Positions 1 through 64,000 of a stretch of 64,000 bases of DNA are shown one piece after another. Under the pieces are notes generated by a model. It worked only from the letters and a program-made list of their open reading frames with translations, was not told where the DNA came from and ran no database searches. Positions within the stretch are counted from its first letter, which is position 1, and each line of letters starts with the position of its first letter. The stretch is from Vicinamibacterales bacterium. Lineage in GTDB: Bacteria > Acidobacteriota > Vicinamibacteria > Vicinamibacterales > UBA2999. Position numbers and translations under genes: made by a program. The DNA lies in assembly GCA_050185275.1 (NCBI GenBank), contig JBFWZN010000001.1:202621-266620 (forward strand). The letters run 5' to 3'.

Positions 1-134
1 AACGCAAAGGCCCCCGGCTCTGCGGCGGCCGCCAGCGGCTCCGCCAGCCGGGCGGCGTCCAGCGCCGCCTGCCAGGCCTGCGCCTGCGGGTCTGCGTGCG
101 GTGGGGGCGGCGCCTGGCCGGCGGACTGGGACAT
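1..134 (-). CDS. hypothetical protein, N-terminal part only (continues past the left edge)
   Basis: ATG at 134-132 (minus strand) opens a frame reading MSQSAGQAPPPPHADPQAQAWQAALDAARLAEPLAAAAEPGAFA. Third codon positions are strongly G/C. It lies 112 nt downstream of the vWA gene on the same strand. No recognisable domain. Confidence 0.25.
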   Translation of the reverse strand, partial: MSQSAGQAPPPPHADPQAQAWQAALDAARLAEPLAAAAEPGAFA

Positions 135-246
135 GTGGAGTCGAAAACCCTCGGGACCGGACATATCATGCCATGCCCGCGCCGCCCCGAAGTGACGCGC
201 CACGTCTGCGACGCGCCGCACGTGGCGCGCCGCCCGGTGCCGCCGA

Positions 247-2307
247 TCAGCGCACGTAGATGGCGAGTCGTGGAAACACGAAGCGCCCCGTGGCCTCGTC
301 GATCACGTTCACCTGACAGGTGTAGAGCCCCGGTTCGAGACCGGCTGCATCCACCTCGAGCCTGAACCGTGTGGCCCCACGGTCGGTGGCATCCACGTCG
401 GTCCGTACCAGAACCGGCGTCTCGAACACCTTCACGCGGCCCCGGTAGAACGCCAGGCTCGTCGTGAGCTCCGGTCGGGCGGCCTCCGTGAGGCCCGCGT
501 CGTAGACCTCGTAGAGGAAGTACATCCGCTGCTGGCGGGAGACGACGTGGGTGAGGCTGGGCAGCAGCTCGACACCGTCCTGTCGCAGCGGGCTCTGATC
601 GTCTCGCCGGCCCACCTCCCGCAGCTGCGTGCCGAACGTGACCGAACTCATCTTGACAGGCGCCGTGGACAGGTCGGGCACCACCACCGGCGCCTCGAAC
701 GAGCCCATCTCGCCCGTGGTGTTCTCCCTGACCACGACCTTGAGGGAGAACCGGCCCGGTGGAAGCGTCACGGCAGACTGGTACAGCACCTGGCGCGCGG
801 CGAGCCCGCCCGTGCTCTCGCGTGGCACCTGCACCGTGTCGCGAATGCGCCCCACGACCTGGCCGCGCTCGTCGCGCACCAGCCCGAGCACGTCGAGCGA
901 CACGCGGTTGCCGGTGACCGGCACCGCCGAGCCGGGCACCGCCACCGACACGGGCACGTAGAAGCGATCGGGTGCGACCCGAAACCACCCTGCGGCCACC
1001 GACAGGGGCAGGTCGGTGGACGACACGGCGGCCTCCATCTGGGCCTCGAGCTGCGCTTCGCGGTCACGCCGGCCGGCGTGCGCGAAGTCGAGCGGCGCGT
1101 AGTAGCCCTCCCGGTGCTCGACGCGCAAATCCGGCCGTTTCAGGCGCACCGTGATACGCCGGTAGCGCCCGTCGGCGATGTCGTTGGTGCTGGCGTAGCC
1201 GAGCAGGTAGTACGCCGACGTATCCTCGATCACCTGCGCGAACGCCTCGCCGAAGTCGTTGGTGTCGGTGAACGCCCGCCCCCCGGTGTCGGTCGCCAGC
1301 GTGTTGATGGTTTCCTGCGACTGGAACAGCGAGTCGAACTGCTGGCGCACGCCTCGCCCCGAGAACGCCGCGATGCCGCCGCTGCTGCCCTGTGAGGCGT
1401 CGCCGCCGGGCACGACCGCCTGAAGCCCGCGCGAGTCCACCGGGTAGAGCGCCACGTTGGCACGGACGGCCGCGTTGATGGCCGCGCGCAGCTCCACCTG
1501 GTTGTCGCCCCCGCTCGCGTCGAGGCCGCCGCTGAAATACAGCACCGCCTTCTTCTGCTCCACATGGGCGAGGGCATCGGCCAGCAGCCGGATGGCACGC
1601 AGGCGGAGGTCGTTGCTGAAGAGGGCGAACTCGGTGCCCAGCGCGTCGGCCGGCGGGTCGGTGGTCGTGGCGGCAAGCTCATCGCTGGCTGCAGTGGTGG
1701 CGGCCCCGGTGGCCCCAGCGGTGCTGCTCAGCCGGAACGCCGCCAGGACCTCGAGCAGGCGCTCACGGTCGGCCGTGAAGTCCGACCGCACCGTGAACAC
1801 GGTGTCGATCGACGCGACGGCGACCAGGTCTGCCGCGGTCATCTGCTCTTCCACGTAGGTGATGGCGGCGCGCCCGGCCCGATCGACGTCCTCGGGCTGC
1901 ATCGAACTCAGGTCGAAGAGCAGGACGACCAGGCGACGGCCGGCCAGATCCACCGCCGGCACGCCGGCCGGTGGCGCGGGCGTGTCGCCTGCCGCCGGGG
2001 TGGCCGCGGGGACGACGGGCACAGGAGCCCCGGCCTGCAGGAGCGGCTGCAGGACCAGCGGCGCGGGTGCCGCGGCAATCTCCTCGAAGTCGAACGAGCG
2101 GACCTGCTGCGGCCGGCCGTTCTCGAGGACCTCGAAATCGTCCATCGTCAGGCCGTGCACGACACGGCCCTCACGGTCCCGTACGACGACGTCGACGACG
2201 ACCAGATCGACGTCGGCGCGGAAGACGGCGTCCTGGGCCCGGGGAGCCGCGGAGCCGGCCAGTGCCAGCGCGACGGCGAGCGCGGTGACGAGCAGGCGCC
2301 TCGTCAT
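247..2307 (-). CDS. von Willebrand factor A (vWA) domain protein, acidobacterial VWFA-related type, secreted
   Basis: The internal start MTRRLLVTALAVALALAGSAAPRAQD looks like a signal peptide. The N-terminal module (FRADVDLVVVDVVVRDREGRVVHGLTMDDFEVLENGRPQ) is followed by a vWA-like core (RRLVVLLFDLSSMQPEDV...KAVLYFSGGL...ALYPVDSRGL). Its ATG (2307-2305) overlaps the upstream gene's stop as ATGA. The 377 codons upstream in the listed ORF overlap that upstream gene in another frame and are not coding. Confidence 0.85.
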   Translation of the reverse strand: MTRRLLVTALAVALALAGSAAPRAQDAVFRADVDLVVVDVVVRDREGRVVHGLTMDDFEVLENGRPQQVRSFDFEEIAAAPAPLVLQPLLQAGAPVPVVPAATPAAGDTPAPPAGVPAVDLAGRRLVVLLFDLSSMQPEDVDRAGRAAITYVEEQMTAADLVAVASIDTVFTVRSDFTADRERLLEVLAAFRLSSTAGATGAATTAASDELAATTTDPPADALGTEFALFSNDLRLRAIRLLADALAHVEQKKAVLYFSGGLDASGGDNQVELRAAINAAVRANVALYPVDSRGLQAVVPGGDASQGSSGGIAAFSGRGVRQQFDSLFQSQETINTLATDTGGRAFTDTNDFGEAFAQVIEDTSAYYLLGYASTNDIADGRYRRITVRLKRPDLRVEHREGYYAPLDFAHAGRRDREAQLEAQMEAAVSSTDLPLSVAAGWFRVAPDRFYVPVSVAVPGSAVPVTGNRVSLDVLGLVRDERGQVVGRIRDTVQVPRESTGGLAARQVLYQSAVTLPPGRFSLKVVVRENTTGEMGSFEAPVVVPDLSTAPVKMSSVTFGTQLREVGRRDDQSPLRQDGVELLPSLTHVVSRQQRMYFLYEVYDAGLTEAARPELTTSLAFYRGRVKVFETPVLVRTDVDATDRGATRFRLEVDAAGLEPGLYTCQVNVIDEATGRFVFPRLAIYVR

Positions 2308-5300
2308 CAGAACCGGAACCTCAGGTCGAGCGTGGCGGCGCGCATCGGGCGCACGGAGGTGACCTGTCCGAACGAGGGGGAGTTCACCGTCGTGTCCACC
2401 GAGGCGTACTGGACACGGTTGAGGATATTGGTCACGTTCAGGCGCAGGGCCACCGATTGCCGATCGCCCAGCGAGACGTTTCGCGAGAACGAGGCGTCCA
2501 GCTGCGCGCTGCCGGGGCCGATGATCGTGTTGCGGCCGGCGGTGCCGAAGGCACCGGCGGCTGGCAGGGCGAAGGCCGACGTATTGAAGTAGTGGAGCAG
2601 CGTCGGATCGTCCAGGGCCACGGGGGCGCCGGTGGCATCCGCACGCAGCGTGCCGTTGGTGCCACGGGCGACGTCGGCGACGGCGGCCAGGACGCGTGCG
2701 GTGAGCGGCGTCCCCGACTGTGCGCTGAAGGAGGCATTCACCGTCCAGTCGCCCAGCAGAGCCGCCCACGCCCCACCCTGCGTGAGCCACCGGCGGCCAT
2801 CGCCGAACGGCAGATCGATCGAGACGTTCGCGGTGAGCTGATGGCGTCGATCGAAGGAGGAGAGGCTTCGCTCCGCGGCCAGGTTCGTATCGTCCTGGGC
2901 CACGAGGCCACCGCCGCCCGACAGCGATGACGCGTTGTCGATCGACTTGGCCAGCGTGTACGACACGCGCGTGCCGATGCCCCGTGCCTGGCGCCGCTGC
3001 AGCCGCGCCGTGGTGGAGTGCAGGATGGAGGTCCCCTGGGACGTCTGCCACGTGAACGGCTGAACGCCCTCGATGCGCAGGCCGTCGGGGCCTCGGTTGG
3101 GCGCACGGAGCATGTCGAGGTGGGACCCGCGCGTGCCGGTGTAGCCGGTGGACAGCGCCCAGCCCCGCCCGAGGTTCCGGTTCACGTCGAGGTTCCAGGT
3201 CTGGATCACGCCGAGCTGGTAGTCCACGGCGATGCCGTAGTTGTTCGTGGTCGTCTGCGGCGTCACCGCCGTGAGCGCGCTCGTGAGCGCCAGCGGGGCC
3301 TCGGCGGTACCGAGACTGGTGGCCGTGACAGCGAACGGGGGCTGGGCGACGAGCTGACGTGCGATGGTGGCGTACGAGCCGTTGTTGAAGCTCACGCCGT
3401 AGCCGCTCCGCACCACCGTGCGCGGATTCACGCGCCACGCCACGCCGACCCGGGGCGCGACGTTGTTGCGGTCCGTGCGCACCAGGGCGTCGGGATACGT
3501 GCCGGAGAAGGCACCCTCGCCCCCGGCCAGCACCGGCGCCACGGCCGTGAAGCCGGGATTCGCGTCGAGATTCACCATGCGGCCAGCGGCCTCGGTGAAC
3601 GGCTGCACCAGTTCGTAGCGGACGCCGAGGTTGATCGTGACCGGACCGCCGGGACGCCAGTCGTCCTGCGCGAAGGCGGCGAAGGAGCGGGCCCGCAGTT
3701 CCACGAGTCCTGGTCCGTACTGCACCGAGGCCTGTTGCGGCAGACCCAGCAAGAAGTCTGCGAGGTCGAGGCCGGTTCGTCCGGAGACTGGCACGCCCCC
3801 GCCCGCGTAGAGACCCGTGAAGATGAACGTGCCCCGGGCATTGGCGTCGGTCTGGCTCGACACGGCGTCCTGCCGGACATCGGTGCCGAACCGCAGGGTG
3901 TGCCGGGTGGAGGGACGCGACACCGTGTACGAGACCTGGAGCCGGCGATCCGCGCGCCGCGAGGGCACGGTGTCGCTCACGCTGGTCACGCTGGCGAACG
4001 ACAGGTTCGGGACACCCCAGGTGAAGGGATCCTCGGCGGCCCCGGCGATGCCCGCGTCACCGGCCACGTCCTGGGTGAAGGCGAAGCGGTTGGCGGTGAC
4101 CGACGTGGTGCGCGTCACGCTGACGTTCAGTCCGTGCAGCAGGGGTCCCTTGGCGACGTCGAGCCGGATGGGCACGGCGAGCGTCGTCCCGCGGGTCACC
4201 CCGTCGAGTTGCGGAAAGACGTCGAGGCGGTCGGCGCGGTTGCGCCGGTACTGGACCTGCCCGTTCAGGATGACGTTGGTCGGCAACGCCGCCCCGGCGG
4301 CCGTGCCTCGCCCGCGGCCCCCGCCCAATCCACCGCCCCGGCGGCCGCCGCCTGCGACGGGCGTCTCCGGATTCCGGAAGCGTTGCGTCACGCGGAGGCT
4401 GATGTTGTCGCTCACGTTTCCCGCGGTCCGCGCGTTCTGGTAGTTCTGCGCCATGCCGTCGAGGGTGGGCAGGGGGACGACGCGCAGCAGCGCCACGGCG
4501 GCCGGGTCGATGCGGTCCGCAGGAATGCGGTTGTCGGGAAAGGGCAGGCCCGTCACCGGGTCGATCACGGGCGCAGCCAGACTGGAGAAGTCGCCCTCGC
4601 GCAGGGCGGCCGAGGCCACCGTGGCGTATTGGTCGCGCAGGTCCCGCCCGCGCGAGCCGGAGTAGTTGAACTGGATGGTGGTGGGGAAGTTCTGGCCGAC
4701 CCGCGGCAGCGGCAGGCGTCCGCCGAACGACGCGCCGAACTGCTGGCGGGTGAATTCCCGGTCCGTCGTCGCACCCGGCCGCAGCGCATAGGGCGCCGCT
4801 GTCAGCCCCGACCCCGTGACGTTGTACGTCGTCGTGCCCTGGAATCGCTCCTGGCCGCCGCCGCGACCACCGCCGAATCCGCCGCGTCCGCCGCCGAAAC
4901 CACCGAAGCCGCCCTGAAAGGCGCCGGCCTGTCCGGCGATGCCCGGGCGCAGGTCGCCCCGTTCGATGGCATCGCGCCGGTCGGACAATGCGCCCTGGTC
5001 GAGACGCGCGGTCTCGCCAGTGATGGCCACGGCCTCGGTGGACGCCTCGATGGAGAACCCCGGGGGCAGCAGGCGCGCCGCGTCGGCGTCGCCCGCCTCA
5101 TCCTCGTCGGTGGGCGCACCCGCCGTGTCCTGACGCTGAACCGTGAGCGTCTCGAATCCCGCGCCCCTGCCGCGGCCTCCCGCGCGGGCGGCTTCTGGGC
5201 CAGGCGCCCTCGCCCGCGCGCCACCCGAGCCGCGAGCCTGTGGCGGGGCTCCTGTGTCGGGCGCAGGTGGAGGCGCAGCACCCGCCCCGTCTACCGCAGG

Positions 5301-5777
5301 GCCGTCAGAGACCACCGCGCCAGCACCGTCGCTGGTGCCGGAGGCGGTGGTGCCGGAGGCGGTGGCCCGGCCACTGGCTGTGGCCGTGGTGGCTCCGGCT
5401 GACTGGAGCCGGGACGCCAGCGACAGGGCGATATCGACGACCTGCGCGCAGGGCGCACCGTCAAGGACGAGCGTCTGGGTGACTGCGGCAAAGGCGGTGA
5501 GCTCGGCACTGAGCGTGTAGCGTCCGGCCGGCAGGGCCAGGCGATAGCGCCCGTCCACCCCGGTGGACGTGAGGGCCAGGACGCGCTCCGCGTCGCGCAC
5601 CGTGATGGTGACGCCGGGCAAGGTCTGCCCCGTGCTGGTGAGGAGGCCGTCCACGCGGCAGGGGGCTGTGCCTTGGGCAAGCGCCGGGGTCGGCGCCCAC
5701 ACCGCCAGCAGGACCAAAGCCACGGTCCTGAAGCGCGCGGCGAGACGGCGCACGGGGTGCGGCGGGCGCAAGGGCAT
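2307..5777 (-). CDS. outer-membrane beta-barrel protein: carboxypeptidase-regulatory-like domain plus TonB-dependent-receptor-like barrel
   Basis: Signal peptide (VALVLLAVWAPTPALAQG). CarboxypepD_reg-like segment (GVTITVRDAERVLALTSTGVDGRYRLALPAGRYTLSAEL). Gly/Arg-rich linkers (GGFGGFGGGRGGFGGGRGGG). Long barrel region ending in the aromatic terminus TLDLRFRF, typical of OM barrels. Confidence 0.85.
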   Translation of the reverse strand: MPLRPPHPVRRLAARFRTVALVLLAVWAPTPALAQGTAPCRVDGLLTSTGQTLPGVTITVRDAERVLALTSTGVDGRYRLALPAGRYTLSAELTAFAAVTQTLVLDGAPCAQVVDIALSLASRLQSAGATTATASGRATASGTTASGTSDGAGAVVSDGPAVDGAGAAPPPAPDTGAPPQARGSGGARARAPGPEAARAGGRGRGAGFETLTVQRQDTAGAPTDEDEAGDADAARLLPPGFSIEASTEAVAITGETARLDQGALSDRRDAIERGDLRPGIAGQAGAFQGGFGGFGGGRGGFGGGRGGGQERFQGTTTYNVTGSGLTAAPYALRPGATTDREFTRQQFGASFGGRLPLPRVGQNFPTTIQFNYSGSRGRDLRDQYATVASAALREGDFSSLAAPVIDPVTGLPFPDNRIPADRIDPAAVALLRVVPLPTLDGMAQNYQNARTAGNVSDNISLRVTQRFRNPETPVAGGGRRGGGLGGGRGRGTAAGAALPTNVILNGQVQYRRNRADRLDVFPQLDGVTRGTTLAVPIRLDVAKGPLLHGLNVSVTRTTSVTANRFAFTQDVAGDAGIAGAAEDPFTWGVPNLSFASVTSVSDTVPSRRADRRLQVSYTVSRPSTRHTLRFGTDVRQDAVSSQTDANARGTFIFTGLYAGGGVPVSGRTGLDLADFLLGLPQQASVQYGPGLVELRARSFAAFAQDDWRPGGPVTINLGVRYELVQPFTEAAGRMVNLDANPGFTAVAPVLAGGEGAFSGTYPDALVRTDRNNVAPRVGVAWRVNPRTVVRSGYGVSFNNGSYATIARQLVAQPPFAVTATSLGTAEAPLALTSALTAVTPQTTTNNYGIAVDYQLGVIQTWNLDVNRNLGRGWALSTGYTGTRGSHLDMLRAPNRGPDGLRIEGVQPFTWQTSQGTSILHSTTARLQRRQARGIGTRVSYTLAKSIDNASSLSGGGGLVAQDDTNLAAERSLSSFDRRHQLTANVSIDLPFGDGRRWLTQGGAWAALLGDWTVNASFSAQSGTPLTARVLAAVADVARGTNGTLRADATGAPVALDDPTLLHYFNTSAFALPAAGAFGTAGRNTIIGPGSAQLDASFSRNVSLGDRQSVALRLNVTNILNRVQYASVDTTVNSPSFGQVTSVRPMRAATLDLRFRF

Positions 5778-6061
5778 GGCGGCTCACGATGATCACACAG
5801 TTCCGGACCGCGCTGGACCTGCCACAGTCTTTTCACCGAGGTCCCGCAGCCTGGACGAGAGTCACGCGCGGTGGCCGCACGCCCGGCGTGGGCGATGCAC
5901 TGCGTCACGGCCTGCCGCTCCTCAGAGGTGGGCTGGGCCCGCCACGAGGGTGACCTGCCCCACGCGCCGCCCCGGCGGTATGCTGAGGGCCGTGCCCGCC
6001 GCCATCCGTTCCGGGTGAGCCGGACGGTGCGTGGACGTGGACGCAGGGGAGAACTGAGGCC

Positions 6062-6835
6062 GTGCTCAAGCGCATCCTGATTGCCGCCGGCGTCCTCCTG
6101 GGGGCGCTCGTGCTCGTCGTGGCCGTCCTGGCGTATGCGACCTTCGCGGGACGCAAGCCCATCGCCGACGGACTGGACATCCGCGGTATCCACATCGTCC
6201 AGGACGGCATCACGAGTCTGGCCATCGTACCTGTCGGCGCGGGCCGCGTGGCGCTGGTGGACGCCGGCAACGACCCCGCCGGCGAGGCCGTCCTGGCGGA
6301 ACTTCGCCGGCAGGCGCTGGGCCCCGAGGCCGTCACCGCCGTGCTGCTGACGCACGGCCACGCCGATCACCTGGGTGCCATCGCGCGGTTTCCCGGAGCC
6401 GAGGTGCTGGCGCTCGCGTCCGAGGTGGACGTGGTCGAGGGGCGTGTGGGAACCCACGGTCCGCTGACCCGCCTGTTCCCCGTGACGCCGACGGGCGTCG
6501 TGGTGTCTCGGCCGCTGCAGGACGGTGAAATCGTGTCTCTGGGTGACGTGGACGCGCGGGTCTACGCCGTGCCCGGCCACACGCCCGGCAGCGCGGCGTA
6601 CCTGATCAACGGCGTCTTGTTCGTGGGGGATTCGGCCGACGTGGACAGCCGCGACCAGGTGATCGGCGCGCCCTGGCCGTTCAGTGACAGCCAGGTCCAG
6701 AACCGGGCCTCTCTGGTGCAGCTGGGCGAACGCCTCCGGAGCGCGGGGCTCGCCGTGGAAGCGATCGTGCCGGCGCATTCGGGCGCACTCCGGGTGGGTC
6801 TCGAACCGCTGCTCGCCTTCGCCAGGGAACCATGA
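6062..6835 (+). CDS. membrane-anchored MBL-fold metallo-hydrolase
   Basis: GTG start and an N-terminal TM helix (ILIAAGVLLGALVLVVAVLAYA). HxHxDH motif (LLTHGHADHLG), plus downstream GHTPGS and PAHSG. Confidence 0.85.
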   Translation: MLKRILIAAGVLLGALVLVVAVLAYATFAGRKPIADGLDIRGIHIVQDGITSLAIVPVGAGRVALVDAGNDPAGEAVLAELRRQALGPEAVTAVLLTHGHADHLGAIARFPGAEVLALASEVDVVEGRVGTHGPLTRLFPVTPTGVVVSRPLQDGEIVSLGDVDARVYAVPGHTPGSAAYLINGVLFVGDSADVDSRDQVIGAPWPFSDSQVQNRASLVQLGERLRSAGLAVEAIVPAHSGALRVGLEPLLAFAREP

Positions 6836-7914
6836 GCCGGTCCGCGGGACGGCTCACCGCGGGTGTGGCCGTGTGCGTGGCGGCGGTGGTGTGTGCCGCG
6901 GTTCCCCTGCCCGAGGACGTCGTGGAGCGCTGGTTCTCCCTCGCCTGGTACCCGCTCGTCCAGCGCGTCCTCACCCCCGCGACGAATCTGCTGCCCCTGG
7001 CCGTGCTCGACGGGCTGATCGTCGTGGCGCTGGCGGGGGTGACGGCATGGGCCCTGGGCGCCTGGCGGGCGACCCGGCAGGGCGGCTGGGTCGGGTTTGG
7101 CTCCCACGTCGGATGGCTGGTGGTGGCGACGGCCGCCCTCTACCTCGTGTTCCTGACGTGCTGGGGGTTCAACTACCAGCGGATACCGATGTCGAGCCGC
7201 CTCGTGCTCGACGGCGACCCGCCGGATGCCGCCGCCGTCGAGCAGCTCGGGTTGGACGCCGCGGCACGGCTCAACGAGCTGTGGCCCGCCGCACGGACCA
7301 CCGACGGCGACATCGAACCGTGGAGGAATGCGCCGTTGCGTGCGGCCTTCGATGAGGTGCAGCGGGCGCTGTCGGAGGCGCCCCCCGCCACACCGGGGCG
7401 GCTGAAGCAGACGATGCTCGGCCCCTACTTCACCTGGGTGAGCGTGGACGGCATGATCAATCCGTTCGGCCTGGAAGTGCTGGCCAACCCGGAGATCCTG
7501 CCGTTCGAACGTCCGTTCGTCGCCGCCCACGAGTGGGCGCACCTGGCCGGGTACGCCGACGAGTCGGAGGCGAATTTCGTGGGCTGGCTGACGTGCCTGC
7601 GTGCCGCACCGCTCGCCCAGTACAGCGGATGGCTGCACGTGTTCTCGCAGGTGAGCGGCGCACTCGGCGCCGGGGCGGCGGGGCGGATGTCCGACGCGCT
7701 CGACCCGGGGCCGCGAGCCGACCTGGCCGCCATCGGCGCACGCGTCCGTGCGAGCCGCATCCCGGCGTTGAGCACGCGCAGTTGGCAGGTGTACGACCGC
7801 TACCTGCGGGCCAACCGGGTTCCCGGCGGCGTCCGCAACTACGGCGCCGTCGTGACCCTGATCCTGCAGACCCGCTTCGAGGATGGCTGGCGACCCGTCC
7901 GGCGCCCGCGGTAA
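6832..7914 (+). CDS. DUF3810-type membrane zinc-metallopeptidase-like protein
   Basis: ATGA overlap with the MBL gene. N-terminal TM helices. HExxH-type motif within FVAAHEWAHLAGYADESEANFVGWL, characteristic of DUF3810. Confidence 0.75.
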   Translation: MSRSAGRLTAGVAVCVAAVVCAAVPLPEDVVERWFSLAWYPLVQRVLTPATNLLPLAVLDGLIVVALAGVTAWALGAWRATRQGGWVGFGSHVGWLVVATAALYLVFLTCWGFNYQRIPMSSRLVLDGDPPDAAAVEQLGLDAAARLNELWPAARTTDGDIEPWRNAPLRAAFDEVQRALSEAPPATPGRLKQTMLGPYFTWVSVDGMINPFGLEVLANPEILPFERPFVAAHEWAHLAGYADESEANFVGWLTCLRAAPLAQYSGWLHVFSQVSGALGAGAAGRMSDALDPGPRADLAAIGARVRASRIPALSTRSWQVYDRYLRANRVPGGVRNYGAVVTLILQTRFEDGWRPVRRPR

Positions 7915-7986
7915 CGCGGACCGCACGCGCCGGCACGATCCGCCCCGATGCGTTCGCTGCCGTCGCCTTCGCTCCCGTCCCCCCGT

Positions 7987-9090
7987 TCACGGCGCCGGGA
8001 CGATTCGCACCGCAGCCCGGCGGAGGCGATCCCGCACCGCGGGCCCGAGCCCGTCGCTGGCGGCCAGGTCGCGCACGAACAGGACATCCAGACCCGCGGC
8101 GTCCAGTTCGCGGAGGGCGCCGTAGAGCCGGCGCGCCACGAAGGCCGGATCCGTGTCGGGGCCGATCCCGGCGACCTGGACCCCGCACGCCCGACACCAG
8201 GCCAGGTCCGGGTCGTAGGCGAGCACCCCCACCCGGTGTCCGCTGGCGAGGGATGCTTCCACCAGCGCGCGCAGTCGCGCTCCGCCTTCCGCGGGTGCGC
8301 CGGTCACGAGGGTCAGGGGCGTGCGGGGCGCGTAGTGCCGCGACAGCATGCCGGGCGAGGGCATGGCGCTGGCCGCGGCGGTGCCGGGTGCGACGTTGAC
8401 GGCCCATGCGGTGTCAGCGGATGCGGCACCCGCCGGTACCGGTTCGCGCCGGGCCACGCCCGGCACCACCTCCCGCAGTTGCTCGAGGCTGACAGCTCCC
8501 GGCCGCAGGATGCGCGGTGGATCGGTGGTGAGATCGAGGACCGTCGACTCCACGCCCACATCGGTGGCGCCCGCGTCGAGGACCATGTCGATCCGGTCTG
8601 CGAGGTCGTCCAGCACGTGGGCGGCGGTGGTCGGACTGGGTCGGGAGAAGAGGTTGGCGCTCGGCGCAGCCACGGGAACGGGACAGCGCTCGAGCAGGGC
8701 ACGGGCCACCGGGTGCGCAGGCACGCGCACGGCGACCGTGTCCAGGCCAGCCGTCACTTCGTCCGGCAGGTCGGGGTGGCGGGGGAGGACCAGCGTCAGC
8801 GGCCCAGGCCAGAAGCGCGCCGCGAGGCGGTGCGCCAGGGGCGGCAGCCCGCCGACGACGGCCGACAACCGCGCGAGGTCGGCCGCATGGACGATGAGCG
8901 GATCGTTGGCGGGTCGGCCCTTCGCGGCGAAGAGCCGCCCGACGGCGGCCCGGTCCAGCGCGTTGACCCCGAGACCGTAGACCGTCTCGGTGGGAAACGC
9001 GACAAGACCGCCGCGTGCGAGGCAGCGAGCCGCCAGGACGAGCGGCGCCGCCTGGGGACGGAGGGGATCCACCACGAAGACCTCAGCCAT
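7987..9090 (-). CDS. tsaC: L-threonylcarbamoyladenylate synthase, long Sua5/YwlC form
   Basis: Start taken at internal MAEVFVVDPL (cat at 9088-9090). Motifs seen: LVAFPTETVYGLGVNALD, DPLIVH, GPLTLVL, VAAPSANLFSRPSPT and a C-terminal Sua5 domain. Confidence 0.9.
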   Translation of the reverse strand: MAEVFVVDPLRPQAAPLVLAARCLARGGLVAFPTETVYGLGVNALDRAAVGRLFAAKGRPANDPLIVHAADLARLSAVVGGLPPLAHRLAARFWPGPLTLVLPRHPDLPDEVTAGLDTVAVRVPAHPVARALLERCPVPVAAPSANLFSRPSPTTAAHVLDDLADRIDMVLDAGATDVGVESTVLDLTTDPPRILRPGAVSLEQLREVVPGVARREPVPAGAASADTAWAVNVAPGTAAASAMPSPGMLSRHYAPRTPLTLVTGAPAEGGARLRALVEASLASGHRVGVLAYDPDLAWCRACGVQVAGIGPDTDPAFVARRLYGALRELDAAGLDVLFVRDLAASDGLGPAVRDRLRRAAVRIVPAP

Positions 9091-9155
9091 GTGTGCGCGC
9101 CGATTATACGAGCCGCGTCCTGCCGTCGGGGGTCGCGGGTGTATCCTTGAGCGCG

Positions 9156-9710
9156 ATGCAGGGCGCACTTCCTTTCGGGCAGAAGGAGGAGCTGCCGCCG
9201 CTCGAACTCGAGTTCGTGCGGCATGCGCGGGCGCGCCGCTATCGACTCCGCGTGGAGCCCGACGGGAAGGTGCGCGTCACCATTCCCCGCGGTGGGTCCC
9301 GGCGCGAGGCGGCCGCGTTCGCGGCGGCCAACGCGACGTGGCTCGACGCGCACCGGCACGCGGTCGTCTCGCGGCCGAGGATGCCGGACTCGCTGGAGGC
9401 CCGGATGCGCGCGCGCGACGAACTGCCCGCGCGTGCGTGGGAGCTGGCGGCCATGCACGGCCTGTCGCCCGCGCGGGTGAGCGTGCGCGACCAGCGCTCG
9501 CGCTGGGGCTCGTGCGGCAGGAACGGGCACATCTGCCTCAACTGGCGGCTCGTGCTCATGCCCCCGGCCGTCAGGGACTACGTGATCCTGCACGAGCTGA
9601 TGCACCTGCGACAGATGAACCACTCGGCGGCCTTCTGGCGGCTCGTCGCGGCCGCGTGCCCCGATTACCGGGCGGCGCAGACCTGGCTTCGTCAGCATCG
9701 GCCGTGGTGA
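9156..9710 (+). CDS. YgjP-like (DUF45/M48-like) metal-dependent hydrolase
   Basis: Start at internal MQGALPFG. C-terminal HExxH within YVILHELMHLRQMNHSAAFW, preceded by RWGSC. Confidence 0.8.
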   Translation: MQGALPFGQKEELPPLELEFVRHARARRYRLRVEPDGKVRVTIPRGGSRREAAAFAAANATWLDAHRHAVVSRPRMPDSLEARMRARDELPARAWELAAMHGLSPARVSVRDQRSRWGSCGRNGHICLNWRLVLMPPAVRDYVILHELMHLRQMNHSAAFWRLVAAACPDYRAAQTWLRQHRPW

Positions 9711-9839
9711 CCGCCCCGCCCGGACGGGCACGCGCCGGAATGCTGGAACCCTGATGGCCGCCGGTGGCATCCAACCCCCTGCGGGTCGCGATACGCGGCA
9801 GGCCGTCCGCGCGGGTGTCGCGCAACGAGGAGCCACCTC

Positions 9840-10340
9840 ATGACCACACGCCGTCAGCTGCTCGTCGTGCTCGGGACCGGCGCCGTGCTGGCGCCGCTCG
9901 TGCCGCGTATCTGGAATGCGACGGAGGACAGGGCATTGACCGACCGGACGTTTCCCGTGGACAAGTCAGACGCGCAGTGGCGGGCCGAGTTGACGCCGGA
10001 ACAGTTCCAGGTGCTCCGCGAGCACGGCACCGAGCGGGCCTTCACGAGCCCCCTGGACGGCGAGACGCGCGATGGCGTCTTCGTCTGCGCTGGATGTGGT
10101 CAGGAGCTCTTCAGCTCCGAGACGAAGTACGACAGCGGCACCGGCTGGCCCAGCTTCTTCCGGCCGGAGGCGGGCGCCGTCGGCACGACTGTCGACCGGC
10201 GCTGGTTCATGGTGCGGACGGAGGTGCACTGCGCACGGTGCGGCGGCCATCTTGGCCACGTCTTCCCCGACGGGCCGGCGCCGACCGGTGAGCGGTATTG
10301 CATGAACGGGGCGGCGCTCCGTTTCGTGCCGCGCGGATGA
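9840..10340 (+). CDS. msrB: peptide-methionine (R)-S-oxide reductase MsrB with a Tat-type signal
   Basis: N-terminus is MTTRRQLLVVLGTGAVLAPL (twin arginine plus hydrophobic stretch). Zinc CxxC pairs (CAGCGQELF; CARCGGHLGHVF), GTGWPSF, and catalytic ERYCMNG. GAGGAG Shine-Dalgarno upstream. Confidence 0.92.
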   Translation: MTTRRQLLVVLGTGAVLAPLVPRIWNATEDRALTDRTFPVDKSDAQWRAELTPEQFQVLREHGTERAFTSPLDGETRDGVFVCAGCGQELFSSETKYDSGTGWPSFFRPEAGAVGTTVDRRWFMVRTEVHCARCGGHLGHVFPDGPAPTGERYCMNGAALRFVPRG

Positions 10341-10356
10341 GCAACCGGAGGAAGTC

Positions 10357-11139
10357 ATGCGGCAGCGTCTGATTCTGGTGGCAGCCATCGTGTTCGGCCT
10401 GGGGTATGCCTGGCTCGGTGGAGGATTCGCCGGGTGGTGGCCCGACGGCACGCCGACGACGCCCGCCCCGAGGGTCGAACGTCAGCCGGCCTCGGGGCCC
10501 GCCGTGGAGCCCGGCACGGCCATGGAAGGCGTTGCGGAGAGCACCGGCTCGACGGACCAGCTGGGCGGCCCGCAGAGCGGCGCGGGCCAGGCGGCCGACG
10601 CCGGCAATCCGCGAACGGCCACGGCGATCTTCGCCGCGGGATGTTTCTGGTGTGTCGAGGCCGACTTCGACAAGGTGCCCGGAGTGCTGGCGACGATCTC
10701 GGGTTTCACCGGCGGTGACGTCCCCAGCCCCACCTACGCGGACGTGTCCCGCGGCGGAACCGGGCACACCGAGGCGGTCGAGGTGACCTACGATCCCGAC
10801 GTCGTCAGCTACGAGGATCTCCTCGGCTACTTCTGGCACCACGTCGATCCCTTCGTGGCGCATCGCCAGTTCTGCGATGTGGGCAACCAGTACCGGCCCG
10901 GCATCTTCTACCGTGACGAGGCCCAGCGCACGGCGGCGGAGGCGTCGAAGGCACGCCTGCAGGAGCAGTTCGACGATCCCGTCGTCGTCGAGGTCTCGCC
11001 GGCTGGCCCCTTCTATCCCGCCGAGGCCTACCACCAGGACTACTACCAGAAGAACGGTCTGCAGTATCGCTACTACCGCTGGGGCTGTGGTCGCGACGCC
11101 CGACTCGCCGAGATCTGGGGCGAGCACCCCTCGGAGTAG
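10357..11139 (+). CDS. msrA: peptide-methionine (S)-S-oxide reductase MsrA with an N-terminal membrane anchor and long linker
   Basis: GCFWCVE active-site motif, GHTEAVEVTYDP and YHQDYY. The N-terminal TM helix (LILVAAIVFGLGYAWLGGGFAGWW) is followed by about 70 aa of Pro/Gly/Ala-rich linker. Confidence 0.92.
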   Translation: MRQRLILVAAIVFGLGYAWLGGGFAGWWPDGTPTTPAPRVERQPASGPAVEPGTAMEGVAESTGSTDQLGGPQSGAGQAADAGNPRTATAIFAAGCFWCVEADFDKVPGVLATISGFTGGDVPSPTYADVSRGGTGHTEAVEVTYDPDVVSYEDLLGYFWHHVDPFVAHRQFCDVGNQYRPGIFYRDEAQRTAAEASKARLQEQFDDPVVVEVSPAGPFYPAEAYHQDYYQKNGLQYRYYRWGCGRDARLAEIWGEHPSE

Positions 11140-11190
11140 TCCGCGCGTCGCGCGCGCACGACCCGCTGCGCCCGCCTTCCCAGCCTGGCA

Positions 11191-11211
11191 CCTGTGCGCC
11201 TACCGCACAGG
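11191..11211 (+). terminator. candidate stem-loop terminator downstream of msrA
   Basis: Perfect 8-bp inverted repeat CCTGTGCG-ccTAC-CGCACAGG about 50 nt after the msrA stop. There is no U-tract, so function is uncertain. Confidence 0.35.
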
Positions 11212-11409
11212 CCACGTCCCCGTGACGCGCCGATAGCCCAGCGGCCCATTCGCGCGCCCTCCCCTGCAGATTGCCCAACCGACGCCGATAGAGTGGGTTA
11301 GCGCGTGAGCCGCGCGTCTCGTGCACTCGTGGGCGACCGTGGGGCACCAGCGGCACATGCGGGCAACGGTTGCGCGACACACGCGAAGCTTCGCAGGAAC
11401 GACACACAC

Positions 11410-12852
11410 ATGCACGCACACCGACCGCGCCTGCTCGTCGTCGACGACGACCCGTCGATCCTCACGCTCGTCGGGCGCATCGCCGAGGGCGAGGGCTTCG
11501 ACGTGGGCACCGCCCTCACCGGCGAAGATGCCCTGGCGCGCATCCGTCGCGCACCGGCCGATGTGGTGTTGCTCGACTCACGGATGCCGGGTGCCGACGG
11601 CCTCGACGTCCTGCGGTCGCTGCGGGAACTGGTGCCCCGCTGCCGCGTGGCGCTGATGACCGGCTACGGCACGATCGACAGTGCGGTGGAGGCCATCAAG
11701 CTGGGCGCCATCGACTATCTGACCAAGCCCTTCGACCTGCCCCGGCTGCGTGCCCTGCTGACGAGCGTGCGCGAGGACGCGGCGCAGCGCCGTGCGGTCT
11801 TCGCGCTCGAACGCGATCTGGCACAGCGCCTCGAGTTCTGCGGGATGGTGGGTCGCGGTCCGGCCATGCAGGATCTGTTCGAGCTGATCCGGCGCCTGGC
11901 GCCGCACGTGCGCACGACCCTCGTCTCTGGCGAGACAGGGACCGGCAAGGAACTGGTGGCTCGGGCGCTGCACCAGCTGGGGCCGCGTAACGGGCGCCGC
12001 TTCGTGACGGTCAACTGCTCGGCGGTCGTGGAGACGCTGTTCGAGAGCGAGCTGTTCGGACACGTGCGCGGCGCCTTCACGGGTGCCACCGAGCACAAGG
12101 CCGGGCTGTTCGAGGCCGCCGATGGCGGCACGCTCTTCCTGGACGAAGTGGGGGAGCTGCCGCTGACGGTGCAGGCGAAGCTGCTGCGCGTGCTCGAGGC
12201 GGGGGAGGTGCAGCGCGTCGGCTCGCTGCAGCCCCGCACGGTGGATCTGCGCATCGTGGCCGCCACCAACCGCGATCTGCGCGCCGAAGTGGCGGAGGGA
12301 CGCTTCCGCGGAGACCTGTACTACCGCCTGAACGTGGTGGAGATTGTGCTGCCCCCGCTCCGGGAGCGGCGGGAGGACATCCCGTACCTGACTGCCGCAT
12401 TCGTGCGGGCCTTCTCGCAGCGATTCGGAAAACCGCTAGCCGGCCTGACACCGGGCGCCGAGCGACTGCTCTCCGATGCCAGCTGGGAGGGCAACGTTCG
12501 CCAGCTGCGCAACGTCATCGAGCGCGCGTGCATCCTGGCGAGCGGGGAATTCGTGGGCGAGGCCGACCTGGCGGGCAGCATGGTGGAGCAGCGGTTCGTG
12601 GCCGCGCCGGCTCCGCCGGCACGGGGACCGCGCAGCGACGCGTCATCGCCCCTGCCACTCTCGGAGGTGGAGCGCGAGCATATCGTGCGCACGCTCCAGC
12701 AGGTGCGGGGAAACAAGGCTGTTGCGGCGCGACTGCTCGGCGTGAGCCGGCGCGCCTTCTATCGTCAACTCGAACGGCACGGGCTGCATCAGCGCGTGCC
12801 GACATCCCCCCGCGGCAGCGCCCCCCTGGCGGCTGTCGCACAGGTGTTCTGA
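11410..12852 (+). CDS. sigma54-dependent response regulator (NtrC/Fis family: REC, AAA+, HTH)
   Basis: Start at internal [20 protein letters not shown] domain ([14 protein letters not shown]...TGYG...YLTKPF). AAA+ Walker A (SGETGTGKE), GAFTGA sigma54-contact motif and ESELFGH. C-terminal Fis-type HTH ([20 protein letters not shown]). Confidence 0.9.
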
Positions 12853-13842
12853 ATGGAGTCCATGTCACAGTCGCCGCGTCAGAGCCGGGTCCTCGTGGCC
12901 GACGACGCCGAGAGCATCCGGGCGCTCTTCAAGAAGCTGCTCACGACCGACGGGCACGAGGTGATCTCGGCCGAGGACGGCGCTCAGGCTCTCGACGCGG
13001 TCCGCGAGTACCATCCGGACGTCGTGCTGCTCGACGTGACGATGCCGCGGCTCAACGGCCTCGAGGTGTGCCGCCAGCTCAAGTCCGATCCGGCGACGCG
13101 GCTGACGCCCGTGGTGCTGGTGACGGGGCTCTCCGAACTCTCGGATCGGATCAAGGGCATCGAGGCCGGCGCCGACGAGTTCCTCTCCAAGCCCGTCCAT
13201 CCGCACGAACTGCGCGCGCGGGTTGGTTCGCTGACCCGGATGAAGCACCTGATCGACGCCCTCGACTCAGCCGAGGCGGCCTTCATGACCCTGGCGCTGA
13301 CCATCGAAGCCCGTGATCCGCACACCAACGGGCACTGTGAGCGCCTTGCCCGGCATGCGGTGCAGCTGGGTCGCGCCCTGGGCCTTCCGCCCGAGGACCT
13401 GCACGCGCTGGACCGCGGCGGCTACCTCCACGACGTGGGCAAGGTCGGTGTGCCGGACGCCGTGCTGCTGAAGCCAGGGCCCCTCACGCCGGAGGAGTTC
13501 GCGCTGATGAAGCGGCACACCGAGATCGGCGATGCCCTGTGCGCGCCCCTGCAGTCGCTGCGCCGCGTCCGCCCCATCGTCAAGAGCCATCACGAGCGCC
13601 TCGACGGCTCCGGATACCCGGAGGGCCTGGCCGGCGACGACGTGCCCGTCCTCGCGCAGATCGTCGGCATCGTGGACGTCTTCGATGCGCTGACGTCGCA
13701 TCGTCCGTACCGGCCCGCGTGGTCGTCCGAGGATGCCGCCAAGCACCTGCTCATGCAGATGGAGGAGGGCAAGTTCTCGCGCCGGTTCGTCGAGGCCTTC
13801 CTCGAGACGCTCAAGACGCCTTCCGACGTTCCGGTCCACTGA
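12853..13842 (+). CDS. response regulator with an HD-GYP domain (RpfG-like c-di-GMP phosphodiesterase type)
   Basis: The ATG directly follows the upstream stop. REC domain (VLVADDAESI...DVVLLDVTMPRLNG...KP). HD-GYP signatures: HCERLA, YLHDVGKVGVPD and HHERLDGSGYPEGL. Confidence 0.9.
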   Translation: MESMSQSPRQSRVLVADDAESIRALFKKLLTTDGHEVISAEDGAQALDAVREYHPDVVLLDVTMPRLNGLEVCRQLKSDPATRLTPVVLVTGLSELSDRIKGIEAGADEFLSKPVHPHELRARVGSLTRMKHLIDALDSAEAAFMTLALTIEARDPHTNGHCERLARHAVQLGRALGLPPEDLHALDRGGYLHDVGKVGVPDAVLLKPGPLTPEEFALMKRHTEIGDALCAPLQSLRRVRPIVKSHHERLDGSGYPEGLAGDDVPVLAQIVGIVDVFDALTSHRPYRPAWSSEDAAKHLLMQMEEGKFSRRFVEAFLETLKTPSDVPVH

Positions 13843-13843
13843 G

Positions 13844-15385
13844 ATGGGTCGTCCGGAACGGGTCGGGCCGGTTGGGCCCGATGGCCCGTGGCCGGCGGGC
13901 GATGCCCTCGACACGGCATGGGCCCGCGCCGTCGATGGGCTGCTGCTCGTCGGCGCGGACGGGCTCGTGCTCGCCGTGAACCAGGCCGCCTCGGCGCCAC
14001 TGGCGCACCTGGGCGGATCGCCGGGCCGCCACCTGCCCGAGCCGCTCCAGGCCGCGATCGCGCAGCGGGGGCTGCGCCGCGTCGAGGTGCCGGCGGCCGA
14101 CGGCCGGACACGGCTCTTCGAGTGCCAGGCCCCCGCGGACCAGGGCGACGGCCCGGCGCTGCTGGTCCTGCGCGACGTGACCGACCGGCTGCGGCTCGAT
14201 CGACAGGCCCACCAGGCGGAGACGATGGTGGCGGTCGGGCGCCTGGCCGGCGGCATCGCCCACGATCTCAATAACATCCTCACGGCCATCGTCGGCTTCG
14301 GCACGCTGGTCGCCGAGGCCGTGCGGGAGCACAGCGACGCGTCGCAGAGTGCGCGCGAGGTGCTCGATGCGGCCGAACGCGCCACCGTCCTGACCCGCCA
14401 GCTGCTGGCGTTCGGCCAGCGCCAGATCCTGCACCCGACGCGGGTGGACGTGGGGCCGACCGTGCGCGAGGCCCTGCCCGGCCTGCGGGAGCGACTCGGG
14501 CCTGGCGCAACGCTGGAGGTCGTCACCCCACCGCATGTGCCCCCGGTGCGCGTGGACGAGCGTCAGCTGGTGACCGTGCTCGATCACCTCCTCGACAACG
14601 CCCGCGAGGCCGTGCGCGGACACGGCGCCGTCACCATCGAAGCGGACGACGTGGTGCTGGATCAGCCCTACTGCGACACGCACGTCAGCGTGCGGCCCGG
14701 GCACTACGTGCGGCTCGCGGTCAGCGACACCGGTGTCGGCATTCCCGCCGACGTACAACCCCGGGTGTTCGAACCGTTCTTCACCACCAAGGAGAAAGGG
14801 ACTGGCAGCGGCCTGGGACTCGCCACGGTGTACGGCATCGTGAAGCAGAGCGGCGGCTACGTCTGGATCTACAGCCAGCCCGGGGTGGGAACGACGGTGA
14901 AGGTCTACCTGCCGGTCGACGACTCGGGCCGCACGCGGCCGGCCGCCGTCGTCGAGGCCCGGGGCGAGGCGCCGGAGACCGGTACCGTCCTGCTCGTCGA
15001 GGACGCCGACGCCATCCGGCAGTTGGCGCGCGACGTGCTGCGTCGGGCGGGCTACCGCGTCCTCGAGGCATCCGATGCCGAGCAGGCCGTGGAGATGGCC
15101 ACCACGCATGACGGCGCGATCGATGCGCTCGTCACCGACGTGATCATGCCCGGCGCCAGCGGCGTGGACCTGGCCCGCACCCTGGCCGCGCACCGACCGG
15201 GTCTCCAGGTCCTCTACATGTCCGGCTACACCGACAACGCGGTGGTACGCAACGGGCTGCTGGCCGACGAGGCGCCGTTCCTGCAGAAGCCCTTCACGCC
15301 GCGGGACCTGCTCGAGAAGGTCCGTCAGGTGTTCGGCGCGGCGGTGTCGGGCGTGCCTCAGCCGAAGAGCGAGTCCGGCCCATAG
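13844..15385 (+). CDS. hybrid sensor histidine kinase (PAS-like, HisKA, HATPase, REC)
   Basis: Start at internal MGRPERV, 1 nt after the upstream stop. PAS-like N-terminus. H-box VAVGRLAGGIAHDLNNILTAI. N/G boxes (LLDNAREA; DTGVGI; GTGSGLGLATVYGIV). C-terminal REC (VLLVEDADAIR...DALVTDVIMPGASG...KPF). Confidence 0.9.
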   Translation: MGRPERVGPVGPDGPWPAGDALDTAWARAVDGLLLVGADGLVLAVNQAASAPLAHLGGSPGRHLPEPLQAAIAQRGLRRVEVPAADGRTRLFECQAPADQGDGPALLVLRDVTDRLRLDRQAHQAETMVAVGRLAGGIAHDLNNILTAIVGFGTLVAEAVREHSDASQSAREVLDAAERATVLTRQLLAFGQRQILHPTRVDVGPTVREALPGLRERLGPGATLEVVTPPHVPPVRVDERQLVTVLDHLLDNAREAVRGHGAVTIEADDVVLDQPYCDTHVSVRPGHYVRLAVSDTGVGIPADVQPRVFEPFFTTKEKGTGSGLGLATVYGIVKQSGGYVWIYSQPGVGTTVKVYLPVDDSGRTRPAAVVEARGEAPETGTVLLVEDADAIRQLARDVLRRAGYRVLEASDAEQAVEMATTHDGAIDALVTDVIMPGASGVDLARTLAAHRPGLQVLYMSGYTDNAVVRNGLLADEAPFLQKPFTPRDLLEKVRQVFGAAVSGVPQPKSESGP

Positions 15386-16824
15386 CGCCGGAGGTACGCG
15401 TCGAGATCCAGCTTGCGGACCGCGCTGTCCGAGGTCATGCAGCGGATCGTCCCGAAGACGGGTCGCTCGGGCCACGGCCGATCGTAGCGGCCCAACACCC
15501 AGAAGATGCCCGAGTACGAGTTCGGGTCGCGCCCGTCGAGGGCGTACTTGTTGTTCAGCTGGATCATCACCGTCAGCGCCGACTCCGGCGTGTCCGTCCA
15601 CTCCAGGATCTTCTTGCCCCAGAGCATGCGCATGTAGTTGTGCAGGCGGCCGTCGCGCACCAGTTCCCGTTGCGCGGCATTCCAGACCCGGTCGTGCGTG
15701 CGCGCGGTCTCGAACTCCTCGAGCGAGTAGCGGAAGGGCCGCGGATCGTCGCCGTGCGCGGCCAGCGTGGCACGGGCCCAGGCCGGCAGCGAGGCGTACT
15801 CCGCGTAGTCGGGCCGCAGCGCACACATGTTGAAGCCGAGTTCCCGCCAGACCAGGAGTTCGTCGAGGAAGGCCTCGAGTTCCGGCGCCACGCCCCACCA
15901 GCCGGCCTTGCTGCCGGTGGCGCGGGCGGGCAGCACGCCCAGCCATCCGGCCCGCCGCATCGCGGTCGTGAAGATCTCGTGCACGCCCAGGTGCCCGGTG
16001 TGCAGGTAGGGCGACAGCCGGCTCGTGCCCTCGCGGTCCGGGTGGGAGCGGTCCTCGCTGTAGCGCGGCAGGCCGGACTCGAGGAAGCGCGTCAGGCAGG
16101 CACGGGCCGCCTGTGTGCCGCCCCTGGTCGCGACCGGCCGCACGCCGTGATCGATGGGGAGGGCGGCAAGCGCGTCGTCGGCCGTCGCGAGGTGTTCGAG
16201 GTCGGCGATCGGCCACTGGCGGGTGATGGCCAGGGGCAGGGCGGGCAGGGCACCGGTCAGTCGGCGCAGCGGCCGCGCCGACGGCCCGTGGGGCAGGTGC
16301 TCGTGGATCGTCTTCTGGAAATGGCGCCGGAACGCGTGCGCGCTCGGATAGACCTGGGTCGTGGCCCGCATGGGGAGCAGGCCGTTGCCGTCGATCGCCT
16401 CGAGCGTGACGTCGAGGCGACCTGCCACGGCGGCGATGGCCTCGGACACGACCCGCGTGGGGTAGTCGTCGGTGACCACGACGCAGGCCTCGGTTGCCAA
16501 TGCCAGGAGCAGCGCGTCGGTGTCGCCGGGCGCCTGCCCGACATAGGGGTAGTACTGGACCGGACTGCCGGCAAAGGCCTCGCGATTGTCGCGCATGCCC
16601 TCGACGATGAAGCGGTGGAAGCGATCGCTGGCCCACGGCTCGTCACACGCCAGCGTTTCGAGCACGACGAGCGGCCGGTCGAGCCGGAGGGCCCATGCCA
16701 CGGCCGCGTCGAGCGGGGGATTCCAGGCCGCCCGGCGCTGGGTCGTCATCCAGTAGAGCACGTAGGCGCGCTCCTGCCGGACCGGGGCGTCATTGCAGGC
16801 GCGAACGCGGACAGAGGGAACCAT
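15358..16824 (-). CDS. deoxyribodipyrimidine photolyase, class II-like
   Basis: Start at internal MVPSVRVRACNDAP (cat at 16822-16824). Motifs seen: YVLYWMTTQRR, SRLSPYLHTGHL, and HNYMRMLWGKKILEWT, which resembles the class II photolyase signature. The 3' end overlaps the convergent kinase gene by 28 nt. Confidence 0.88.
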   Translation of the reverse strand: MVPSVRVRACNDAPVRQERAYVLYWMTTQRRAAWNPPLDAAVAWALRLDRPLVVLETLACDEPWASDRFHRFIVEGMRDNREAFAGSPVQYYPYVGQAPGDTDALLLALATEACVVVTDDYPTRVVSEAIAAVAGRLDVTLEAIDGNGLLPMRATTQVYPSAHAFRRHFQKTIHEHLPHGPSARPLRRLTGALPALPLAITRQWPIADLEHLATADDALAALPIDHGVRPVATRGGTQAARACLTRFLESGLPRYSEDRSHPDREGTSRLSPYLHTGHLGVHEIFTTAMRRAGWLGVLPARATGSKAGWWGVAPELEAFLDELLVWRELGFNMCALRPDYAEYASLPAWARATLAAHGDDPRPFRYSLEEFETARTHDRVWNAAQRELVRDGRLHNYMRMLWGKKILEWTDTPESALTVMIQLNNKYALDGRDPNSYSGIFWVLGRYDRPWPERPVFGTIRCMTSDSAVRKLDLDAYLRRYGPDSLFG

Positions 16825-16829
16825 GCGAG

Positions 16830-16835
16830 TACAAT
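16830..16835 (+). promoter_or_regulatory. -10-like TACAAT, 7 nt upstream of the bacilliredoxin ATG (possible leaderless transcript)
   Basis: TACAAT-ctagcgc-ATG. On the opposite strand TAGATT (16838-16833) lies 8 nt upstream of the photolyase ATG. I see no convincing -35 element. Confidence 0.3.
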
Positions 16836-16842
16836 CTAGCGC

Positions 16843-17292
16843 ATGGCCTACCCAGAACCCTTCATCGCTCCGATGCGGGCCGAGCTCGTGGCGCTCGGCA
16901 TGGACGAACTCCGGACCCCCGCCGATGTCGATCGGCTGGTGTCCACTCCGGGCACCGTGATGATCGTGGTCAATTCCATCTGCGGCTGCGCCGCAGGGAA
17001 GGCCAGGCCCGGCATCGCCCTGGCGCTGCGCCACGGCAAGCGGCCCGACGCCAGCGGCACCGTGTTCGCGGGCGCCGATCTCGACGCCACCGCGCGCGCG
17101 CGGGAGCTGTTCGCCCCCTATCCGCCGTCCTCACCCTCGGTGGCACTGCTGCGCGACGGCAAACTCGTCTACCTGCTGCAGCGCCGCGACATCGAGACCC
17201 GCGACGCGCTCGGCATCGCCGAGCAGCTGTCGCGCGCCTTCGAGGAGCACTGCGACGCGGGCGCGCCGGCCGCGCCCGCCACGCACGGCTGA
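16843..17292 (+). CDS. BrxA/BrxB-family bacilliredoxin (YphP/YqiW, DUF1094-like)
   Basis: The family-typical N-terminus PMRAELVALGMDELRTPADVDRLV is followed by the redox motif VVNSICGCAAGKARPG. Confidence 0.8.
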   Translation: MAYPEPFIAPMRAELVALGMDELRTPADVDRLVSTPGTVMIVVNSICGCAAGKARPGIALALRHGKRPDASGTVFAGADLDATARARELFAPYPPSSPSVALLRDGKLVYLLQRRDIETRDALGIAEQLSRAFEEHCDAGAPAAPATHG

Positions 17293-17357
17293 CACCGCGT
17301 TTCTCGGACGCACACGGATCCCGCCCTCTCGCCAGGTGCCGGGAGCCGTGTGTGGCG

Positions 17358-18374
17358 TCAGCCGCCGCGCGTGTGCATCTCGAGATGGGGATCGCGGCGC
17401 AGTGAATCCACCGGGATGAGCGGTGCGCGGTCCCGCGTCTGCAGGCGGTGCTCGGCCCCGCGGTCGGCCCGGACGGCCCAGGCGTCGGCGACGATCGCGC
17501 GGAGCCGCTCGGGGGATGCGCCCGCCCGCAGCTGGCTGCGCAGGTCGGTGCCGGTGGTCGCGTACAGGCACTGGTACCACAGCCCGTCGGCGGTGAGGCG
17601 GCTCCGGTCGCAGTCGCGGCAGAACGGCGCGGTCGTCGAGGCAATGATCCCGAAGGTGGTGCCGTCCGCGAGACGGAAGCGCTCGGCCGGCGCGGCATCC
17701 CGCCCGCCAAGCGGCTCGATGGCGCCGTGCCGGCGCTCGATGGCGTCGAGGATGTCCGCCCTCGAGACGACGCTCGACCACGACCAGCCGGTCGCGCCAC
17801 CTACGTCCATGTACTCGATGAATCGAAGCTCCGCGCGGTGCCCGCGGGCGAAGTCGAGCATGGAGATCAGCTCGTCGTCGTTCACGCCCCGGATCACCAC
17901 CATGTCCAGTTTCAGGCCCTCGAAGATCGACGCGGCCACGCGGATGCCCTCGAGGACGCGAGAGAGTTCGTCGAACCGGGCCAGGTCCCGAAAGCGGTCG
18001 TGCCGGAGTGTATCGAGGCTCACCGTCAGACGATGGAGCCCCGCCTCCCGGAGCGACGTCGCCAGCGGCGCCAGGAGCACACCGTTGGTGGTCATGGCCA
18101 GGTCGCGCAGGCCAGGCCGCCCGGCCAGGCGGCGCACCAGCTGCGAGACGTCGCGCCGGAGCAGCGGTTCGCCCCCGGTGAGGCGGATCTTGTCCACGCC
18201 CAGGCCGAGGAAGACATCGACCAGCGTCTCGGTCTCCTCGAAGGTGAGCACGTCCTGCCTGGGCAGCCAGACGTAGTCCTCCTCCGGCATGCAGTAGCTG
18301 CAGCGCAGGTTGCAGCGGTCGGTGACCGACAACCGGAGGTTGCGAAGCGGCCGTCCCAGGCGGTCCGAAAGCAT
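17358..18374 (-). CDS. moaA: GTP 3',8-cyclase MoaA (radical SAM)
   Basis: Start at internal MLSDRLGRPL. Radical-SAM cluster motif LSVTDRCNLRCSYCMPEE, LTGGEPLLR, and the C-terminal cluster CRDCDRSRLTADG. Confidence 0.92.
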   Translation of the reverse strand: MLSDRLGRPLRNLRLSVTDRCNLRCSYCMPEEDYVWLPRQDVLTFEETETLVDVFLGLGVDKIRLTGGEPLLRRDVSQLVRRLAGRPGLRDLAMTTNGVLLAPLATSLREAGLHRLTVSLDTLRHDRFRDLARFDELSRVLEGIRVAASIFEGLKLDMVVIRGVNDDELISMLDFARGHRAELRFIEYMDVGGATGWSWSSVVSRADILDAIERRHGAIEPLGGRDAAPAERFRLADGTTFGIIASTTAPFCRDCDRSRLTADGLWYQCLYATTGTDLRSQLRAGASPERLRAIVADAWAVRADRGAEHRLQTRDRAPLIPVDSLRRDPHLEMHTRGG

Positions 18375-18463
18375 CCATCGATTATAGGTGTCAGGCGTGC
18401 GGGCGCCGTGTGCCGGCCGCGAGACCGGGCCGGCCCGGGCGCGTGCTACCATCTGAGCGCTTC

Positions 18464-19222
18464 ATGGCCCGTATTCTCGTGACCAATGACGACGGCGTGC
18501 ACTCGCCGGGCATCCGAGCGCTGGCTGACGCCCTCAGACCCTTCGGCGACGTCACCATCGTGGCGCCCATCCAGGAAGCCAGCGCGATCGGACACGCCCT
18601 CACCCTGCGGCGCCCCCTGCGGATCGAGACGATCGGTCCCGGCATCTTCGCCGTGGACGGGACGCCCACCGACTGCGTCAACGTCGCCATCACGCACGTG
18701 CTGCAGGAAAAGCCGGCACTGATTGCGTCCGGCATCAACAAGGGCTGGAACCTGGGCGACGATGTCACGTATTCCGGAACCGTCTCCGGCGCGCTCGAAG
18801 GTGCGCTGCTGGGCATTCCGAGCATCGCGGTATCCACGCAGAACCGTCGCAACGAGTTCGACTTCGCGGGCGCGGCCGTGGCTGCGGCCGCCGTGGCCGG
18901 CACGGTGTTCGAGCGCCCGATGCCGAAGTTCACGCTGCTGAACGTCAACGTGCCCTACGGTGAGCAGCGCGGGTTCCGCGCCACCGTGCAGGCGCGGCGC
19001 AACCACGTCACCGTGGTCACCGAGCGTGTGGATCCCCGGGAGCGCCCCTACTACTGGATCGAGGAGGGGGAGAACGAGTGGCAGCCCCACGATCGGTCGG
19101 ATTACCAGGCGGTGCGCGACGGCTACGTCTCGATCACGCCGCTGCAGCCGGACATGACCGCGTACGACGCGCTGAAGTACGTGGAAGGTCTCTCGCTGGC
19201 CGGGGTCGAGGAAGTACGGTAG
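18464..19222 (+). CDS. surE: 5'/3'-nucleotidase SurE
   Basis: Start at internal MARILVTNDDGVHSPGIRALADAL, the canonical SurE N-terminus. Also GTPTDCV, SGINKGWNLGDDVTYSGTV and ITPLQ. Confidence 0.92.
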   Translation: MARILVTNDDGVHSPGIRALADALRPFGDVTIVAPIQEASAIGHALTLRRPLRIETIGPGIFAVDGTPTDCVNVAITHVLQEKPALIASGINKGWNLGDDVTYSGTVSGALEGALLGIPSIAVSTQNRRNEFDFAGAAVAAAAVAGTVFERPMPKFTLLNVNVPYGEQRGFRATVQARRNHVTVVTERVDPRERPYYWIEEGENEWQPHDRSDYQAVRDGYVSITPLQPDMTAYDALKYVEGLSLAGVEEVR

Positions 19223-19237
19223 AATCGCGGTTCGCGT

Positions 19238-19315
<78 letters not shown>

Positions 19316-19329
19316 CAAGTCGTCGTCAC

Positions 19330-19359
19330 AAGGGCCGGTACCCACAGGGACCGGCCCTT
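19330..19359 (+). terminator. strong stem-loop after tRNA-Pro (candidate terminator, possibly bidirectional)
   Basis: AAGGGCCGGT pairs perfectly with ACCGGCCCTT (10 bp), and inner CCC/GGG pairs extend the stem. Only a short TT follows. It sits between convergent transcription units. Confidence 0.5.
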
Positions 19360-19463
19360 CGTGCATGCAGACGCGCCTGTGGGCAGGCATCCTCGCGCAT
19401 CCTGCCGACACCGTGACGCCCGCCCGCCCGCGACGCCACGCCGGCGGGCGACCGCTGTCGTCT

Positions 19464-20846
19464 CTACCGCGCGGGCGTGATGCGCATCGACACGGCCACC
19501 GCGGTCTCACGCGCCCGCTGCAGGTTGGCCCGCGTGCCGAAGAAGGCGACATCGAGCGCCACGCGGCGCCCGATCCCGAAGCCGTAGGTCGGGTTCCAGT
19601 TCCCGCGCTGGTACTGTGCCCCGCCCCGCAGCGCGAGGAAGCCGATGCGGCGCTCCACCCCTCCGCGGACGGTCGCGCCGTTGTACCCCTGCATGCCCAT
19701 CGCGCTGAGGGACCACGCGCCCGCGTTTACGCGCATATTGGCGCTGGTGACGACCGGGAGCGTGACGGTCACGTCGGTGCCAGGCATGGGCAGGTCCTCC
19801 TCGGTGAGTTCCACGTCGTCGGTGAGGCTGCTCAGCGCGTAGCGCGTCCGGGAGAGGCCGGTCCAGCGGATCCGGTTGCCGAGGCCGTTCACGCCGACGC
19901 CGACTTCCACGGGCCCCCGTACCACCTGGACGCCGAGGTCCACGGCACGGCCGCTGCCGCTGGTCGCCTGGAGCGTCTCGACGACGAGGGGCGGAGCCGA
20001 CGACGACGTTGCCACGAGGCCCCGCGCATCGGTGTCGAGCCGGATCGTCGTGGTGGGTTCGAGGTACCTGAAGCCAGTCAGGTGGCGATAGTTCGCCGCG
20101 ACGTAGATGCCGTCGCGGGAAGGCCGCTCCGGGCCAGCGCCCGTCGGCGGCGCGCTCGCTGGCGGCGCCGCCCCGGGAAGCGCGAGGCGCGCGCGGTAGC
20201 CAATGATCGTCGACATCGCCAGCTGCACGGCGGCCTCCTGGTGGATGTCGAACGCGGTGTCGGGGAAGTAGCGCGGCGCGCTGCTCGAGAACACGTCGCT
20301 CAACCGGGGATCCACGTCGAGCGACGTGCCGAGCGCCAGGTAGGGCCCGGCACCGACGTACACCCCCTGGAACGCGCCGGTGGGTTGCTTCGCAAACCTG
20401 AAGGTCTTGCCGAAGGCGCCCGAGGCCAGCCCCTCGACGGCGGTGGTGGTCGGCAAGGTGAAGCCGCGATACGTGGACAGGTCGCGGCTCACACGACCGT
20501 TGACGAGGTCGGACACGAGCCGATACTCGGGGCGCTCCACACCCGACCCGCGCCCGGCTCTCAGGTGAAAGGGGCTGGCCGCGGATTCGACGGCCCGCAC
20601 CGGGTTGAACTGGTCGCTGGCGGGGTTGAACTGGTCGAGGTCACGAAAGAGCTGAATGAGGGAGAGGGGAAGTGGGATGACGTGGTACCCGGACCCCGAC
20701 GGCACCATCCCCGAGGCAATGCTCGGGTCGTCGCCGGCTCCCCCCATGCCGATCATCCGTGCGTCAACGGCAAAGGTCTGTGCGGATGCCGCACTCCCCA
20801 ACAGGGCTGTTCCTACGAACGTGAGACTACACAGGAGTCTCTGCAT
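19464..20846 (-). CDS. hypothetical secreted protein, probable outer-membrane beta-barrel
   Basis: Start at internal MQRLLCSLTFVGTALLGSAASAQTF, a signal peptide. The rest shows an alternating beta-strand-like pattern rich in G/Y/R (GAQYQRGNWNPTYGFGIGRRVALDVAFF). No family recognised. Confidence 0.6.
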   Translation of the reverse strand: MQRLLCSLTFVGTALLGSAASAQTFAVDARMIGMGGAGDDPSIASGMVPSGSGYHVIPLPLSLIQLFRDLDQFNPASDQFNPVRAVESAASPFHLRAGRGSGVERPEYRLVSDLVNGRVSRDLSTYRGFTLPTTTAVEGLASGAFGKTFRFAKQPTGAFQGVYVGAGPYLALGTSLDVDPRLSDVFSSSAPRYFPDTAFDIHQEAAVQLAMSTIIGYRARLALPGAAPPASAPPTGAGPERPSRDGIYVAANYRHLTGFRYLEPTTTIRLDTDARGLVATSSSAPPLVVETLQATSGSGRAVDLGVQVVRGPVEVGVGVNGLGNRIRWTGLSRTRYALSSLTDDVELTEEDLPMPGTDVTVTLPVVTSANMRVNAGAWSLSAMGMQGYNGATVRGGVERRIGFLALRGGAQYQRGNWNPTYGFGIGRRVALDVAFFGTRANLQRARETAVAVSMRITPAR

Positions 20847-21208
20847 GATGTCGCCTCCAGTCATCCATCGCGTGCCGTGGTGGCGGGGGCCGTGTCGTGA
20901 TGTCGCAGCAGCACGCACGGCGGCCCCGGGGCAGGCGTCGGGCGCGGTGGATCCGGTCGGCACCACCGTGCCCGTGCGTGCTCAGGGCTAACAACGCGCC
21001 GCGGGGACAAACCGAACAGCGGGCGCCGACACCGCGGGCGCAGGCAGGCGCGCGAGGATGGCGCGGACGCTCCAGGAGGGCGTGGGGGCTGGCAGAGCGG
21101 CCGCGACCGGCGGGACGCAGCGGTGGGACTACGCGGGTCGACCGGAGAGCGACCGGCGCAGGTACAGGGGCGGCAGTGGCGCCCTGCGGCCTGGTGCGCG
21201 GAGCGCGG

Positions 21209-22162
21209 TCATCGCCGGGCGACGACCGCCGGTGCCCGCGGGGACACGACGATCGTGTTCACCAGGAACCGCTCGCCGTCGGGCGCCACGTCGAACGAGT
21301 GATACGGCGGGTAGGGGAAGCGCGTGTCGAAGAGCGGGACCGGCGCGTCGGCGGTCACGTCGTCCTGGCCGAGGGTGACCGCCGCGGCCATCAGGGAGCG
21401 GTCAGGGGCGATGAAGTAGAGCTCCCGGCCATCCCGTCTCCAGCGCGCGGCACTGCCGCCCCCTGTCGAGATGGCCCAGCGCCGACCCGTGTCGGGAAAC
21501 CGCATCACGTAGACCTCCGACCGCCCGGTGATGCTCGCGCTGAAGGCGATCCAGCGGCCATCGGGCGAAAACGCCGCCCAGTTCTCCGCGGCGCGTGTTT
21601 GCAGCAGGGGGGTGGGCTCGCGGGTGGTGTCGAGCGGCAGGGTCCAGATGTCGTTGCCGGTCACCGGGTGGTCGGTGACGACCAGCAGGTACTGACCGTC
21701 CGGCGACCAGCTGACCGGCCAGACGCCCGTCGCGCCCGACAGGAGCTGCCGGCGCGGCGCGTCGGGCGTGGGGCGCGATTCGAACAAATCGAGCGTCTGC
21801 GCAAAGGCGTTGAATACCACGCGTGCGCCATCCGGCGACCACACGAGCCAGTTCTCGTCGGCTGGGGTGGCGGTGAGACGCGTTCGTGCGCCGCTCTCCG
21901 TGTCGTGCACCCACAGGTCGCGGGTCCCGGCCGATGCGTCGAGGGTCGCCACGGCGACCCGCCGGCCGTCGGGCGAGAGCTCGAGGTTGCCGTAGTCGCC
22001 GGGGCCGCCCACGACCCCGAGGCGCGTGCCCGCCCGATCGAACCACACCAGCTGCGAGACACCGCCGGCCTGCTGCGCCGCTGGCGCGGCGTCGTACTGC
22101 AGCGCGATCACGCCGGCGAGCGTGGCGGCCACCAGGCGGGTCGAGAGGGTCGTGCGCGTCAT
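21209..22162 (-). CDS. PD40/TolB-like WD40 beta-propeller repeat protein, secreted
   Basis: Start at internal MTRTTLSTRLVAATLAGVIAL. Repeated SPDG motifs: LSPDGRRVAV, WSPDGARVVF, WSPDGQYLLV and FSPDGRWIAFSASITGRSEVYV. Confidence 0.75.
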   Translation of the reverse strand: MTRTTLSTRLVAATLAGVIALQYDAAPAAQQAGGVSQLVWFDRAGTRLGVVGGPGDYGNLELSPDGRRVAVATLDASAGTRDLWVHDTESGARTRLTATPADENWLVWSPDGARVVFNAFAQTLDLFESRPTPDAPRRQLLSGATGVWPVSWSPDGQYLLVVTDHPVTGNDIWTLPLDTTREPTPLLQTRAAENWAAFSPDGRWIAFSASITGRSEVYVMRFPDTGRRWAISTGGGSAARWRRDGRELYFIAPDRSLMAAAVTLGQDDVTADAPVPLFDTRFPYPPYHSFDVAPDGERFLVNTIVVSPRAPAVVARR

Positions 22163-22287
22163 GGCGCCGATTCTAGCCCGGGCGTCCCGCGGGGGCCGCG
22201 CCCCGGCTGCGGGGGTGTCGCGTGTAGGATGGCGTGCACGGGCTCGCTGCGAATCGTCCGACGCCCGTATGGCGCACCTGACTGTCC

Positions 22288-24996
22288 ATGACCGAATCCC
22301 GCGTACCTCCAGCGCCCTCCCACACATCCCGGGCCGCATCGCGGGACGACGGCGGGTCTGCACCCCAACGCCCAAGGTGGTTCGCGCTGCCGGTGGCCGA
22401 CGTGCTCGCACAACTCGGCACGTCCGAGGAAGGGCTGGCGCTCGCCGAGGCCTCCGCGCGTCTGGCGCAGCACGGCCCCAATGCGCTGCCGGCGCTGCCT
22501 GGACGTTCGGTGGTGCGGATGCTGGCCGGCCAGTTCACCGACGTCATGATCCTGGTGCTGCTCGGCGCGGCCGGCGTGTCGCTCGCCATCGGCGACGCCA
22601 CCGATGCGGTGGCGATTCTGGCCATCGTCGTCCTGAACGCCGTCATCGGTGTCGTCCAGGAGTACCGGGCCGAGCGGGCCTTGCAGGCCCTGCAGGCCAT
22701 GGCGGCGCCCACCGCGGTGGTACGGCGCGACAGCGCCGTCGACACGGTGCCAGCCGAGAACCTCGTGCCCGGAGACGTGGTGCTCATCGAGGCGGGCACG
22801 ATCGTGCCCGCCGATCTGCGCCTCATCGACGCGGCCCGCGTCCGGATTGACGAGAGTGCGCTGACCGGCGAGTCGGCGCCCGTGGAGAAGACGACCGATC
22901 CGCTCGTGGCACCGGTGTCCCCTGTATCCGACCGCCGCAACATGGCGCACAAGGGCACCGTCGTCACCTACGGCCGTGGGGTCGGAGTGACCGTGGCGAC
23001 GGGGCGTGACACGGAGTTCGGGCGGATTGCCGCCCTCCTGGACGGGGACGTGACGCGTACGCCCCTCCAGCGGCGCCTGGCCGACTTCGGACGACGCCTG
23101 GCGATCGTCGTGCTCGCCATCTGCGCCGTGGTCTTCGCCGCGGGTCTCCTGCGCGGCGAACCTGCGTTGCTGATGTTTCTCACCGCGCTGAGCCTGGCGG
23201 TGGCGGCGATTCCCGAGGCGCTGCCGGCCGTGGTGACCATCGCGCTCGCCCTGGGTGCACGGCGGATGGTGCAGCGCCAGGCCCTCGTGCGGCGGCTGCC
23301 GGCCGTGGAGACGCTCGGGTCGGTCACCCACATCTGCTCCGACAAGACCGGCACCCTCACGTACAACCACATGCGGACGGAACGCTGGCGGTGTGACGGA
23401 GTGGACACCAGCACCCCGGGGCGGGACGGGCCATGGGAGCGGCTCCTGCTGGGCTGCATCCTGAACAGCGACGCGCGTCCTCAGGCAGACGGGACGCTGG
23501 GCGGTGACCCGACCGAGGTAGCCCTGCGGGCTGGGGCGGAGGCCGCCGGCCTCGACGCCGGAGCCCTCCTGGCACGCCACCCGCGGATCGCCGAACTGCC
23601 GTTCGATGCGGAGCGGAAGTGCATGACGACCGTCCATCGCGACGGGGACCGCGTGTCGGCCTGGACGAAAGGCGCGGCGGAGGCCGTGCTCCGGCAGTGC
23701 ACCCGCGAGGCACGCGCCGATGGGGTGCATCCGCTGGACCTGGAGGCCGCCCTGTCGGCGGCAGACCGCCTGGCGGCCGAGGGCCTGCGCGTGCTGGCCA
23801 TCGCGGAGCGTTCCTGGGATTCGCTGCCGGAGACGTCGTCGCCTGAGACGCTGTCCGTGGAGACGGTGTCCCCGGACGCGGTGGAGCGGGACCTCACGCT
23901 GCTCGGGCTCGTCGGGCTCATCGATCCCCCGCGCGAGGCTGCGGCCGATGCCGTGGCCACGTGCCGCGAGGCGGGCATCGTGCCCGTGATGATCACCGGC
24001 GATCATCCCCTCACGGCCAGGGCCATTGCGGCCCGCGTCGGCATCGCGGCGGCCGACGCTCCGGTCCTGACGGGCGAAGAGGTGGAGGCTCTCGGCGACG
24101 AGGCCCTCGGGGAGCACATGACGCGGGTACGGGTGTTCGCGCGGGTGGCACCCGCCCAGAAGCTGCGTCTCGTCGCGGCCCTCCAGGCGCGCGGCGCCTG
24201 CGTCGCCATGACGGGCGACGGCGTCAACGACGCGCCGGCGCTCAGGCGCGCCGACATCGGCATCGCGATGGGCATCACCGGGACCGACGTGGCGAAGGAA
24301 GCGAGCGCCATGATCCTGCTCGACGACAACTTCGCCACCATCGTCGGGGCGGTGCGCGAGGGCCGCCGGATCTACGACAACGTGCGCAAGTTCATCCGCT
24401 ACACGATGACGAGCAATGCGGGGGAGATCTGGGCGATCTTCCTCGCGCCACTCGTCGGACTGCCAATCCCGCTCCTGCCGGTGCACATCCTGTGGATCAA
24501 TCTGGTGACCGACGGGCTGCCGGGGCTGGCCCTGGCGGGCGAACCGGCCGAGCCCGACGTCATGCAGCGCCGACCCCGCGCACCCGACGAGAGCGTCTTC
24601 GCCGGGGGAATGGCCCTGCAGATTGCCTGGCTCGGCCTGCTGCTGGGCGGTCTGGTGCTGGGCGTCCAGGCATGGGCGACCGCGCGCGGCCTGGCGCACT
24701 GGCAGACGATGGCGTTCACCGTCCTCTGCCTGTCGCAGCTCGGCAACGTCATGGCCATGCGCTCGGAGCGGCAGTCGCTCCTGCGGATCGGGCTGATGTC
24801 GAATCCCTGGCTCCTGCTGGCCGTGGCGGTGACGTTCCTGCTGCAGATGGCCACGATCTACGTGCCCGCCCTCAACCCGATTTTCCGCACCGAGCCGCTG
24901 ACCGCGGGCGAACTGGTCGTGACGCTGGTGGTCTCCTCGGGTGCCTTGATGGCGGTCGAGGCCGCCAAGTGGGTGCGGCGCGCACGCGAGTCGTGA
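22288..24996 (+). CDS. cation-transporting P-type ATPase (type II, Ca2+/Mg2+-like)
   Basis: Motifs seen: TGES, AIPEALPAVVT, the phosphorylation site CSDKTGTLT, MITGDH and the hinge [21 protein letters not shown]. About 10 predicted TM segments. Confidence 0.92.
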   Translation: MTESRVPPAPSHTSRAASRDDGGSAPQRPRWFALPVADVLAQLGTSEEGLALAEASARLAQHGPNALPALPGRSVVRMLAGQFTDVMILVLLGAAGVSLAIGDATDAVAILAIVVLNAVIGVVQEYRAERALQALQAMAAPTAVVRRDSAVDTVPAENLVPGDVVLIEAGTIVPADLRLIDAARVRIDESALTGESAPVEKTTDPLVAPVSPVSDRRNMAHKGTVVTYGRGVGVTVATGRDTEFGRIAALLDGDVTRTPLQRRLADFGRRLAIVVLAICAVVFAAGLLRGEPALLMFLTALSLAVAAIPEALPAVVTIALALGARRMVQRQALVRRLPAVETLGSVTHICSDKTGTLTYNHMRTERWRCDGVDTSTPGRDGPWERLLLGCILNSDARPQADGTLGGDPTEVALRAGAEAAGLDAGALLARHPRIAELPFDAERKCMTTVHRDGDRVSAWTKGAAEAVLRQCTREARADGVHPLDLEAALSAADRLAAEGLRVLAIAERSWDSLPETSSPETLSVETVSPDAVERDLTLLGLVGLIDPPREAAADAVATCREAGIVPVMITGDHPLTARAIAARVGIAAADAPVLTGEEVEALGDEALGEHMTRVRVFARVAPAQKLRLVAALQARGACVAMTGDGVNDAPALRRADIGIAMGITGTDVAKEASAMILLDDNFATIVGAVREGRRIYDNVRKFIRYTMTSNAGEIWAIFLAPLVGLPIPLLPVHILWINLVTDGLPGLALAGEPAEPDVMQRRPRAPDESVFAGGMALQIAWLGLLLGGLVLGVQAWATARGLAHWQTMAFTVLCLSQLGNVMAMRSERQSLLRIGLMSNPWLLLAVAVTFLLQMATIYVPALNPIFRTEPLTAGELVVTLVVSSGALMAVEAAKWVRRARES

Positions 24997-25023
24997 CGGT
25001 CCGCCCTGACGGACAGAGCCTCG

Positions 25024-27438
25024 TCAGAACGAGAAACGCACGCCGACCCGCAGCGCGCGCGGAATCGCGGGGTGCGTATGGATGTCCTCGATCCCCTCCT
25101 CCGGCTCGCCGGGCAGACGGGAGGCGTAGAAGTAGTCGATGTCCGAGGCCTCCGCGTCGAAGAGGTTGTAGCCTTCGAGCACGAGCCGCGCGCGAGGCGA
25201 CAGCGCGATGCCAGCTTCGGCGTTCCAGATCGTCGTGCTGCGTGAGGTCTGGCTGTTGTCCTCGATGAGTGAGCGCGGGCCGAAGTGCCGGACGCGGAGG
25301 CTGCCGAACAGGCGCCGGGTCGGCTCCACGGTCACCCCGGCCGAGACGACGCGGTCGAGTGCACCGGGGATGAACGTGCCTGCGGGGTCGTCGTCGGTGA
25401 AGCGGGCCTGCGTGAAGGCCACGTCGCCGTCCACGACAAGCCATGGGCGCAGGCGCGCATAGCTGGACCACTCAAGGCCGATGCGGCGGCTTGGCCGCCC
25501 GGCCTCGGTCGTGCCTGCATCGCCCACGAACAGCAGCTCGGAGGCGATGCCGAGATACCAGACCGACACGGTGGACTGGACTCCCGGAATCGCCACCGTG
25601 CGGAGGCCCACCTCCGCACCGGTGGCGCGAACGAGTGGCGTGACGGGCTCGGCAGCCTCGCCGGTGGACGGGTCCACGGCAATCACGGCCCCGCGCGCGT
25701 CGTTGCTGTGGAAGCCGCCGCCCGCGTTCACATAGAACTCCGTGCCGTTCCACGGCCCGATCACCGCCGAGAACTTGGGATTCACCATGGCGGTGCTGCC
25801 GCTGCCCGAATTGGTGTTCGTGTGGGCCGAGACGTCATACCGGTACACGTCCGCGCGGAAACCGACGGTGGTACGCAGGGACCGATGCCATTCCACCTCG
25901 GTCTGCGCGTACGCGCCCAGCATGCCCTGGCTCACCTCGTCCTCACGGGTCGTGGCAAAGCGCACGGCCTGCGTCGTGCGATAGAGCCCGACGGGACCGA
26001 GCCAGTCCTGTCGAATCTGGACGCCGGCCGCGCTCTCCGTATGGCGGCCGCCCAGGTGTCCCAGGCGCCGGTACGTCACCCGCCCGCCGGCGGCGACGCG
26101 ACGCTCCGCCTGTTCGAACTGATCGCCTCGCACCGGATCGTCGAGGAAGTAGGTGAAATTCGAGAAGAGATTGAGGCTGTTCCGCAGGACGAAGCCCGTT
26201 GCGCGAAGCGAGGCCGGTCCGCTCGATCGCTGTACCTCGATCGCGAGGCTCTGGCGGTTGGCCTGACCCCGATCGCTCCGGTCGATGAGGCCGAACCGCG
26301 AGATGCGCCCGTCGTCGATGGCGCGACGCGGCACCTGATCGGTGGAGCGCCAGTCGGCCCAGTACCCCATGCCGCTCAGCGAGAGCCCGTTGCGGGCATC
26401 GCCCCGGCTGTACCGGAGCACCGTGTTCACCTTCTGCAGGCCGTCGGGGCGGTCCCACGGGCCGTCGTTGAAATTCAGCTCCACGGCGCCGAGGAGGCTT
26501 CCGCCCCGAACCTGCGGGGAGGCTGCGGCGAGAAGCCGGCCCCACCCCTGGGACCCGCCGCTCAGGACGAGGAGCGGGGCCGCCAGCACGTTGACGTAGC
26601 TGACCGCGGCCGCGCCCGCGGCGGAAAAGTCGCCTTCGTCAGCGAAGTAGGGCCCCTTCTTGAACTGCACGCCGCTCACGAGTTCCGGAATGAGGAAGTT
26701 GGCGTCGGCATAGCCATGCGCGTGTGCGCCCGTCGGCATGTTCACCGGGACGCCAGCCACGGTCATCGAGAAGTCGGTGCCGTGATCGAGGTTGAAGCCG
26801 CGCAGGTAGTACTGATTGGCCTTGCCCTCGCCGCTATGCTGGCTGATCACCATGCCGGGCACGGTCTCGAGCACCTCGCCGGCGCGCATCACCGGGCGCG
26901 CCTCCAGCTGCGCCGCCGTGATCGCGCCCTGGCTCGCCGCCGACGCGATGCCCACCAGGTTTTCGGTGGGGTTCGGTACGTCGGCGATGTTGCGGAAGGT
27001 CGCAGCGGCGGTGACCACGACATCGGCACTGAGCGCCAGCGGCAGCATGGCGTTCTCCACGACCGTGGCACCGGGCGCCAGCGCCAGCCCGCGCCGGATG
27101 GTCGTGAAGTTGAGCAGCCGGAACGTGATCTCCGCGTTCCCGGAGGGCAGGCCGGCCAGGGTGTAGCGGCCGGCCATATCGGTGGTCGTGGATTGCTCGG
27201 CGGCCCCCACGCCGATTTCCACGAGCACACCCGGCAGGGCGGCGCCCGTCTGGTCGGTCACCACACCCGAAACGGTCGCCGGTGTGGAGACCGGCGCCTG
27301 GGCGCCTGCCGGATCGGCCAGGAGCAGGACGAGAATGGCGAGGACGGCGGCGGGAACGCCGGCGCGAGCGATGATGGTGCGATGCAGGAGCGGCAGGATG
27401 TGGTGCATGGCGAAGACGTGTGGTCTGCGAGGTGTCAT
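25024..27438 (-). CDS. TonB-dependent receptor with an N-terminal carboxypeptidase-regulatory-like domain
   Basis: Signal peptide, then VSGVVTDQTGAALPGVLVEI...GRYTLAGLPSGNAEITF. Plug region and barrel follow, with the C-terminal LRVGVRFSF. An alternative start exists at Met-11 (27408). Confidence 0.88.
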   Translation of the reverse strand: MTPRRPHVFAMHHILPLLHRTIIARAGVPAAVLAILVLLLADPAGAQAPVSTPATVSGVVTDQTGAALPGVLVEIGVGAAEQSTTTDMAGRYTLAGLPSGNAEITFRLLNFTTIRRGLALAPGATVVENAMLPLALSADVVVTAAATFRNIADVPNPTENLVGIASAASQGAITAAQLEARPVMRAGEVLETVPGMVISQHSGEGKANQYYLRGFNLDHGTDFSMTVAGVPVNMPTGAHAHGYADANFLIPELVSGVQFKKGPYFADEGDFSAAGAAAVSYVNVLAAPLLVLSGGSQGWGRLLAAASPQVRGGSLLGAVELNFNDGPWDRPDGLQKVNTVLRYSRGDARNGLSLSGMGYWADWRSTDQVPRRAIDDGRISRFGLIDRSDRGQANRQSLAIEVQRSSGPASLRATGFVLRNSLNLFSNFTYFLDDPVRGDQFEQAERRVAAGGRVTYRRLGHLGGRHTESAAGVQIRQDWLGPVGLYRTTQAVRFATTREDEVSQGMLGAYAQTEVEWHRSLRTTVGFRADVYRYDVSAHTNTNSGSGSTAMVNPKFSAVIGPWNGTEFYVNAGGGFHSNDARGAVIAVDPSTGEAAEPVTPLVRATGAEVGLRTVAIPGVQSTVSVWYLGIASELLFVGDAGTTEAGRPSRRIGLEWSSYARLRPWLVVDGDVAFTQARFTDDDPAGTFIPGALDRVVSAGVTVEPTRRLFGSLRVRHFGPRSLIEDNSQTSRSTTIWNAEAGIALSPRARLVLEGYNLFDAEASDIDYFYASRLPGEPEEGIEDIHTHPAIPRALRVGVRFSF

Positions 27439-27511
27439 GGGGACCGGGTGCTATCCTGACCGGACGCCCGCCGGACCGTGGTCCGCGCCGGCGCCGAGGA
27501 GGCCAGTGTAG

Positions 27512-28840
27512 GTGGAGATCTCCCTCTCGCAGGTGCGGCACGTTGTCGCAGCGGACGGCGCGGCGCCAGACACCGCGGCGTCGATCGAGCGCGCTGTGCG
27601 CGTGGCGCGCGTCGCGACGTGCGGGCTTCACTGGATCGCGCTCCTCGGGCCCTGGCTCGCGCCCACCGTGGACCTGCCGCTGCGAGCGATCTGGTGGCTG
27701 CTGCTGCCTGCAGCCGTAGCCCAGACGGCACGCGTCGTCGTGCAGGCGCGCGGGGGCGCCGAACCGTCCGCGCTCGTCGGGCTGAGCCTGGCGGTCGACA
27801 CGCTCCTGCTCGCCGGCCTGCTCGACATCACGGGCGGTCCCTTCAATCCGTTCCTCGTGATGTACGGCGTCTACGTCTGGCTCGGCGCGGTGCGCCTGCC
27901 CCGGTTCTGGCTCGCGACGACGGTCGTGCTGGCCGTGGCCGGCGGGGCGTGGCTGGTCATCGATCACGTGCGCGCCGATCCCGGCGCCGTGCACCATCGC
28001 CTCAACGACCTCCCGACCCACCTCTTCACGATGTGGCTGGCCGCGCTGGCGACGGCCGATCTGGTGGCCTACTACGTGCGTCGAGGCTCGGCGGTGCTCG
28101 CCGCACGCCAGCGCGACCTGGAGGAGGCACGCGCGCGCGCGGCTCGAAGCGAGCGGACGGCCTCGTTGGTCACGCTCGCCGCTGGCGCGGCCCACGAGCT
28201 GTCGACGCCGCTGGGGACGATCGCCGTCGCGGCGCGGGAGCTGGAGCGCGCGGCTGCGCGACTGGGGGTGGATGCGACCAGCGATGCCGTCCGGGCGGAT
28301 GCGGCGCTCATCCGGGCGGAGGTGGACCGTTGCCATCGGGTGCTCGACGGCATGAGCGGCCGTGCGGGTCCACGCTTCCGCGAGTCGGCCGAACCGATGC
28401 GGGCCTCGGCCGCCGTCGCACTGGCGGTGTCGCGGCTGGACGAAGGCCAGCGCTCGCGGGTGCGGGTGGTGGCGGAGGCCATCGATCCGGTGCCCGCCCT
28501 GTCCGGCGGCGAGGTGGCACAGGCCCTCGTGTCACTGTTGCGCAATGGATTCGACGCGAGCGGCCCGGACGGCGTCGTGGACCTGCAGGTGGTCCTTCGC
28601 GACCAGCGCCTGTGTTTCGAGGTGCGCGACGCCGGGCACGGCATTCCGCCCGATGTCCTGCCGCGGGTGGGCGAGCCCTTCTTCACCACCAGGCTGTCGG
28701 GAGGGGGGCGTGGCCTCGGCGTGTTCCTCGCGCGCCTGCTCGCGGAGCAGGAGGGCGGACGTCTCTACTTCCAGAGCGGCCACGGCACGACGGCCGTGCT
28801 CGAACTGCCGGTCCTCGCAGCGGCCGGCGGCCTGCCATGA
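27512..28840 (+). CDS. regB: RegB/PrrB-like redox-sensing histidine kinase
   Basis: GTG start and a multi-TM N-terminus containing GGPFNPF, which matches the RegB quinone-site heptapeptide GGxxNPF. H-box AAHELSTPLGTI, a Cys in the following helix (EVDRCHRVL), and HATPase boxes (LLRNGFDA; DAGHGI; GGRGLGVFL). Confidence 0.8.
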   Translation: MEISLSQVRHVVAADGAAPDTAASIERAVRVARVATCGLHWIALLGPWLAPTVDLPLRAIWWLLLPAAVAQTARVVVQARGGAEPSALVGLSLAVDTLLLAGLLDITGGPFNPFLVMYGVYVWLGAVRLPRFWLATTVVLAVAGGAWLVIDHVRADPGAVHHRLNDLPTHLFTMWLAALATADLVAYYVRRGSAVLAARQRDLEEARARAARSERTASLVTLAAGAAHELSTPLGTIAVAARELERAAARLGVDATSDAVRADAALIRAEVDRCHRVLDGMSGRAGPRFRESAEPMRASAAVALAVSRLDEGQRSRVRVVAEAIDPVPALSGGEVAQALVSLLRNGFDASGPDGVVDLQVVLRDQRLCFEVRDAGHGIPPDVLPRVGEPFFTTRLSGGGRGLGVFLARLLAEQEGGRLYFQSGHGTTAVLELPVLAAAGGLP

Positions 28841-29400
28841 GTTCCGAGACCTCGCCAGGGCCCTCCTGGGCGGGAGGTCCGGACGGCCGGACGCTGCTCG
28901 TGGTGGATGACGATGCGCCGTTCCGGCTGCGGCTCGTGCGAGCCATGCGCGATCGCGGGCTCGATGCCGTCGGCGTCGCCGATGACGGGGAGGCGCTGGC
29001 CGTGGCCCGTCAGGACAGCCCGGAACTGGCGGTCGTGGACCTGCGGCTGGGATCGGCCTCGGGGCTTGCGGTCGTGCGTGGCCTGCGGGCGATCGATCCC
29101 ACCACGGCCATCGTCGTGCTCACCGGCTACGGCAGCATTGCGACGGCGGTGGAGGCCGTGAGGTGCGGCGCGGTGGACTATCTCACCAAGCCTGCCGATG
29201 CCGACCAGATCCTGGCCGCCCTCGACGGCACGCGAGGAGTCGCAGAGACGGGCGTGCCGTCACTGGCCCGCGTGGAGTGGGAACACATCAACCGCGTGCT
29301 GGCCGACTGCGGCGGCAACGTGTCCCGGGCCGCGCGCGTGCTGGGGCTGCATCGGCGCTCCCTGCAGCGAAAGCTGTCGAAGTTCCCCGCGAGTCGCTAG
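28837..29400 (+). CDS. regA: RegA/PrrA/ActR-like response regulator (REC plus Fis-type HTH)
   Basis: ATGA overlap with the kinase gene. REC domain (LLVVDDDAPF...LAVVDLRLGSASG...TGYGSIATAV...YLTKP). C-terminal HTH NVSRAARVLGLHRRSLQRKL, typical of the RegA family. Confidence 0.85.
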   Translation: MSSETSPGPSWAGGPDGRTLLVVDDDAPFRLRLVRAMRDRGLDAVGVADDGEALAVARQDSPELAVVDLRLGSASGLAVVRGLRAIDPTTAIVVLTGYGSIATAVEAVRCGAVDYLTKPADADQILAALDGTRGVAETGVPSLARVEWEHINRVLADCGGNVSRAARVLGLHRRSLQRKLSKFPASR

Positions 29401-29429
29401 CGGGGGCGCGACACCGGGACGTGAAGGGG

Positions 29430-29777
29430 CTAGCGGCGCCTGGCGGGCTGCGGTGCTGCCGCCATGCCGGTGAGCAGGGCCCGGGCGACGTCGGACAGTG
29501 CCTCGAGCTGGATGCCGGTGATGTAGCGGATCTCGCCCTGCACGAGTTCCCCGCGCCAGTGCACCACCCGGCCCGCCACGACGACGTGCTGGTCGTCCTG
29601 ACGCAGGCGGAATTCGTGGCGCGACTCGGGTTGCAGCCGGTAGCGGGTTTCGAGCGTCAGCCCCCCGTCGCTGACCTCCCGCACCGTCACCGGCTCGTCG
29701 AGGGTGATGGTGTGCCCCTGCAGCTCGGTCAGGATCTCGATCCGGGGGGCGTGTCGGCGTTCAGATGCCATGGCCAT
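29430..29777 (-). CDS. small PilZ-like domain protein (115 aa)
   Basis: Start at internal MAMASE. RRHAPR matches RxxxR, and 23 residues later EVSDGG approximates D/NxSxxG (E in place of D/N). Size and beta-rich pattern fit a single-domain PilZ. Confidence 0.7.
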   Translation of the reverse strand: MAMASERRHAPRIEILTELQGHTITLDEPVTVREVSDGGLTLETRYRLQPESRHEFRLRQDDQHVVVAGRVVHWRGELVQGEIRYITGIQLEALSDVARALLTGMAAAPQPARRR

Positions 29778-29942
29778 GGTCAGGTCGGTGCTCCGACCGG
29801 GCCAATCGACACGGCGCGGGAGGGCTTGAGGCCGCGTGCCTGGAACTGCACGAGACTGCTCGGCCCCGTACACACAGCCCTGCCCACCGAAGTCCCGACA
29901 CCTGCGATCGCACTCGCGGATCGGGCAGCGCCCAACCTCAAG

Positions 29943-29974
29943 ATTGCGGGGGACCCCGCCGATATTGCGGGGGA
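29943..29974. repeat. two exact copies of ATTGCGGGGGA spaced 21 bp apart in the divergent intergenic region
   Basis: Copies at 29943-29953 and 29964-29974. The second overlaps the GGGAGGAG Shine-Dalgarno of the giant gene. The 8-bp palindrome GCGATCGC lies at 29904-29911. Confidence 0.6.
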
Positions 29975-29988
29975 GGAGTGCCGCACGG

Positions 29989-32900
29989 ATGTCCCGTGTC
30001 GCACGTCCGAGACCAGATCCCAAACCTTCCGTGGACAAGGCCGTGACCGCCAAGACGCTCGAGCCATCGGTGGAGGTCGAGCACCTCCGTCGTGTGCTCG
30101 ACACGCAGCCGGGGTGCCTCCTGCGGGTGGCCCTGGACGGCCTCGTGCTGGCCGCCAACGATGCCGCGCTCCGCCTGCTGGGGGTTGAGGGCCTGGCCCA
30201 GGCTCTGGGCCGGCGGCTCAACACCTGGGTGGTGCCCGCGCACCAGCAGCGCTGGGCTGAGTTCGCGGGTCATGTCTCGCGCGGGCTGCCGACGTCGTTC
30301 GAGTGCGACCTCACGGGGCCGGCGGGCTCGCTGCGTCCCACGTTGTTTCACGGCGTGCCGATGCTCGAGCACCCCGACGGCGTCAGGTCGGTGCTGGTGG
30401 CCGCCCGCGACCTCTCGGACCGCCATCGGCTCGAGACCTCCCTCGAAGCCTCGGGGGCGGGTTCGGGCCAACCCGACCCGGACCGGGCGGCCCTCGAGAT
30501 CCAGTTGCACGACGCGGTCGAGGATCGGCGGCGCACCTTCGAGCTGCTCGCCGCTCTCGAGGCCACCCAGCAGGCGCTGGTCGCCGAGCACATCACCGAA
30601 CAGGCGAAGACGGCCCGAAGCCTGCGCGCCCTGGCCTCGCAGCACGAACTGGACCTCGGACAGGGCGACACGGTCGACAGCGACGAAGCCATCGACTTCT
30701 CCCTGACCAACGCGGTGCCCGATGCGGGTTCGTCGGCGGCCGGCGAGCGGGCGGAAGCCCTCGTGCAGGGCATCGAAGCCAGCCAGCGTTCGCTGGTGGC
30801 CGGGCACCAGGCCGACCGGCAGCGGCTGCAGAAGGCCCTGCAGGTATTCGCCGAGCAGCACCAGCTCGACCTGCTCCTGCTCGCCGAGGGCGAAGCCGAC
30901 CGACGCCGGCTCGAGGAGTCGGTACTGGCGTTGTCCCGGCAGGCGGACGCCGGGGCGTCGGACCGCGCGGCCGTGGAGGGCGATCTGGCGCGCGCCGATG
31001 ACGAACGCCGCCGGCTGGAGGCGGCCCTTGCCGCGCTGGAGGCACGGCAGGCCGAACTGCAGACGTCGTTCGCGCAGGAACGTCTCCGCCTCGAACACGA
31101 GTTGTCGGAGAGCCGCACCTACGGCACCGACGTAGGCGGCGAGATCGCCAGACTCGAGGGTGAGCTGGCGTCTGCGCGGGAGCAACTGGCCGGCCTCGTG
31201 CTGGAACGTGACCGCCTGGCGGCGCGCGTCGCCGTGCTGGACGCCGATGCCAGCCGGCTTCCCGAACATGCCGAGGCACGCGAGCGCGAGCGGGTCAGGG
31301 CGGACGAGGCCGAGCGCGCCTGTGCCACCGCGGAGACGGCCTGCCAGGCCCTGCAGGCACGCGTCGAGGCGCTGACCGGGGAGCGCGATGCCGCCGTGCG
31401 GCGTGCCGAGGCGGCGCAGGGTCTCGAATCGTCGCTTCGCGAACGGGAACTCGAGGTCCAGCGCCTCGCGGCCGATCGCGCGGCCTTCGAGGCCCAGCTC
31501 GCCATCATCCGGGACGAACAGCAGACGCTGCGCCAGACACTCGCCCAGCGCGATCACGAGTTGGCCGAACTGACCGACGCCCGCCTCCAGGCGGAGACCA
31601 GGCTCGACGAGGTACGCGCCGGACAGGAGCAGCTCGAGGCGAGCCTGCTGGACCTGCAGGCCCAGCACGCGCTGGTGGAGGAGCAGCTCGCGCGTGCCGA
31701 CGTGGAGCGACAGCGCGCCGAGGGCCGCCGACAGCAGGCAGAGGCCACGCTGCAGCAGCGGACGACGGAGCAGGAGGTCGAGCGCGGACGGTTCCAGCTG
31801 GCGCTCCAGACCCTCGCGGAGGAACACCGGGCCGAACTGGTCAAGGCGAAGGACAGCCCGCGCCGCCGGCAGCTCGAAACGTCGCTCGCAGAGCGCGAGG
31901 CCACGCTCCAGACGCTCGAGCAGGAACAGGCCGCGCTGCAGGCCCGGCTCGAGGATGTGGACGGCGAACGGCTGCGGCTCGAGGCGTCGGTGCTGGGACT
32001 CACCGCCGACCACCAGACGGCCCATGAGCATCACGAGCGCGAGCGTGCGCGTCTGCTCGACGAACTGACCGCCCTGCAGCGCGCGCACGAGGCAAGCCGG
32101 CCTGCCGCGGACGACGCGCAGCGTCTGCAGGCCCTGCAGGACCAGCTCGACGCGTGCACCGCGGCGGTGGAGCGCGCCGAGCAGGCGAGGCTCGATGCCT
32201 TGCAGGCGCTCGACCGCGTGGAACAGGAGCGCGCACGCCTGCTCGCCAGCCTCGAAGAGGTCACACGCCGTGCCGAGGGCGCCGAGCAGCGGCATCAGGA
32301 AGCCGAGAGCCGCCTGGCTGCACAGGACGAGCGTCACCGCGACGCCGAGGGGCGGCTCCAGCGTGCGGAGGAGGCGGTGCGCGAGGCCGACGCGCGCCTG
32401 CGCGCAATCGATGCCGCGCGCGAGGACGCCGAGCGGACGAGGGCGGCGCTCGACGACGCGCTCGTCGCCGAACGCGCGGCACGCGAAGGCCTCGAGGAGC
32501 AGCTGCGCACCGAGTCGTCCGAGCGGCAGGCCCTGGCGACGCGGATCGGCGAGGCCGAGTCCAGCCGTGCGGAGCTCGAAGCCAGGTTGCAGGCCGAAGA
32601 GGCGGAACGGCGCGGGCTCGACGAGCGTGCGCGGGACGCGGAAGCCCGGTGCGCGGCGCTCGAGACCGACGTGGCGGCGGCCAGGGCCCGGATCGAGGCG
32701 CTCGAAGCCCAGCGTGCGGAGGCCGAGCGCGAGCGCGCCGTCCTGGACGAGGCGCTTCGCGCCGAACGCGCGGCACGCGAAGCCCTCGAGGAGCAGCTGC
32801 GCACCGAGTCGTCCGAGCGACAGGCCCTGGCGACGCGGGTCGGCGAGGCCGCGTCCAGCCGCGCGGAGCTCGAAGCCAGGTTGCAGGCCGAAGAGGCGGA

Positions 32901-34872
32901 ACGGCGCGGGCTCGACGAGCGCGCGCGGGATGCGGAAGCCCGGTGCGCGGCGCTCGAGACCGACGTGGCGGCGGCCAGGGCCCGGATCGAGGCGCTCGAA
33001 GCCCAGCGTGCGGAGGCCGAGCGCGAGCGCGCCGTCCTGGACGAGGCGCTTCGCGCCGAGCGCGCGGCACGCGAAGGCCTCGAGGAGCGCCTGCGCACCG
33101 ACGAGGCCGAGCGGCAGGTGCTGGCCACGCACGTGCGCGATGCGGAGACCAGCCGCGCAGCGCTCGAAGCACGCCTGCAGGCGGACGCGGAAGGGCGGGA
33201 AGCCCTCGAGTCGCGGGTCCGGGACCTGGAGGCGCAGATCCACGACGCCCGGGTCCGACGCGTGGAGGCCGAGGCGGCCGCGCGGGCGGAGACCGAACGC
33301 CGCGAGTCCGTCGAACGCGAGGCGCGGGCGAAGGACGAAGCCGTGCAGGACCTCGAGGCCCGCCTCGCCACAACTGATGCACTCCGGATCGAGGCCGAGC
33401 AGGCGCGCGCGGTTCACGACGAGGCCCTCCGGTCCCTGCAGGCGGCCAGTGACGCCGGGCAGCTGGCGTTCGCGGCACTGGAATCCCGTGTGCACGACGA
33501 GGAGCGCCGGCGTCTGGAGGTCGAGCAGACACTACGCGTCGAGCAGGCCCGTCGCGAAGAGGCAGAGACGCGGCTGCAGACGCTCGAGGGTGAACTCAGC
33601 CGCGTGACAGGCGACCGGCAGACGCTGGAGCAGGCGCGTGACGAGGCTGGCCGGCGTCTGCAGGAGACGGAGGCGCAGCTGTCCCGCCTGCAGGCCGATG
33701 CCGAGGCCGAACGGCACGCCGCAGAGCAGGCACTGCAGGCGCTGGCCGAGCAGCACCGCACGGTGCTCGACGCCGCGCGTGAGCAGGCTCGGGAGCTCGA
33801 GCTGCGCAGCCGGTCTGTCGAAGCCGAGCGGCAGGCGGAAACGGAGGCGCTGCGGGCGGAACGCGACGCGGCCAGAAGCCATGCGGCCGACCTCCAGGGC
33901 CAGTGGAACGCGCTCGACGATCGACTGCGGAGCCTCGACGTCGAGCTCCGGTCGCGGACCGAGGCGTTCGAGACGTCGAATCGCCGGCTGGAGCACATGC
34001 TGGCCGAACGCGCCGCCGAGCTCGCCACGCGCGACGAGGCCCTTCGTGCGGCGAGCACGACCGCGGCCGAGACCCAGGCGAGGCTCGAGTCCACGAACGC
34101 GGCGCTCGAGCTGGCACAGTCGCACCTGCAGGAAGCGGTGCGGCGGGTTGAACGGCTCGAGACCCTGGAACGTGAGCGCACCGCTCTGGTCGCGCGACTG
34201 GAGGAGTCCTCAGCGACCCAGGCGCGGCTCGCGGCGGCGATCGGCCGGCTGGAAGAGGACGCTCGGGTCCAGGCAGCCGAGCAGGAGGCCGAGCGTCTGC
34301 GCCTGATCGAGGCCGCGCGGACCGAGGCCGCCACCCTCCGCGCGCGTCACGAGGACGCCGAGGGGCTGGCGAGGCAGGCCCTTGCGGCAGAACAGGCCCG
34401 CGCCGATCAGCTCGTGATCGAGCGACAGCAGCTGGAAGCGCTGGCGGAGCTGCACGAGTCCGCGCGACAGCAGCTGGTGGCGGAGCAGAGCGCCGAGCGG
34501 CTGCGGCTGCAGCAGCTCTCCGACGCGGCCGTGGCCGAGCAGGCGAGGCTGGCCCGCGTGATGGCCGAGCAGACAATCGAACTCGAGAGTCTCGTGGACT
34601 ACGCGCGCCGCGTGTCGCCGCTGGTGGCCGCCGGCCGCCTGGCGAGTCAGGTGGGCCGTGAACTGCGCGATCTGTTGCGGCGGGTGGATACCAGAGCGAA
34701 GCGCCTGCTCACCGACTATCCGCAGGAGTCCGTCGGTCGGCGCGACATCGAGATGCTGCGCTCCGACGCCATCTCCGCGAGCTGGCTCGCGCACCAGCTC
34801 CTGCAGTCGTCGGAAGACGTGTCGGACGGACCGGACGACGATCGATCCGGTCAGGCAGGGAGCCGGCCATGA
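29989..34872 (+). CDS. giant (~1,627 aa) protein: PAS-like fold, ~1,400-aa coiled-coil-type region, degenerate DHp-like C-terminus
   Basis: Start chosen at MSRVARPRPD because GGGAGGAG lies about 11 nt upstream; the ORF is open from 29836. PAS-like segment: LLRVALDGLVLAANDAALRLLG...FECDL...VLVAARDLSDRHRLE. The rest is continuous A/E/R/L/Q-rich sequence with no TM helix, Walker A or catalytic motif. The C-terminal LVAAGRLASQVGRELRDLLRRV resembles a kinase H-box without the His. Confidence 0.8.
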   Translation: MSRVARPRPDPKPSVDKAVTAKTLEPSVEVEHLRRVLDTQPGCLLRVALDGLVLAANDAALRLLGVEGLAQALGRRLNTWVVPAHQQRWAEFAGHVSRGLPTSFECDLTGPAGSLRPTLFHGVPMLEHPDGVRSVLVAARDLSDRHRLETSLEASGAGSGQPDPDRAALEIQLHDAVEDRRRTFELLAALEATQQALVAEHITEQAKTARSLRALASQHELDLGQGDTVDSDEAIDFSLTNAVPDAGSSAAGERAEALVQGIEASQRSLVAGHQADRQRLQKALQVFAEQHQLDLLLLAEGEADRRRLEESVLALSRQADAGASDRAAVEGDLARADDERRRLEAALAALEARQAELQTSFAQERLRLEHELSESRTYGTDVGGEIARLEGELASAREQLAGLVLERDRLAARVAVLDADASRLPEHAEARERERVRADEAERACATAETACQALQARVEALTGERDAAVRRAEAAQGLESSLRERELEVQRLAADRAAFEAQLAIIRDEQQTLRQTLAQRDHELAELTDARLQAETRLDEVRAGQEQLEASLLDLQAQHALVEEQLARADVERQRAEGRRQQAEATLQQRTTEQEVERGRFQLALQTLAEEHRAELVKAKDSPRRRQLETSLAEREATLQTLEQEQAALQARLEDVDGERLRLEASVLGLTADHQTAHEHHERERARLLDELTALQRAHEASRPAADDAQRLQALQDQLDACTAAVERAEQARLDALQALDRVEQERARLLASLEEVTRRAEGAEQRHQEAESRLAAQDERHRDAEGRLQRAEEAVREADARLRAIDAAREDAERTRAALDDALVAERAAREGLEEQLRTESSERQALATRIGEAESSRAELEARLQAEEAERRGLDERARDAEARCAALETDVAAARARIEALEAQRAEAERERAVLDEALRAERAAREALEEQLRTESSERQALATRVGEAASSRAELEARLQAEEAERRGLDERARDAEARCAALETDVAAARARIEALEAQRAEAERERAVLDEALRAERAAREGLEERLRTDEAERQVLATHVRDAETSRAALEARLQADAEGREALESRVRDLEAQIHDARVRRVEAEAAARAETERRESVEREARAKDEAVQDLEARLATTDALRIEAEQARAVHDEALRSLQAASDAGQLAFAALESRVHDEERRRLEVEQTLRVEQARREEAETRLQTLEGELSRVTGDRQTLEQARDEAGRRLQETEAQLSRLQADAEAERHAAEQALQALAEQHRTVLDAAREQARELELRSRSVEAERQAETEALRAERDAARSHAADLQGQWNALDDRLRSLDVELRSRTEAFETSNRRLEHMLAERAAELATRDEALRAASTTAAETQARLESTNAALELAQSHLQEAVRRVERLETLERERTALVARLEESSATQARLAAAIGRLEEDARVQAAEQEAERLRLIEAARTEAATLRARHEDAEGLARQALAAEQARADQLVIERQQLEALAELHESARQQLVAEQSAERLRLQQLSDAAVAEQARLARVMAEQTIELESLVDYARRVSPLVAAGRLASQVGRELRDLLRRVDTRAKRLLTDYPQESVGRRDIEMLRSDAISASWLAHQLLQSSEDVSDGPDDDRSGQAGSRP
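32467..33348 (+). repeat. three tandem 294-bp (98-codon) in-frame repeats inside the giant gene
   Basis: Units start at 32467, 32761 and 33055, each beginning GCCGA(A/G)CGCGCGGCACGCGAAG. By my eye copies 1 and 2 differ at about 7 of 294 nt. Copy 3 is clearly diverged. A partial related unit precedes at about 32390-32466. Confidence 0.9.
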
Positions 34873-35240
34873 TCATCGTGCAGATCTCGCCGCGCCGTCC
34901 GGCGTCGGCCTTCCCGACCATCAGCGGCCTCCGCATCGCGCCGGAGGGCGGGCAGGCCGTGCTGGTGAACATGTCCACGACCGGCGTGCTCACCGAATGC
35001 CCGAAGCGCATTGCCCCCGGCAAGAGCGTAACCGTGCACTTCGAGGGGGGCTTCACCCCTACGTCGGTCAAGGGCAAGGTGGCCCGGTGCGGCGTGGCGG
35101 GCATCGACAAGCAGGGGACGCTTCGCTACCACCTCGGCATCGCGTTCGAGACCCCGATCTCGCTCGACGCCGCCGTGGGCAGCGAGCCCGTTGCGGAGAC
35201 GGTCGAACCCGACGCGGTGGCGGTCAGGAACCGTTGGTGA
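34869..35240 (+). CDS. small PilZ-like domain protein (123 aa), translationally coupled to the giant gene
   Basis: ATGA overlap at 34869-34872. VLVNMSTTGVL matches NxSxxG. The upstream basic motif is only PRRPAS (RR, not a full RxxxR). Size and beta pattern resemble PilZ. Confidence 0.6.
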   Translation: MIIVQISPRRPASAFPTISGLRIAPEGGQAVLVNMSTTGVLTECPKRIAPGKSVTVHFEGGFTPTSVKGKVARCGVAGIDKQGTLRYHLGIAFETPISLDAAVGSEPVAETVEPDAVAVRNRW

Positions 35241-35502
35241 GACTGCCGGGATAGTGCTCTTCGACGTGGTGTCGCACCACCTCGGCGTCGGCGACCGCCT
35301 TGTCACGTTGCACGCCCTTGGCGCGCTCCTTGTAGCGTTGGACGTTGGCCTGCCGCGTCTCCTCGGAGCTGACCGAGCAGCGTGAGATCAGGCGTTCGAG
35401 ATCGCTCCCATGGCACGCGGGGCACGCGGCCACGTCGCCGGTGCGAATCAACTGCTCGAATTCGCGGCCGCAGGCACGGCACTGATACTCGTAGATCGGC
35501 AT
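35224..35502 (-). CDS. FmdB-family zinc-ribbon protein
   Basis: MPIYEYQCRACGREFEQL...ACPACHGSDLERLIS is the canonical CxxC...CxxC FmdB N-terminus. Its 3' end overlaps the convergent PilZ-like gene by 17 nt. Confidence 0.85.
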   Translation of the reverse strand: MPIYEYQCRACGREFEQLIRTGDVAACPACHGSDLERLISRCSVSSEETRQANVQRYKERAKGVQRDKAVADAEVVRHHVEEHYPGSLTNGS

Positions 35503-35635
35503 TCCGTCGCTCCCTCCCGCACCTTACCACGACGGCCCGCCCCGGTGCGCCTCCTGTACAATCCGTGGTCGGCTCCGTGCCGCGGTGGCGCGAAGGGCCG
35601 AATCCGGGCGTCCGACAGGTATCAAGGAGAGAACC

Positions 35636-36166
35636 ATGAAGCAGGCAGTTCGAATCGTGGCCATGCTGGCCCTGGTGTGTGGAGGGGCCGTGCAACTGCG
35701 GGCACAGACGGGTACCCTGGCTGGGGACGTGCTGAAGGACTGGCAGGACCAGGGGCAGCAGATCCGCGGCCTGGCGGCCGCGATGCCGGATGACGCATTC
35801 GGGTTCAAGCCAACGCCAGCGCAGCGCTCGTTCGCGCAGCAGGTCACGCACATCGCCGAGATCAACGTGATGGTCCTGCGCGCCCTGGGCGCCCGCACCG
35901 CCGCTCCCCAGATCGACACCATGGCCACGACGAAGGCTGCGGCGCTGGCTGAGCTTGCCAAGTCCTATACGTACGGCGAAGCCGTCATCCGCGAGTTCAA
36001 CGACGCCGCCATGGCGCAGGGTGTCGATGGCCCTCCGTTTCTTGGCCGGTCCACCCGGGCGCGCCTCGCCTACTTCGCGATGTCGCACGCCATGGACAGC
36101 TACGGGCAGATGGTCGTGTACCTGCGTCTGAACAACATCGTGCCTCCCGCCAGCGCGGGTATGTAG
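35636..36166 (+). CDS. DinB-family protein with a signal peptide
   Basis: AAGGAGA Shine-Dalgarno, then start MKQAVRIVAMLALVCGGAVQLRAQT. DinB-like helical-bundle features (FAQQVTHIAEIN...HAMDSYGQMVVYLR). Confidence 0.75.
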   Translation: MKQAVRIVAMLALVCGGAVQLRAQTGTLAGDVLKDWQDQGQQIRGLAAAMPDDAFGFKPTPAQRSFAQQVTHIAEINVMVLRALGARTAAPQIDTMATTKAAALAELAKSYTYGEAVIREFNDAAMAQGVDGPPFLGRSTRARLAYFAMSHAMDSYGQMVVYLRLNNIVPPASAGM

Positions 36167-36235
36167 CACGTATCGGCGGCCGGCGGGTCCGCCGGGCGCG
36201 ACCCGACGGCCCCGCGGCCATGCCATCATGACGCC

Positions 36236-38689
36236 ATGCCGGACCCGCTGGCGTCTCCCCCCTCACCTGACGCGGCCGCCCATGCCGACGGCCAGGCACG
36301 TGTCGGGACGCCCGCCACCACGACGACCGACCTCGTGGTGACGGGCATGACCTGTGCGGCCTGCCAGGCCAGCGTCCAGCGGGCGCTCACCCGGCAGCCC
36401 GGCGTCCACCAGGCGACGGTGAACTTCATGACAGGCCAGGCCCGGGTGGTGTTCGATCCGGCGCTGGTCGATCCCGTGCGGTTCGTGGATGCGGTGGAAG
36501 CCGCCGGGTACGACGCTACGCTGCAGGCGAGCGAGACGTCCGCGATCGCGGCACAGCAGGCCCACGATGCCCGGACGCGGGACGAGTACCACGCACTTCG
36601 GATGCGGGCGGTCGTCTCGGTGGCGACGGGCCTGGCGGCCATGGTGCTGTCCATGCCCCTGATGGCGCCGACGGGGAGCGCGGGAGCGCCCATGGGCGGC
36701 GACCCCTTCATGCACGCCGTGATGGAGCGTCTCGCCCCAGGGCTCGAACGTCTGGCCCCATGGCTGTATCGGGTGCCTCAGGCGTGGCTGACATGGACGC
36801 TGCTCGCCGTGACCGTGGGCATCATGGCGTGGGCGGGCCGGCGGTTCTACGGAGACGGGTTCCGGGCACTCGTACGCCGGACGCCCGACATGAACAGCCT
36901 GGTGGCGGTCGGCACCGGGGCCGCGTTCACCTACTCCACCGTCGCCACGGTAGCTCCCGGCGTCCTGATGCGCGCCGACCGCATGCCGGACGTGTATTTC
37001 GAGGCCGTCATCATCATCATCGCGCTGGTGCTGGCCGGCCGGGCCCTCGAGGCCCGTGCCAGGCTCCAGACGGCCGACGCCCTGCGGGGGCTCATTGCGC
37101 TGCGGCCGACCACGGCCCGGCGCGTCGAGGGAAGCGGGGTCCGCGAGATCCCGGTCGATCAGGTGCGCCGCGGGGACGTCGTGCTGGTCCGTCCCGGTGA
37201 GCGCGTCCCCGTGGACGGCGAGGTGGTGGAGGGCGAGACCGCGGTGGACGAGTCGATGCTCACCGGCGAACCCATGCCGGTCTCGAAGCGTCCCGGCAGT
37301 ACGGTCGTCGGCGGGACGATCAACCAGATGGGCGCGATCCAGTGCCGTGCGACAGCGGTGGGACCCGACGGCACGCTGGCGCAGATCGTCCGGCTCATGC
37401 GGGACGCACAGGCCTCTCGCGCGCCGATTCAGCACGTGGCCGATCGGGTCAGCGCGGTATTCGTTCCGGGTGTGATGCTGGCGAGCGCGGTGACCGTGGC
37501 CGCCTGGCTGCTGCTCGATCCCGCCGGCGGAATCGTGACCGCCCTGGCCGCCGGTGTGTCCGTGCTGATCATCGCGTGTCCCTGCGCCATGGGCCTCGCG
37601 GTGCCCACGGCGGTGATGGTCGCCACGGGGCGTGCCGGTCGCCTGGGCCTGCTGCTCAAGGGCGGCGAGGCGCTGCAGCGGCTGGCCGACGTGGACACCG
37701 TGGTGCTCGACAAGACAGGCACGCTCACGACCGGTGCCCCCTCGGTGGCCGCGTGCATGCCGGTGGCCATGGGCGAGCGCGACCTGCTCCTGCTGGCCGC
37801 CGCGGTCGAGCAGTCGTCCGAGCATCCGCTGGCGCACGCCCTCGTCACCGAGGCACGCGCCCGCGGGGTCGATCTGCCGCCCGTGACCGAGTTCCGGAGC
37901 GAGGCGGGCGACGGGGCCAGCGGGCGTGTCGACGGCCGACAGGTCATCGTCGGCCGGGAGGCCTGGGTACGGGCGGCGGGTGTCGATACGCGTGCGCTGG
38001 CGCCGTTCCTGTCGCAGGCACAGGCGCAGGCGTGGTCGGTGATCGTGGTGGCGGTCGCGCCCGCCGACGCCGGGGCCCGTCCCGCGGGCGTCCCCCTCGC
38101 GGGTCTCGTGGTGGCCGGCGCGATAGGCGTGGCGGACGTCATCCGGCCGACGGCTCGCGCCGCGGTAGGAGCCCTGCGCGCGGCGGGGCTGGACGTCGTC
38201 ATGCTGACCGGCGACCGTGCCAGCACGGCACGCGTCGTGGCCGATGCCGTGGGCATCACACACGTGGTATCGGACGTCAGGCCCGATGGCAAGGTCGCCG
38301 CCGTCGCCGACCTGCAGGCGGGAGGGCACGTCGTGGCGATGGTGGGTGACGGCGTGAACGACGCCCCGGCGCTGTCGAAGGCCGATGTCGGCATCGCGCT
38401 CGGCACCGGCACGGACGTCGCGCTCGACGCCGCGGACGTCGCACTGATGCGTCCCGATCTCCGCCTGCTGGGCGACGTCGTGCGATTGTCCAGGCGGACG
38501 ATGCGCACCATGCGGCAGAACCTGTTCTGGGCCTTCGTCTACAACGTGGTCGGCATCCCCGTGGCCGCCGGAGTCCTGTACCCGCGATACGGCATCCTGC
38601 TCAGTCCCATCCTCGCGAGTGCGGCGATGGCGCTCAGCTCGGTAAGCGTGGTGGGCAACAGCCTCCGCCTCCGGCGCACACGTCTCTGA
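36236..38689 (+). CDS. copA: copper-translocating P1B-type ATPase
   Basis: N-terminal heavy-metal-binding domain ([15 protein letters not shown]). TGEP, the CPC transmembrane metal site ([13 protein letters not shown]), DKTGTLT, SEHPLA, and the hinge [11 protein letters not shown]. Confidence 0.93.
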
Positions 38690-38749
38690 GCACCGTCCCG
38701 GTCACGCGCTGCGGCCCGCGCGCACGGCGCCGCTCCCGGGGGGCAGGCA

Positions 38750-39532
38750 CTAGGGTGTGAGCACGACGACGGGCGCCACGACGGGCAGGTCACGCGGATC
38801 GCCCTCGTAGTAGACGCGCTCCAGGAACAGTCCGGCCGCCGGAGCCGTCAGCCGGGCCGGCAGGTCCGATCCGCCGGCGAACAGGCCCGGGACGTCCACG
38901 GCGGCGAGCTGGCCGCGCCCGACCTCGACCATCACCCCGACCAGGCGTCGGACCATCTTCCAGATGAAGTGCGAGCCCTCGATGTGGACGAGCAGGAGAT
39001 CGCCGTCCTCATGCACGCGGCACGACTCCACCACGACCTCGGTGGACGCCTCGCCTGGATCCTGATCGGAGAAGGCGCGGAAGTCGTGACGGCCTTCGAA
39101 CAGGGCGGCGACCTCGCGCATGCGCTCGACGTCGAGCGGGTCCTTCACCCACCAGACGAACGGCTTGCCGAACGCGGTACGCCGTCGTGCGATCACGTAC
39201 ACGTAGCTGCGGGCGATGGCGGAATGCCGCGCGTGGAAACGGTGCGGTACGATCGCCACCTGCAGGATGTTGATGTCGGAGGGCAGCTGCTCGTTGAGCC
39301 GGCGCCGAAGCGTCTCGGGTGGCAGGGTCGTGCCGACGTCCAGGTGTGCCACCTGCGCCAGCGCGTGGACGCCGGCGTCGGTGCGGCCGGAGCCGTAGAG
39401 CTCGAACCGATCCGTCCCGCAGACGTCGCGGACGCTGGCTGCGAGGGCGCCCTGCACCGTGCGCGCATTCTGCTGTATCTGCCAGCCGCTGTAGCGCGTG
39501 CCGGCGTACTCGAGCGTGAGCCGGTACCTCAC
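38750..39532 (-). CDS. truA: tRNA pseudouridine(38-40) synthase TruA
   Basis: GTG start overlapping the upstream stop (GTGA). MRYRLTLEYAGTRYSGWQIQ and the catalytic GSGRTDAGVHA. Confidence 0.9.
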   Translation of the reverse strand: MRYRLTLEYAGTRYSGWQIQQNARTVQGALAASVRDVCGTDRFELYGSGRTDAGVHALAQVAHLDVGTTLPPETLRRRLNEQLPSDINILQVAIVPHRFHARHSAIARSYVYVIARRRTAFGKPFVWWVKDPLDVERMREVAALFEGRHDFRAFSDQDPGEASTEVVVESCRVHEDGDLLLVHIEGSHFIWKMVRRLVGVMVEVGRGQLAAVDVPGLFAGGSDLPARLTAPAAGLFLERVYYEGDPRDLPVVAPVVVLTP

Positions 39533-42285
39533 CGCGCGGCGCGCATACGGGCCAGGAGCTCACCGAGCCGGCGGATCTCTTCGCCGTAGCGTGCCCAGTC
39601 GCCGTTCCGCTGAGCCTCCATCGCGCTGTCGTAGCGCTGCTGGGCTTCCGCAGAGAGGGAGGCGAGCGTGTTCGTTCCCATGGAGGGCGGCGGGGTCCCG
39701 GCGCCTGGTGCCAGGGGTTCCTCCGTTACCGCGCCGAGGGCCGCGTCCTCCGAGACGGGTTCGGCCGGCAGGGACGCGCGGCCCTCGAAGAGGCGGACGA
39801 GTGCCGCATCCAGCGTGGGCTCCATGACGATCTGGTTGTTGTACGCCGCGATCACGCGCGTCAGTTCGGGAATCCGTCCCCCGGACGCGCGGAGGTAAAG
39901 CGGCCGCACGTAGATGAGCGACTCCTCGATCGGGATGACCATCAGGGTTCCCCAGATCACCTCGGAGCCCTGCTGGTTCCAGAGGGTGATCTGCGGTGCG
40001 ATGGTCTGGTCCTGACTGATCCGGGCCACGACCTGACGGGGCCCGAACACCAGCTTCTGCTTGGGGAACTGGAAGACGCGGAGGCGGCCGTAGTGTTCAC
40101 CGTCGCTGCGGGCGACGAGCCACGCCGCCAGGTTGTCACGGCGTCGCGGCGTGAAGGGCAGCATCTGGATGAACTCGGGTTCCGGTTCACCCGGCAGCCG
40201 CATGATGGTGTAGTAGGGCAGCATGGAACGGGTCTCGCCGCCGTCGTCGAGCGCCGGGATCTCCCACTGGTCCTCCCGGTTGTAGAAGACCGCGGGCTGC
40301 GTCATGTGGTACGTCGCGAAGACCGATGACTGCAGCGCGAAGATGTCCTCGGGGTACCGGACGTGCGCCCGCAGCGCCGACGGCATCTGGTCGAGCGGGG
40401 TGAAGACGCCCGGGAAGATGCGCGCGTACGTGGCGAGGATGGGGTCCTCCGCATCGGCCGCGTAGATCGTCGTCGTGCCATGGTAGGCATCGACCACGAA
40501 CTTCACGGAGTTGCGGATGTAGTTGAGCCCGCGCCCGGCGAAGGAGCTGTAGGGATACTGGTCGCTGGTCGTGTAGGCATCCAGGATCCAGTAGAGGCGG
40601 CCATCGACGACCACCATGTACGGGTCCTGATCGAAGGCCAGGAACGGCGCGAGCAGCCGGACGCGTTCGCGGATGTTGCGGTTGAAGAGGATCCGGCTCT
40701 CAGGCCCGATGTCGTCGCTGAGGAGGAGCTGGTACGACCCGAAGCGGAGGGCGAACACGACCTTTCGCCAGAGCGAGTCGAGCAGCAGTCCACCAGTGCC
40801 GTCGTACTGGGTGAAGACGTTGTCGTCGCCCCGCGGGTAGTGGAACTCGCGCGTCGCGGTGTTCACGATCACGTAGTCGTTGGAGAGCTCCCCGTAGTAG
40901 ATGCTCGGTTCGTCGATCGTGATGTCCGCCGTGGTCGTGGGGGGCAGATCCTGGACGAAGAGCACCGGAAGCCCCTCTTCGGTGACCTGGTTCACCGGAC
41001 CCAGCGTCAGCCCGTATCCGTGCGTGAATGTCAGGCGCTCGTTCACCCACGTGAGGTTGGGCAGCGCGGACGAGTTCAGCTCCCGAGGCGACAGCATGAC
41101 CTGACGCAGGCGTCCGTCGATGGTGTACCGGTCGTTGTCCACCGAGACGAAGTCGTAGTACGTCCGGATCTCCTGGATCTGCCCGAACGTCTGCAACAGC
41201 GGCTGGTGGTCCCACAGCCTGACGTTCTCGAGCGTCTGGGCGTTGGCTTCGATGTCGTCCGCGGTGAGCAGCGCGTCACCCGAGAGTTCGCGCTCCTCGA
41301 CATCGTGCAGGTTGAAGGCGAAGCGTGTGGCGTCGATGTTGTGCTGGATGTAGGGGGACTCCCGCGTCTGCTCGTTCGGCGTCACCACGAACCGTTGCAG
41401 CAGGGCGGCGTAGCCCGCGCCGCTCAGCGAGACCGCCACGTAGAGGAGCGCGGCCACCGGGATCGGCCAGTTGCGGCGTGAGAACGCCTGCACGAGCGCG
41501 AGCCCAGCCCCGGCCAGGCCCACGACGGTCAGGATGAGGGCTGCGGGCATGCGAGCCTGCACGTCGGCGTAGCTCGCGCCCTGAATGATGCCCGACGGCT
41601 CGATGAGATAGCTCGCACGGCTCAGCCACGCCCCGGCGGCCAGCAGCACCAGGAAGACGCTGGCCAGGAGGGCGAGGTGGCGGCGGGCCCCCGCCGACAT
41701 GGCCAGCGGGCTCGCCTGTCCCAGGCGCAGGTGCCCGGCGGCGAAGTACAGTCCGCCGGAGGCCAGGGCGGCGAGGACGAGGAGTGCCTGCGCGAGGCCA
41801 AGCGCCAGCCGGTAGAAGGGCAGTGAGAAGACGTAGAACGAGGCCTCGAGACCGAGGATGGGGTCGGTCCTGCCGAACGGCGCCGCGAACCACCAGCCGA
41901 GCCAGCGCTCCCATTGGCCGGATGCGAGCAGACCCACGAGCACCGCGATGACCAGCGCCAGCACGTTGCCAATGCCCGTCAGGCGCTGGCGCGATGCCGA
42001 GATGGTGACCTCGCCCCGGGCGCCCATGAGGAAATGCGCGGTGCCGGTGGGATGGGTCACGGTCGTGACGGCGTGCCGGAGATTCAGGGTGAGCCAGATC
42101 ATCCCGGTCACGAAGACCACCGTGAAGACCAGGCCCTGGGCCCGCAGCATGGTGGCGTAGAGCGTGGAGAAGCCAACCTCCCTGAACCAGAGCCAGTCGG
42201 TGTACAAGCCCAGGAGTGAGGGCCCGGTCATGATGAGGCCGAGGACGAGGACGGCAAGCAGGGCGGGCAGCGGGAGGGTTCTCAT
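39529..42285 (-). CDS. UPF0182-family large integral membrane protein
   Basis: Start at internal MRTLPLPALLAVLVLGLIM. The family-typical LYTDWLWFREVGFSTLYATML is followed by about 7 TM helices and a large soluble region. ATGA overlap with the WYL gene. Confidence 0.85.
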   Translation of the reverse strand: MRTLPLPALLAVLVLGLIMTGPSLLGLYTDWLWFREVGFSTLYATMLRAQGLVFTVVFVTGMIWLTLNLRHAVTTVTHPTGTAHFLMGARGEVTISASRQRLTGIGNVLALVIAVLVGLLASGQWERWLGWWFAAPFGRTDPILGLEASFYVFSLPFYRLALGLAQALLVLAALASGGLYFAAGHLRLGQASPLAMSAGARRHLALLASVFLVLLAAGAWLSRASYLIEPSGIIQGASYADVQARMPAALILTVVGLAGAGLALVQAFSRRNWPIPVAALLYVAVSLSGAGYAALLQRFVVTPNEQTRESPYIQHNIDATRFAFNLHDVEERELSGDALLTADDIEANAQTLENVRLWDHQPLLQTFGQIQEIRTYYDFVSVDNDRYTIDGRLRQVMLSPRELNSSALPNLTWVNERLTFTHGYGLTLGPVNQVTEEGLPVLFVQDLPPTTTADITIDEPSIYYGELSNDYVIVNTATREFHYPRGDDNVFTQYDGTGGLLLDSLWRKVVFALRFGSYQLLLSDDIGPESRILFNRNIRERVRLLAPFLAFDQDPYMVVVDGRLYWILDAYTTSDQYPYSSFAGRGLNYIRNSVKFVVDAYHGTTTIYAADAEDPILATYARIFPGVFTPLDQMPSALRAHVRYPEDIFALQSSVFATYHMTQPAVFYNREDQWEIPALDDGGETRSMLPYYTIMRLPGEPEPEFIQMLPFTPRRRDNLAAWLVARSDGEHYGRLRVFQFPKQKLVFGPRQVVARISQDQTIAPQITLWNQQGSEVIWGTLMVIPIEESLIYVRPLYLRASGGRIPELTRVIAAYNNQIVMEPTLDAALVRLFEGRASLPAEPVSEDAALGAVTEEPLAPGAGTPPPSMGTNTLASLSAEAQQRYDSAMEAQRNGDWARYGEEIRRLGELLARMRAAR

Positions 42286-43331
42286 GTGGCAAGCATCCGC
42301 GTCCTGCGGCCGCGCGTGCGCGCGCCGGGCCCTGGCGACGCGCCTTCGCCGCCGGCGTAGCGCTTCGCGGCCTCGTGAAGGTCCCGTTCGATGTCTGCGA
42401 CAAGCGCTGGCGGGGCGGCGACGCGCACGTGAGCGCCCCAGCCCAGGACCCAGCTTCGCAGCGCCCAATCGTGGCACACTCGCATCGTCAGAGCCAGCCC
42501 GCCCCCCGGCAGGTCTCGGATCTCCTGCGAGGGATGCCAGACGCGGGCTCTTACGTAGCCGGCCGCTTCGGGTGCGAACTCCAGTTCGACGGTGACGGCC
42601 GGGCCCGTGTTGACGCCCAGCGAGTTGCCGAACACGTCGCCAGCCACATCGCGCTCCGGCACGAAGGTCTGCTTCTCGAGTGACACGGATACGATCCGTG
42701 AGACCGCGAACGTGCGCACGTCCTGATACTCCGGCACGAATGCCAGCAGGTACAGCGCACCCTGCGCGAACGCCAGCCGGTAGGCGTGCACGAGATAGTC
42801 CTTCTCACGGGCGCTCGAGAACGAGTGGTAGCGCATCCTGGCCACACGCCGCTGCAACGAGGCTTCGAGCAGCCGCGCGACCACGTCCGGTGACGACCCG
42901 CCATCGGCGGAACCGGGCACGCTCTTGGCGGAGAGCACGCTGGGCAGGAGGTCGAGGAACTGGCGCATCCGCGGGGAGAGCATCTTTTCGATGCGCTCGA
43001 AGGCCAGCCCGAGGTCGCGCTGGAACGGCGCCACCGCGACGGCCTCGAGCATGTTGCGGCCCAGATACAACGCGCAGAGTTCGGCCAGCGTGAATCCCGA
43101 CTCGAGCCCGCCGAAGGCCCGCCCTTCAATGCGCCAGCTGACGCGCCCGTGTTCGTCGCGCTCGTCGTAGAGCGGAAAGCCGGCCTCCTGGAGGGCGGCG
43201 AGATCGCGACGGATCGTCCGGGTGGTGACCTCCAGTTCGCCGGCCAGCGCATCGATGGACGCTCCGCGCCGGGACGACTCGAGCGCGTGGAGGATCTTCC
43301 ACTGGCGGATGACTTCCTGATTGCGCGGCAC
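42282..43331 (-). CDS. WYL-domain transcriptional regulator (HTH, WYL, WCX; YafY/PafC-like)
   Basis: N-terminal HTH (VIRQWKILHALESSRRGASIDALAGELEVTTRTIRRDLAALQEAGFPL). Central WYL-type region (VARMRYHSFSSAREKDYLVHAYRLAFAQGALYLLAF...RTFAVSRI). C-terminal extension domain. Confidence 0.85.
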   Translation of the reverse strand: MPRNQEVIRQWKILHALESSRRGASIDALAGELEVTTRTIRRDLAALQEAGFPLYDERDEHGRVSWRIEGRAFGGLESGFTLAELCALYLGRNMLEAVAVAPFQRDLGLAFERIEKMLSPRMRQFLDLLPSVLSAKSVPGSADGGSSPDVVARLLEASLQRRVARMRYHSFSSAREKDYLVHAYRLAFAQGALYLLAFVPEYQDVRTFAVSRIVSVSLEKQTFVPERDVAGDVFGNSLGVNTGPAVTVELEFAPEAAGYVRARVWHPSQEIRDLPGGGLALTMRVCHDWALRSWVLGWGAHVRVAAPPALVADIERDLHEAAKRYAGGEGASPGPGARTRGRRTRMLAT

Positions 43332-43431
43332 GGCTCATCCTACACCGCGCGGTGGGGAGCGCCGGCCCGCTGGCGACGTCAGGATGTCGTCGGTCAGTGT
43401 GTCGCCGACGAAGGAGGCGCATCCGCCGGTA

Positions 43432-43818
43432 CTAGAGCGTGCCCTTCATCCTGCGAAGTTCCCGACGGTGACGGCGGTCGGGCGTGCCGGCGGCCTCCGC
43501 GATAGCCCGGAAGGCCCGGTCCATGCGTCGGGCCTCGATCTCCTCGGCCGTGGGCGGGGGCGTGTGGTCCTCGTAGAGCGCCTTGGCCTCAGCCTTGCGC
43601 ACGTGCTGCTCCACCAGGGCCAGCACGACGACGTCCTGGTGGCGGCCAAACGGGCGGGCCACCCTGATGCGATCGCCCACGTGGATCACCCGGTGGGGTT
43701 TGGCGGGCTGGCCGTTCACGTCCACCTTGCCGGCCTCGCACGCACGCTTGGCCTCCGACCGTGTCCGGAACAGGCAGGACACGTCCAGCCAGACGTCGAG
43801 GCGTTGCGCGTCGGACAC
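43432..43818 (-). CDS. S4-domain RNA-binding protein (Hsp15/HslR-like)
   Basis: QRLDVWLDVSCLFRTRSEAKRACEAGKVDVNGQPAKPHRVIHVGDRIRV matches the S4 alpha-L motif. Confidence 0.8.
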   Translation of the reverse strand: MSDAQRLDVWLDVSCLFRTRSEAKRACEAGKVDVNGQPAKPHRVIHVGDRIRVARPFGRHQDVVVLALVEQHVRKAEAKALYEDHTPPPTAEEIEARRMDRAFRAIAEAAGTPDRRHRRELRRMKGTL

Positions 43819-43822
43819 AGGG

Positions 43823-44857
43823 CTACATCAGGATATCGACCGTGGCCCGCGCGCGCAGGGATTCGACGAAGTCCTGTGTCGCCTTCTGGCGACTCTGGTT
43901 CTCCAGGTACTCCCGGATCTGTTCGCGCACGTCCTCGAACGGGACCGTGCGGGCGGCCTGCTTCTCTGCGACGCGGATGATGTGGAACCCGAACTCCGTT
44001 TCCACCAGCTCGCTCGTCTGGCCGGCGGGGAGGGTGAAGGCGGCTTCGGCGAACGGTCCGACCATCTGCTCACGGGTGAAGAAGCCCAGGTCGCCGCCCT
44101 GCGGCGCGCTGCCCGGGTCTTCCGAGTGCTGGCGCGCCAGGTCTCCGAAGTCCTGACCGGCCTTCGCATCGCGCAGCACGCCCGCCGCCCTGGTGCGCGC
44201 GGCCTCCTTGGTGGCGGCGTCCGCGCCCTGGGGCACGCCAATCAGGATGTGGCTCGCGCGGACCTTCTCGGCCTCGAGGAACTGGTCGGGGTTCTCTTCG
44301 TAGAATGCCGTCACGGTCTCGGGGCTCACCGCTGGCGGCTGCCCGCCGAGCGACGCCTCGATCATCTTCGAGACCAGCATGTCGTTGCGGGTGTCAGTGC
44401 GCACCTCAGCCAGCGTCACGCCCTGCTGCTGCAGGGTCTGGGTGAAGGCCTCTTCGGTCGGGAACTGGCTGCGGATCGCGGCGATACGCGCATCGACATC
44501 GGCATCGGTGACGCTGACGTTGCGGGTCTTCGTCTCCTGCAGCAGGACGCGGTAGGTGATGAGCTGATCGAGGACACCCCGGTAGATCTCATCGCGCTGG
44601 TCCGGCGGAACCGAGGCGCCCGCGCGGCGCTCGATGGCCATCAGAGCCTTCTCGAAGTCCGCCTTGCTGACCTCTTCCCCGTTGATCCGCGCCAGGACTG
44701 CGGGGAGCTCAGCGGGAACCGGCTTGACCGGCTCGGCGGCCGCGGGTGCTGCCGCCTCGGCCTGCCCTGGCTCCTGTTCGAGGTTGGCCGCAGCAGGCCT
44801 GTCCTTTGAGCAGGCGACGAAGATGAGCGCGACGAGCAGCGGAAACAGTCGGAGCAC
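43823..44857 (-). CDS. peptidylprolyl isomerase, parvulin (PpiC) type, SurA/PrsA-like lipoprotein
   Basis: GTG start at 44857 with GGAG 7 nt upstream. Lipobox-like LLVALIFVACS. Parvulin domain ASHILI...GGDLGFFTREQMVGPFAEAAF...SELVETEFGFHIIRV. The listed ORF extends 28 codons further upstream. Confidence 0.85.
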   Translation of the reverse strand: MLRLFPLLVALIFVACSKDRPAAANLEQEPGQAEAAAPAAAEPVKPVPAELPAVLARINGEEVSKADFEKALMAIERRAGASVPPDQRDEIYRGVLDQLITYRVLLQETKTRNVSVTDADVDARIAAIRSQFPTEEAFTQTLQQQGVTLAEVRTDTRNDMLVSKMIEASLGGQPPAVSPETVTAFYEENPDQFLEAEKVRASHILIGVPQGADAATKEAARTRAAGVLRDAKAGQDFGDLARQHSEDPGSAPQGGDLGFFTREQMVGPFAEAAFTLPAGQTSELVETEFGFHIIRVAEKQAARTVPFEDVREQIREYLENQSRQKATQDFVESLRARATVDILM

Positions 44858-45179
44858 GGTAACTCCAAGAGAGGAGGGACGAGGGTGGGGACGCAGGCCC
44901 GTCGAGCGCGAGCGGGGATGGTCCGGGTGTCGAGTCTGCACGGGGTTGCGACGACAAGAGTACGTCGGGCCTTCGTGTCGGTCAATCCGGACGGTCGCGT
45001 GGGCCTCGGGCCGTGCTGAACGGCTGGGGTGCGTGTTATACTTCCGGGTCTTGCCGTCGCGTGGCCGTGCCGCGCGGTGATGCGCAAACCAGGCGTGTGC
45101 AGGAAAACAGGAGTGTGGCGTCAGATGACGGCACGCGTCGCGGTGGACCTGAGGGTCGGCCGTCCTGTGATTACGGTGT

Positions 45180-45255
45180 GCCGAGGTAGCTCAGCTGGTA
45201 GAGCACGTGACTGAAAATCACGGTGTCGGCGGTTCGATTCCGTCCCTCGGCACCA
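45180..45255 (+). tRNA. tRNA-Phe (anticodon GAA), CCA encoded
   Basis: GCCGAGG acceptor, D-arm GCTCAGCTGGTAGAGC, anticodon stem CGTGA/TCACG with loop CTGAAAA, T-arm GGCGGTTCGATTCCGTC, then CCTCGGCACCA. Confidence 0.93.
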
Positions 45256-45321
45256 CTCTCTTCCCGCCCCTTCCATCATTCCTCCCGCCCCACTCCCTGG
45301 CCGCCCTTTCGGCTCCAGCGT

Positions 45322-45376
45322 CCTGCTGTCGACTCCGCCTGCCGGACGCCTGCTGCCGACTCGTGCCGCCGGACGC
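45322..45376. repeat. imperfect tandem duplication of about 27-28 nt downstream of tRNA-Phe
   Basis: CCTGCTGTCGACTCCGCCTGCCGGACGC is immediately followed by CCTGCTGCCGACTCGTGCCGCCGGACGC. Confidence 0.5.
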
Positions 45377-45468
45377 CTCGCATGTGGCCGCCGACCCACG
45401 ACGCCCGGCACGGGCGAGGCGATCCATCCGGCCAGTGCCCGGCTGGTGCCGGCCACGTCAGCTGCCCC

Positions 45469-46296
45469 TCAGCGACCGGCGTCGAATGCCAGTGCCATCT
45501 GCGTGGCGGGCACGCTGAACTCCCGGATGTCGGCGGTGTCGGGCCGTTCGGTACCGGTGTAGGCGGGGCTGAGGGTGGTCGTGCCGCCGGGTGTCACGCG
45601 CAAGGTGTGCGTCTGGCGTCCGTACTGCTCGTGCCAGACGGTGAGGGTGTGGGTGCCTGCGGGGACGTTCGTGATCCGGAAGCGGCCCGAGGGCGCGCTG
45701 ACCGCGAAGTAGGCATGCGGCACGACGCCCACGTACGCGACCATCCAGTTGTGGATGTCGCACCGCAGGCGCACCATCACTTCCTCTCGGGCCACCGGCA
45801 GGCGCGTCACCATCCCGGTGACCGGTTGGCTGACGTTGAACGTATTGCCCTTCGACGTGATGCTGTGGACGTTGTGCCCGGTGTGATCGCTGTTACGCAC
45901 CTGCAGCACCTGCCCGATCTGCACCCCCAGGACACGAGGAACGAAGAGGCATCCCTGCTGGTCGAGCGTCACCGGCTGGCCAGGCGCCGGAGCAGCTGGC
46001 AGATCCCCTGAGAGGTAGACGAACGCGTTGGCGAGTCCGCCGTCGGCGCTGCGGACGACGGTCTCCTGGACGGGCCGTCCGCCCCGGGCGCGCGCGTCGG
46101 CCGCACATGCCGGGTCGGCGCCCATCCGAATGATGCGGTTGGGTGGGGCAGGGCCGGTCAGCCGGACCTGGCCCTCGATGATGCCGGTGGTGCCCCGCTG
46201 CGCCTGGGCCGCTCCGCCGGACAGGACCGGCCACGCGAGCGCACCGGCAACCAGCACGAGAACCACGCGCCAGGCCGTCGGTCTCGGGTGATGCAT
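45469..46296 (-). CDS. secreted blue-copper (cupredoxin) protein with a C-terminal carboxypeptidase-regulatory-like domain
   Basis: Signal peptide. Candidate type-1 Cu ligands: HTGHNVH, then C-x2-H-x2-M (RCDIHNWM). C-terminal GRFRITNVPAGTHTLTVWHEQYG. Confidence 0.75.
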   Translation of the reverse strand: MHHPRPTAWRVVLVLVAGALAWPVLSGGAAQAQRGTTGIIEGQVRLTGPAPPNRIIRMGADPACAADARARGGRPVQETVVRSADGGLANAFVYLSGDLPAAPAPGQPVTLDQQGCLFVPRVLGVQIGQVLQVRNSDHTGHNVHSITSKGNTFNVSQPVTGMVTRLPVAREEVMVRLRCDIHNWMVAYVGVVPHAYFAVSAPSGRFRITNVPAGTHTLTVWHEQYGRQTHTLRVTPGGTTTLSPAYTGTERPDTADIREFSVPATQMALAFDAGR

Positions 46297-46321
46297 CGTG
46301 GGCTCCTTCCGCCGGGGGGCG

Positions 46322-46945
46322 CTAGGGCGCCGGCGGATCGAACGTCGTGGTGCTGTTGTTGAAGCGTTCGACCGCTTCTCGATCGCCCGGGTACCAGAAG
46401 TCGAGGTGACAGGCCTCGCAGGCCGCGTCGATGGCGCTCCCGGCGTCGAAGAGCTGATCGCCCTGCCGGGCCTTCACGATGTCGAGCACCTTCATGGCTT
46501 CCTGCTGCAGGCGGTCGATGTGTGACGCCCACAACTCGGGGCTGGCGGCAATCTTGGCTTCGACCTCCGCCGGCGGCAGTTCGCCCGGGTTCTTGGCGAC
46601 GTTGTCGTCAGCCGGAGCCACCCGGCGTGGCAAGCGCAGCAGATTCATGCCCTCCGCCATCGTCAACGCACCCCGCTGGACCTCGGCCCAGTCGTCGTCG
46701 GTTTCGGGAAACGTTTCCACGACGCCCGCGTCGGTCACGTCGGCCCCGACCGCGTCGAACACGCCGTCAGACGCCGGGTCGATGATGTACGTCATCAGCT
46801 CGCGGATCGACACGATGGGGGCGATGGCGGCCTCGGCGGGAGAGACGACCTCGGCGGCTGGGGGGGGCGTCGAACACTGGGTCAGCAGGATGCCGGCCGT
46901 GACGAGCAGCACGGCCCTCGTACCTGCGGAGCGATAAGCGGACAT
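46322..46945 (-). CDS. lipoprotein cytochrome c, class II (cytochrome c'/c556-like)
   Basis: Start at internal MSAYRSAGT. Lipobox-like ILLTQC. A single haem motif near the C-terminus (AACEACHLDFWYP) in an otherwise helical protein. Confidence 0.6.
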   Translation of the reverse strand: MSAYRSAGTRAVLLVTAGILLTQCSTPPPAAEVVSPAEAAIAPIVSIRELMTYIIDPASDGVFDAVGADVTDAGVVETFPETDDDWAEVQRGALTMAEGMNLLRLPRRVAPADDNVAKNPGELPPAEVEAKIAASPELWASHIDRLQQEAMKVLDIVKARQGDQLFDAGSAIDAACEACHLDFWYPGDREAVERFNNSTTTFDPPAP

Positions 46946-47046
46946 GGGCATCCTTTCTTGAGAGAACAGGTCGCCACATACTAGAACCATCGGGCCGGTC
47001 AGAACCTGAAGACTTCCTGAAGCGGCCGTCAGGCCGCCGGGACGAC

Positions 47047-47070
47047 GGAAGGGCGCAGGTCGCGCCCTCC
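47047..47070 (-). terminator. candidate stem-loop terminator downstream of recA
   Basis: GGA-A-GGGCGC-aggtc-GCGCCC-TCC about 60 nt after the recA stop. A second hairpin GCGGCC-gtca-GGCCGC lies at 47022-47037. There is no U-tract. Confidence 0.4.
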
Positions 47071-47131
47071 TCGCCGCCCCGGATAGCGCGGGCAGGCTGA
47101 TTCACGAGCGTCCGTGGTGGTCGGGTACGAA

Positions 47132-48160
47132 TCAGACGCTGGCGGGTTCGGGCTCCCGGACCAGTCCCAGCTCCCGGCGCAGCCGGTCCTCGATGGTCTG
47201 TCGCACCTCGGGGTTGGCCTTCAGGAACTGCTTCACGTTCTCGCGCCCCTGTCCGAGGCGCTCCCCGCCGTAGGCGAACCAGGCGCCGCTCTTCTCCACG
47301 ATGCGACGCTCGACGGCCATGTCGAGCAGGTCGCCTTCCCGTGAAATGCCCTCGCCGTACATCACGTCGAACTCGGCCTCACGGAAGGGGGGCGCCATCT
47401 TGTTCTTGACCACCTTCACGCGCGTCCGCCCGCCGACGACCTGATCGCCGTCCTTGATGCTGGCGATGCGACGGATGTCGATACGGACCGACGCGTAGAA
47501 TTTGAGCGCGCGCCCGCCGGTGGTCGTTTCCGGGTTGCCGAACATCACGCCAATCTTCTCGCGCAGCTGGTTGATGAACACCAGCGTCGTGTTGGACTTC
47601 GACACCACACCCGTCAGCTTGCGGAGGGCCTGGGACATCAGGCGCGCCTGCAGGCCCATCTGGGCCTCGCCCATCTCGCCCTCGATCTCGGCCTTCGGCA
47701 CCAGCGCCGCCACCGAGTCGACGATCACCACGTCCACGCCCCCCGACCGGATGAGGACCTCGACGATTTCGAGGGCTTGTTCGCCGTTGTCCGGCTGCGA
47801 CACCAGCAGGTTTTCGAGATCGACGCCGAGCTTCTGCGCGTACTGGGCGTCGAGGGCGTGCTCGGCATCCACGAAGGCGGCCATGCCGCCGGCCCGCTGG
47901 GCCTCAGCAATGATCTGCAGTGCCAGCGTGGTCTTACCGGACGATTCAGGGCCGAAGATCTCGACGACCCGTCCGCGGGGGACGCCGCCGATACCCAGGG
48001 CGTAGTCGATGCTGATGGAGCCGGTGGAGATGGACTCGACCGGCATGCTGGCGTGGCGCTGGCCGAGGCGCATGATCGAACCCTTGCCAAACTGCTTTTC
48101 GATCTGGCCAACGGCGATGTCGAGCGCCTTGGTGCGTTCCTTGGTGTCCTCGGGCGGCAT
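47132..48160 (-). CDS. recA: recombinase RecA
   Basis: Unmistakable RecA sequence: [22 protein letters not shown], Walker [22 protein letters not shown] and [26 protein letters not shown] Shine-Dalgarno 6 nt upstream. Confidence 0.97.
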
Positions 48161-48285
48161 GCAAGCTCCTTAAGGGCGGGCGAAAGAGGTCGAATTGCCC
48201 CGGCATCTGCCGGGCGCACGGCGCCATGCCGCACGCACGCCAGTGTGTGGTGAACCGGTGACAGGGGAGGTCACGACCGCGGTCG

Positions 48286-48314
48286 ATCCTAGGAACATGC
48301 CACGCGAAAGTCAA
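48286..48314 (-). promoter_or_regulatory. candidate sigma70-type promoter for recA
   Basis: On the minus strand: TTGACT (48314-48309), a 17-nt spacer, then TAGGAT (48291-48286). It lies about 125 nt upstream of the recA ATG, within a locally AT-richer island. Confidence 0.4.
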
Positions 48315-48560
48315 GCGAAAATAGACTCGCCTGGAACGGATCCAGATGTTATGGATCAATAACTTAGGGCTGTCGACGCGACAGGGGGGCTGAGTTGCCA
48401 TTTCAGGTACGGCCACGGGTCGGCCCCGGCGGCGATGCGCAATGTGCGCCGTCCATGCTGGGGCGAATCCCGTCGGTGGGGCGTCTCAGCGATCCGCGGC
48501 GAATGGCCCGCCAGCACCCGCACGTCAGAGGCTGGATCAGCCAGAGCAGGCGTGCCCGGT

Positions 48561-49745
48561 TCAGATGTCCCGTTCCACCGCCAGCGCCACACCGTTGCCG
48601 CCTCCCAGGCACAGCGTGGCGATGCCCCGTCGCAGACCACGGTGCGTGAGCGCGTGGAGCAGGGTGGTGAGGATGCGTGCGCCGCTGGCGCCGATCGGAT
48701 GACCGAGGGCCACGGCCCCGCCGTGGACGTTGACTCTGGCCGGGTCGAGGCGGAGTTCGCCGAGGACCGCGACGGCCTGCGCGGCGAAGGCCTCGTTCAG
48801 CTCGAGCAGATCCACCATGTCCAGGGACCAGCCGGTCTTGCGCAGGAGCTTGCGGACCGCCTCGACCGGTGTCATCAGCAGGAGCCGTGGCGAGAGCCCG
48901 CTCGTCGTCTGCGCGACGATGCGCGCGAGGGGAGCCACGCCAAGGGCGGATGCGCGCGCCTGCGACATCAGCACCAGCGCGGCGGCGCCGTCACTGAGCG
49001 GCGGGGCATTGCCCGCGGTGACCGTGCCCCCATCCTTGAAGGCGGGCCGCAGCGCGGCCAGGGCGGACACGCTGGTGTCGGCACGCACCGACTCGTCCCG
49101 CGAGACCACACCACGCCCCTGACGGCCGAGGTCCACCTCCACGGGCTGGATCTCGGCGTCGAGGGCTCCCGCCGCGAGGGCGCGAGCGGCCTTCGCGTGG
49201 CTCTCGGCTGCGAACACGTCCTGTTGCTCGCGGGTGACGTGGTACGTCTCCGCGACGATCTCCGCGGCCACACCCATGTGATGCTGCTCGAACGCACACC
49301 ACAAGCCGTCGTGCAGCACCGAGTCGATGAGCACGCCGTTGCCCATGCGGAGGCCCTCGCGGAGACGTGGCACGAGATGGGGCGCGTTGCTCATCGACTC
49401 CATCCCGCCGGCCACCACGACATCGACGTCACCGGTGGCAATGCCCTGCGCGGCCAGCATGACCGCCTTGAGACCGGAGCCGCACACCTTGTTGATCGTC
49501 AGCGCGGCGGAACCGGCATCGAGACCGGCGCCCAGGGCGGCCTGTCGTGCGGGCGCCTGGCCGGCGCCCGCCGAGAGCACGTGGCCCATGATGCACTCCT
49601 CGATCGTGCCGGGCTCGACCCCGGCCCGGCGCACCGCCTCCCGGATCACCAGGGAACCGAGCTGCGGCGCCGTCAGGCTCTTGAGGCCTCCCAGGAACTT
49701 GCCGGTCGGAGTCCGTACGGCCGAGACGATGACCACGTCATTCAC
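48561..49745 (-). CDS. acetyl-CoA C-acetyltransferase (thiolase II)
   Basis: GTG start at 49745 with GAGGGA 8 nt upstream, giving (M)[16 protein letters not shown]. Active-site region [13 protein letters not shown]-terminal [21 protein letters not shown] and [13 protein letters not shown]. Confidence 0.93.
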
Positions 49746-49783
49746 GAACAGTCCCTCGTTGTACGCCGTACGGGCGTGCGCGC

Positions 49784-50062
49784 CTAGGGCGCGAAGATGT
49801 CGAGCCGGGCCACGACGCCTGGCCCGAGCAGCTCCGACAGCTTCGCCAGGATGGCTGGCGCCGAGCGTTGCAGCTCGCGCTGCCAGGTGGCGTCTGGAGT
49901 CCGCACACGCAGCGTATCCCCGGCGAGCGCCACCGACGTGACGCGGGACACCGCCGTACCGACGACCGTATGCCACGCGAAGGCCACCTTGTCATCGCTC
50001 AGGGGCGCCCGCTGCAGCACATGTCTGAGGAGTCCGGGGATGAGGGCGCGAGCCGGGATCAC
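49784..50062 (-). CDS. DUF721-family protein
   Basis: C-terminal 92 codons of the listed ORF, from a GTG start: IPARALIPGLLRHV...KVAFAWHTVVGTAVSRVTSVALAGDTLRVRTPDATWQRELQRSAPAILAKL, a typical DUF721 pattern. The start codon is uncertain. Confidence 0.6.
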   Translation of the reverse strand: MIPARALIPGLLRHVLQRAPLSDDKVAFAWHTVVGTAVSRVTSVALAGDTLRVRTPDATWQRELQRSAPAILAKLSELLGPGVVARLDIFAP

Positions 50063-50126
50063 GCGTGGGACGATAGCATTGTGCTGAGCGGAACGGTATA
50101 GTGTCGCGTGCTGATGAGTCCCATTG

Positions 50127-50771
50127 ATGAGCGAGTCCGCTAGTCCCCCGGTATCCATCGCGTCACCCGGCGGTCGCCTCGTCCTCGCGTCCGCCTCTCC
50201 TCGTCGAGCCGAACTCCTCCGGACCGCCGGTATCGCCTTCGACATGCTCTCTGCCGAGGTCGACGAGTCGATCCAGCCCGGGGAGACCGCCGATGTGCTG
50301 GTGCGCCGCCTCGCGGAGGCGAAGGCGAAGGCCGTGTTGCCACACGCCGCGGGCCGTCCGGTCCTGGCCGCCGACACGATTGTCGCCGTGGAGGACGCCG
50401 TGCTCGGCAAGCCCAGGGACGCGGCGCATGCGGCGACCATGCTGCGGATGCTGTCCGGTCGCCAGCACCGCGTGCTGACCGGGGTGGCACTGATGAGCGG
50501 CGGCACGCTCTCGACGCTTCCGCGTGGCGCTCCGCGTCCGGCGAGCGTGCGCATGGTCAAGGTGGCGACGACCCTGGTCGAGATGGCCCCGTTGTCGCGC
50601 GACGAGATCGACTGGTACATCTCAACAGGGGAACCGCTCGACAAGGCCGGGGGCTACGCCATTCAGGGGCTCGGTTCCCGCTTCATCGCCCGGGTCGACG
50701 GGTCGTACGCCAATGTCGTCGGTCTCCCGGTCGCGCTGGTCTACGCCATGTTGCGGGAAGCCGGACTGTGA
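50127..50771 (+). CDS. maf: Maf-family nucleoside triphosphate pyrophosphatase
   Basis: LVLASASPRRAELL, LAADTIV, GKP, YISTGEPLDKAGGYAIQG and GSYANVVGLP. I prefer the ATG at 50127 to the TTG at 50124. Confidence 0.9.
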   Translation: MSESASPPVSIASPGGRLVLASASPRRAELLRTAGIAFDMLSAEVDESIQPGETADVLVRRLAEAKAKAVLPHAAGRPVLAADTIVAVEDAVLGKPRDAAHAATMLRMLSGRQHRVLTGVALMSGGTLSTLPRGAPRPASVRMVKVATTLVEMAPLSRDEIDWYISTGEPLDKAGGYAIQGLGSRFIARVDGSYANVVGLPVALVYAMLREAGL

Positions 50772-50815
50772 ACTATTCTGGGTAGGGCAATCAGGCCCGT
50801 CGAGACACTGAAATC

Positions 50816-51262
50816 ATGAGCCGAAAAACTGTGCGCATCGGGTTGACCGGCGTGGTGCTCGTGGGTGCCTTCGCCGGGCTGATGTACTCGACACTGAGCG
50901 AGGGCACCGAGTACTACAAGCACGTGGACGAGGTGATGGTCGCGCCCCAGGACTGGGAGGGGAAGCGCCTGCAACTCCATGGCTACGTGGTGCCCAACTC
51001 GATCCTTCGCAAGCGCGACTCCCTGGAGTATCGCTTCCAGGTCCACAGCAACGGCGAGGTCGTGCAGGCGTCGTACACGGGCATCGTGCCCGACACGTTC
51101 ACCGATGACGCCGAAGTCGTGCTGAAGGGCGTGCTCACCCCGCACGGGTTCGAGGTGCAGCCCGACGGTGTCATGGCCAAGTGCCCATCGAAGTACGAGG
51201 CAGCGCCCGCAGTGGGCCCTGCAGCTGGCGCGTCCAGCGTGGTGCCCGCGGGTAGCGACTGA
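50816..51262 (+). CDS. ccmE: cytochrome c maturation haem chaperone CcmE, CxxxY variant
   Basis: N-terminal TM anchor and OB-fold-like core (RLQLHGYVV...EYRFQV...VLKGVL). Cys-123 (51182-51184) and Tyr-127 (51194-51196) in VMAKCPSKYEA occupy the position of the usual HxxxY. Confidence 0.88.
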   Translation: MSRKTVRIGLTGVVLVGAFAGLMYSTLSEGTEYYKHVDEVMVAPQDWEGKRLQLHGYVVPNSILRKRDSLEYRFQVHSNGEVVQASYTGIVPDTFTDDAEVVLKGVLTPHGFEVQPDGVMAKCPSKYEAAPAVGPAAGASSVVPAGSD

Positions 51263-53730
51263 TGGCGACCCTGGGTTCGTACCTGCTGCTTGCGGCCTTC
51301 GTGGTCTGCGCCTATGCCGCGGCCATGTCCGTTGCGGGCGCCCGCAGGCGGTCCCAGCGGCTCGTGGAAAGCGGCGTCGGCGCCTTCTACCTGGTCGCGG
51401 CCATCATGGCGGCCGCCTCGGCGATCATCGTCCACGCCTTCGTCGTGGGCGACTACTCGATCCGCTACGTCCAGCGGTACTCCGACTCGGCGCAGCCCCT
51501 CTTCTACAAGATCACGTCGTACTGGGGCGGCCTGGACGGGTCGATCATGTTCTGGGTCTTCATGCTGTCGCTCTTCGGCAGCGCCGCCGTGTACGTGAAC
51601 AGGGAGCGGCACCGCGAACTCATCCCGTACGTGATCGCCGTGATCGCCACCGTGCAGATGTTCTTCCTGTTCCTGATGGTGGTGCACAACAATCCGTTCG
51701 CCACCTACCTCACGGAGAACCCTACGGACGGGCAGGGTCTCAATCCCCTGTTGCAGAACTTCTACATGGTCATCCACCCACCGACCATGTATCTGGGATT
51801 CGTGGGCCTGACCATCCCCTATGCCTTCGGCATGGCCGCGCTCATCACCGGCCACCTCGACGACGCCTGGCTGCGGGCAGTCCGGCGCTGGACGATGTTT
51901 GCGTGGTTCTTCCTCTCCTTCGGCCTGATGCTCGGCATGATCTGGGCGTACGAGGAGCTCGGGTGGGGCGGGTACTGGGGCTGGGATCCGGTCGAGAACG
52001 CCGGGCTGCTGCCGTGGTTCACGGCCACCGCCTTCCTGCACTCGGTCATGGTGCAGGAGCGCCGGGGCATGCTCCGCGTGTGGAACGTGACGCTCGTCAT
52101 CACCACGTTCTTCCTGACGATCTTCGGAACCTTCATGACGCGGTCCGGCGTCGTCCAGTCGGTGCATGCGTTCGGGGAGGACGTCCAGCTGGCACGCTTG
52201 TTCACCATCTTCATGGTGGCCATCGTCGTCGTCAGCTTCGGGCTGGTCATTCACCGGCTGCCGATGCTGCGGGCCCGCAACGAGCTGGACTCGTGGGTGT
52301 CCCGCGAGGCCGCATTCCTGGTCAACAACTGGATCCTGCTCTTCGCGGCGCTCTTCGTGCTCTTCGCCACGATGTTCCCCACCCTCAGTGAGGCCGTCAC
52401 CGGCGAGCGGCTCACCGTCGGCCCGCCGTTCTTCAACCGGTGGATGCTCCCGATCGGGCTCATCCTGCTGGGGCTGACGGGGGTTGGACCGCTGCTGGCC
52501 TGGCGGAAGTCGACGCTCGTCAACCTGCGCGATTCCTTCCTCATCCCCGTGTCGGCAGGCATCATCGTCGGCGGGGTGGTGGTGGCCCTCGGCGTGCGCG
52601 TGTGGAGTTCGGGCATCTGCTTCGCGCTGAGCGGATTCGTGGCCGGCACCATCGGCCAGGAGTTCTGGCGCGGCGCGCGGGTGAGGCAGCAGACGACCGG
52701 GACCGACGTGTTCACGGCCCTGGTCGGACTCGTGGGGCGGAACAAGCGTCGGTACGGCGGCTACATCGTCCATGCCGGAATCGTGCTCATGTTCCTCGGC
52801 TTCGCGGGCGAGGGGTTCAAGCAGGAGGAACAGGCGGCCCTGCGCCCAGGGCAGGAAGCCACAGTTGGCGATCTGACCGTGCGCAACAACGGCGTCCGCG
52901 TGACCGACGACGGCCAGAAGCAGATGATCACGGCGGACACCGTGGTCCTCCGCGACGGCGAGGAAGTGGCCCGGATGTACCCGGCACGGTGGTACTTCCG
53001 GAAGCACGAGCAGGAACCCACGACCGAGGTGGCCATCCGCCGGGGGTTTGCGGAAGACATCTACATCGTGCTCGCCGAGTTCGACCTCGAGACGCAGACG
53101 GCCAGCCTCAAGATAGTGATCAACCCGCTGGTCAACTGGATCTGGTTCGGGTTCGGCATCATGGCGCTCGGCACGGGCATCGCCCTGCTGCCCGAGACCA
53201 TGTTCGCCCTGGCGGTCGCGCGTGTGCCGGCACACGCGGCTACCACCATGCTCCTGCTGCTGGGCGCCCTGCTCGCCGGGCCGCGTACCGCGTCCGCGCA
53301 GCATGTCGAAGGCCCCTCCGATGGCCCTGTCGTGACGCGAACGCCGCTCGAACGCGAGGTGGGCGGTGCCCTCGTGTGCATGTGCGGCACGTGCGGCCGG
53401 CAACTGGCGGGGGAGTGTGCCTGCGGATACGCGTCCTCGATGCGTGCGGAGATCGCCGGGCTGGTCGAGCAGGGCATGAGCAAGCAACAGATTCTCGACT
53501 ACTACGTGACGAAGTACGGCAGCCAGGAAGTGCTCGCCTCGCCGATCGATGAAGGGTTCAACCGCCTCGCCTGGCTCGTCCCGTATCTCGTCGCCGGTGG
53601 CGCTCTCGTGGGCGTCTTCGTGGCGGCCCGTCGCTGGACCGCCCCCGCTCCTGCCTTCGCCTCACCCGATACGCCACTCGAGCCCGGTCTCGAGGCTCGC
53701 CTCGAAGATGAGCTCCGGAACCTCGACTGA
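51262..53730 (+). CDS. ccmF: CcmF haem lyase fused in frame to a CcmH-like module
   Basis: TGATG overlap with ccmE. The WWD motif LGWGGYWGWDPVENAGLLPW and about 15 TM helices end in the typical PLVNWIWFGFGIMALGTGIALLPE. The frame then continues without a stop into MFALAVARVPAHAATTMLLLLGALLAGPRTASAQ (signal-like, ATG at 53200). A CcmH-like domain follows (CMCGTCG...MRAEIAGLVEQGMSKQQILDYYVTKYGSQEVLASP) plus a C-terminal TM helix. Confidence 0.88.
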   Translation: MATLGSYLLLAAFVVCAYAAAMSVAGARRRSQRLVESGVGAFYLVAAIMAAASAIIVHAFVVGDYSIRYVQRYSDSAQPLFYKITSYWGGLDGSIMFWVFMLSLFGSAAVYVNRERHRELIPYVIAVIATVQMFFLFLMVVHNNPFATYLTENPTDGQGLNPLLQNFYMVIHPPTMYLGFVGLTIPYAFGMAALITGHLDDAWLRAVRRWTMFAWFFLSFGLMLGMIWAYEELGWGGYWGWDPVENAGLLPWFTATAFLHSVMVQERRGMLRVWNVTLVITTFFLTIFGTFMTRSGVVQSVHAFGEDVQLARLFTIFMVAIVVVSFGLVIHRLPMLRARNELDSWVSREAAFLVNNWILLFAALFVLFATMFPTLSEAVTGERLTVGPPFFNRWMLPIGLILLGLTGVGPLLAWRKSTLVNLRDSFLIPVSAGIIVGGVVVALGVRVWSSGICFALSGFVAGTIGQEFWRGARVRQQTTGTDVFTALVGLVGRNKRRYGGYIVHAGIVLMFLGFAGEGFKQEEQAALRPGQEATVGDLTVRNNGVRVTDDGQKQMITADTVVLRDGEEVARMYPARWYFRKHEQEPTTEVAIRRGFAEDIYIVLAEFDLETQTASLKIVINPLVNWIWFGFGIMALGTGIALLPETMFALAVARVPAHAATTMLLLLGALLAGPRTASAQHVEGPSDGPVVTRTPLEREVGGALVCMCGTCGRQLAGECACGYASSMRAEIAGLVEQGMSKQQILDYYVTKYGSQEVLASPIDEGFNRLAWLVPYLVAGGALVGVFVAARRWTAPAPAFASPDTPLEPGLEARLEDELRNLD

Positions 53731-54382
53731 GCCTGACGCCCTCCAGCCCTGGCAGCTCTTCACGCTGGCTGGCCTGATCGGCGCCACGGCGGTGGTGTTC
53801 CTGGCATCCGGGCAGTCGCCCGCCGCCATCGTGCTCCTCAGCCTCACGGTGTTCGCGGCAGCAGCCGTCGGCGCGGCCGCGTGGCGCACCTTTGGTCCGT
53901 TGGCCGGCGATGACGACATGGCGGCGCAGCGGACGCTGGGCGGGCGGACACGTGCGGCGCTCGAGCGGGAGAAGGCCCTCGCACTCCGGTCGATCAAGGA
54001 ACTCGAGTTCGATCGCGCGATGGGGAAGGTCTCCGATCGCGATTTCGCCGAGATGACCACCCGTCTGCGCGCGCGGGCCGTGCGGTTGATCCGTCAGCTC
54101 GATGCCGGCGCAGGGTACCGCGAGGCCATCGAGCGGGAGCTGGAGCGTCGGCTCCCCGCGGCACCCGGCGGTGTTCCGCCCGCGGCCGCCGCCCTCGGGT
54201 CGGCTCCGGACGGGACTCCGGCAGCACCCACCGCGAGGGTCCCGCTCACCGGCCCGCCCGAGGGCGCGGCGGCCGCTGTCACTGTGCCGGCTTCGATGAC
54301 CGCCTGTTCGGCATGCGGCGCCGACAACGATCCGGATGCCAGGTTCTGCAAGCACTGCGGAACGCGGATGGAGCGCGCATGA
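53708..54382 (+). CDS. membrane protein with 2 TM helices, a coiled segment and a C-terminal zinc ribbon (function unknown; possible CcmI-N-like)
   Basis: Start at internal MSSGTST, overlapping the ccmF 3' end by 23 nt. TM helices LFTLAGLIGATAVVFLA and AIVLLSLTVFAAAAVGAAAW. Helical segment ALRSIKELEFDRAMGKVSDRDFAEMTTRLRARAVRLIRQLD. Zinc ribbon CSACGADNDPDARFCKHCG. Confidence 0.6.
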   Translation: MSSGTSTEPDALQPWQLFTLAGLIGATAVVFLASGQSPAAIVLLSLTVFAAAAVGAAAWRTFGPLAGDDDMAAQRTLGGRTRAALEREKALALRSIKELEFDRAMGKVSDRDFAEMTTRLRARAVRLIRQLDAGAGYREAIERELERRLPAAPGGVPPAAAALGSAPDGTPAAPTARVPLTGPPEGAAAAVTVPASMTACSACGADNDPDARFCKHCGTRMERA

Positions 54383-55644
54383 GCACGGGGGGACGGCTGG
54401 TTGGCGTGCTGTGGGCGTTGTACGCCCTGGTGGTGTGGGGGATCGCCTCACCCCCACTGGCTCTGGCGCAGGCCGGCATGCCCGATCCGTCGCTGATGGC
54501 CGGACGCGCCCTGCCGGCCCCGGAGTTGCCGACGGGTACGGTCACGGTGCGGGTCATGCGTGAGGCGGTTGGCAACGATGTGCCGGGCGTGTCGGTTCAG
54601 GTCTCGGTGGCTGGAGCCGCGCCCGCGGCGGCAGAGACCGATGGCGCCGGACGCGCCGAGTTCCCCGGACTGCCGTCCGGGGCCGAGGGGCGGGCGGAAG
54701 TGGAGGTCGACGGCGAGCGCCTCGTGTCCGAACCCTTCGTGGTTCCGGCGTCGGGGGGGCTTCGCGTCATTCTCATTTCGGGAGTCGCGGAGGCTGCCGC
54801 CGAACGGGCTGCAGAGGAGGCACGGCTCGCGTCCGAACCTGCCGTGCCGGGCTCGGTCGTCCTCGGTGGCAACTCGCGGATCATCATGGAATTTCAGGAG
54901 GACGCGCTTCGCGTCTTCTATCTGCTGGAGATCGTCAACGGTGCCGCCTCGCGCGTGGACATCGGCGGCCCGTTCCTGCTGGACCTGCCCACGGGCGCAT
55001 CCGGTGCGGCCACCCTGCAGGGCTCGTCGCCCCTGGCCACCATCCGGGGCGACCGCCTGACCGTCACCGGACCGTTTCCTCCGGGCGCCACCTCGGTGCA
55101 GTTGGGCTTCGAGATGCCCTACGATTCGCCGACCGTGGTGATGGAGCAGCCGTTTCCGGTGCCCTTCCAGAACGTGACGGTCGCCGTCGAGCAGGTCGGT
55201 GCGCTCACGCTCCAGTCTGCCCAGCTCACTGAGAGTTCGCAGGTGCGGGCCGACGACGGCACCGCCTACCTGATGGCCTCCGGACCAGCCCTGCCGGCGG
55301 GCGGTGCCCTCGTGCTCGAACTCGGCAACCTGCCCGTGCACAGCCAGACGCCTCGCAACGTGGCGCTCATGCTGGCCGCCGCGGCCCTCGCACTCGGTGT
55401 GTGGCTGTCGGTAACCCATCGACCGGTCGTGGAGGTCCGCGATCGGGCCGCGCTGATCCGGCGTCGGGATACGCTCCTGTCGCAGCTGGCGCCGCTCGAA
55501 GCCCGCCACCGCAGCGGCACCGAGACCGAGGCGCAAGCCGCGCGTCGGCGGCGCCTGCTGACGGAACTGGAGCACATCTACGGTGAGCTCGACGAGGCCG
55601 CGCCCTCCGGGCCGCAGGGAGGCGGCGAGGGCGTCGCCGCGTGA
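54379..55644 (+). CDS. exported carboxypeptidase-regulatory-like (Ig-fold) protein with a C-terminal TM anchor and cytoplasmic helix (function unknown)
   Basis: ATGA overlap with the upstream gene. Signal peptide LVGVLWALYALVVWGIASPPLALAQA. VTVRVMREAVGNDVPGVSVQVSV...TDGAGRAEFPGLPSG. TM helix VALMLAAAALALGVWLSV, then RRRDTLLSQLAPLEARHRSG...RRRRLLTELEHIYGELDEA. Confidence 0.6.
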   Translation: MSTGGRLVGVLWALYALVVWGIASPPLALAQAGMPDPSLMAGRALPAPELPTGTVTVRVMREAVGNDVPGVSVQVSVAGAAPAAAETDGAGRAEFPGLPSGAEGRAEVEVDGERLVSEPFVVPASGGLRVILISGVAEAAAERAAEEARLASEPAVPGSVVLGGNSRIIMEFQEDALRVFYLLEIVNGAASRVDIGGPFLLDLPTGASGAATLQGSSPLATIRGDRLTVTGPFPPGATSVQLGFEMPYDSPTVVMEQPFPVPFQNVTVAVEQVGALTLQSAQLTESSQVRADDGTAYLMASGPALPAGGALVLELGNLPVHSQTPRNVALMLAAAALALGVWLSVTHRPVVEVRDRAALIRRRDTLLSQLAPLEARHRSGTETEAQAARRRRLLTELEHIYGELDEAAPSGPQGGGEGVAA

Positions 55645-56372
55645 GGGCCGATTTCGACGAGCTGGGCGTCGAGGAGCTCTCCAGACATTTCGGCCGCCGG
55701 CGGGCCGTGTCCCGCATCACGTTCCGCGTCGCGGCCGGCAGCATCGTCGGTCTCCTGGGGCCGAACGGCGCGGGCAAGTCCACGATGATCGGCTTGCTCG
55801 CCACACTCATCCGGCCCACGTCAGGACTCATCCGGTACGGACGGCTCGTGGTCGATGCGGGCCACGCCGCCGGGCAGCACGGCGCAGCCCTGCGCGCGGC
55901 GATTGGCGTGCTCGGACACGACCTGTTCCTCTATCCGGAGCTCAGTGCCCTCGAGAACCTCACCTTCTTCGCCGGCCTGCACGGCGTGGCCCATCCGCAT
56001 CGCGCGGCCCTCGAGGCGCTCGAGCACGCCGGGCTCGATGCGCGTGCGCACGACCCGGTCGGCAGCTTCTCCCGGGGCATGCGTCAACGTGTGGCGCTGG
56101 AGCGGGCGCTCATCCACCGGCCACGCCTGGTCCTGCTGGATGAACCGTTCACGGGGCTCGACGATGCCTCGACGGGACGCCTGGTGTCGAGACTGGAAGG
56201 GCTGCGCGACGCGGGGACGGCCGTTCTGCTCGCCACGCACGATCTCGACGTCGCCGACGGGCTCCTGGACGCGGCCGTGTTCCTGAAGGACGGTCGGCTC
56301 GTCGATACGGTCGCCCAGCCGTCGGCGCTTCGCGCCACCTATCGGCAGCTCATGGCGCGGCCGGTCTCCTAG
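55641..56372 (+). CDS. ccmA: haem exporter ABC ATPase CcmA
   Basis: GTGA overlap with the upstream gene. Walker A GPNGAGKST, signature FSRGMRQR, Walker B LVLLDEPFTGLD. Sits directly upstream of ccmB and ccmC. Confidence 0.85.
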   Translation: MRADFDELGVEELSRHFGRRRAVSRITFRVAAGSIVGLLGPNGAGKSTMIGLLATLIRPTSGLIRYGRLVVDAGHAAGQHGAALRAAIGVLGHDLFLYPELSALENLTFFAGLHGVAHPHRAALEALEHAGLDARAHDPVGSFSRGMRQRVALERALIHRPRLVLLDEPFTGLDDASTGRLVSRLEGLRDAGTAVLLATHDLDVADGLLDAAVFLKDGRLVDTVAQPSALRATYRQLMARPVS

Positions 56373-56373
56373 C

Positions 56374-57051
56374 ATGTTCCTGCGAGGCGTCTGGCTGGTG
56401 GTGCGCAAGGACCTCACGGTGGAGGTGCGCAGCCGCGAGATCGCCTACACCACGCTCTTCTTCGCCGTCTCGTGCGTCCTGATCTTCGCGTTCGCCCTGG
56501 TGCGGGAGGGGAGGGCGCCCGACGAGGCGGCGCCTGCGGTGCTCTGGGTGGCGATCGCGTTTGCCGGGACGCTCGCGCTCGGGCGGACGTTCGAGCGGGA
56601 GCGACAGGCCGAGACGCTGCGCGCACTCCTGCTGGCACCGGTCGATCGCCCGGCCATCTACGCGGGGAAGCTCCTGGGGATGATGGCCCTGCTGCTCGCG
56701 ACCGAGTGCGTCCTGGTGCCGCTGGTTGCCCTGCTCTTCCAGGCGCCACTGCTTGGGCATCCGTTCTGGCTGGCGGGCATCCTCGCCACCGGCACCCTCG
56801 GGTTTGCGGCCGTGGGGACTCTGTTCGCCGCGATGCTGGTGCGTGCCCGTACGCGCGACGTGCTGCTTCCGGTCCTGTTGTATCCCATCACCGTTCCGGT
56901 CATCATTGCCGGGGTTCGTGGGACGGCGCTCCTGCTGGAGCCCGAACTCGACGTGGCGCTCCTGCGCTTCTGGCTGGCGCTGCTCGTGACCTTCGATGTC
57001 GTCTTCGTCACGCTGGCGCTGTGGACGTTCGAGCCGCTGATGACGGATTGA
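56374..57051 (+). CDS. ccmB: haem exporter permease CcmB
   Basis: Six-TM protein with the CcmB-typical N-terminus WLVVRKDLTVEVRSRE and FERERQAETLRALLLAPVDR. Confidence 0.85.
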   Translation: MFLRGVWLVVRKDLTVEVRSREIAYTTLFFAVSCVLIFAFALVREGRAPDEAAPAVLWVAIAFAGTLALGRTFERERQAETLRALLLAPVDRPAIYAGKLLGMMALLLATECVLVPLVALLFQAPLLGHPFWLAGILATGTLGFAAVGTLFAAMLVRARTRDVLLPVLLYPITVPVIIAGVRGTALLLEPELDVALLRFWLALLVTFDVVFVTLALWTFEPLMTD

Positions 57052-57081
57052 TGCCCCGGTCTCCGGGGCACCGAGGAGAAG

Positions 57082-57738
57082 ATGCCCAAGTGGTTCCTCC
57101 CAGCCGCCGCCCTCTGTGGCGTGATGTTCGTGGCGTCACCCGTGGTGATCGCGGGAGCGCCCTACGAGTCCACCATGGGGCTGGTGCAGAAGATCTTCTA
57201 CTTTCACATGCCGGCAGCCGTCATGTTCCTGGTGTCAGCTGTGATCTGCGGGGTGGCGAGCGCCCGCTTCCTCTTCCGGGGTGACCCCGCACAGGACCGG
57301 CTCGGATGGGCCGCCGCGGAGCTCACCGTCCTGTTCGGCATCATCGCGCTCGTCACCGGTCCGCTCTGGGCGCGCAAGGCCTGGGGGGTGTGGTGGCAAT
57401 GGGACGTGCGGTTGACCTCGAGTCTCATGGGCTGGATGGTCGCCGTGGCGTACCTGCTGGTCCGCAAGTACGGCGGACCCGGGTCGGAGAAGCTGGCCGC
57501 GGGGCTCGCCCTCTTCGGCATGGCGAACGTGCCGTTCGTGTACATCTCGGTCAACTACTGGCGGACCATCCACCCCACGACCAGCGTGGTGCCCACGTTG
57601 CCGACCTCGATGGGGGGGCCGCTGTGGTTCTGCTTCGCCACGTTCCTCCTGCTGCTCGTACTCCTCCTGCGGCTCCGTGTGCGGCTCGGCGAGGCGCACG
57701 CGAGGCTCGATGCCCTTCATCTCGCGCTGGACGAATGA
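57082..57738 (+). CDS. ccmC: haem exporter/haem-handling protein CcmC
   Basis: IFYFHMPAA and the WWD motif WARKAWGVWWQWDVRLTSSL. Six TM helices. Confidence 0.9.
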   Translation: MPKWFLPAAALCGVMFVASPVVIAGAPYESTMGLVQKIFYFHMPAAVMFLVSAVICGVASARFLFRGDPAQDRLGWAAAELTVLFGIIALVTGPLWARKAWGVWWQWDVRLTSSLMGWMVAVAYLLVRKYGGPGSEKLAAGLALFGMANVPFVYISVNYWRTIHPTTSVVPTLPTSMGGPLWFCFATFLLLLVLLLRLRVRLGEAHARLDALHLALDE

Positions 57739-58037
57739 CTTCGATGACGCTCCCGAGACGTGTGATTGCGATGTGGTGCCTGGCGCTCGCCCTGGTGGCG
57801 GCCGTTCCCGCCGGGCCGGTCGCGCAGGATCAGCCCGCCGCGCAGGACGAGTTCGTGCCCATCTCGGAGCTGCCGCCGCAGGATCAGCTCCCGGCCGCGC
57901 CGCTGCTCGTCGCCGCCTATGCCTTCGTGTGGGTGGCCGTGTTCGCCTACCTCGTGTCCATTGCGAGGCGCCTGCGCGGCGTGCAGCAGGAGGTGGAGCG
58001 GCTGGAGTCGGACCTGGCGAAGGGCCGTCGCACGTGA
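57735..58037 (+). CDS. ccmD: CcmD-like small membrane protein with an N-terminal signal-like extension
   Basis: ATGA overlap with ccmC. The single TM helix LLVAAYAFVWVAVFAYLVSIARR followed by a charged tail is CcmD-like. An extra N-terminal hydrophobic segment (VIAMWCLALALVAAVPAGP) is atypical. Confidence 0.55.
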   Translation: MTSMTLPRRVIAMWCLALALVAAVPAGPVAQDQPAAQDEFVPISELPPQDQLPAAPLLVAAYAFVWVAVFAYLVSIARRLRGVQQEVERLESDLAKGRRT

Positions 58038-58180
58038 CAGCGGCGCACTTTCTCTACATTCCGAGCATCCTGCTCATCGGTATCGTCATCGGGTGGATTC
58101 TGGGCTCGCGCGCTGCCGCCGATGCGTATGCCGCCCAGCTTCGCCGCCTGCAGCAGAAGGGCGGCGGCCCGCCCGCCTGA
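58034..58180 (+). CDS. possible 48-aa single-TM protein
   Basis: GTGA overlap with the ccmD-like gene. HFLYIPSILLIGIVIGWILG TM helix, then a basic tail. It is very short and rests on no homology. Confidence 0.3.
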   Translation: MTAAHFLYIPSILLIGIVIGWILGSRAAADAYAAQLRRLQQKGGGPPA

Positions 58181-58186
58181 GCCACG

Positions 58187-58921
58187 CTATCGTCCCAGAC
58201 CGAGTCGCTGCGCCAGCATCTCGGGCAGTCCGGCCTGGAGGATCTTCGCCTGTGCCGCCGCGATGTCGTAGGCGGTGCGGGCGAAGGTGATGGTCAGGGC
58301 CGACGAGTCCACGATGCCGAACGCCGCGCGAGGGTCGGCGTCGCGCGGCTGCCCGACCGAGCCCACGTTCACCAGGTACCGGGATTCCCCGTCGAGCGCC
58401 AGCGCGCCCGGTCGTGCGGTGGCGACATCGACCGCGTGCCGCTGCGGATCGAAGCGGAAGACCGCCGGCACGTGCGTGTGTCCGAACAGGCAGACGGCCC
58501 GGCGGGCGCTGCGCAGGGCCCGCGTGGCGTCGTATTCGTCGAAGACGTAGACGTCCTCGTCGAAGGGGGTGCCATGGCAGATCTCGATGAGCGGTCCCAC
58601 GTCGAGCGGGCCCGTGGCGAGGTCGGTGAGCCACTGCAGATTGTCAGGCGCGAGCTGGCTGCTCGTCCACGCGATCGCCTGGCGTGCCAGGTGATTGAAC
58701 GCGCGTACGTCGGCGATGCCCGCCGCGACCTTGTCGTGGTTTCCGCGGATCACCGTCGCTGACGGCAGGGCCCGCACCCGCTCCACGACGGCGTTGGGAT
58801 CGGCACCGTAGCCGACCAGGTCGCCCAGCACGAGGACGTGGTCCCACGGCGCGGCGGCCTCGAGGACGGCCTCGAGTGCCTCCAGGTTCGCGTGGATGTC
58901 ACTGAGAACCAGGTAGCGCAT
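58187..58921 (-). CDS. metallophosphoesterase-family protein (YfcE/MJ0936-like)
   Basis: MRYLVLSDIHAN, VLVLGDLVGYG, RGNHD, LFGHTH and NVGSVGQPRD. Confidence 0.8.
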   Translation of the reverse strand: MRYLVLSDIHANLEALEAVLEAAAPWDHVLVLGDLVGYGADPNAVVERVRALPSATVIRGNHDKVAAGIADVRAFNHLARQAIAWTSSQLAPDNLQWLTDLATGPLDVGPLIEICHGTPFDEDVYVFDEYDATRALRSARRAVCLFGHTHVPAVFRFDPQRHAVDVATARPGALALDGESRYLVNVGSVGQPRDADPRAAFGIVDSSALTITFARTAYDIAAAQAKILQAGLPEMLAQRLGLGR

Positions 58922-59418
58922 CAGAATCCGATCCAGGCCAGGAGGCGCTCGACCACCTCCTCGAGCGGTCGTGAGGCGTCGACGCGCACGTGCGCTTCAC
59001 AGTAGGACAGCAGGCGGCGGTGGTACAGCTGTTCCATGCTCTGGCGATCCGCGGCGAGCGGACGGCGGCCGTCAGCTGGAATCCTCGCCACCAGGCGTTC
59101 GAACGGGAGGTCGAGCCAGGCGACCGCGCCGTCGGAGAGCATGAGGGCGCGGTTGTCCGGCTCGGCGAACGTTCCGCCACCGGTGGCCACGATCACCTCG
59201 CGGGCGGGCAGGAGGTCGCGGAGCACGGTGCGTTCCACCTGACGGAAGTAGGGTTCGCCGTGCGAGGCGAAGATGTCGGCCACGGTCCGTCGTTCGCGGT
59301 GCTCGATGCGCTCATCGACGTCCTCCAGCCGCCAGCCGATGCGGCGACTGAGGGCGCGTCCGACACTGGTCTTGCCCGCGCCCATGAAGCCGACCAGATA
59401 GAGCTTGTCCGTCCTCAC
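58921..59418 (-). CDS. aroK: shikimate kinase
   Basis: GTG start in a GTGA overlap with aroA. Walker A LVGFMGAGKTSVGRAL, plus VIVATGGG. Confidence 0.88.
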   Translation of the reverse strand: MRTDKLYLVGFMGAGKTSVGRALSRRIGWRLEDVDERIEHRERRTVADIFASHGEPYFRQVERTVLRDLLPAREVIVATGGGTFAEPDNRALMLSDGAVAWLDLPFERLVARIPADGRRPLAADRQSMEQLYHRRLLSYCEAHVRVDASRPLEEVVERLLAWIGF

Positions 59419-60722
59419 GCGCAGAGCGATTCGAGCACGGAGAAGAACTCCGGGTACGAAACCGCAGCGGCGCCGGCGTCGTGAATCGTGGTCGGGCCCG
59501 TGGCGCCAAGGGCCGCGATGGCGAAGGCCATGGCCAGACGGTGATCGTGGCGCGCGTCGACGTTCCCCCCGTGCAGAGGCCGGTCGCCCTGGACGTGAAA
59601 GCCGTCCGGGCGCTCCTCGATGTGCCCGCCCATGGCGCGGAGGCCCGCGGCGAGGGCCGTGATCCGGTCGCTTTCCTTCACGCGAAGTTCCGCCGCCCCG
59701 CTCACCTGCAAGTCCCCGCCGAGCGTCGCCAGGGCCGCCAGGACGGGCAACTCGTCGATGACACCGGGCACCTCCTCCGGTGCGATCACGGCCGGCCGGG
59801 GCGCGCCGTGGCGGGCCACGATGCGTCCAAGCGGTTCACCCGGCCCCTGGGCGTCCGGCTCCACGTCGAGCTGCGCGCCCATCCGCCTGAGGACATCGAT
59901 AATCCCCGTGCGGGTGGGGTTGAGGCCGGTCTGCTCCACGACGACCTCCGAGCCGGGGAGCGCGGCGGCGGCGACCAGCCAGAACGCGGCGGAGGAAATG
60001 TCGCCGGGCACCGTGAGCCTGGCGCCCGTCAGCCGCTGGCGTCCCGCGATTGACACGGTGGTCCCGTGCTCCTCGACGGTCGCGCCAAAGGCTCGAAGCG
60101 CGCGTTCCGAGTGGTCGCGCGTTCTGAGCGGCTCGACGACGGAGGTGACGCCCGGTGCATGGAGCCCGGCGAAGAGCACGGCGCTCTTCACCTGGGCGCT
60201 GGCGTGCTCCGGCGCGAAGACGATGGGACTGAGCGGATCGGCGCCTCGCACGACGAGGGGCGGCAGTCCATCGACCGAGTCGATGTGCGCGCCCATCCGC
60301 TCCAGCGGCACGATGATGCGGCGCATCGGCCGTCGCCGGAGCGAGTCGTCACCGGTGATGGGGCTCGCGAAGGGGTGTGCCGCCAGCACGCCGGCGAGCA
60401 TGCGCATGGTACTGCCCGAGTTGCCGGCATCGAGCGTCGCGCGGGGGACCTCGAGACCGCCAAGGCCGCGTCCCTCGATGGCGAGGGACAGGCCGGCCGC
60501 CGCGTCGCGCCCGGTTTCCTCCACGCGTACGCCCAGCGCGCGGAGGCAGGCCAGCGTGGACGCGCAGTCGGCGCCGGTCGAGTACCCCTCGATGAGGGAC
60601 GTGCCATCGGCGATGGCAGCCAGCAGGGCATAGCGGTGAGAGATCGACTTGTCGCCCGGAGGCCGCACCCGGCCCCGGACGCGGGCCGCAGGGTGGACCG
60701 TGACCGCGAACGTTGAGCGCAT
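59415..60722 (-). CDS. aroA: 3-phosphoshikimate 1-carboxyvinyltransferase (EPSP synthase)
   Basis: PPGDKSISHRYALLAA, LDAGNSGSTMR, KESDR and HDHRLAMAFAIAAL. Confidence 0.93.
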   Translation of the reverse strand: MRSTFAVTVHPAARVRGRVRPPGDKSISHRYALLAAIADGTSLIEGYSTGADCASTLACLRALGVRVEETGRDAAAGLSLAIEGRGLGGLEVPRATLDAGNSGSTMRMLAGVLAAHPFASPITGDDSLRRRPMRRIIVPLERMGAHIDSVDGLPPLVVRGADPLSPIVFAPEHASAQVKSAVLFAGLHAPGVTSVVEPLRTRDHSERALRAFGATVEEHGTTVSIAGRQRLTGARLTVPGDISSAAFWLVAAAALPGSEVVVEQTGLNPTRTGIIDVLRRMGAQLDVEPDAQGPGEPLGRIVARHGAPRPAVIAPEEVPGVIDELPVLAALATLGGDLQVSGAAELRVKESDRITALAAGLRAMGGHIEERPDGFHVQGDRPLHGGNVDARHDHRLAMAFAIAALGATGPTTIHDAGAAAVSYPEFFSVLESLCA

Positions 60723-60780
60723 CGCACAGCACTATAGCAGGCCGGCGACTCCCGGACTGTCGTGGTGTGCGGGGAGGTCG

Positions 60781-60786
60781 TATAAT
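60781..60786 (+). promoter_or_regulatory. perfect TATAAT hexamer 12 nt upstream of the HATPase gene ATG
   Basis: GGTCGTATAATCCCGTGGGCTTCATG. This would give a very short (about 5 nt) leader. No good -35 element (TGTCGT at the 17-nt spacing). Confidence 0.3.
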
Positions 60787-60798
60787 CCCGTGGGCTTC

Positions 60799-61242
60799 AT
60801 GGGCGGAACGAGCGTCAGTCTCGACTTCTGCGGCGCGTTCGACATGCTGGACTTCGTACAGCTGGTCAGCGAGCGCCTTGGGCGGCTCTCCGGCCTCGAC
60901 GGAGACGACCTGCACTGGGTGACCGTGGCCGTGCGCGAGTCGGTCATCAACGCCATCAAGCACGGAAACGGCAACGACGAGCGGAAGCGGGTCTTCGTGG
61001 AGTTCACGCCCCTCGACGGCCGTCCGCACGGCCTGTCGATTCGCGTCCGCGACCAGGGCGAGGGCTTCGACCCCGGAGCCCTGCCCGATCCCCTTGCCGC
61101 CGACAATCTGCTCAAGGCCAGCGGCCGCGGGATTTTCCTCATTCGCACGTTCATGGACGAGACGACGCTGCGCCGCGCTCCCGAGGGCGGCATGGAGGTC
61201 GTGATGGTCAAGCGCGCCCACGCCGGCGCGGCCGGGCTCTAG
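60799..61242 (+). CDS. stand-alone HATPase_c protein, RsbW/SpoIIAB-like anti-sigma serine kinase type
   Basis: Start at internal MGGTSV. N-box VRESVINAIKHGN, G-boxes RDQGEGFDP and SGRGIFLIRTFMDE. No DHp domain and no adjacent STAS or sigma-factor gene. Confidence 0.7.
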   Translation: MGGTSVSLDFCGAFDMLDFVQLVSERLGRLSGLDGDDLHWVTVAVRESVINAIKHGNGNDERKRVFVEFTPLDGRPHGLSIRVRDQGEGFDPGALPDPLAADNLLKASGRGIFLIRTFMDETTLRRAPEGGMEVVMVKRAHAGAAGL

Positions 61243-61252
61243 CACGCACATC

Positions 61253-62050
61253 GTGTCGAACGCCGCCTACCTCGCCACCGCTACCGAGATCGTTCTGCGT
61301 GCAGGGGAGATGCAGCTGGCCGGCCGGGCATCGGGCTTCAGCGTGCAGAAGAAGGGGCGCATCGATCTGGTGACGGAGATCGATCTCGCGTGCGAACGCA
61401 TGTGCCGCGACGTGCTCGCGGCGCGTTACCCGGATCACGAGATCCTCGGCGAGGAACTCGGCCCCGGACCCGCCGTGACGTCGACGGCTTCCGCCCGATG
61501 GGTCTTCGATCCGCTCGATGGCACCACCAACTTCGCGCATGGACTGCCCATCTTCTGCGCGTCGCTGGCCCTCGAGATCGATGGTCGCGCGGAGGTGGGC
61601 GCCATCTACGATCCGAGCCGGCGCGAACTGTTCACCGCGGAGCGCGGGCAGGGCGCGTTCCTCAACGGTCAGGCGCTCCGGGTATCGGAGACGCCAGTCC
61701 TCGAAGACGCGCTGCTCGTCACCGGCTTTCCGTACGACGCGCCAATGGGCTGGGACGACCTGCTGCGCCTGTTCGGGGGGTTCCTTCAGTCGGCTCGTGC
61801 GGTGCGACGGCTGGGATCGGCGGCCCTCGATCTCTGCTACGTGGCGGCCGGACGGTTCGACGGGTTCTGGGAGCAGCAACTACGGCCGTGGGACGTGGCT
61901 GCCGGTGCGCTCATGGTCGAGGAGGCCGGTGGGCGGCTGAGCGGTCTCGCCGGTGATCCCTATGCGTCCGGCCACGGGGAGATCGTGGCGAGCAATGGCC
62001 GCATCCACGCGCAGATGCTCGACGTCATCCGGACGCACCGCCCTCTCTAG
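61253..62050 (+). CDS. inositol monophosphatase family protein (SuhB-like)
   Basis: GTG start. Motifs seen: LGEE, WVFDPLDGTTNFAHGLP and WDVAAGALMVEEAGG. Confidence 0.88.
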   Translation: MSNAAYLATATEIVLRAGEMQLAGRASGFSVQKKGRIDLVTEIDLACERMCRDVLAARYPDHEILGEELGPGPAVTSTASARWVFDPLDGTTNFAHGLPIFCASLALEIDGRAEVGAIYDPSRRELFTAERGQGAFLNGQALRVSETPVLEDALLVTGFPYDAPMGWDDLLRLFGGFLQSARAVRRLGSAALDLCYVAAGRFDGFWEQQLRPWDVAAGALMVEEAGGRLSGLAGDPYASGHGEIVASNGRIHAQMLDVIRTHRPL

Positions 62051-62186
62051 CGGACGTCCCATCCCGGGATCTCCACACTCGCACCTGCGGCAGGCGGCCC
62101 ACACCCCGATTCACGACGGGTGCAGCTTGGCATCGCTCCTGCAAAGGCTCGGGCCATTCGCCCTGGTGGGGCATTGCGGAGGATGC

Positions 62187-62882
62187 ATGAGACGACACCT
62201 CTTCGTATGGCTGGTCGTGGCCGTCAGCGCGGGGATGCTGCCCGGCGCGGCCGGTGCGCAGACGCTGAACTTCGGTGTGGGCGGCTTCACGGTCCGTGGT
62301 GAGGATGCGCGTGTCGAGGGCGACGTGCTGAACGCGAACCGGGAACTGCTGGCGTTCGATATCGAGGAGTTCAACGGCCCCTACGTCGGCGCCGAGTGGC
62401 TGGTGCCCTTCGCGGGATATTTCGAAGCGGGAGCCGGCATCGGCTTCTCTCGCCGGACGGTACCCAGCGTGTACGCCGACTTCATCGACGCCGACGGGAC
62501 CGAGATCGAACAGGACCTGCGGCTTCGGCTCGTCCCGGTTGCCTTCTCGGTGCGGGTGGTGCCGTTCGGGCATGAACGCGGCGTGCAGCCCTACGTGGGC
62601 GTGGGTGTCGGCGTGACCGGATGGCGCTACAGCGAGTCCGGCGAGTTCGTGGACTTCTCGAGCGGCAGGAACACCATCTTCCGCGACACGTTCGTGGCGA
62701 GCGGCACATCGGCCGGGCCTCTGGTCCTGGGCGGCATCCGGTTCGCGTCGGACACGTTCGTCGGCGGTGGGGAAGTGCGCTACTCGAGTGCCGACGCCGA
62801 GCTCGGTCCCGACTTCCTCGGCAGCCGGCTCGACCTGGGCGGGTGGACCTACACTGTCACCTTCGGCGTGAAGTTCAACTGA
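62187..62882 (+). CDS. small outer-membrane beta-barrel protein (OmpW/OmpA-barrel-like)
   Basis: GGAGGA Shine-Dalgarno, then MRRHLFVWLVVAVSAGMLPGAAGAQ signal peptide. Alternating-residue strands follow. C-terminus GGWTYTVTFGVKFN. Confidence 0.65.
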   Translation: MRRHLFVWLVVAVSAGMLPGAAGAQTLNFGVGGFTVRGEDARVEGDVLNANRELLAFDIEEFNGPYVGAEWLVPFAGYFEAGAGIGFSRRTVPSVYADFIDADGTEIEQDLRLRLVPVAFSVRVVPFGHERGVQPYVGVGVGVTGWRYSESGEFVDFSSGRNTIFRDTFVASGTSAGPLVLGGIRFASDTFVGGGEVRYSSADAELGPDFLGSRLDLGGWTYTVTFGVKFN

Positions 62883-62981
62883 GCGTCGCGCCGGATGGGC
62901 ATGGCCCCGTCCGGCGCGTTATAATCGCCTCCCGCCGGGCGTCCGGCCCTCCGGCTCCTTCCCTCATCGAGACTGCGGCGA

Positions 62982-63575
62982 GTGCGATCGTTCATCACCT
63001 GGCTGTACGGCTTCGCCCTGTCCATCGGCGGCGCAGGGCTCTTCGTCATTGCGTTCCTCGACTCGTCCTTCGTGTCGTTGCCCCAGATCAACGACGTGCT
63101 GGTCGTGCTGATGGTCGTGCAGGACAAGCCGTGGATGCCGTACTACGCGCTGATGGCGTCGCTCGGATCGGTGGCCGGCTGCTGGGTGCTGTACTGGCTG
63201 GCCGGTCGCGGCGGCGACGCCTTCCTGCGGCGTCGCGTCCGGGCCGGACACGTGGACCGGGTCCTCGCCGCATACCGGCGGTGGGGGCTGCTGGCGCTGG
63301 TCGTCCCGGCCCTGCTGCCCCCGCCGGCTCCGTTCAAGCTCTTCGTGCTGATGGCGGGCGTTGCGGGTGTACGTCCGGCGGCCTTCGTGGGCGCGGTGTT
63401 CGCCGCGCGCTTCGCGCGCTACCTGGCCCTGGGCGTCCTCGCGATCTACTACGGTGATGCCGCGCTCGAGTTGATGCGCACACGCGGCGCCGAGGTGGCA
63501 CTCGCCGTGGTCGGGCTGATCCTGCTGGGCGCCGCAGGCTGGTGGGCGCTGCGGCGGTACAATGCCCGCCGGTGA
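62982..63575 (+). CDS. DedA/YqaA (SNARE-associated) family membrane protein
   Basis: GTG start. GAGLFVIAFLDSSFVSLPQINDVLVV, and the conserved PPPAPFKLFVLMAGV pattern. Confidence 0.75.
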   Translation: MRSFITWLYGFALSIGGAGLFVIAFLDSSFVSLPQINDVLVVLMVVQDKPWMPYYALMASLGSVAGCWVLYWLAGRGGDAFLRRRVRAGHVDRVLAAYRRWGLLALVVPALLPPPAPFKLFVLMAGVAGVRPAAFVGAVFAARFARYLALGVLAIYYGDAALELMRTRGAEVALAVVGLILLGAAGWWALRRYNARR

Positions 63576-64000
63576 CCCCCGAGATCTCCATCGTCGTGCC
63601 GTTGCGCGACGAAGAGCCCAGCGTGACGCTGCTGCATGCCGAACTGTCGGCCGTGATGCCGCGCACCGGGCGCGCCTGGGAGCTGATTCTGGTGGACGAC
63701 GGCAGTGTCGACGGCACGCTGGCGGCGGCCGAGGCCGTGCAGGCGCGCGACCCGCGGGTGCGCGTGGTCAGTTTCGACCGGAACTACGGGCAGACCGCCG
63801 CCTTTGCCGCGGGGTTCGCGCGTGCCCGGGGCGGTCTCGTGGTCACCCTCGACGGTGATCTTCAGAACGACCCTGCAGACATCCCCCGCCTCGTGGACCT
63901 GGCGTCCCGGTTCGACGTGGTGTGCGGCTGGCGCCGGCAGCGGCAGGATGCCTTCCTCACCCGGTCGGTGCCGTCCACGGTCGCCAACTGGCTGCTCGGG
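63572..64000 (+). CDS. family 2 glycosyltransferase (polyprenol-phosphate sugar transferase-like), N-terminal part, runs off the right edge
   Basis: Not in the ORF track because no stop falls inside the window. My translation from GTG 63572 (GTGA overlap with the upstream gene) reads VTPEISIVVPLRDEEPSV...WELILVDDGSVDGT...RNYGQTAAFAAGFARARGGLVVTLDGDLQNDPADIP, the classic GT2 DxD architecture. Confidence 0.85.
   Translation, partial: MTPEISIVVPLRDEEPSVTLLHAELSAVMPRTGRAWELILVDDGSVDGTLAAAEAVQARDPRVRVVSFDRNYGQTAAFAAGFARARGGLVVTLDGDLQNDPADIPRLVDLASRFDVVCGWRRQRQDAFLTRSVPSTVANWLLG

Follow-up and report, generated by a model that had tools for sequence, protein, structure and literature searches.

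A Translationally Coupled Gene Pair in Vicinamibacterales Encodes a Putative Kinase-Derived PAS/Coiled-Coil Protein and a Small PilZ Partner

Introduction

The window analyzed here, a stretch of 64,000 nucleotides from a Vicinamibacterales bacterium (Acidobacteriota), contains a gene for a protein of 1,627 amino acids that lies between two genes for small PilZ proteins. What is this giant protein, and which of its neighbors belongs to it? A preliminary description had treated the three genes as one compact unit. All the sequence features it listed were present on re-examination, and our reading of them differs. Positions 29989-35240 are a translationally coupled two-gene cassette, typical of Vicinamibacterales and previously undescribed, which consists in soil Acidobacteriota of a PAS/coiled-coil gene and one small PilZ gene. 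Most likely, the two predicted products form a sensor/adaptor complex that integrates PAS and c-di-GMP signals. We lean toward this explanation as a whole, in which a kinase-derived PAS/stalk/DHp protein and its PilZ partner act as an integrating sensor pair, while leaving appreciable room for the alternatives discussed below.

Results and Discussion

The following features define the locus.

29430..29777, minus strand: PilZ1, a stand-alone PilZ protein of 115 aa (PF07238, 30.9 bits; cut-off 22.5)
29970..29978, plus strand: Shine-Dalgarno-like GGGGAGGAG, 10 nt before the ATG of the giant gene, as read from the sequence
29989..34872, plus strand: giant gene, a single open frame of 1,627 aa with codon-position GC of the coding type; cytoplasmic product with PAS head, coiled-coil stalk and degenerate DHp domain
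34857..34862, plus strand: AGGGAG Shine-Dalgarno site for PilZ2, within the 3' end of the giant gene and 6 nt upstream of the PilZ2 start
34869..34872, plus strand: ATGA overlap of giant-gene stop and PilZ2 start (translational coupling)
34869..35240, plus strand: PilZ2, 123 aa, of a subfamily that we call PilZ-NRW (PF07238, 32.3 bits; cut-off 22.5)

The 211-bp gap between PilZ1 and the giant gene is correct as described, with the ATG at 29989, and the ATGA overlap at 34869-34872 is found in the sequence. Both small proteins score above the PilZ cut-off, as had been proposed from their motifs: PilZ1 carries R8xxxR12 (RRHAPR) and E34-V-S-D-G-G39, and PilZ2 carries NMSTTG with QISPR-R in the place of RxxxR.

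Overlapping pairs of a PAS/coiled-coil gene and a downstream PilZ gene occur at about 17 independent loci, and every locus with an organism name belongs to an Acidobacteriota/Vicinamibacterales MAG. A PilZ gene with a product ending in Asn-Arg-Trp (NRW) follows immediately 3', overlapping, in the window, at L001-L004, L006, L008-L011, L013-L018 and L024, and at the place of P0143; the junction is ATGA or GTGA in at least 13 loci other than the window. The C-termini of homologues of the giant protein (…EEGR, …TEGRR) code for Shine-Dalgarno sites equivalent to that in the window. P0183, a clear member of 904 aa with a 47% identical PAS domain, has no adjoining PilZ gene, and the gene is probably missing at the place of P0174 as well. 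The giant-gene family is paired almost always, rather than invariably, with one small PilZ gene.

PilZ1 does not share this conservation. Searches with phmmer returned homologues from the window and from one 97%-identical relative (L007), and none of 10 other complete-cassette loci, each tested with several kb of flank, contains one. What is conserved is a unit of two genes; PilZ1 lies outside it as a lineage-specific neighbor. Of the three-gene unit first proposed, the giant gene and the downstream PilZ gene stand as a real pair by overlap and synteny, and the upstream gene falls away. A RegB/RegA-like pair and an HD-GYP operon had also been pointed out nearby, and both are present among these neighbors.

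12853-13842: REC-HD-GYP
13694-15385: hybrid kinase of the PAS-HisKA-HATPase_c(-REC) kind
27512-28840: HisKA+HATPase_c kinase
28840-29400: REC+Fis-HTH regulator

Their proximity is not conserved elsewhere: the upstream kinase/regulator pair is syntenic in the 97%-identical relative only, and no recurring theme was seen in the gene neighborhoods of the cassette loci.

The second gene of the cassette encodes a divergent single-domain PilZ protein in which a beta-barrel is joined through 20-110 aa of flexible, Ala/Pro-rich linker to an invariant C-terminal tripeptide.

35229..35237, plus strand: C-terminal Asn-Arg-Trp codons of PilZ2; tripeptide invariant in the PilZ-NRW subfamily

In PilZ2 the barrel spans aa ~9-100, including NMSTTG and a single motif arginine (R9), and a disordered linker (aa ~101-118) leads to the tripeptide. 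AlphaFold2 models aa 11-100 with pLDDT >90 and aa 102-117 with pLDDT <50; the monomer model shows no docked position for the tail. The best PDB matches by Foldseek are the PilZ domains of MotI, Alg44, YcgR and MrkH, with E-values of only about 0.01, and the family profile found no solved PilZ by sequence. A search for relatives returned 273 clusters. The 120 best members of the subfamily all end in NRW and all contain NxSxxG, and across 313 kb of related loci this ending is shared by no further ORF. The full RxxxR motif is present in 81 of the 120 (68%); its second arginine is invariant, and the first is missing in the remaining 39. These motifs make the link to c-di-GMP made in the preliminary description plausible. 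In the window copy the first arginine is Gln, so the predicted affinity for c-di-GMP may be reduced; an additional arginine follows the invariant one.

It is conceivable, if rather doubtful, that PilZ2 no longer binds c-di-GMP here and has only a structural or adaptor role left, much as in the eponymous PilZ of Pseudomonas and Xanthomonas and in FlgX, a tetrameric PilZ; the cassette would then be a PAS-only signaling device. The glutamine, the loss of the same arginine in about a third of the relatives, the divergence from every solved PilZ sequence and the modest Foldseek E-values are consistent with this view. On the other hand, the invariance of NxSxxG and of the second arginine, together with the prevalence of the full motif, is what selection for nucleotide binding would be expected to produce, and the extra arginine in the window copy also speaks against a loss of binding.

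The two ends of the giant protein, which it has in common with orthologues P0001 and P0002, show where its own gene comes from.

30079..30429, plus strand: PAS domain, aa 31-147 (PAS_4, 35.1 bits; PAS, 25.1 bits)
34612..34815, plus strand: helical hairpin at aa ~1542-1609, a degenerate HisKA/DHp domain matched by hhalign to a kinase DHp profile
34657..34659, plus strand: codon of Arg1557, at the position of the phospho-acceptor His (GRELRDLL vs AHDFNNLL)

The PAS-like fold assigned to the N-terminus is borne out by the Pfam scores and by an AlphaFold2 model of aa 1-170 (mean pLDDT 88), which matches the solved PAS structures of FixL, the BvgS PAS domain and short LOV proteins (Foldseek, E about 1e-7). 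A LOV flavin/Cys signature is not present in this head. An N-cap helix (aa 26-38) precedes the domain, and a J-alpha helix continues from aa 143 into the stalk. The head shares 39-57% identity with 41 relatives. No transmembrane segment (maximum Kyte-Doolittle 1.44) and no Walker A motif were found in the 1,627-aa protein. SMC identity was rejected, since SMC models, for which the cut-off is 567 bits, reach 62 bits and match within the coiled coil alone. The protein is thus neither an SMC protein nor an active kinase, as had been stated. The accompanying claim that it has no enzymatic domain overlooked that its C-terminus is homologous to the HisKA dimerization/phosphotransfer domain.

This homology is detected by hhalign at 93% probability (E 3.4e-7) over 68 columns that cover both DHp helices, and every other 100-aa window upstream of the domain stays at or below 3%. 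The Pfam HisKA model did not reach E 10 on the C-terminus. The best PDB sequence matches of the region are the DHp domains of CckA (5idj) and ZraS. A search of 1.8 billion proteins with the DHp-family profile returned genuine PAS-HisKA-HATPase_c kinases at E 1e-6 to 1e-8, and in these true kinases the match falls on the Pfam HisKA domain. The profile collects 368 clusters, whose members terminate 1-30 aa past the domain; some consist of just a PAS and a DHp-like domain (P0037, 213 aa; L010, 338 aa). The kinase-type helix-1 signature LAAAGRLA..V..EL is kept. HATPase_c is absent after the domain, the protein ending 18 aa further on, and R predominates in the family at the phospho-acceptor position, where P, G, S, A, N, T and D occur as well and H is rare. 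Since arginine replaces the phospho-acceptor and the ATPase domain is missing, the protein is predicted to be a kinase-derived pseudo-sensor, a stretched and catalytically dead relative of bacterial sensor kinases with no kinase, phosphatase or phosphotransferase activity. By this comparison, its gene descends from a PAS-HisKA-type sensor histidine kinase and has since shed both the ATPase (CA) domain and the phospho-acceptor His.

These assignments suggest how the pair may work. The giant protein would form a parallel homodimer as kinases do, built from paired PAS domains, a coiled coil and a DHp bundle of four helices, and would have no capacity for phosphorylation. Made at a fixed ratio, it and PilZ2 would bind each other and combine the signal sensed by PAS with the c-di-GMP occupancy of the PilZ barrel. 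Output would then pass through protein-protein contact, the likeliest route being the docking of the tethered NRW peptide on a target.

Alternatively, the DHp remnant itself could be the output, by forming heterodimers with genuine 'GRLAGGVAHDFNNLL'-type HisKA kinases or by sequestering a response regulator such as the adjacent REC-Fis protein, with PilZ2 conferring c-di-GMP sensitivity; DivL, RetS-GacS and HapZ-SagS would be models for such a modulator. The retained helix-1 signature favors this idea, as do the PAS-HisKA-HATPase_c(-REC) kinases as nearest non-family relatives of the domain, the hybrid kinase of this type within the window and the kinase/regulator pair directly upstream. PilZ proteins are also known to cooperate with kinases (PMC12564702). 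We nevertheless consider this idea unlikely, because a large sub-clade (L003, L006, L008, L009, L015-L018 and the minimal L004) has no DHp-like domain while retaining PAS head and PilZ-NRW partner alike, because conservation of the adjacent kinase/regulator pair ends with the one close relative, and because allosteric control is hard to picture across a stalk of 200 nm that separates sensor from output. From the same sub-clade it follows that the DHp remnant is not a universal docking site for PilZ.

Between the two ends of the giant protein lies the stalk.

30415..34608, plus strand: coiled-coil stalk, aa ~143-1540, hydrophobic period 3.50 residues
32452..33170, plus strand: 294-bp tandem repeat in the stalk, 2.4 copies with 92% identity (TRF)

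The uninterrupted A/E/R/L/Q-rich, heptad-like stretch of about 1,400 aa noted before has a hydrophobic periodicity peak at exactly 3.5 residues (z up to 8 against shuffles). Residues 150-1540 contain 21% A, 16% E, 15% R, 13% L and 8% Q and only 6 prolines, with none from 706 to 1543. As one continuous rod, the stalk would be about 206 nm long. Orthologues agree in both ends of the protein but not in the sequence of the stalk. One repeat unit encodes 98 aa, or exactly 14 heptads; L002 has repeat periods of 42 and 63 bp, and L011 has its strongest arrays at 21 and 42 bp besides a 33-bp array that is not a heptad multiple. Overall, heptad-multiple periods predominate. In-register tandem duplications of this kind have stretched the helix between PAS and DHp to ~1,400 aa.

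Proteins with the same head and PilZ partner measure about 200, 219, 244, 332, 345, 370, 468, 586, 984, 1,172, 1,460 and 1,610 aa, the minimal form of the cassette being L004 with 194 aa; stalks range from about 50 to 1,400 aa, roughly 30-fold. As the majority of database relatives have 150-250 aa, the length in the window is a lineage-specific expansion and not a defining property. The length of the stalk is unlikely to be essential; more probably it is tolerated or tuned.

This variation bears on the original proposal that PilZ1, the giant coiled coil and PilZ2 form a c-di-GMP-controlled cytoskeletal or polar assembly comparable to crescentin, Scy/FilP or AglZ. The exact heptad period over ~1,400 almost proline-free residues, the potential length of the rod and the position of a gene without catalytic domain between two PilZ genes would fit such a scaffold. 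We judge it improbable, however: orthologues with the same head and partner have 194-250 aa, the size of most relatives, and a filament-forming rod of great length is thus not characteristic of the family; PilZ1 is absent from every other locus tested save the 97%-identical relative; and the PAS and DHp-like ends point to a discrete parallel dimer, not a polymer.

The giant frame itself is corroborated at both ends. Window positions 33030-38362 and 33030-37268 are 100% identical in two independent short-read assemblies, which thereby contain the 3' 1.84 kb of the gene, and a 97%-identical MAG covers its first ~1 kb. The middle (~31040-33030), and with it the number of copies of the 294-bp repeat, is supported by the present assembly only. 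A misassembly or a chance open frame in DNA of 72% G+C could be suspected from this ~2-kb middle part, from the assembly breaks at 33030 within the repeat and from the open antisense frame (1,185 aa), but is very hard to reconcile with the outside support for both ends, with homologous, functional-looking domains at either end in one frame, with full-length orthologues of 1,001, 1,171 and 1,459 aa, with a heptad period along the whole stalk, and with an antisense ORF that is the expected mirror of a coding sequence rich in GAG/GCC/CGC/CTG.

Comparison with Known Systems

Crescentin, Scy/FilP and AglZ/FrzS share with the window copy a very long heptad-repeat rod, and in AglZ and FrzS a signaling domain is N-terminal to the coiled coil. 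The giant protein differs from them in a rod length that varies roughly 30-fold between orthologues and in its PAS and DHp-like ends. Short LOV proteins (PpSB1-LOV, PpSB2-LOV, SBW25-LOV), which rank with the top Foldseek hits of the PAS head, combine a PAS core, an N-cap and a J-alpha coiled-coil dimer without an effector, a layout shared by the ~200-aa members of the family, which differ by the missing LOV flavin/Cys signature and by the conserved PilZ partner gene.

The PilZ-NRW architecture of folded domain, variable flexible linker and short invariant C-terminal peptide may be likened to the C-terminal NWETF pentapeptide of chemoreceptors and the C-terminal tail of SspB, which are tethered docking peptides; the motif and the domain context are different here.

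DivL of Caulobacter is a PAS-containing pseudo-kinase with Tyr for His that signals by binding, not catalysis. It resembles the giant protein as a PAS-containing kinase-family member without the phospho-acceptor His, yet DivL keeps its CA domain, is membrane-anchored, and has neither a long coiled coil nor a PilZ partner.

A single-domain PilZ adaptor that acts with a histidine kinase is exemplified by HapZ, which works with SagS (PMC12564702). HapZ (PA2799)-SagS of Pseudomonas aeruginosa likewise pairs a small stand-alone PilZ protein with a member of the kinase family, in contrast to which the partner described here is predicted to be catalytically dead. For HapZ, the reported target is the receiver domain within an active hybrid kinase. 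To our knowledge, neither translational coupling to its partner nor a tethered C-terminal motif has been described for HapZ.

Close counterparts of the giant protein are the PAS-HisKA-HATPase_c kinases of the CckA-like 'GRLAGGVAHDFNNLL' type. PAS head, helical linker and DHp hairpin follow in the same order, and the DHp domains are homologous. Set against these kinases, the protein in the window has Arg1557 for the phospho-acceptor His, no ATPase domain, and a linker of ~1,400 aa where theirs has ~20-40 aa.

Organization of the Locus

All three open reading frames proposed in the preliminary description were recovered, together with the 211-bp divergent gap between the upstream PilZ gene (PilZ1) and the giant gene, and the ATGA in which the stop codon of the giant gene overlaps the start codon of the downstream PilZ gene (PilZ2); both gap and overlap can be read directly from the nucleotides. 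The region has a G+C content of about 72% and, together with a signaling run further upstream, contains the following features:

29430-29777, minus strand: PilZ1, 115 aa
29970-29978, plus strand: Shine–Dalgarno sequence of the giant gene, read from sequence
29989-34872, plus strand: giant gene (gene 1), 1,627 aa
6 nt upstream of the ATGA overlap (34869-34872), plus strand: AGGGAG, read from sequence
34869-35240, plus strand: PilZ2 (gene 2), 123 aa
35224-35502, minus strand: FmdB-type zinc-ribbon gene (Zn_ribbon_8), convergent on PilZ2
12853-13842, plus strand: REC-HD-GYP phosphodiesterase
13694-15385, plus strand: hybrid HisKA-HATPase_c-REC kinase, H-box VGRLAGGIAHDLNNIL

The 3' end of the zinc-ribbon gene and the end of PilZ2 share 17 bp, and no terminator-like site was found across positions 29300-35700 of the window. 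Two antisense open reading frames (29938-33495, 1,185 aa, and 33532-34872, both minus strand) shadow the giant gene and share its GC profile by codon position; they mirror a coiled-coil coding sequence rich in GAG, GCC, CGC and CTG, and provide no evidence for a second gene. Of the genes that had been noted in the vicinity, the two-component pair is indeed present as a HisKA/HATPase_c kinase and a REC-Fis regulator, and the HD-GYP gene as a REC-HD-GYP gene that lies 16 kb upstream. The latter lies in a signaling run (11302-15385, plus strand) that consists of a sigma-54 activator (REC-AAA-Fis), the REC-HD-GYP phosphodiesterase and the hybrid kinase. Two P-type cation ATPases (22282-24996 and 36236-38689, both plus strand) bracket the region, and a related ATPase also lies upstream of the corresponding genes in a related locus (L006, 2954-5758), a pattern more in keeping with loose residual synteny than with a functional link.

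A Conserved Cassette of Two Genes

Queried at full length, the giant protein yielded two relatives only, as the list of candidates was swamped by coiled-coil words, and profiles of the end domains were used in place of full-length queries. These two relatives (P0001 and P0002) have only the PAS head (39–49% identity) and the last ~90 residues (31–34%) in common with the giant protein, and each of their genes is directly followed by an overlapping small gene. The PAS-head profile retrieved 41 relatives, most of which are 120–250 aa long and consist of a PAS domain and a short coiled coil. Consistent with the pairing seen in the window, a PilZ gene follows the PAS gene in loci with enough sequence, usually with an ATGA or GTGA overlap, and with exceptions. 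Among the related loci compared (numbered with L), this cassette of a PAS/coiled-coil (PAS-CC) gene and a PilZ gene was reached from the PAS side (L001–L004, L006, L008–L011 and L013), from the PilZ side (L014–L018 and the place of protein P0143) and from the side of the C-terminal domain (L024); a genome scan with a narrower PilZ alignment found five loci only. All named genome loci with the cassette are from Acidobacteriota MAGs, several of them classed as Vicinamibacterales, and environmental sequence clusters with the pair number in the hundreds. The cassette is a genuine and conserved feature, and comparison of gene order and overlap shows its two genes to be co-conserved and, as predicted from the shared codons, coupled. 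Since one MAG (DATBJG01, Vicinamibacterales SMAG_U3914) carries two paralogous PAS-CC loci (L010 and L012), more than one copy per genome is possible.

One exception is P0183, a 904-aa protein (L023, 2980-5694; PAS domain 47% identical) with PAS head, long stalk and dead DHp domain that has no adjacent PilZ gene of this type; the gene 330 nt downstream codes for a TonB-C-like membrane protein. The place of P0174, a family member likewise built of PAS head, long stalk and dead DHp domain, probably also lacks this neighbor. In these cases, the PilZ partner is either encoded elsewhere or the proteins represent a PilZ-independent branch. No recurring neighbor genes that would hint at the output of the cassette were found among the related loci.

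PilZ1 matches the PilZ model (PF07238, 30.9 bits) and carries the motifs RRHAPR (R8xxxR12) and EVSDGG (E34xSxxG, with Glu replacing Asp/Asn), as first described. It also matches TIGR02266, a Myxococcus paralogous PilZ-like family, below threshold (24 bits, cut-off 69). Its homologues were found only in the window and in a 97%-identical relative, with none in the 10 other loci with a complete cassette that were compared, and a conserved trio completed by PilZ1 is unlikely.

The PilZ Partner

PilZ2 belongs to PF07238 (32.3 bits, cut-off 22.5; orthologues 19–34 bits). The predicted NxSxxG motif is present as N34-M-S-T-T-G39, and the RxxxR motif is degenerate as proposed, with Gln at the first Arg position (Q5-I-S-P-R9-R10). 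A search with the family profile returned 273 clusters. All of the best 120 end in Asn-Arg-Trp, all 120 contain NxSxxG and one Arg is invariant; a full RxxxR ending at this Arg occurs in 81 of these 120 members, the window copy not being one of them. We refer to this subfamily as PilZ-NRW. No other open reading frame ending in NRW was found in 313 kb of related loci.

The AlphaFold2 model of PilZ2 comprises a six-stranded barrel (pLDDT >90 for residues 11–100) followed by a disordered tail. The best Foldseek matches in the PDB are the PilZ domains of MotI/DgrA, Alg44, YcgR and MrkH, with a probability of 1.0 but E-values of about 0.01 and TM-scores of about 0.5; a sequence search with the family profile found no solved PilZ structures. 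The barrel is connected to the NRW ending by an Ala/Pro-rich linker of about 20 to about 110 residues across the family. These properties show PilZ-NRW to be laid out as an adaptor whose terminal peptide is tethered. Many PAS-CC orthologues end in …EEGR, …TEGRR or …EEGHA (window 34857-34868; L003, L008, L016; P0009, P0016, P0017 and others). Since these residues are encoded by the Shine–Dalgarno sequence of the overlapping PilZ gene, they are constrained by a translation signal.

A PAS Head and a Dead Kinase Domain

The N-terminal PAS-like fold recognized earlier in the giant protein was verified by Pfam matches to PAS_4 and PAS above cut-off (residues 31–147). The AlphaFold2 model of this head (mean pLDDT 88) contains an N-cap and a J-alpha helix that continues into the stalk. 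Searching the PDB with this model gave 573 matches at E ≤1e-3, and all 50 of the matches listed are PAS-type domains; the head is structurally similar to FixL, the PAS domain of BvgS and effector-less short LOV proteins. Neither the LOV signature nor any conserved His or Cys on the F-alpha helix was found, and the near-invariant residues (C43, R46, N57, D58, W89, S103, E105 and H128-P-D130) do not match LOV or FixL cofactor signatures.

The origin of the C-terminal domain emerged only from profile–profile and whole-library searches. The Pfam HisKA model did not match the C-terminal 120–140 residues at E-values up to 10, with CATRA-C as a sub-threshold match only, from which it follows that the DHp-like domain is degenerate. 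When profiles of the last ~100 residues were compared with PDB sequences, the two best matches were the kinase DHp domains of CckA (5idj) and ZraS, aligned in register with Arg at the His position; at E-values of only 0.04–0.07, these matches are suggestive of a kinase DHp domain rather than proof. An hhalign comparison with a small profile of kinase DHp domains gave 93% probability (E 3.4e-7, 68 columns), and as a control, the same profile scored ≤3% in every window along the giant protein upstream of the C-terminal domain. A whole-library HMM search with the C-terminal profile returned 368 clusters. At E-values of 1e-6 to 1e-8, the matches are to genuine PAS-HisKA-HATPase_c(-REC) kinases, in which the aligned segment coincides with the Pfam HisKA domain.

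In family members, the DHp-like domain lies 1–30 residues from the C-terminus. The H-box position is occupied by Arg1557 in the window and mostly by Arg in the family, sometimes by P, G, S, A, N, T or D, and rarely by His. No Pfam match to HATPase_c follows the DHp domain; the protein ends 18 residues past DHp helix 2, where the PilZ gene takes over. Judged against the HisKA family, homology to DHp is therefore present, while the phospho-acceptor His and HATPase_c are absent. The earlier statement that this protein is not a kinase is correct as to its missing catalytic parts, but overlooked that its C-terminus is homologous to kinase DHp domains. On the strength of these alignments, gene 1 is shown to be kinase-derived, and its product is predicted to be catalytically dead.

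Short members (P0037, 213 aa; L010, 338 aa) consist of PAS and DHp-like domains alone. A second sub-clade (L003, L006, L008, L009 and L015–L018) stops just before the DHp domain and carries a conserved DRLVxALRxHxxxLxALA segment; the L004 member is smaller than the members of this DHp-less sub-clade. The family series resembles a stepwise decay of a kinase to a non-catalytic scaffold, with loss of the CA domain, then of the His and then of the DHp domain. As a separate observation, the H-box VGRLAGGIAHDLNNIL of the hybrid kinase at 13694-15385 is of the same type as that of the ancestor of this dead DHp domain.

The main rival to an output through the NRW tail, the reading we prefer, has the DHp remnant working on genuine two-component proteins, a role with which its homology to kinase DHp domains would agree.

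A Stalk of Variable Length

The long A/E/R/L/Q-rich stretch described earlier spans residues 150–1540 with six prolines only, and its heptad character is borne out by a hydrophobic peak at exactly 3.50 residues (z up to 8 vs shuffles). The giant protein has no transmembrane segment and no Walker A motif, and with a PAS domain at its N-terminus it is not an SMC protein, all as previously stated. SMC models, the test for an SMC/Rad50-type identity, reached 62 bits (cut-off 567) in the coiled-coil region only, and the sole PADLOC match to a defense system was LmuB (18 bits, coiled coil only); both identities were rejected. The motif by which RsiG-type coiled coils bind c-di-GMP, E(x)3S(x)2R(x)3Q(x)3D, was looked for in the protein and is absent.

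The repeat unit of the window stalk is 98 residues, or exactly 14 heptads. Orthologue stalks have tandem repeats that bear no relation to it, with periods of 42 and 63 bp in L002, 21 and 42 bp in the strongest arrays of L011 together with a 33-bp array, and runs of a 7-residue unit in L008; in L001, TRF detected none at the DNA level. It follows that the stalk lengthens independently in separate lineages, for the most part through duplications that leave the heptad register intact. From the PAS motif onward, orthologues are 199, 219, 244, 332, 345, 370, 468, 475, 586, 984, 1,172, 1,460 and 1,610 residues long. The window stalk would measure ~206 nm, assuming a continuous rod, and its extreme length is a lineage-specific state.

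The preliminary description had likened the protein to cytoskeletal scaffolds or filaments such as crescentin and Scy/FilP, bracketed by two PilZ proteins. The long heptad stretch agrees with this assignment, which is nevertheless unlikely since rod length is not conserved (199–1,610 residues) and PilZ1 is not part of the conserved unit.

Integrity of the Giant Reading Frame

That the giant reading frame is an assembly artefact is unlikely: although the copy number of a 294-bp × 2.4 tandem repeat (32452-33170) is supported by this assembly alone, two independent short-read assemblies (SRR27751815 and SRR27751816) are 100% identical to 33030-38362 and 33030-37268 of the window, the contig of the 97%-identical MAG relative (L007) is collinear with ~27300-31040 before it terminates inside the giant gene, and full-length orthologues of 1,001, 1,171 and 1,459 aa are known. 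Both short-read assemblies end exactly at 33030, within the repeat. Because the repeat breaks short-read assemblies, MAGs probably understate the number of giant family members. Three long-read-style metagenome contigs have a PAS-CC gene split into several frames in the repetitive stalk (L003, 8001-9603; L006, 8001-9063; L013, 10001-13520), which reflects either assembly frameshift errors or real pseudogenization. P0003 resembles a frameshifted copy of P0001.

Proposed Function and Relation to Known Systems

Single-domain PilZ proteins are the commonest c-di-GMP receptors, and we know of no partner for most of them. To our knowledge, signaling in the Acidobacteriota order Vicinamibacterales is almost unstudied. 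Here, the genome itself supplies the PilZ partner in the form of a translationally coupled, kinase-derived PAS protein. The product of gene 1 may form a parallel homodimer that would bind the PilZ protein in a stoichiometric complex. Such a complex could integrate the signal of the PAS domain with c-di-GMP, and its output might reach a cellular target by way of the NRW tail.

A more specific proposal, to which we assign a low probability, is that the cassette represents a new kind of kinase-derived, non-catalytic signaling device in which a stalk of tunable length, adjusted by heptad-phase duplications between about 7 and about 206 nm, acts as spacer or tether and sets the distance between the PAS head and a c-di-GMP-receptor adaptor, the tethered NRW peptide of which captures a cellular target. 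If the stalk were such a spacer, its length would be the functional parameter on which evolution acts, making it a molecular ruler in second-messenger signaling.

The widespread pair, the invariant NRW ending and the natural series of stalk lengths make this family a tractable model. The NRW ending provides a handle for finding the downstream target, and stalks of 50 to 1,400 residues offer a ready-made test of coiled-coil length in signal transmission. The family also illustrates a possible step-by-step route from a histidine kinase to a non-catalytic scaffold.

A search of the accessible literature turned up no account of this cassette, which combines parts of known kinds in an undescribed arrangement. 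Among the closest precedents is the HapZ–SagS pair (PMC12564702); the others are DivL-type pseudo-kinases and the short LOV proteins, and each of these differs from the cassette in that none unites its features.
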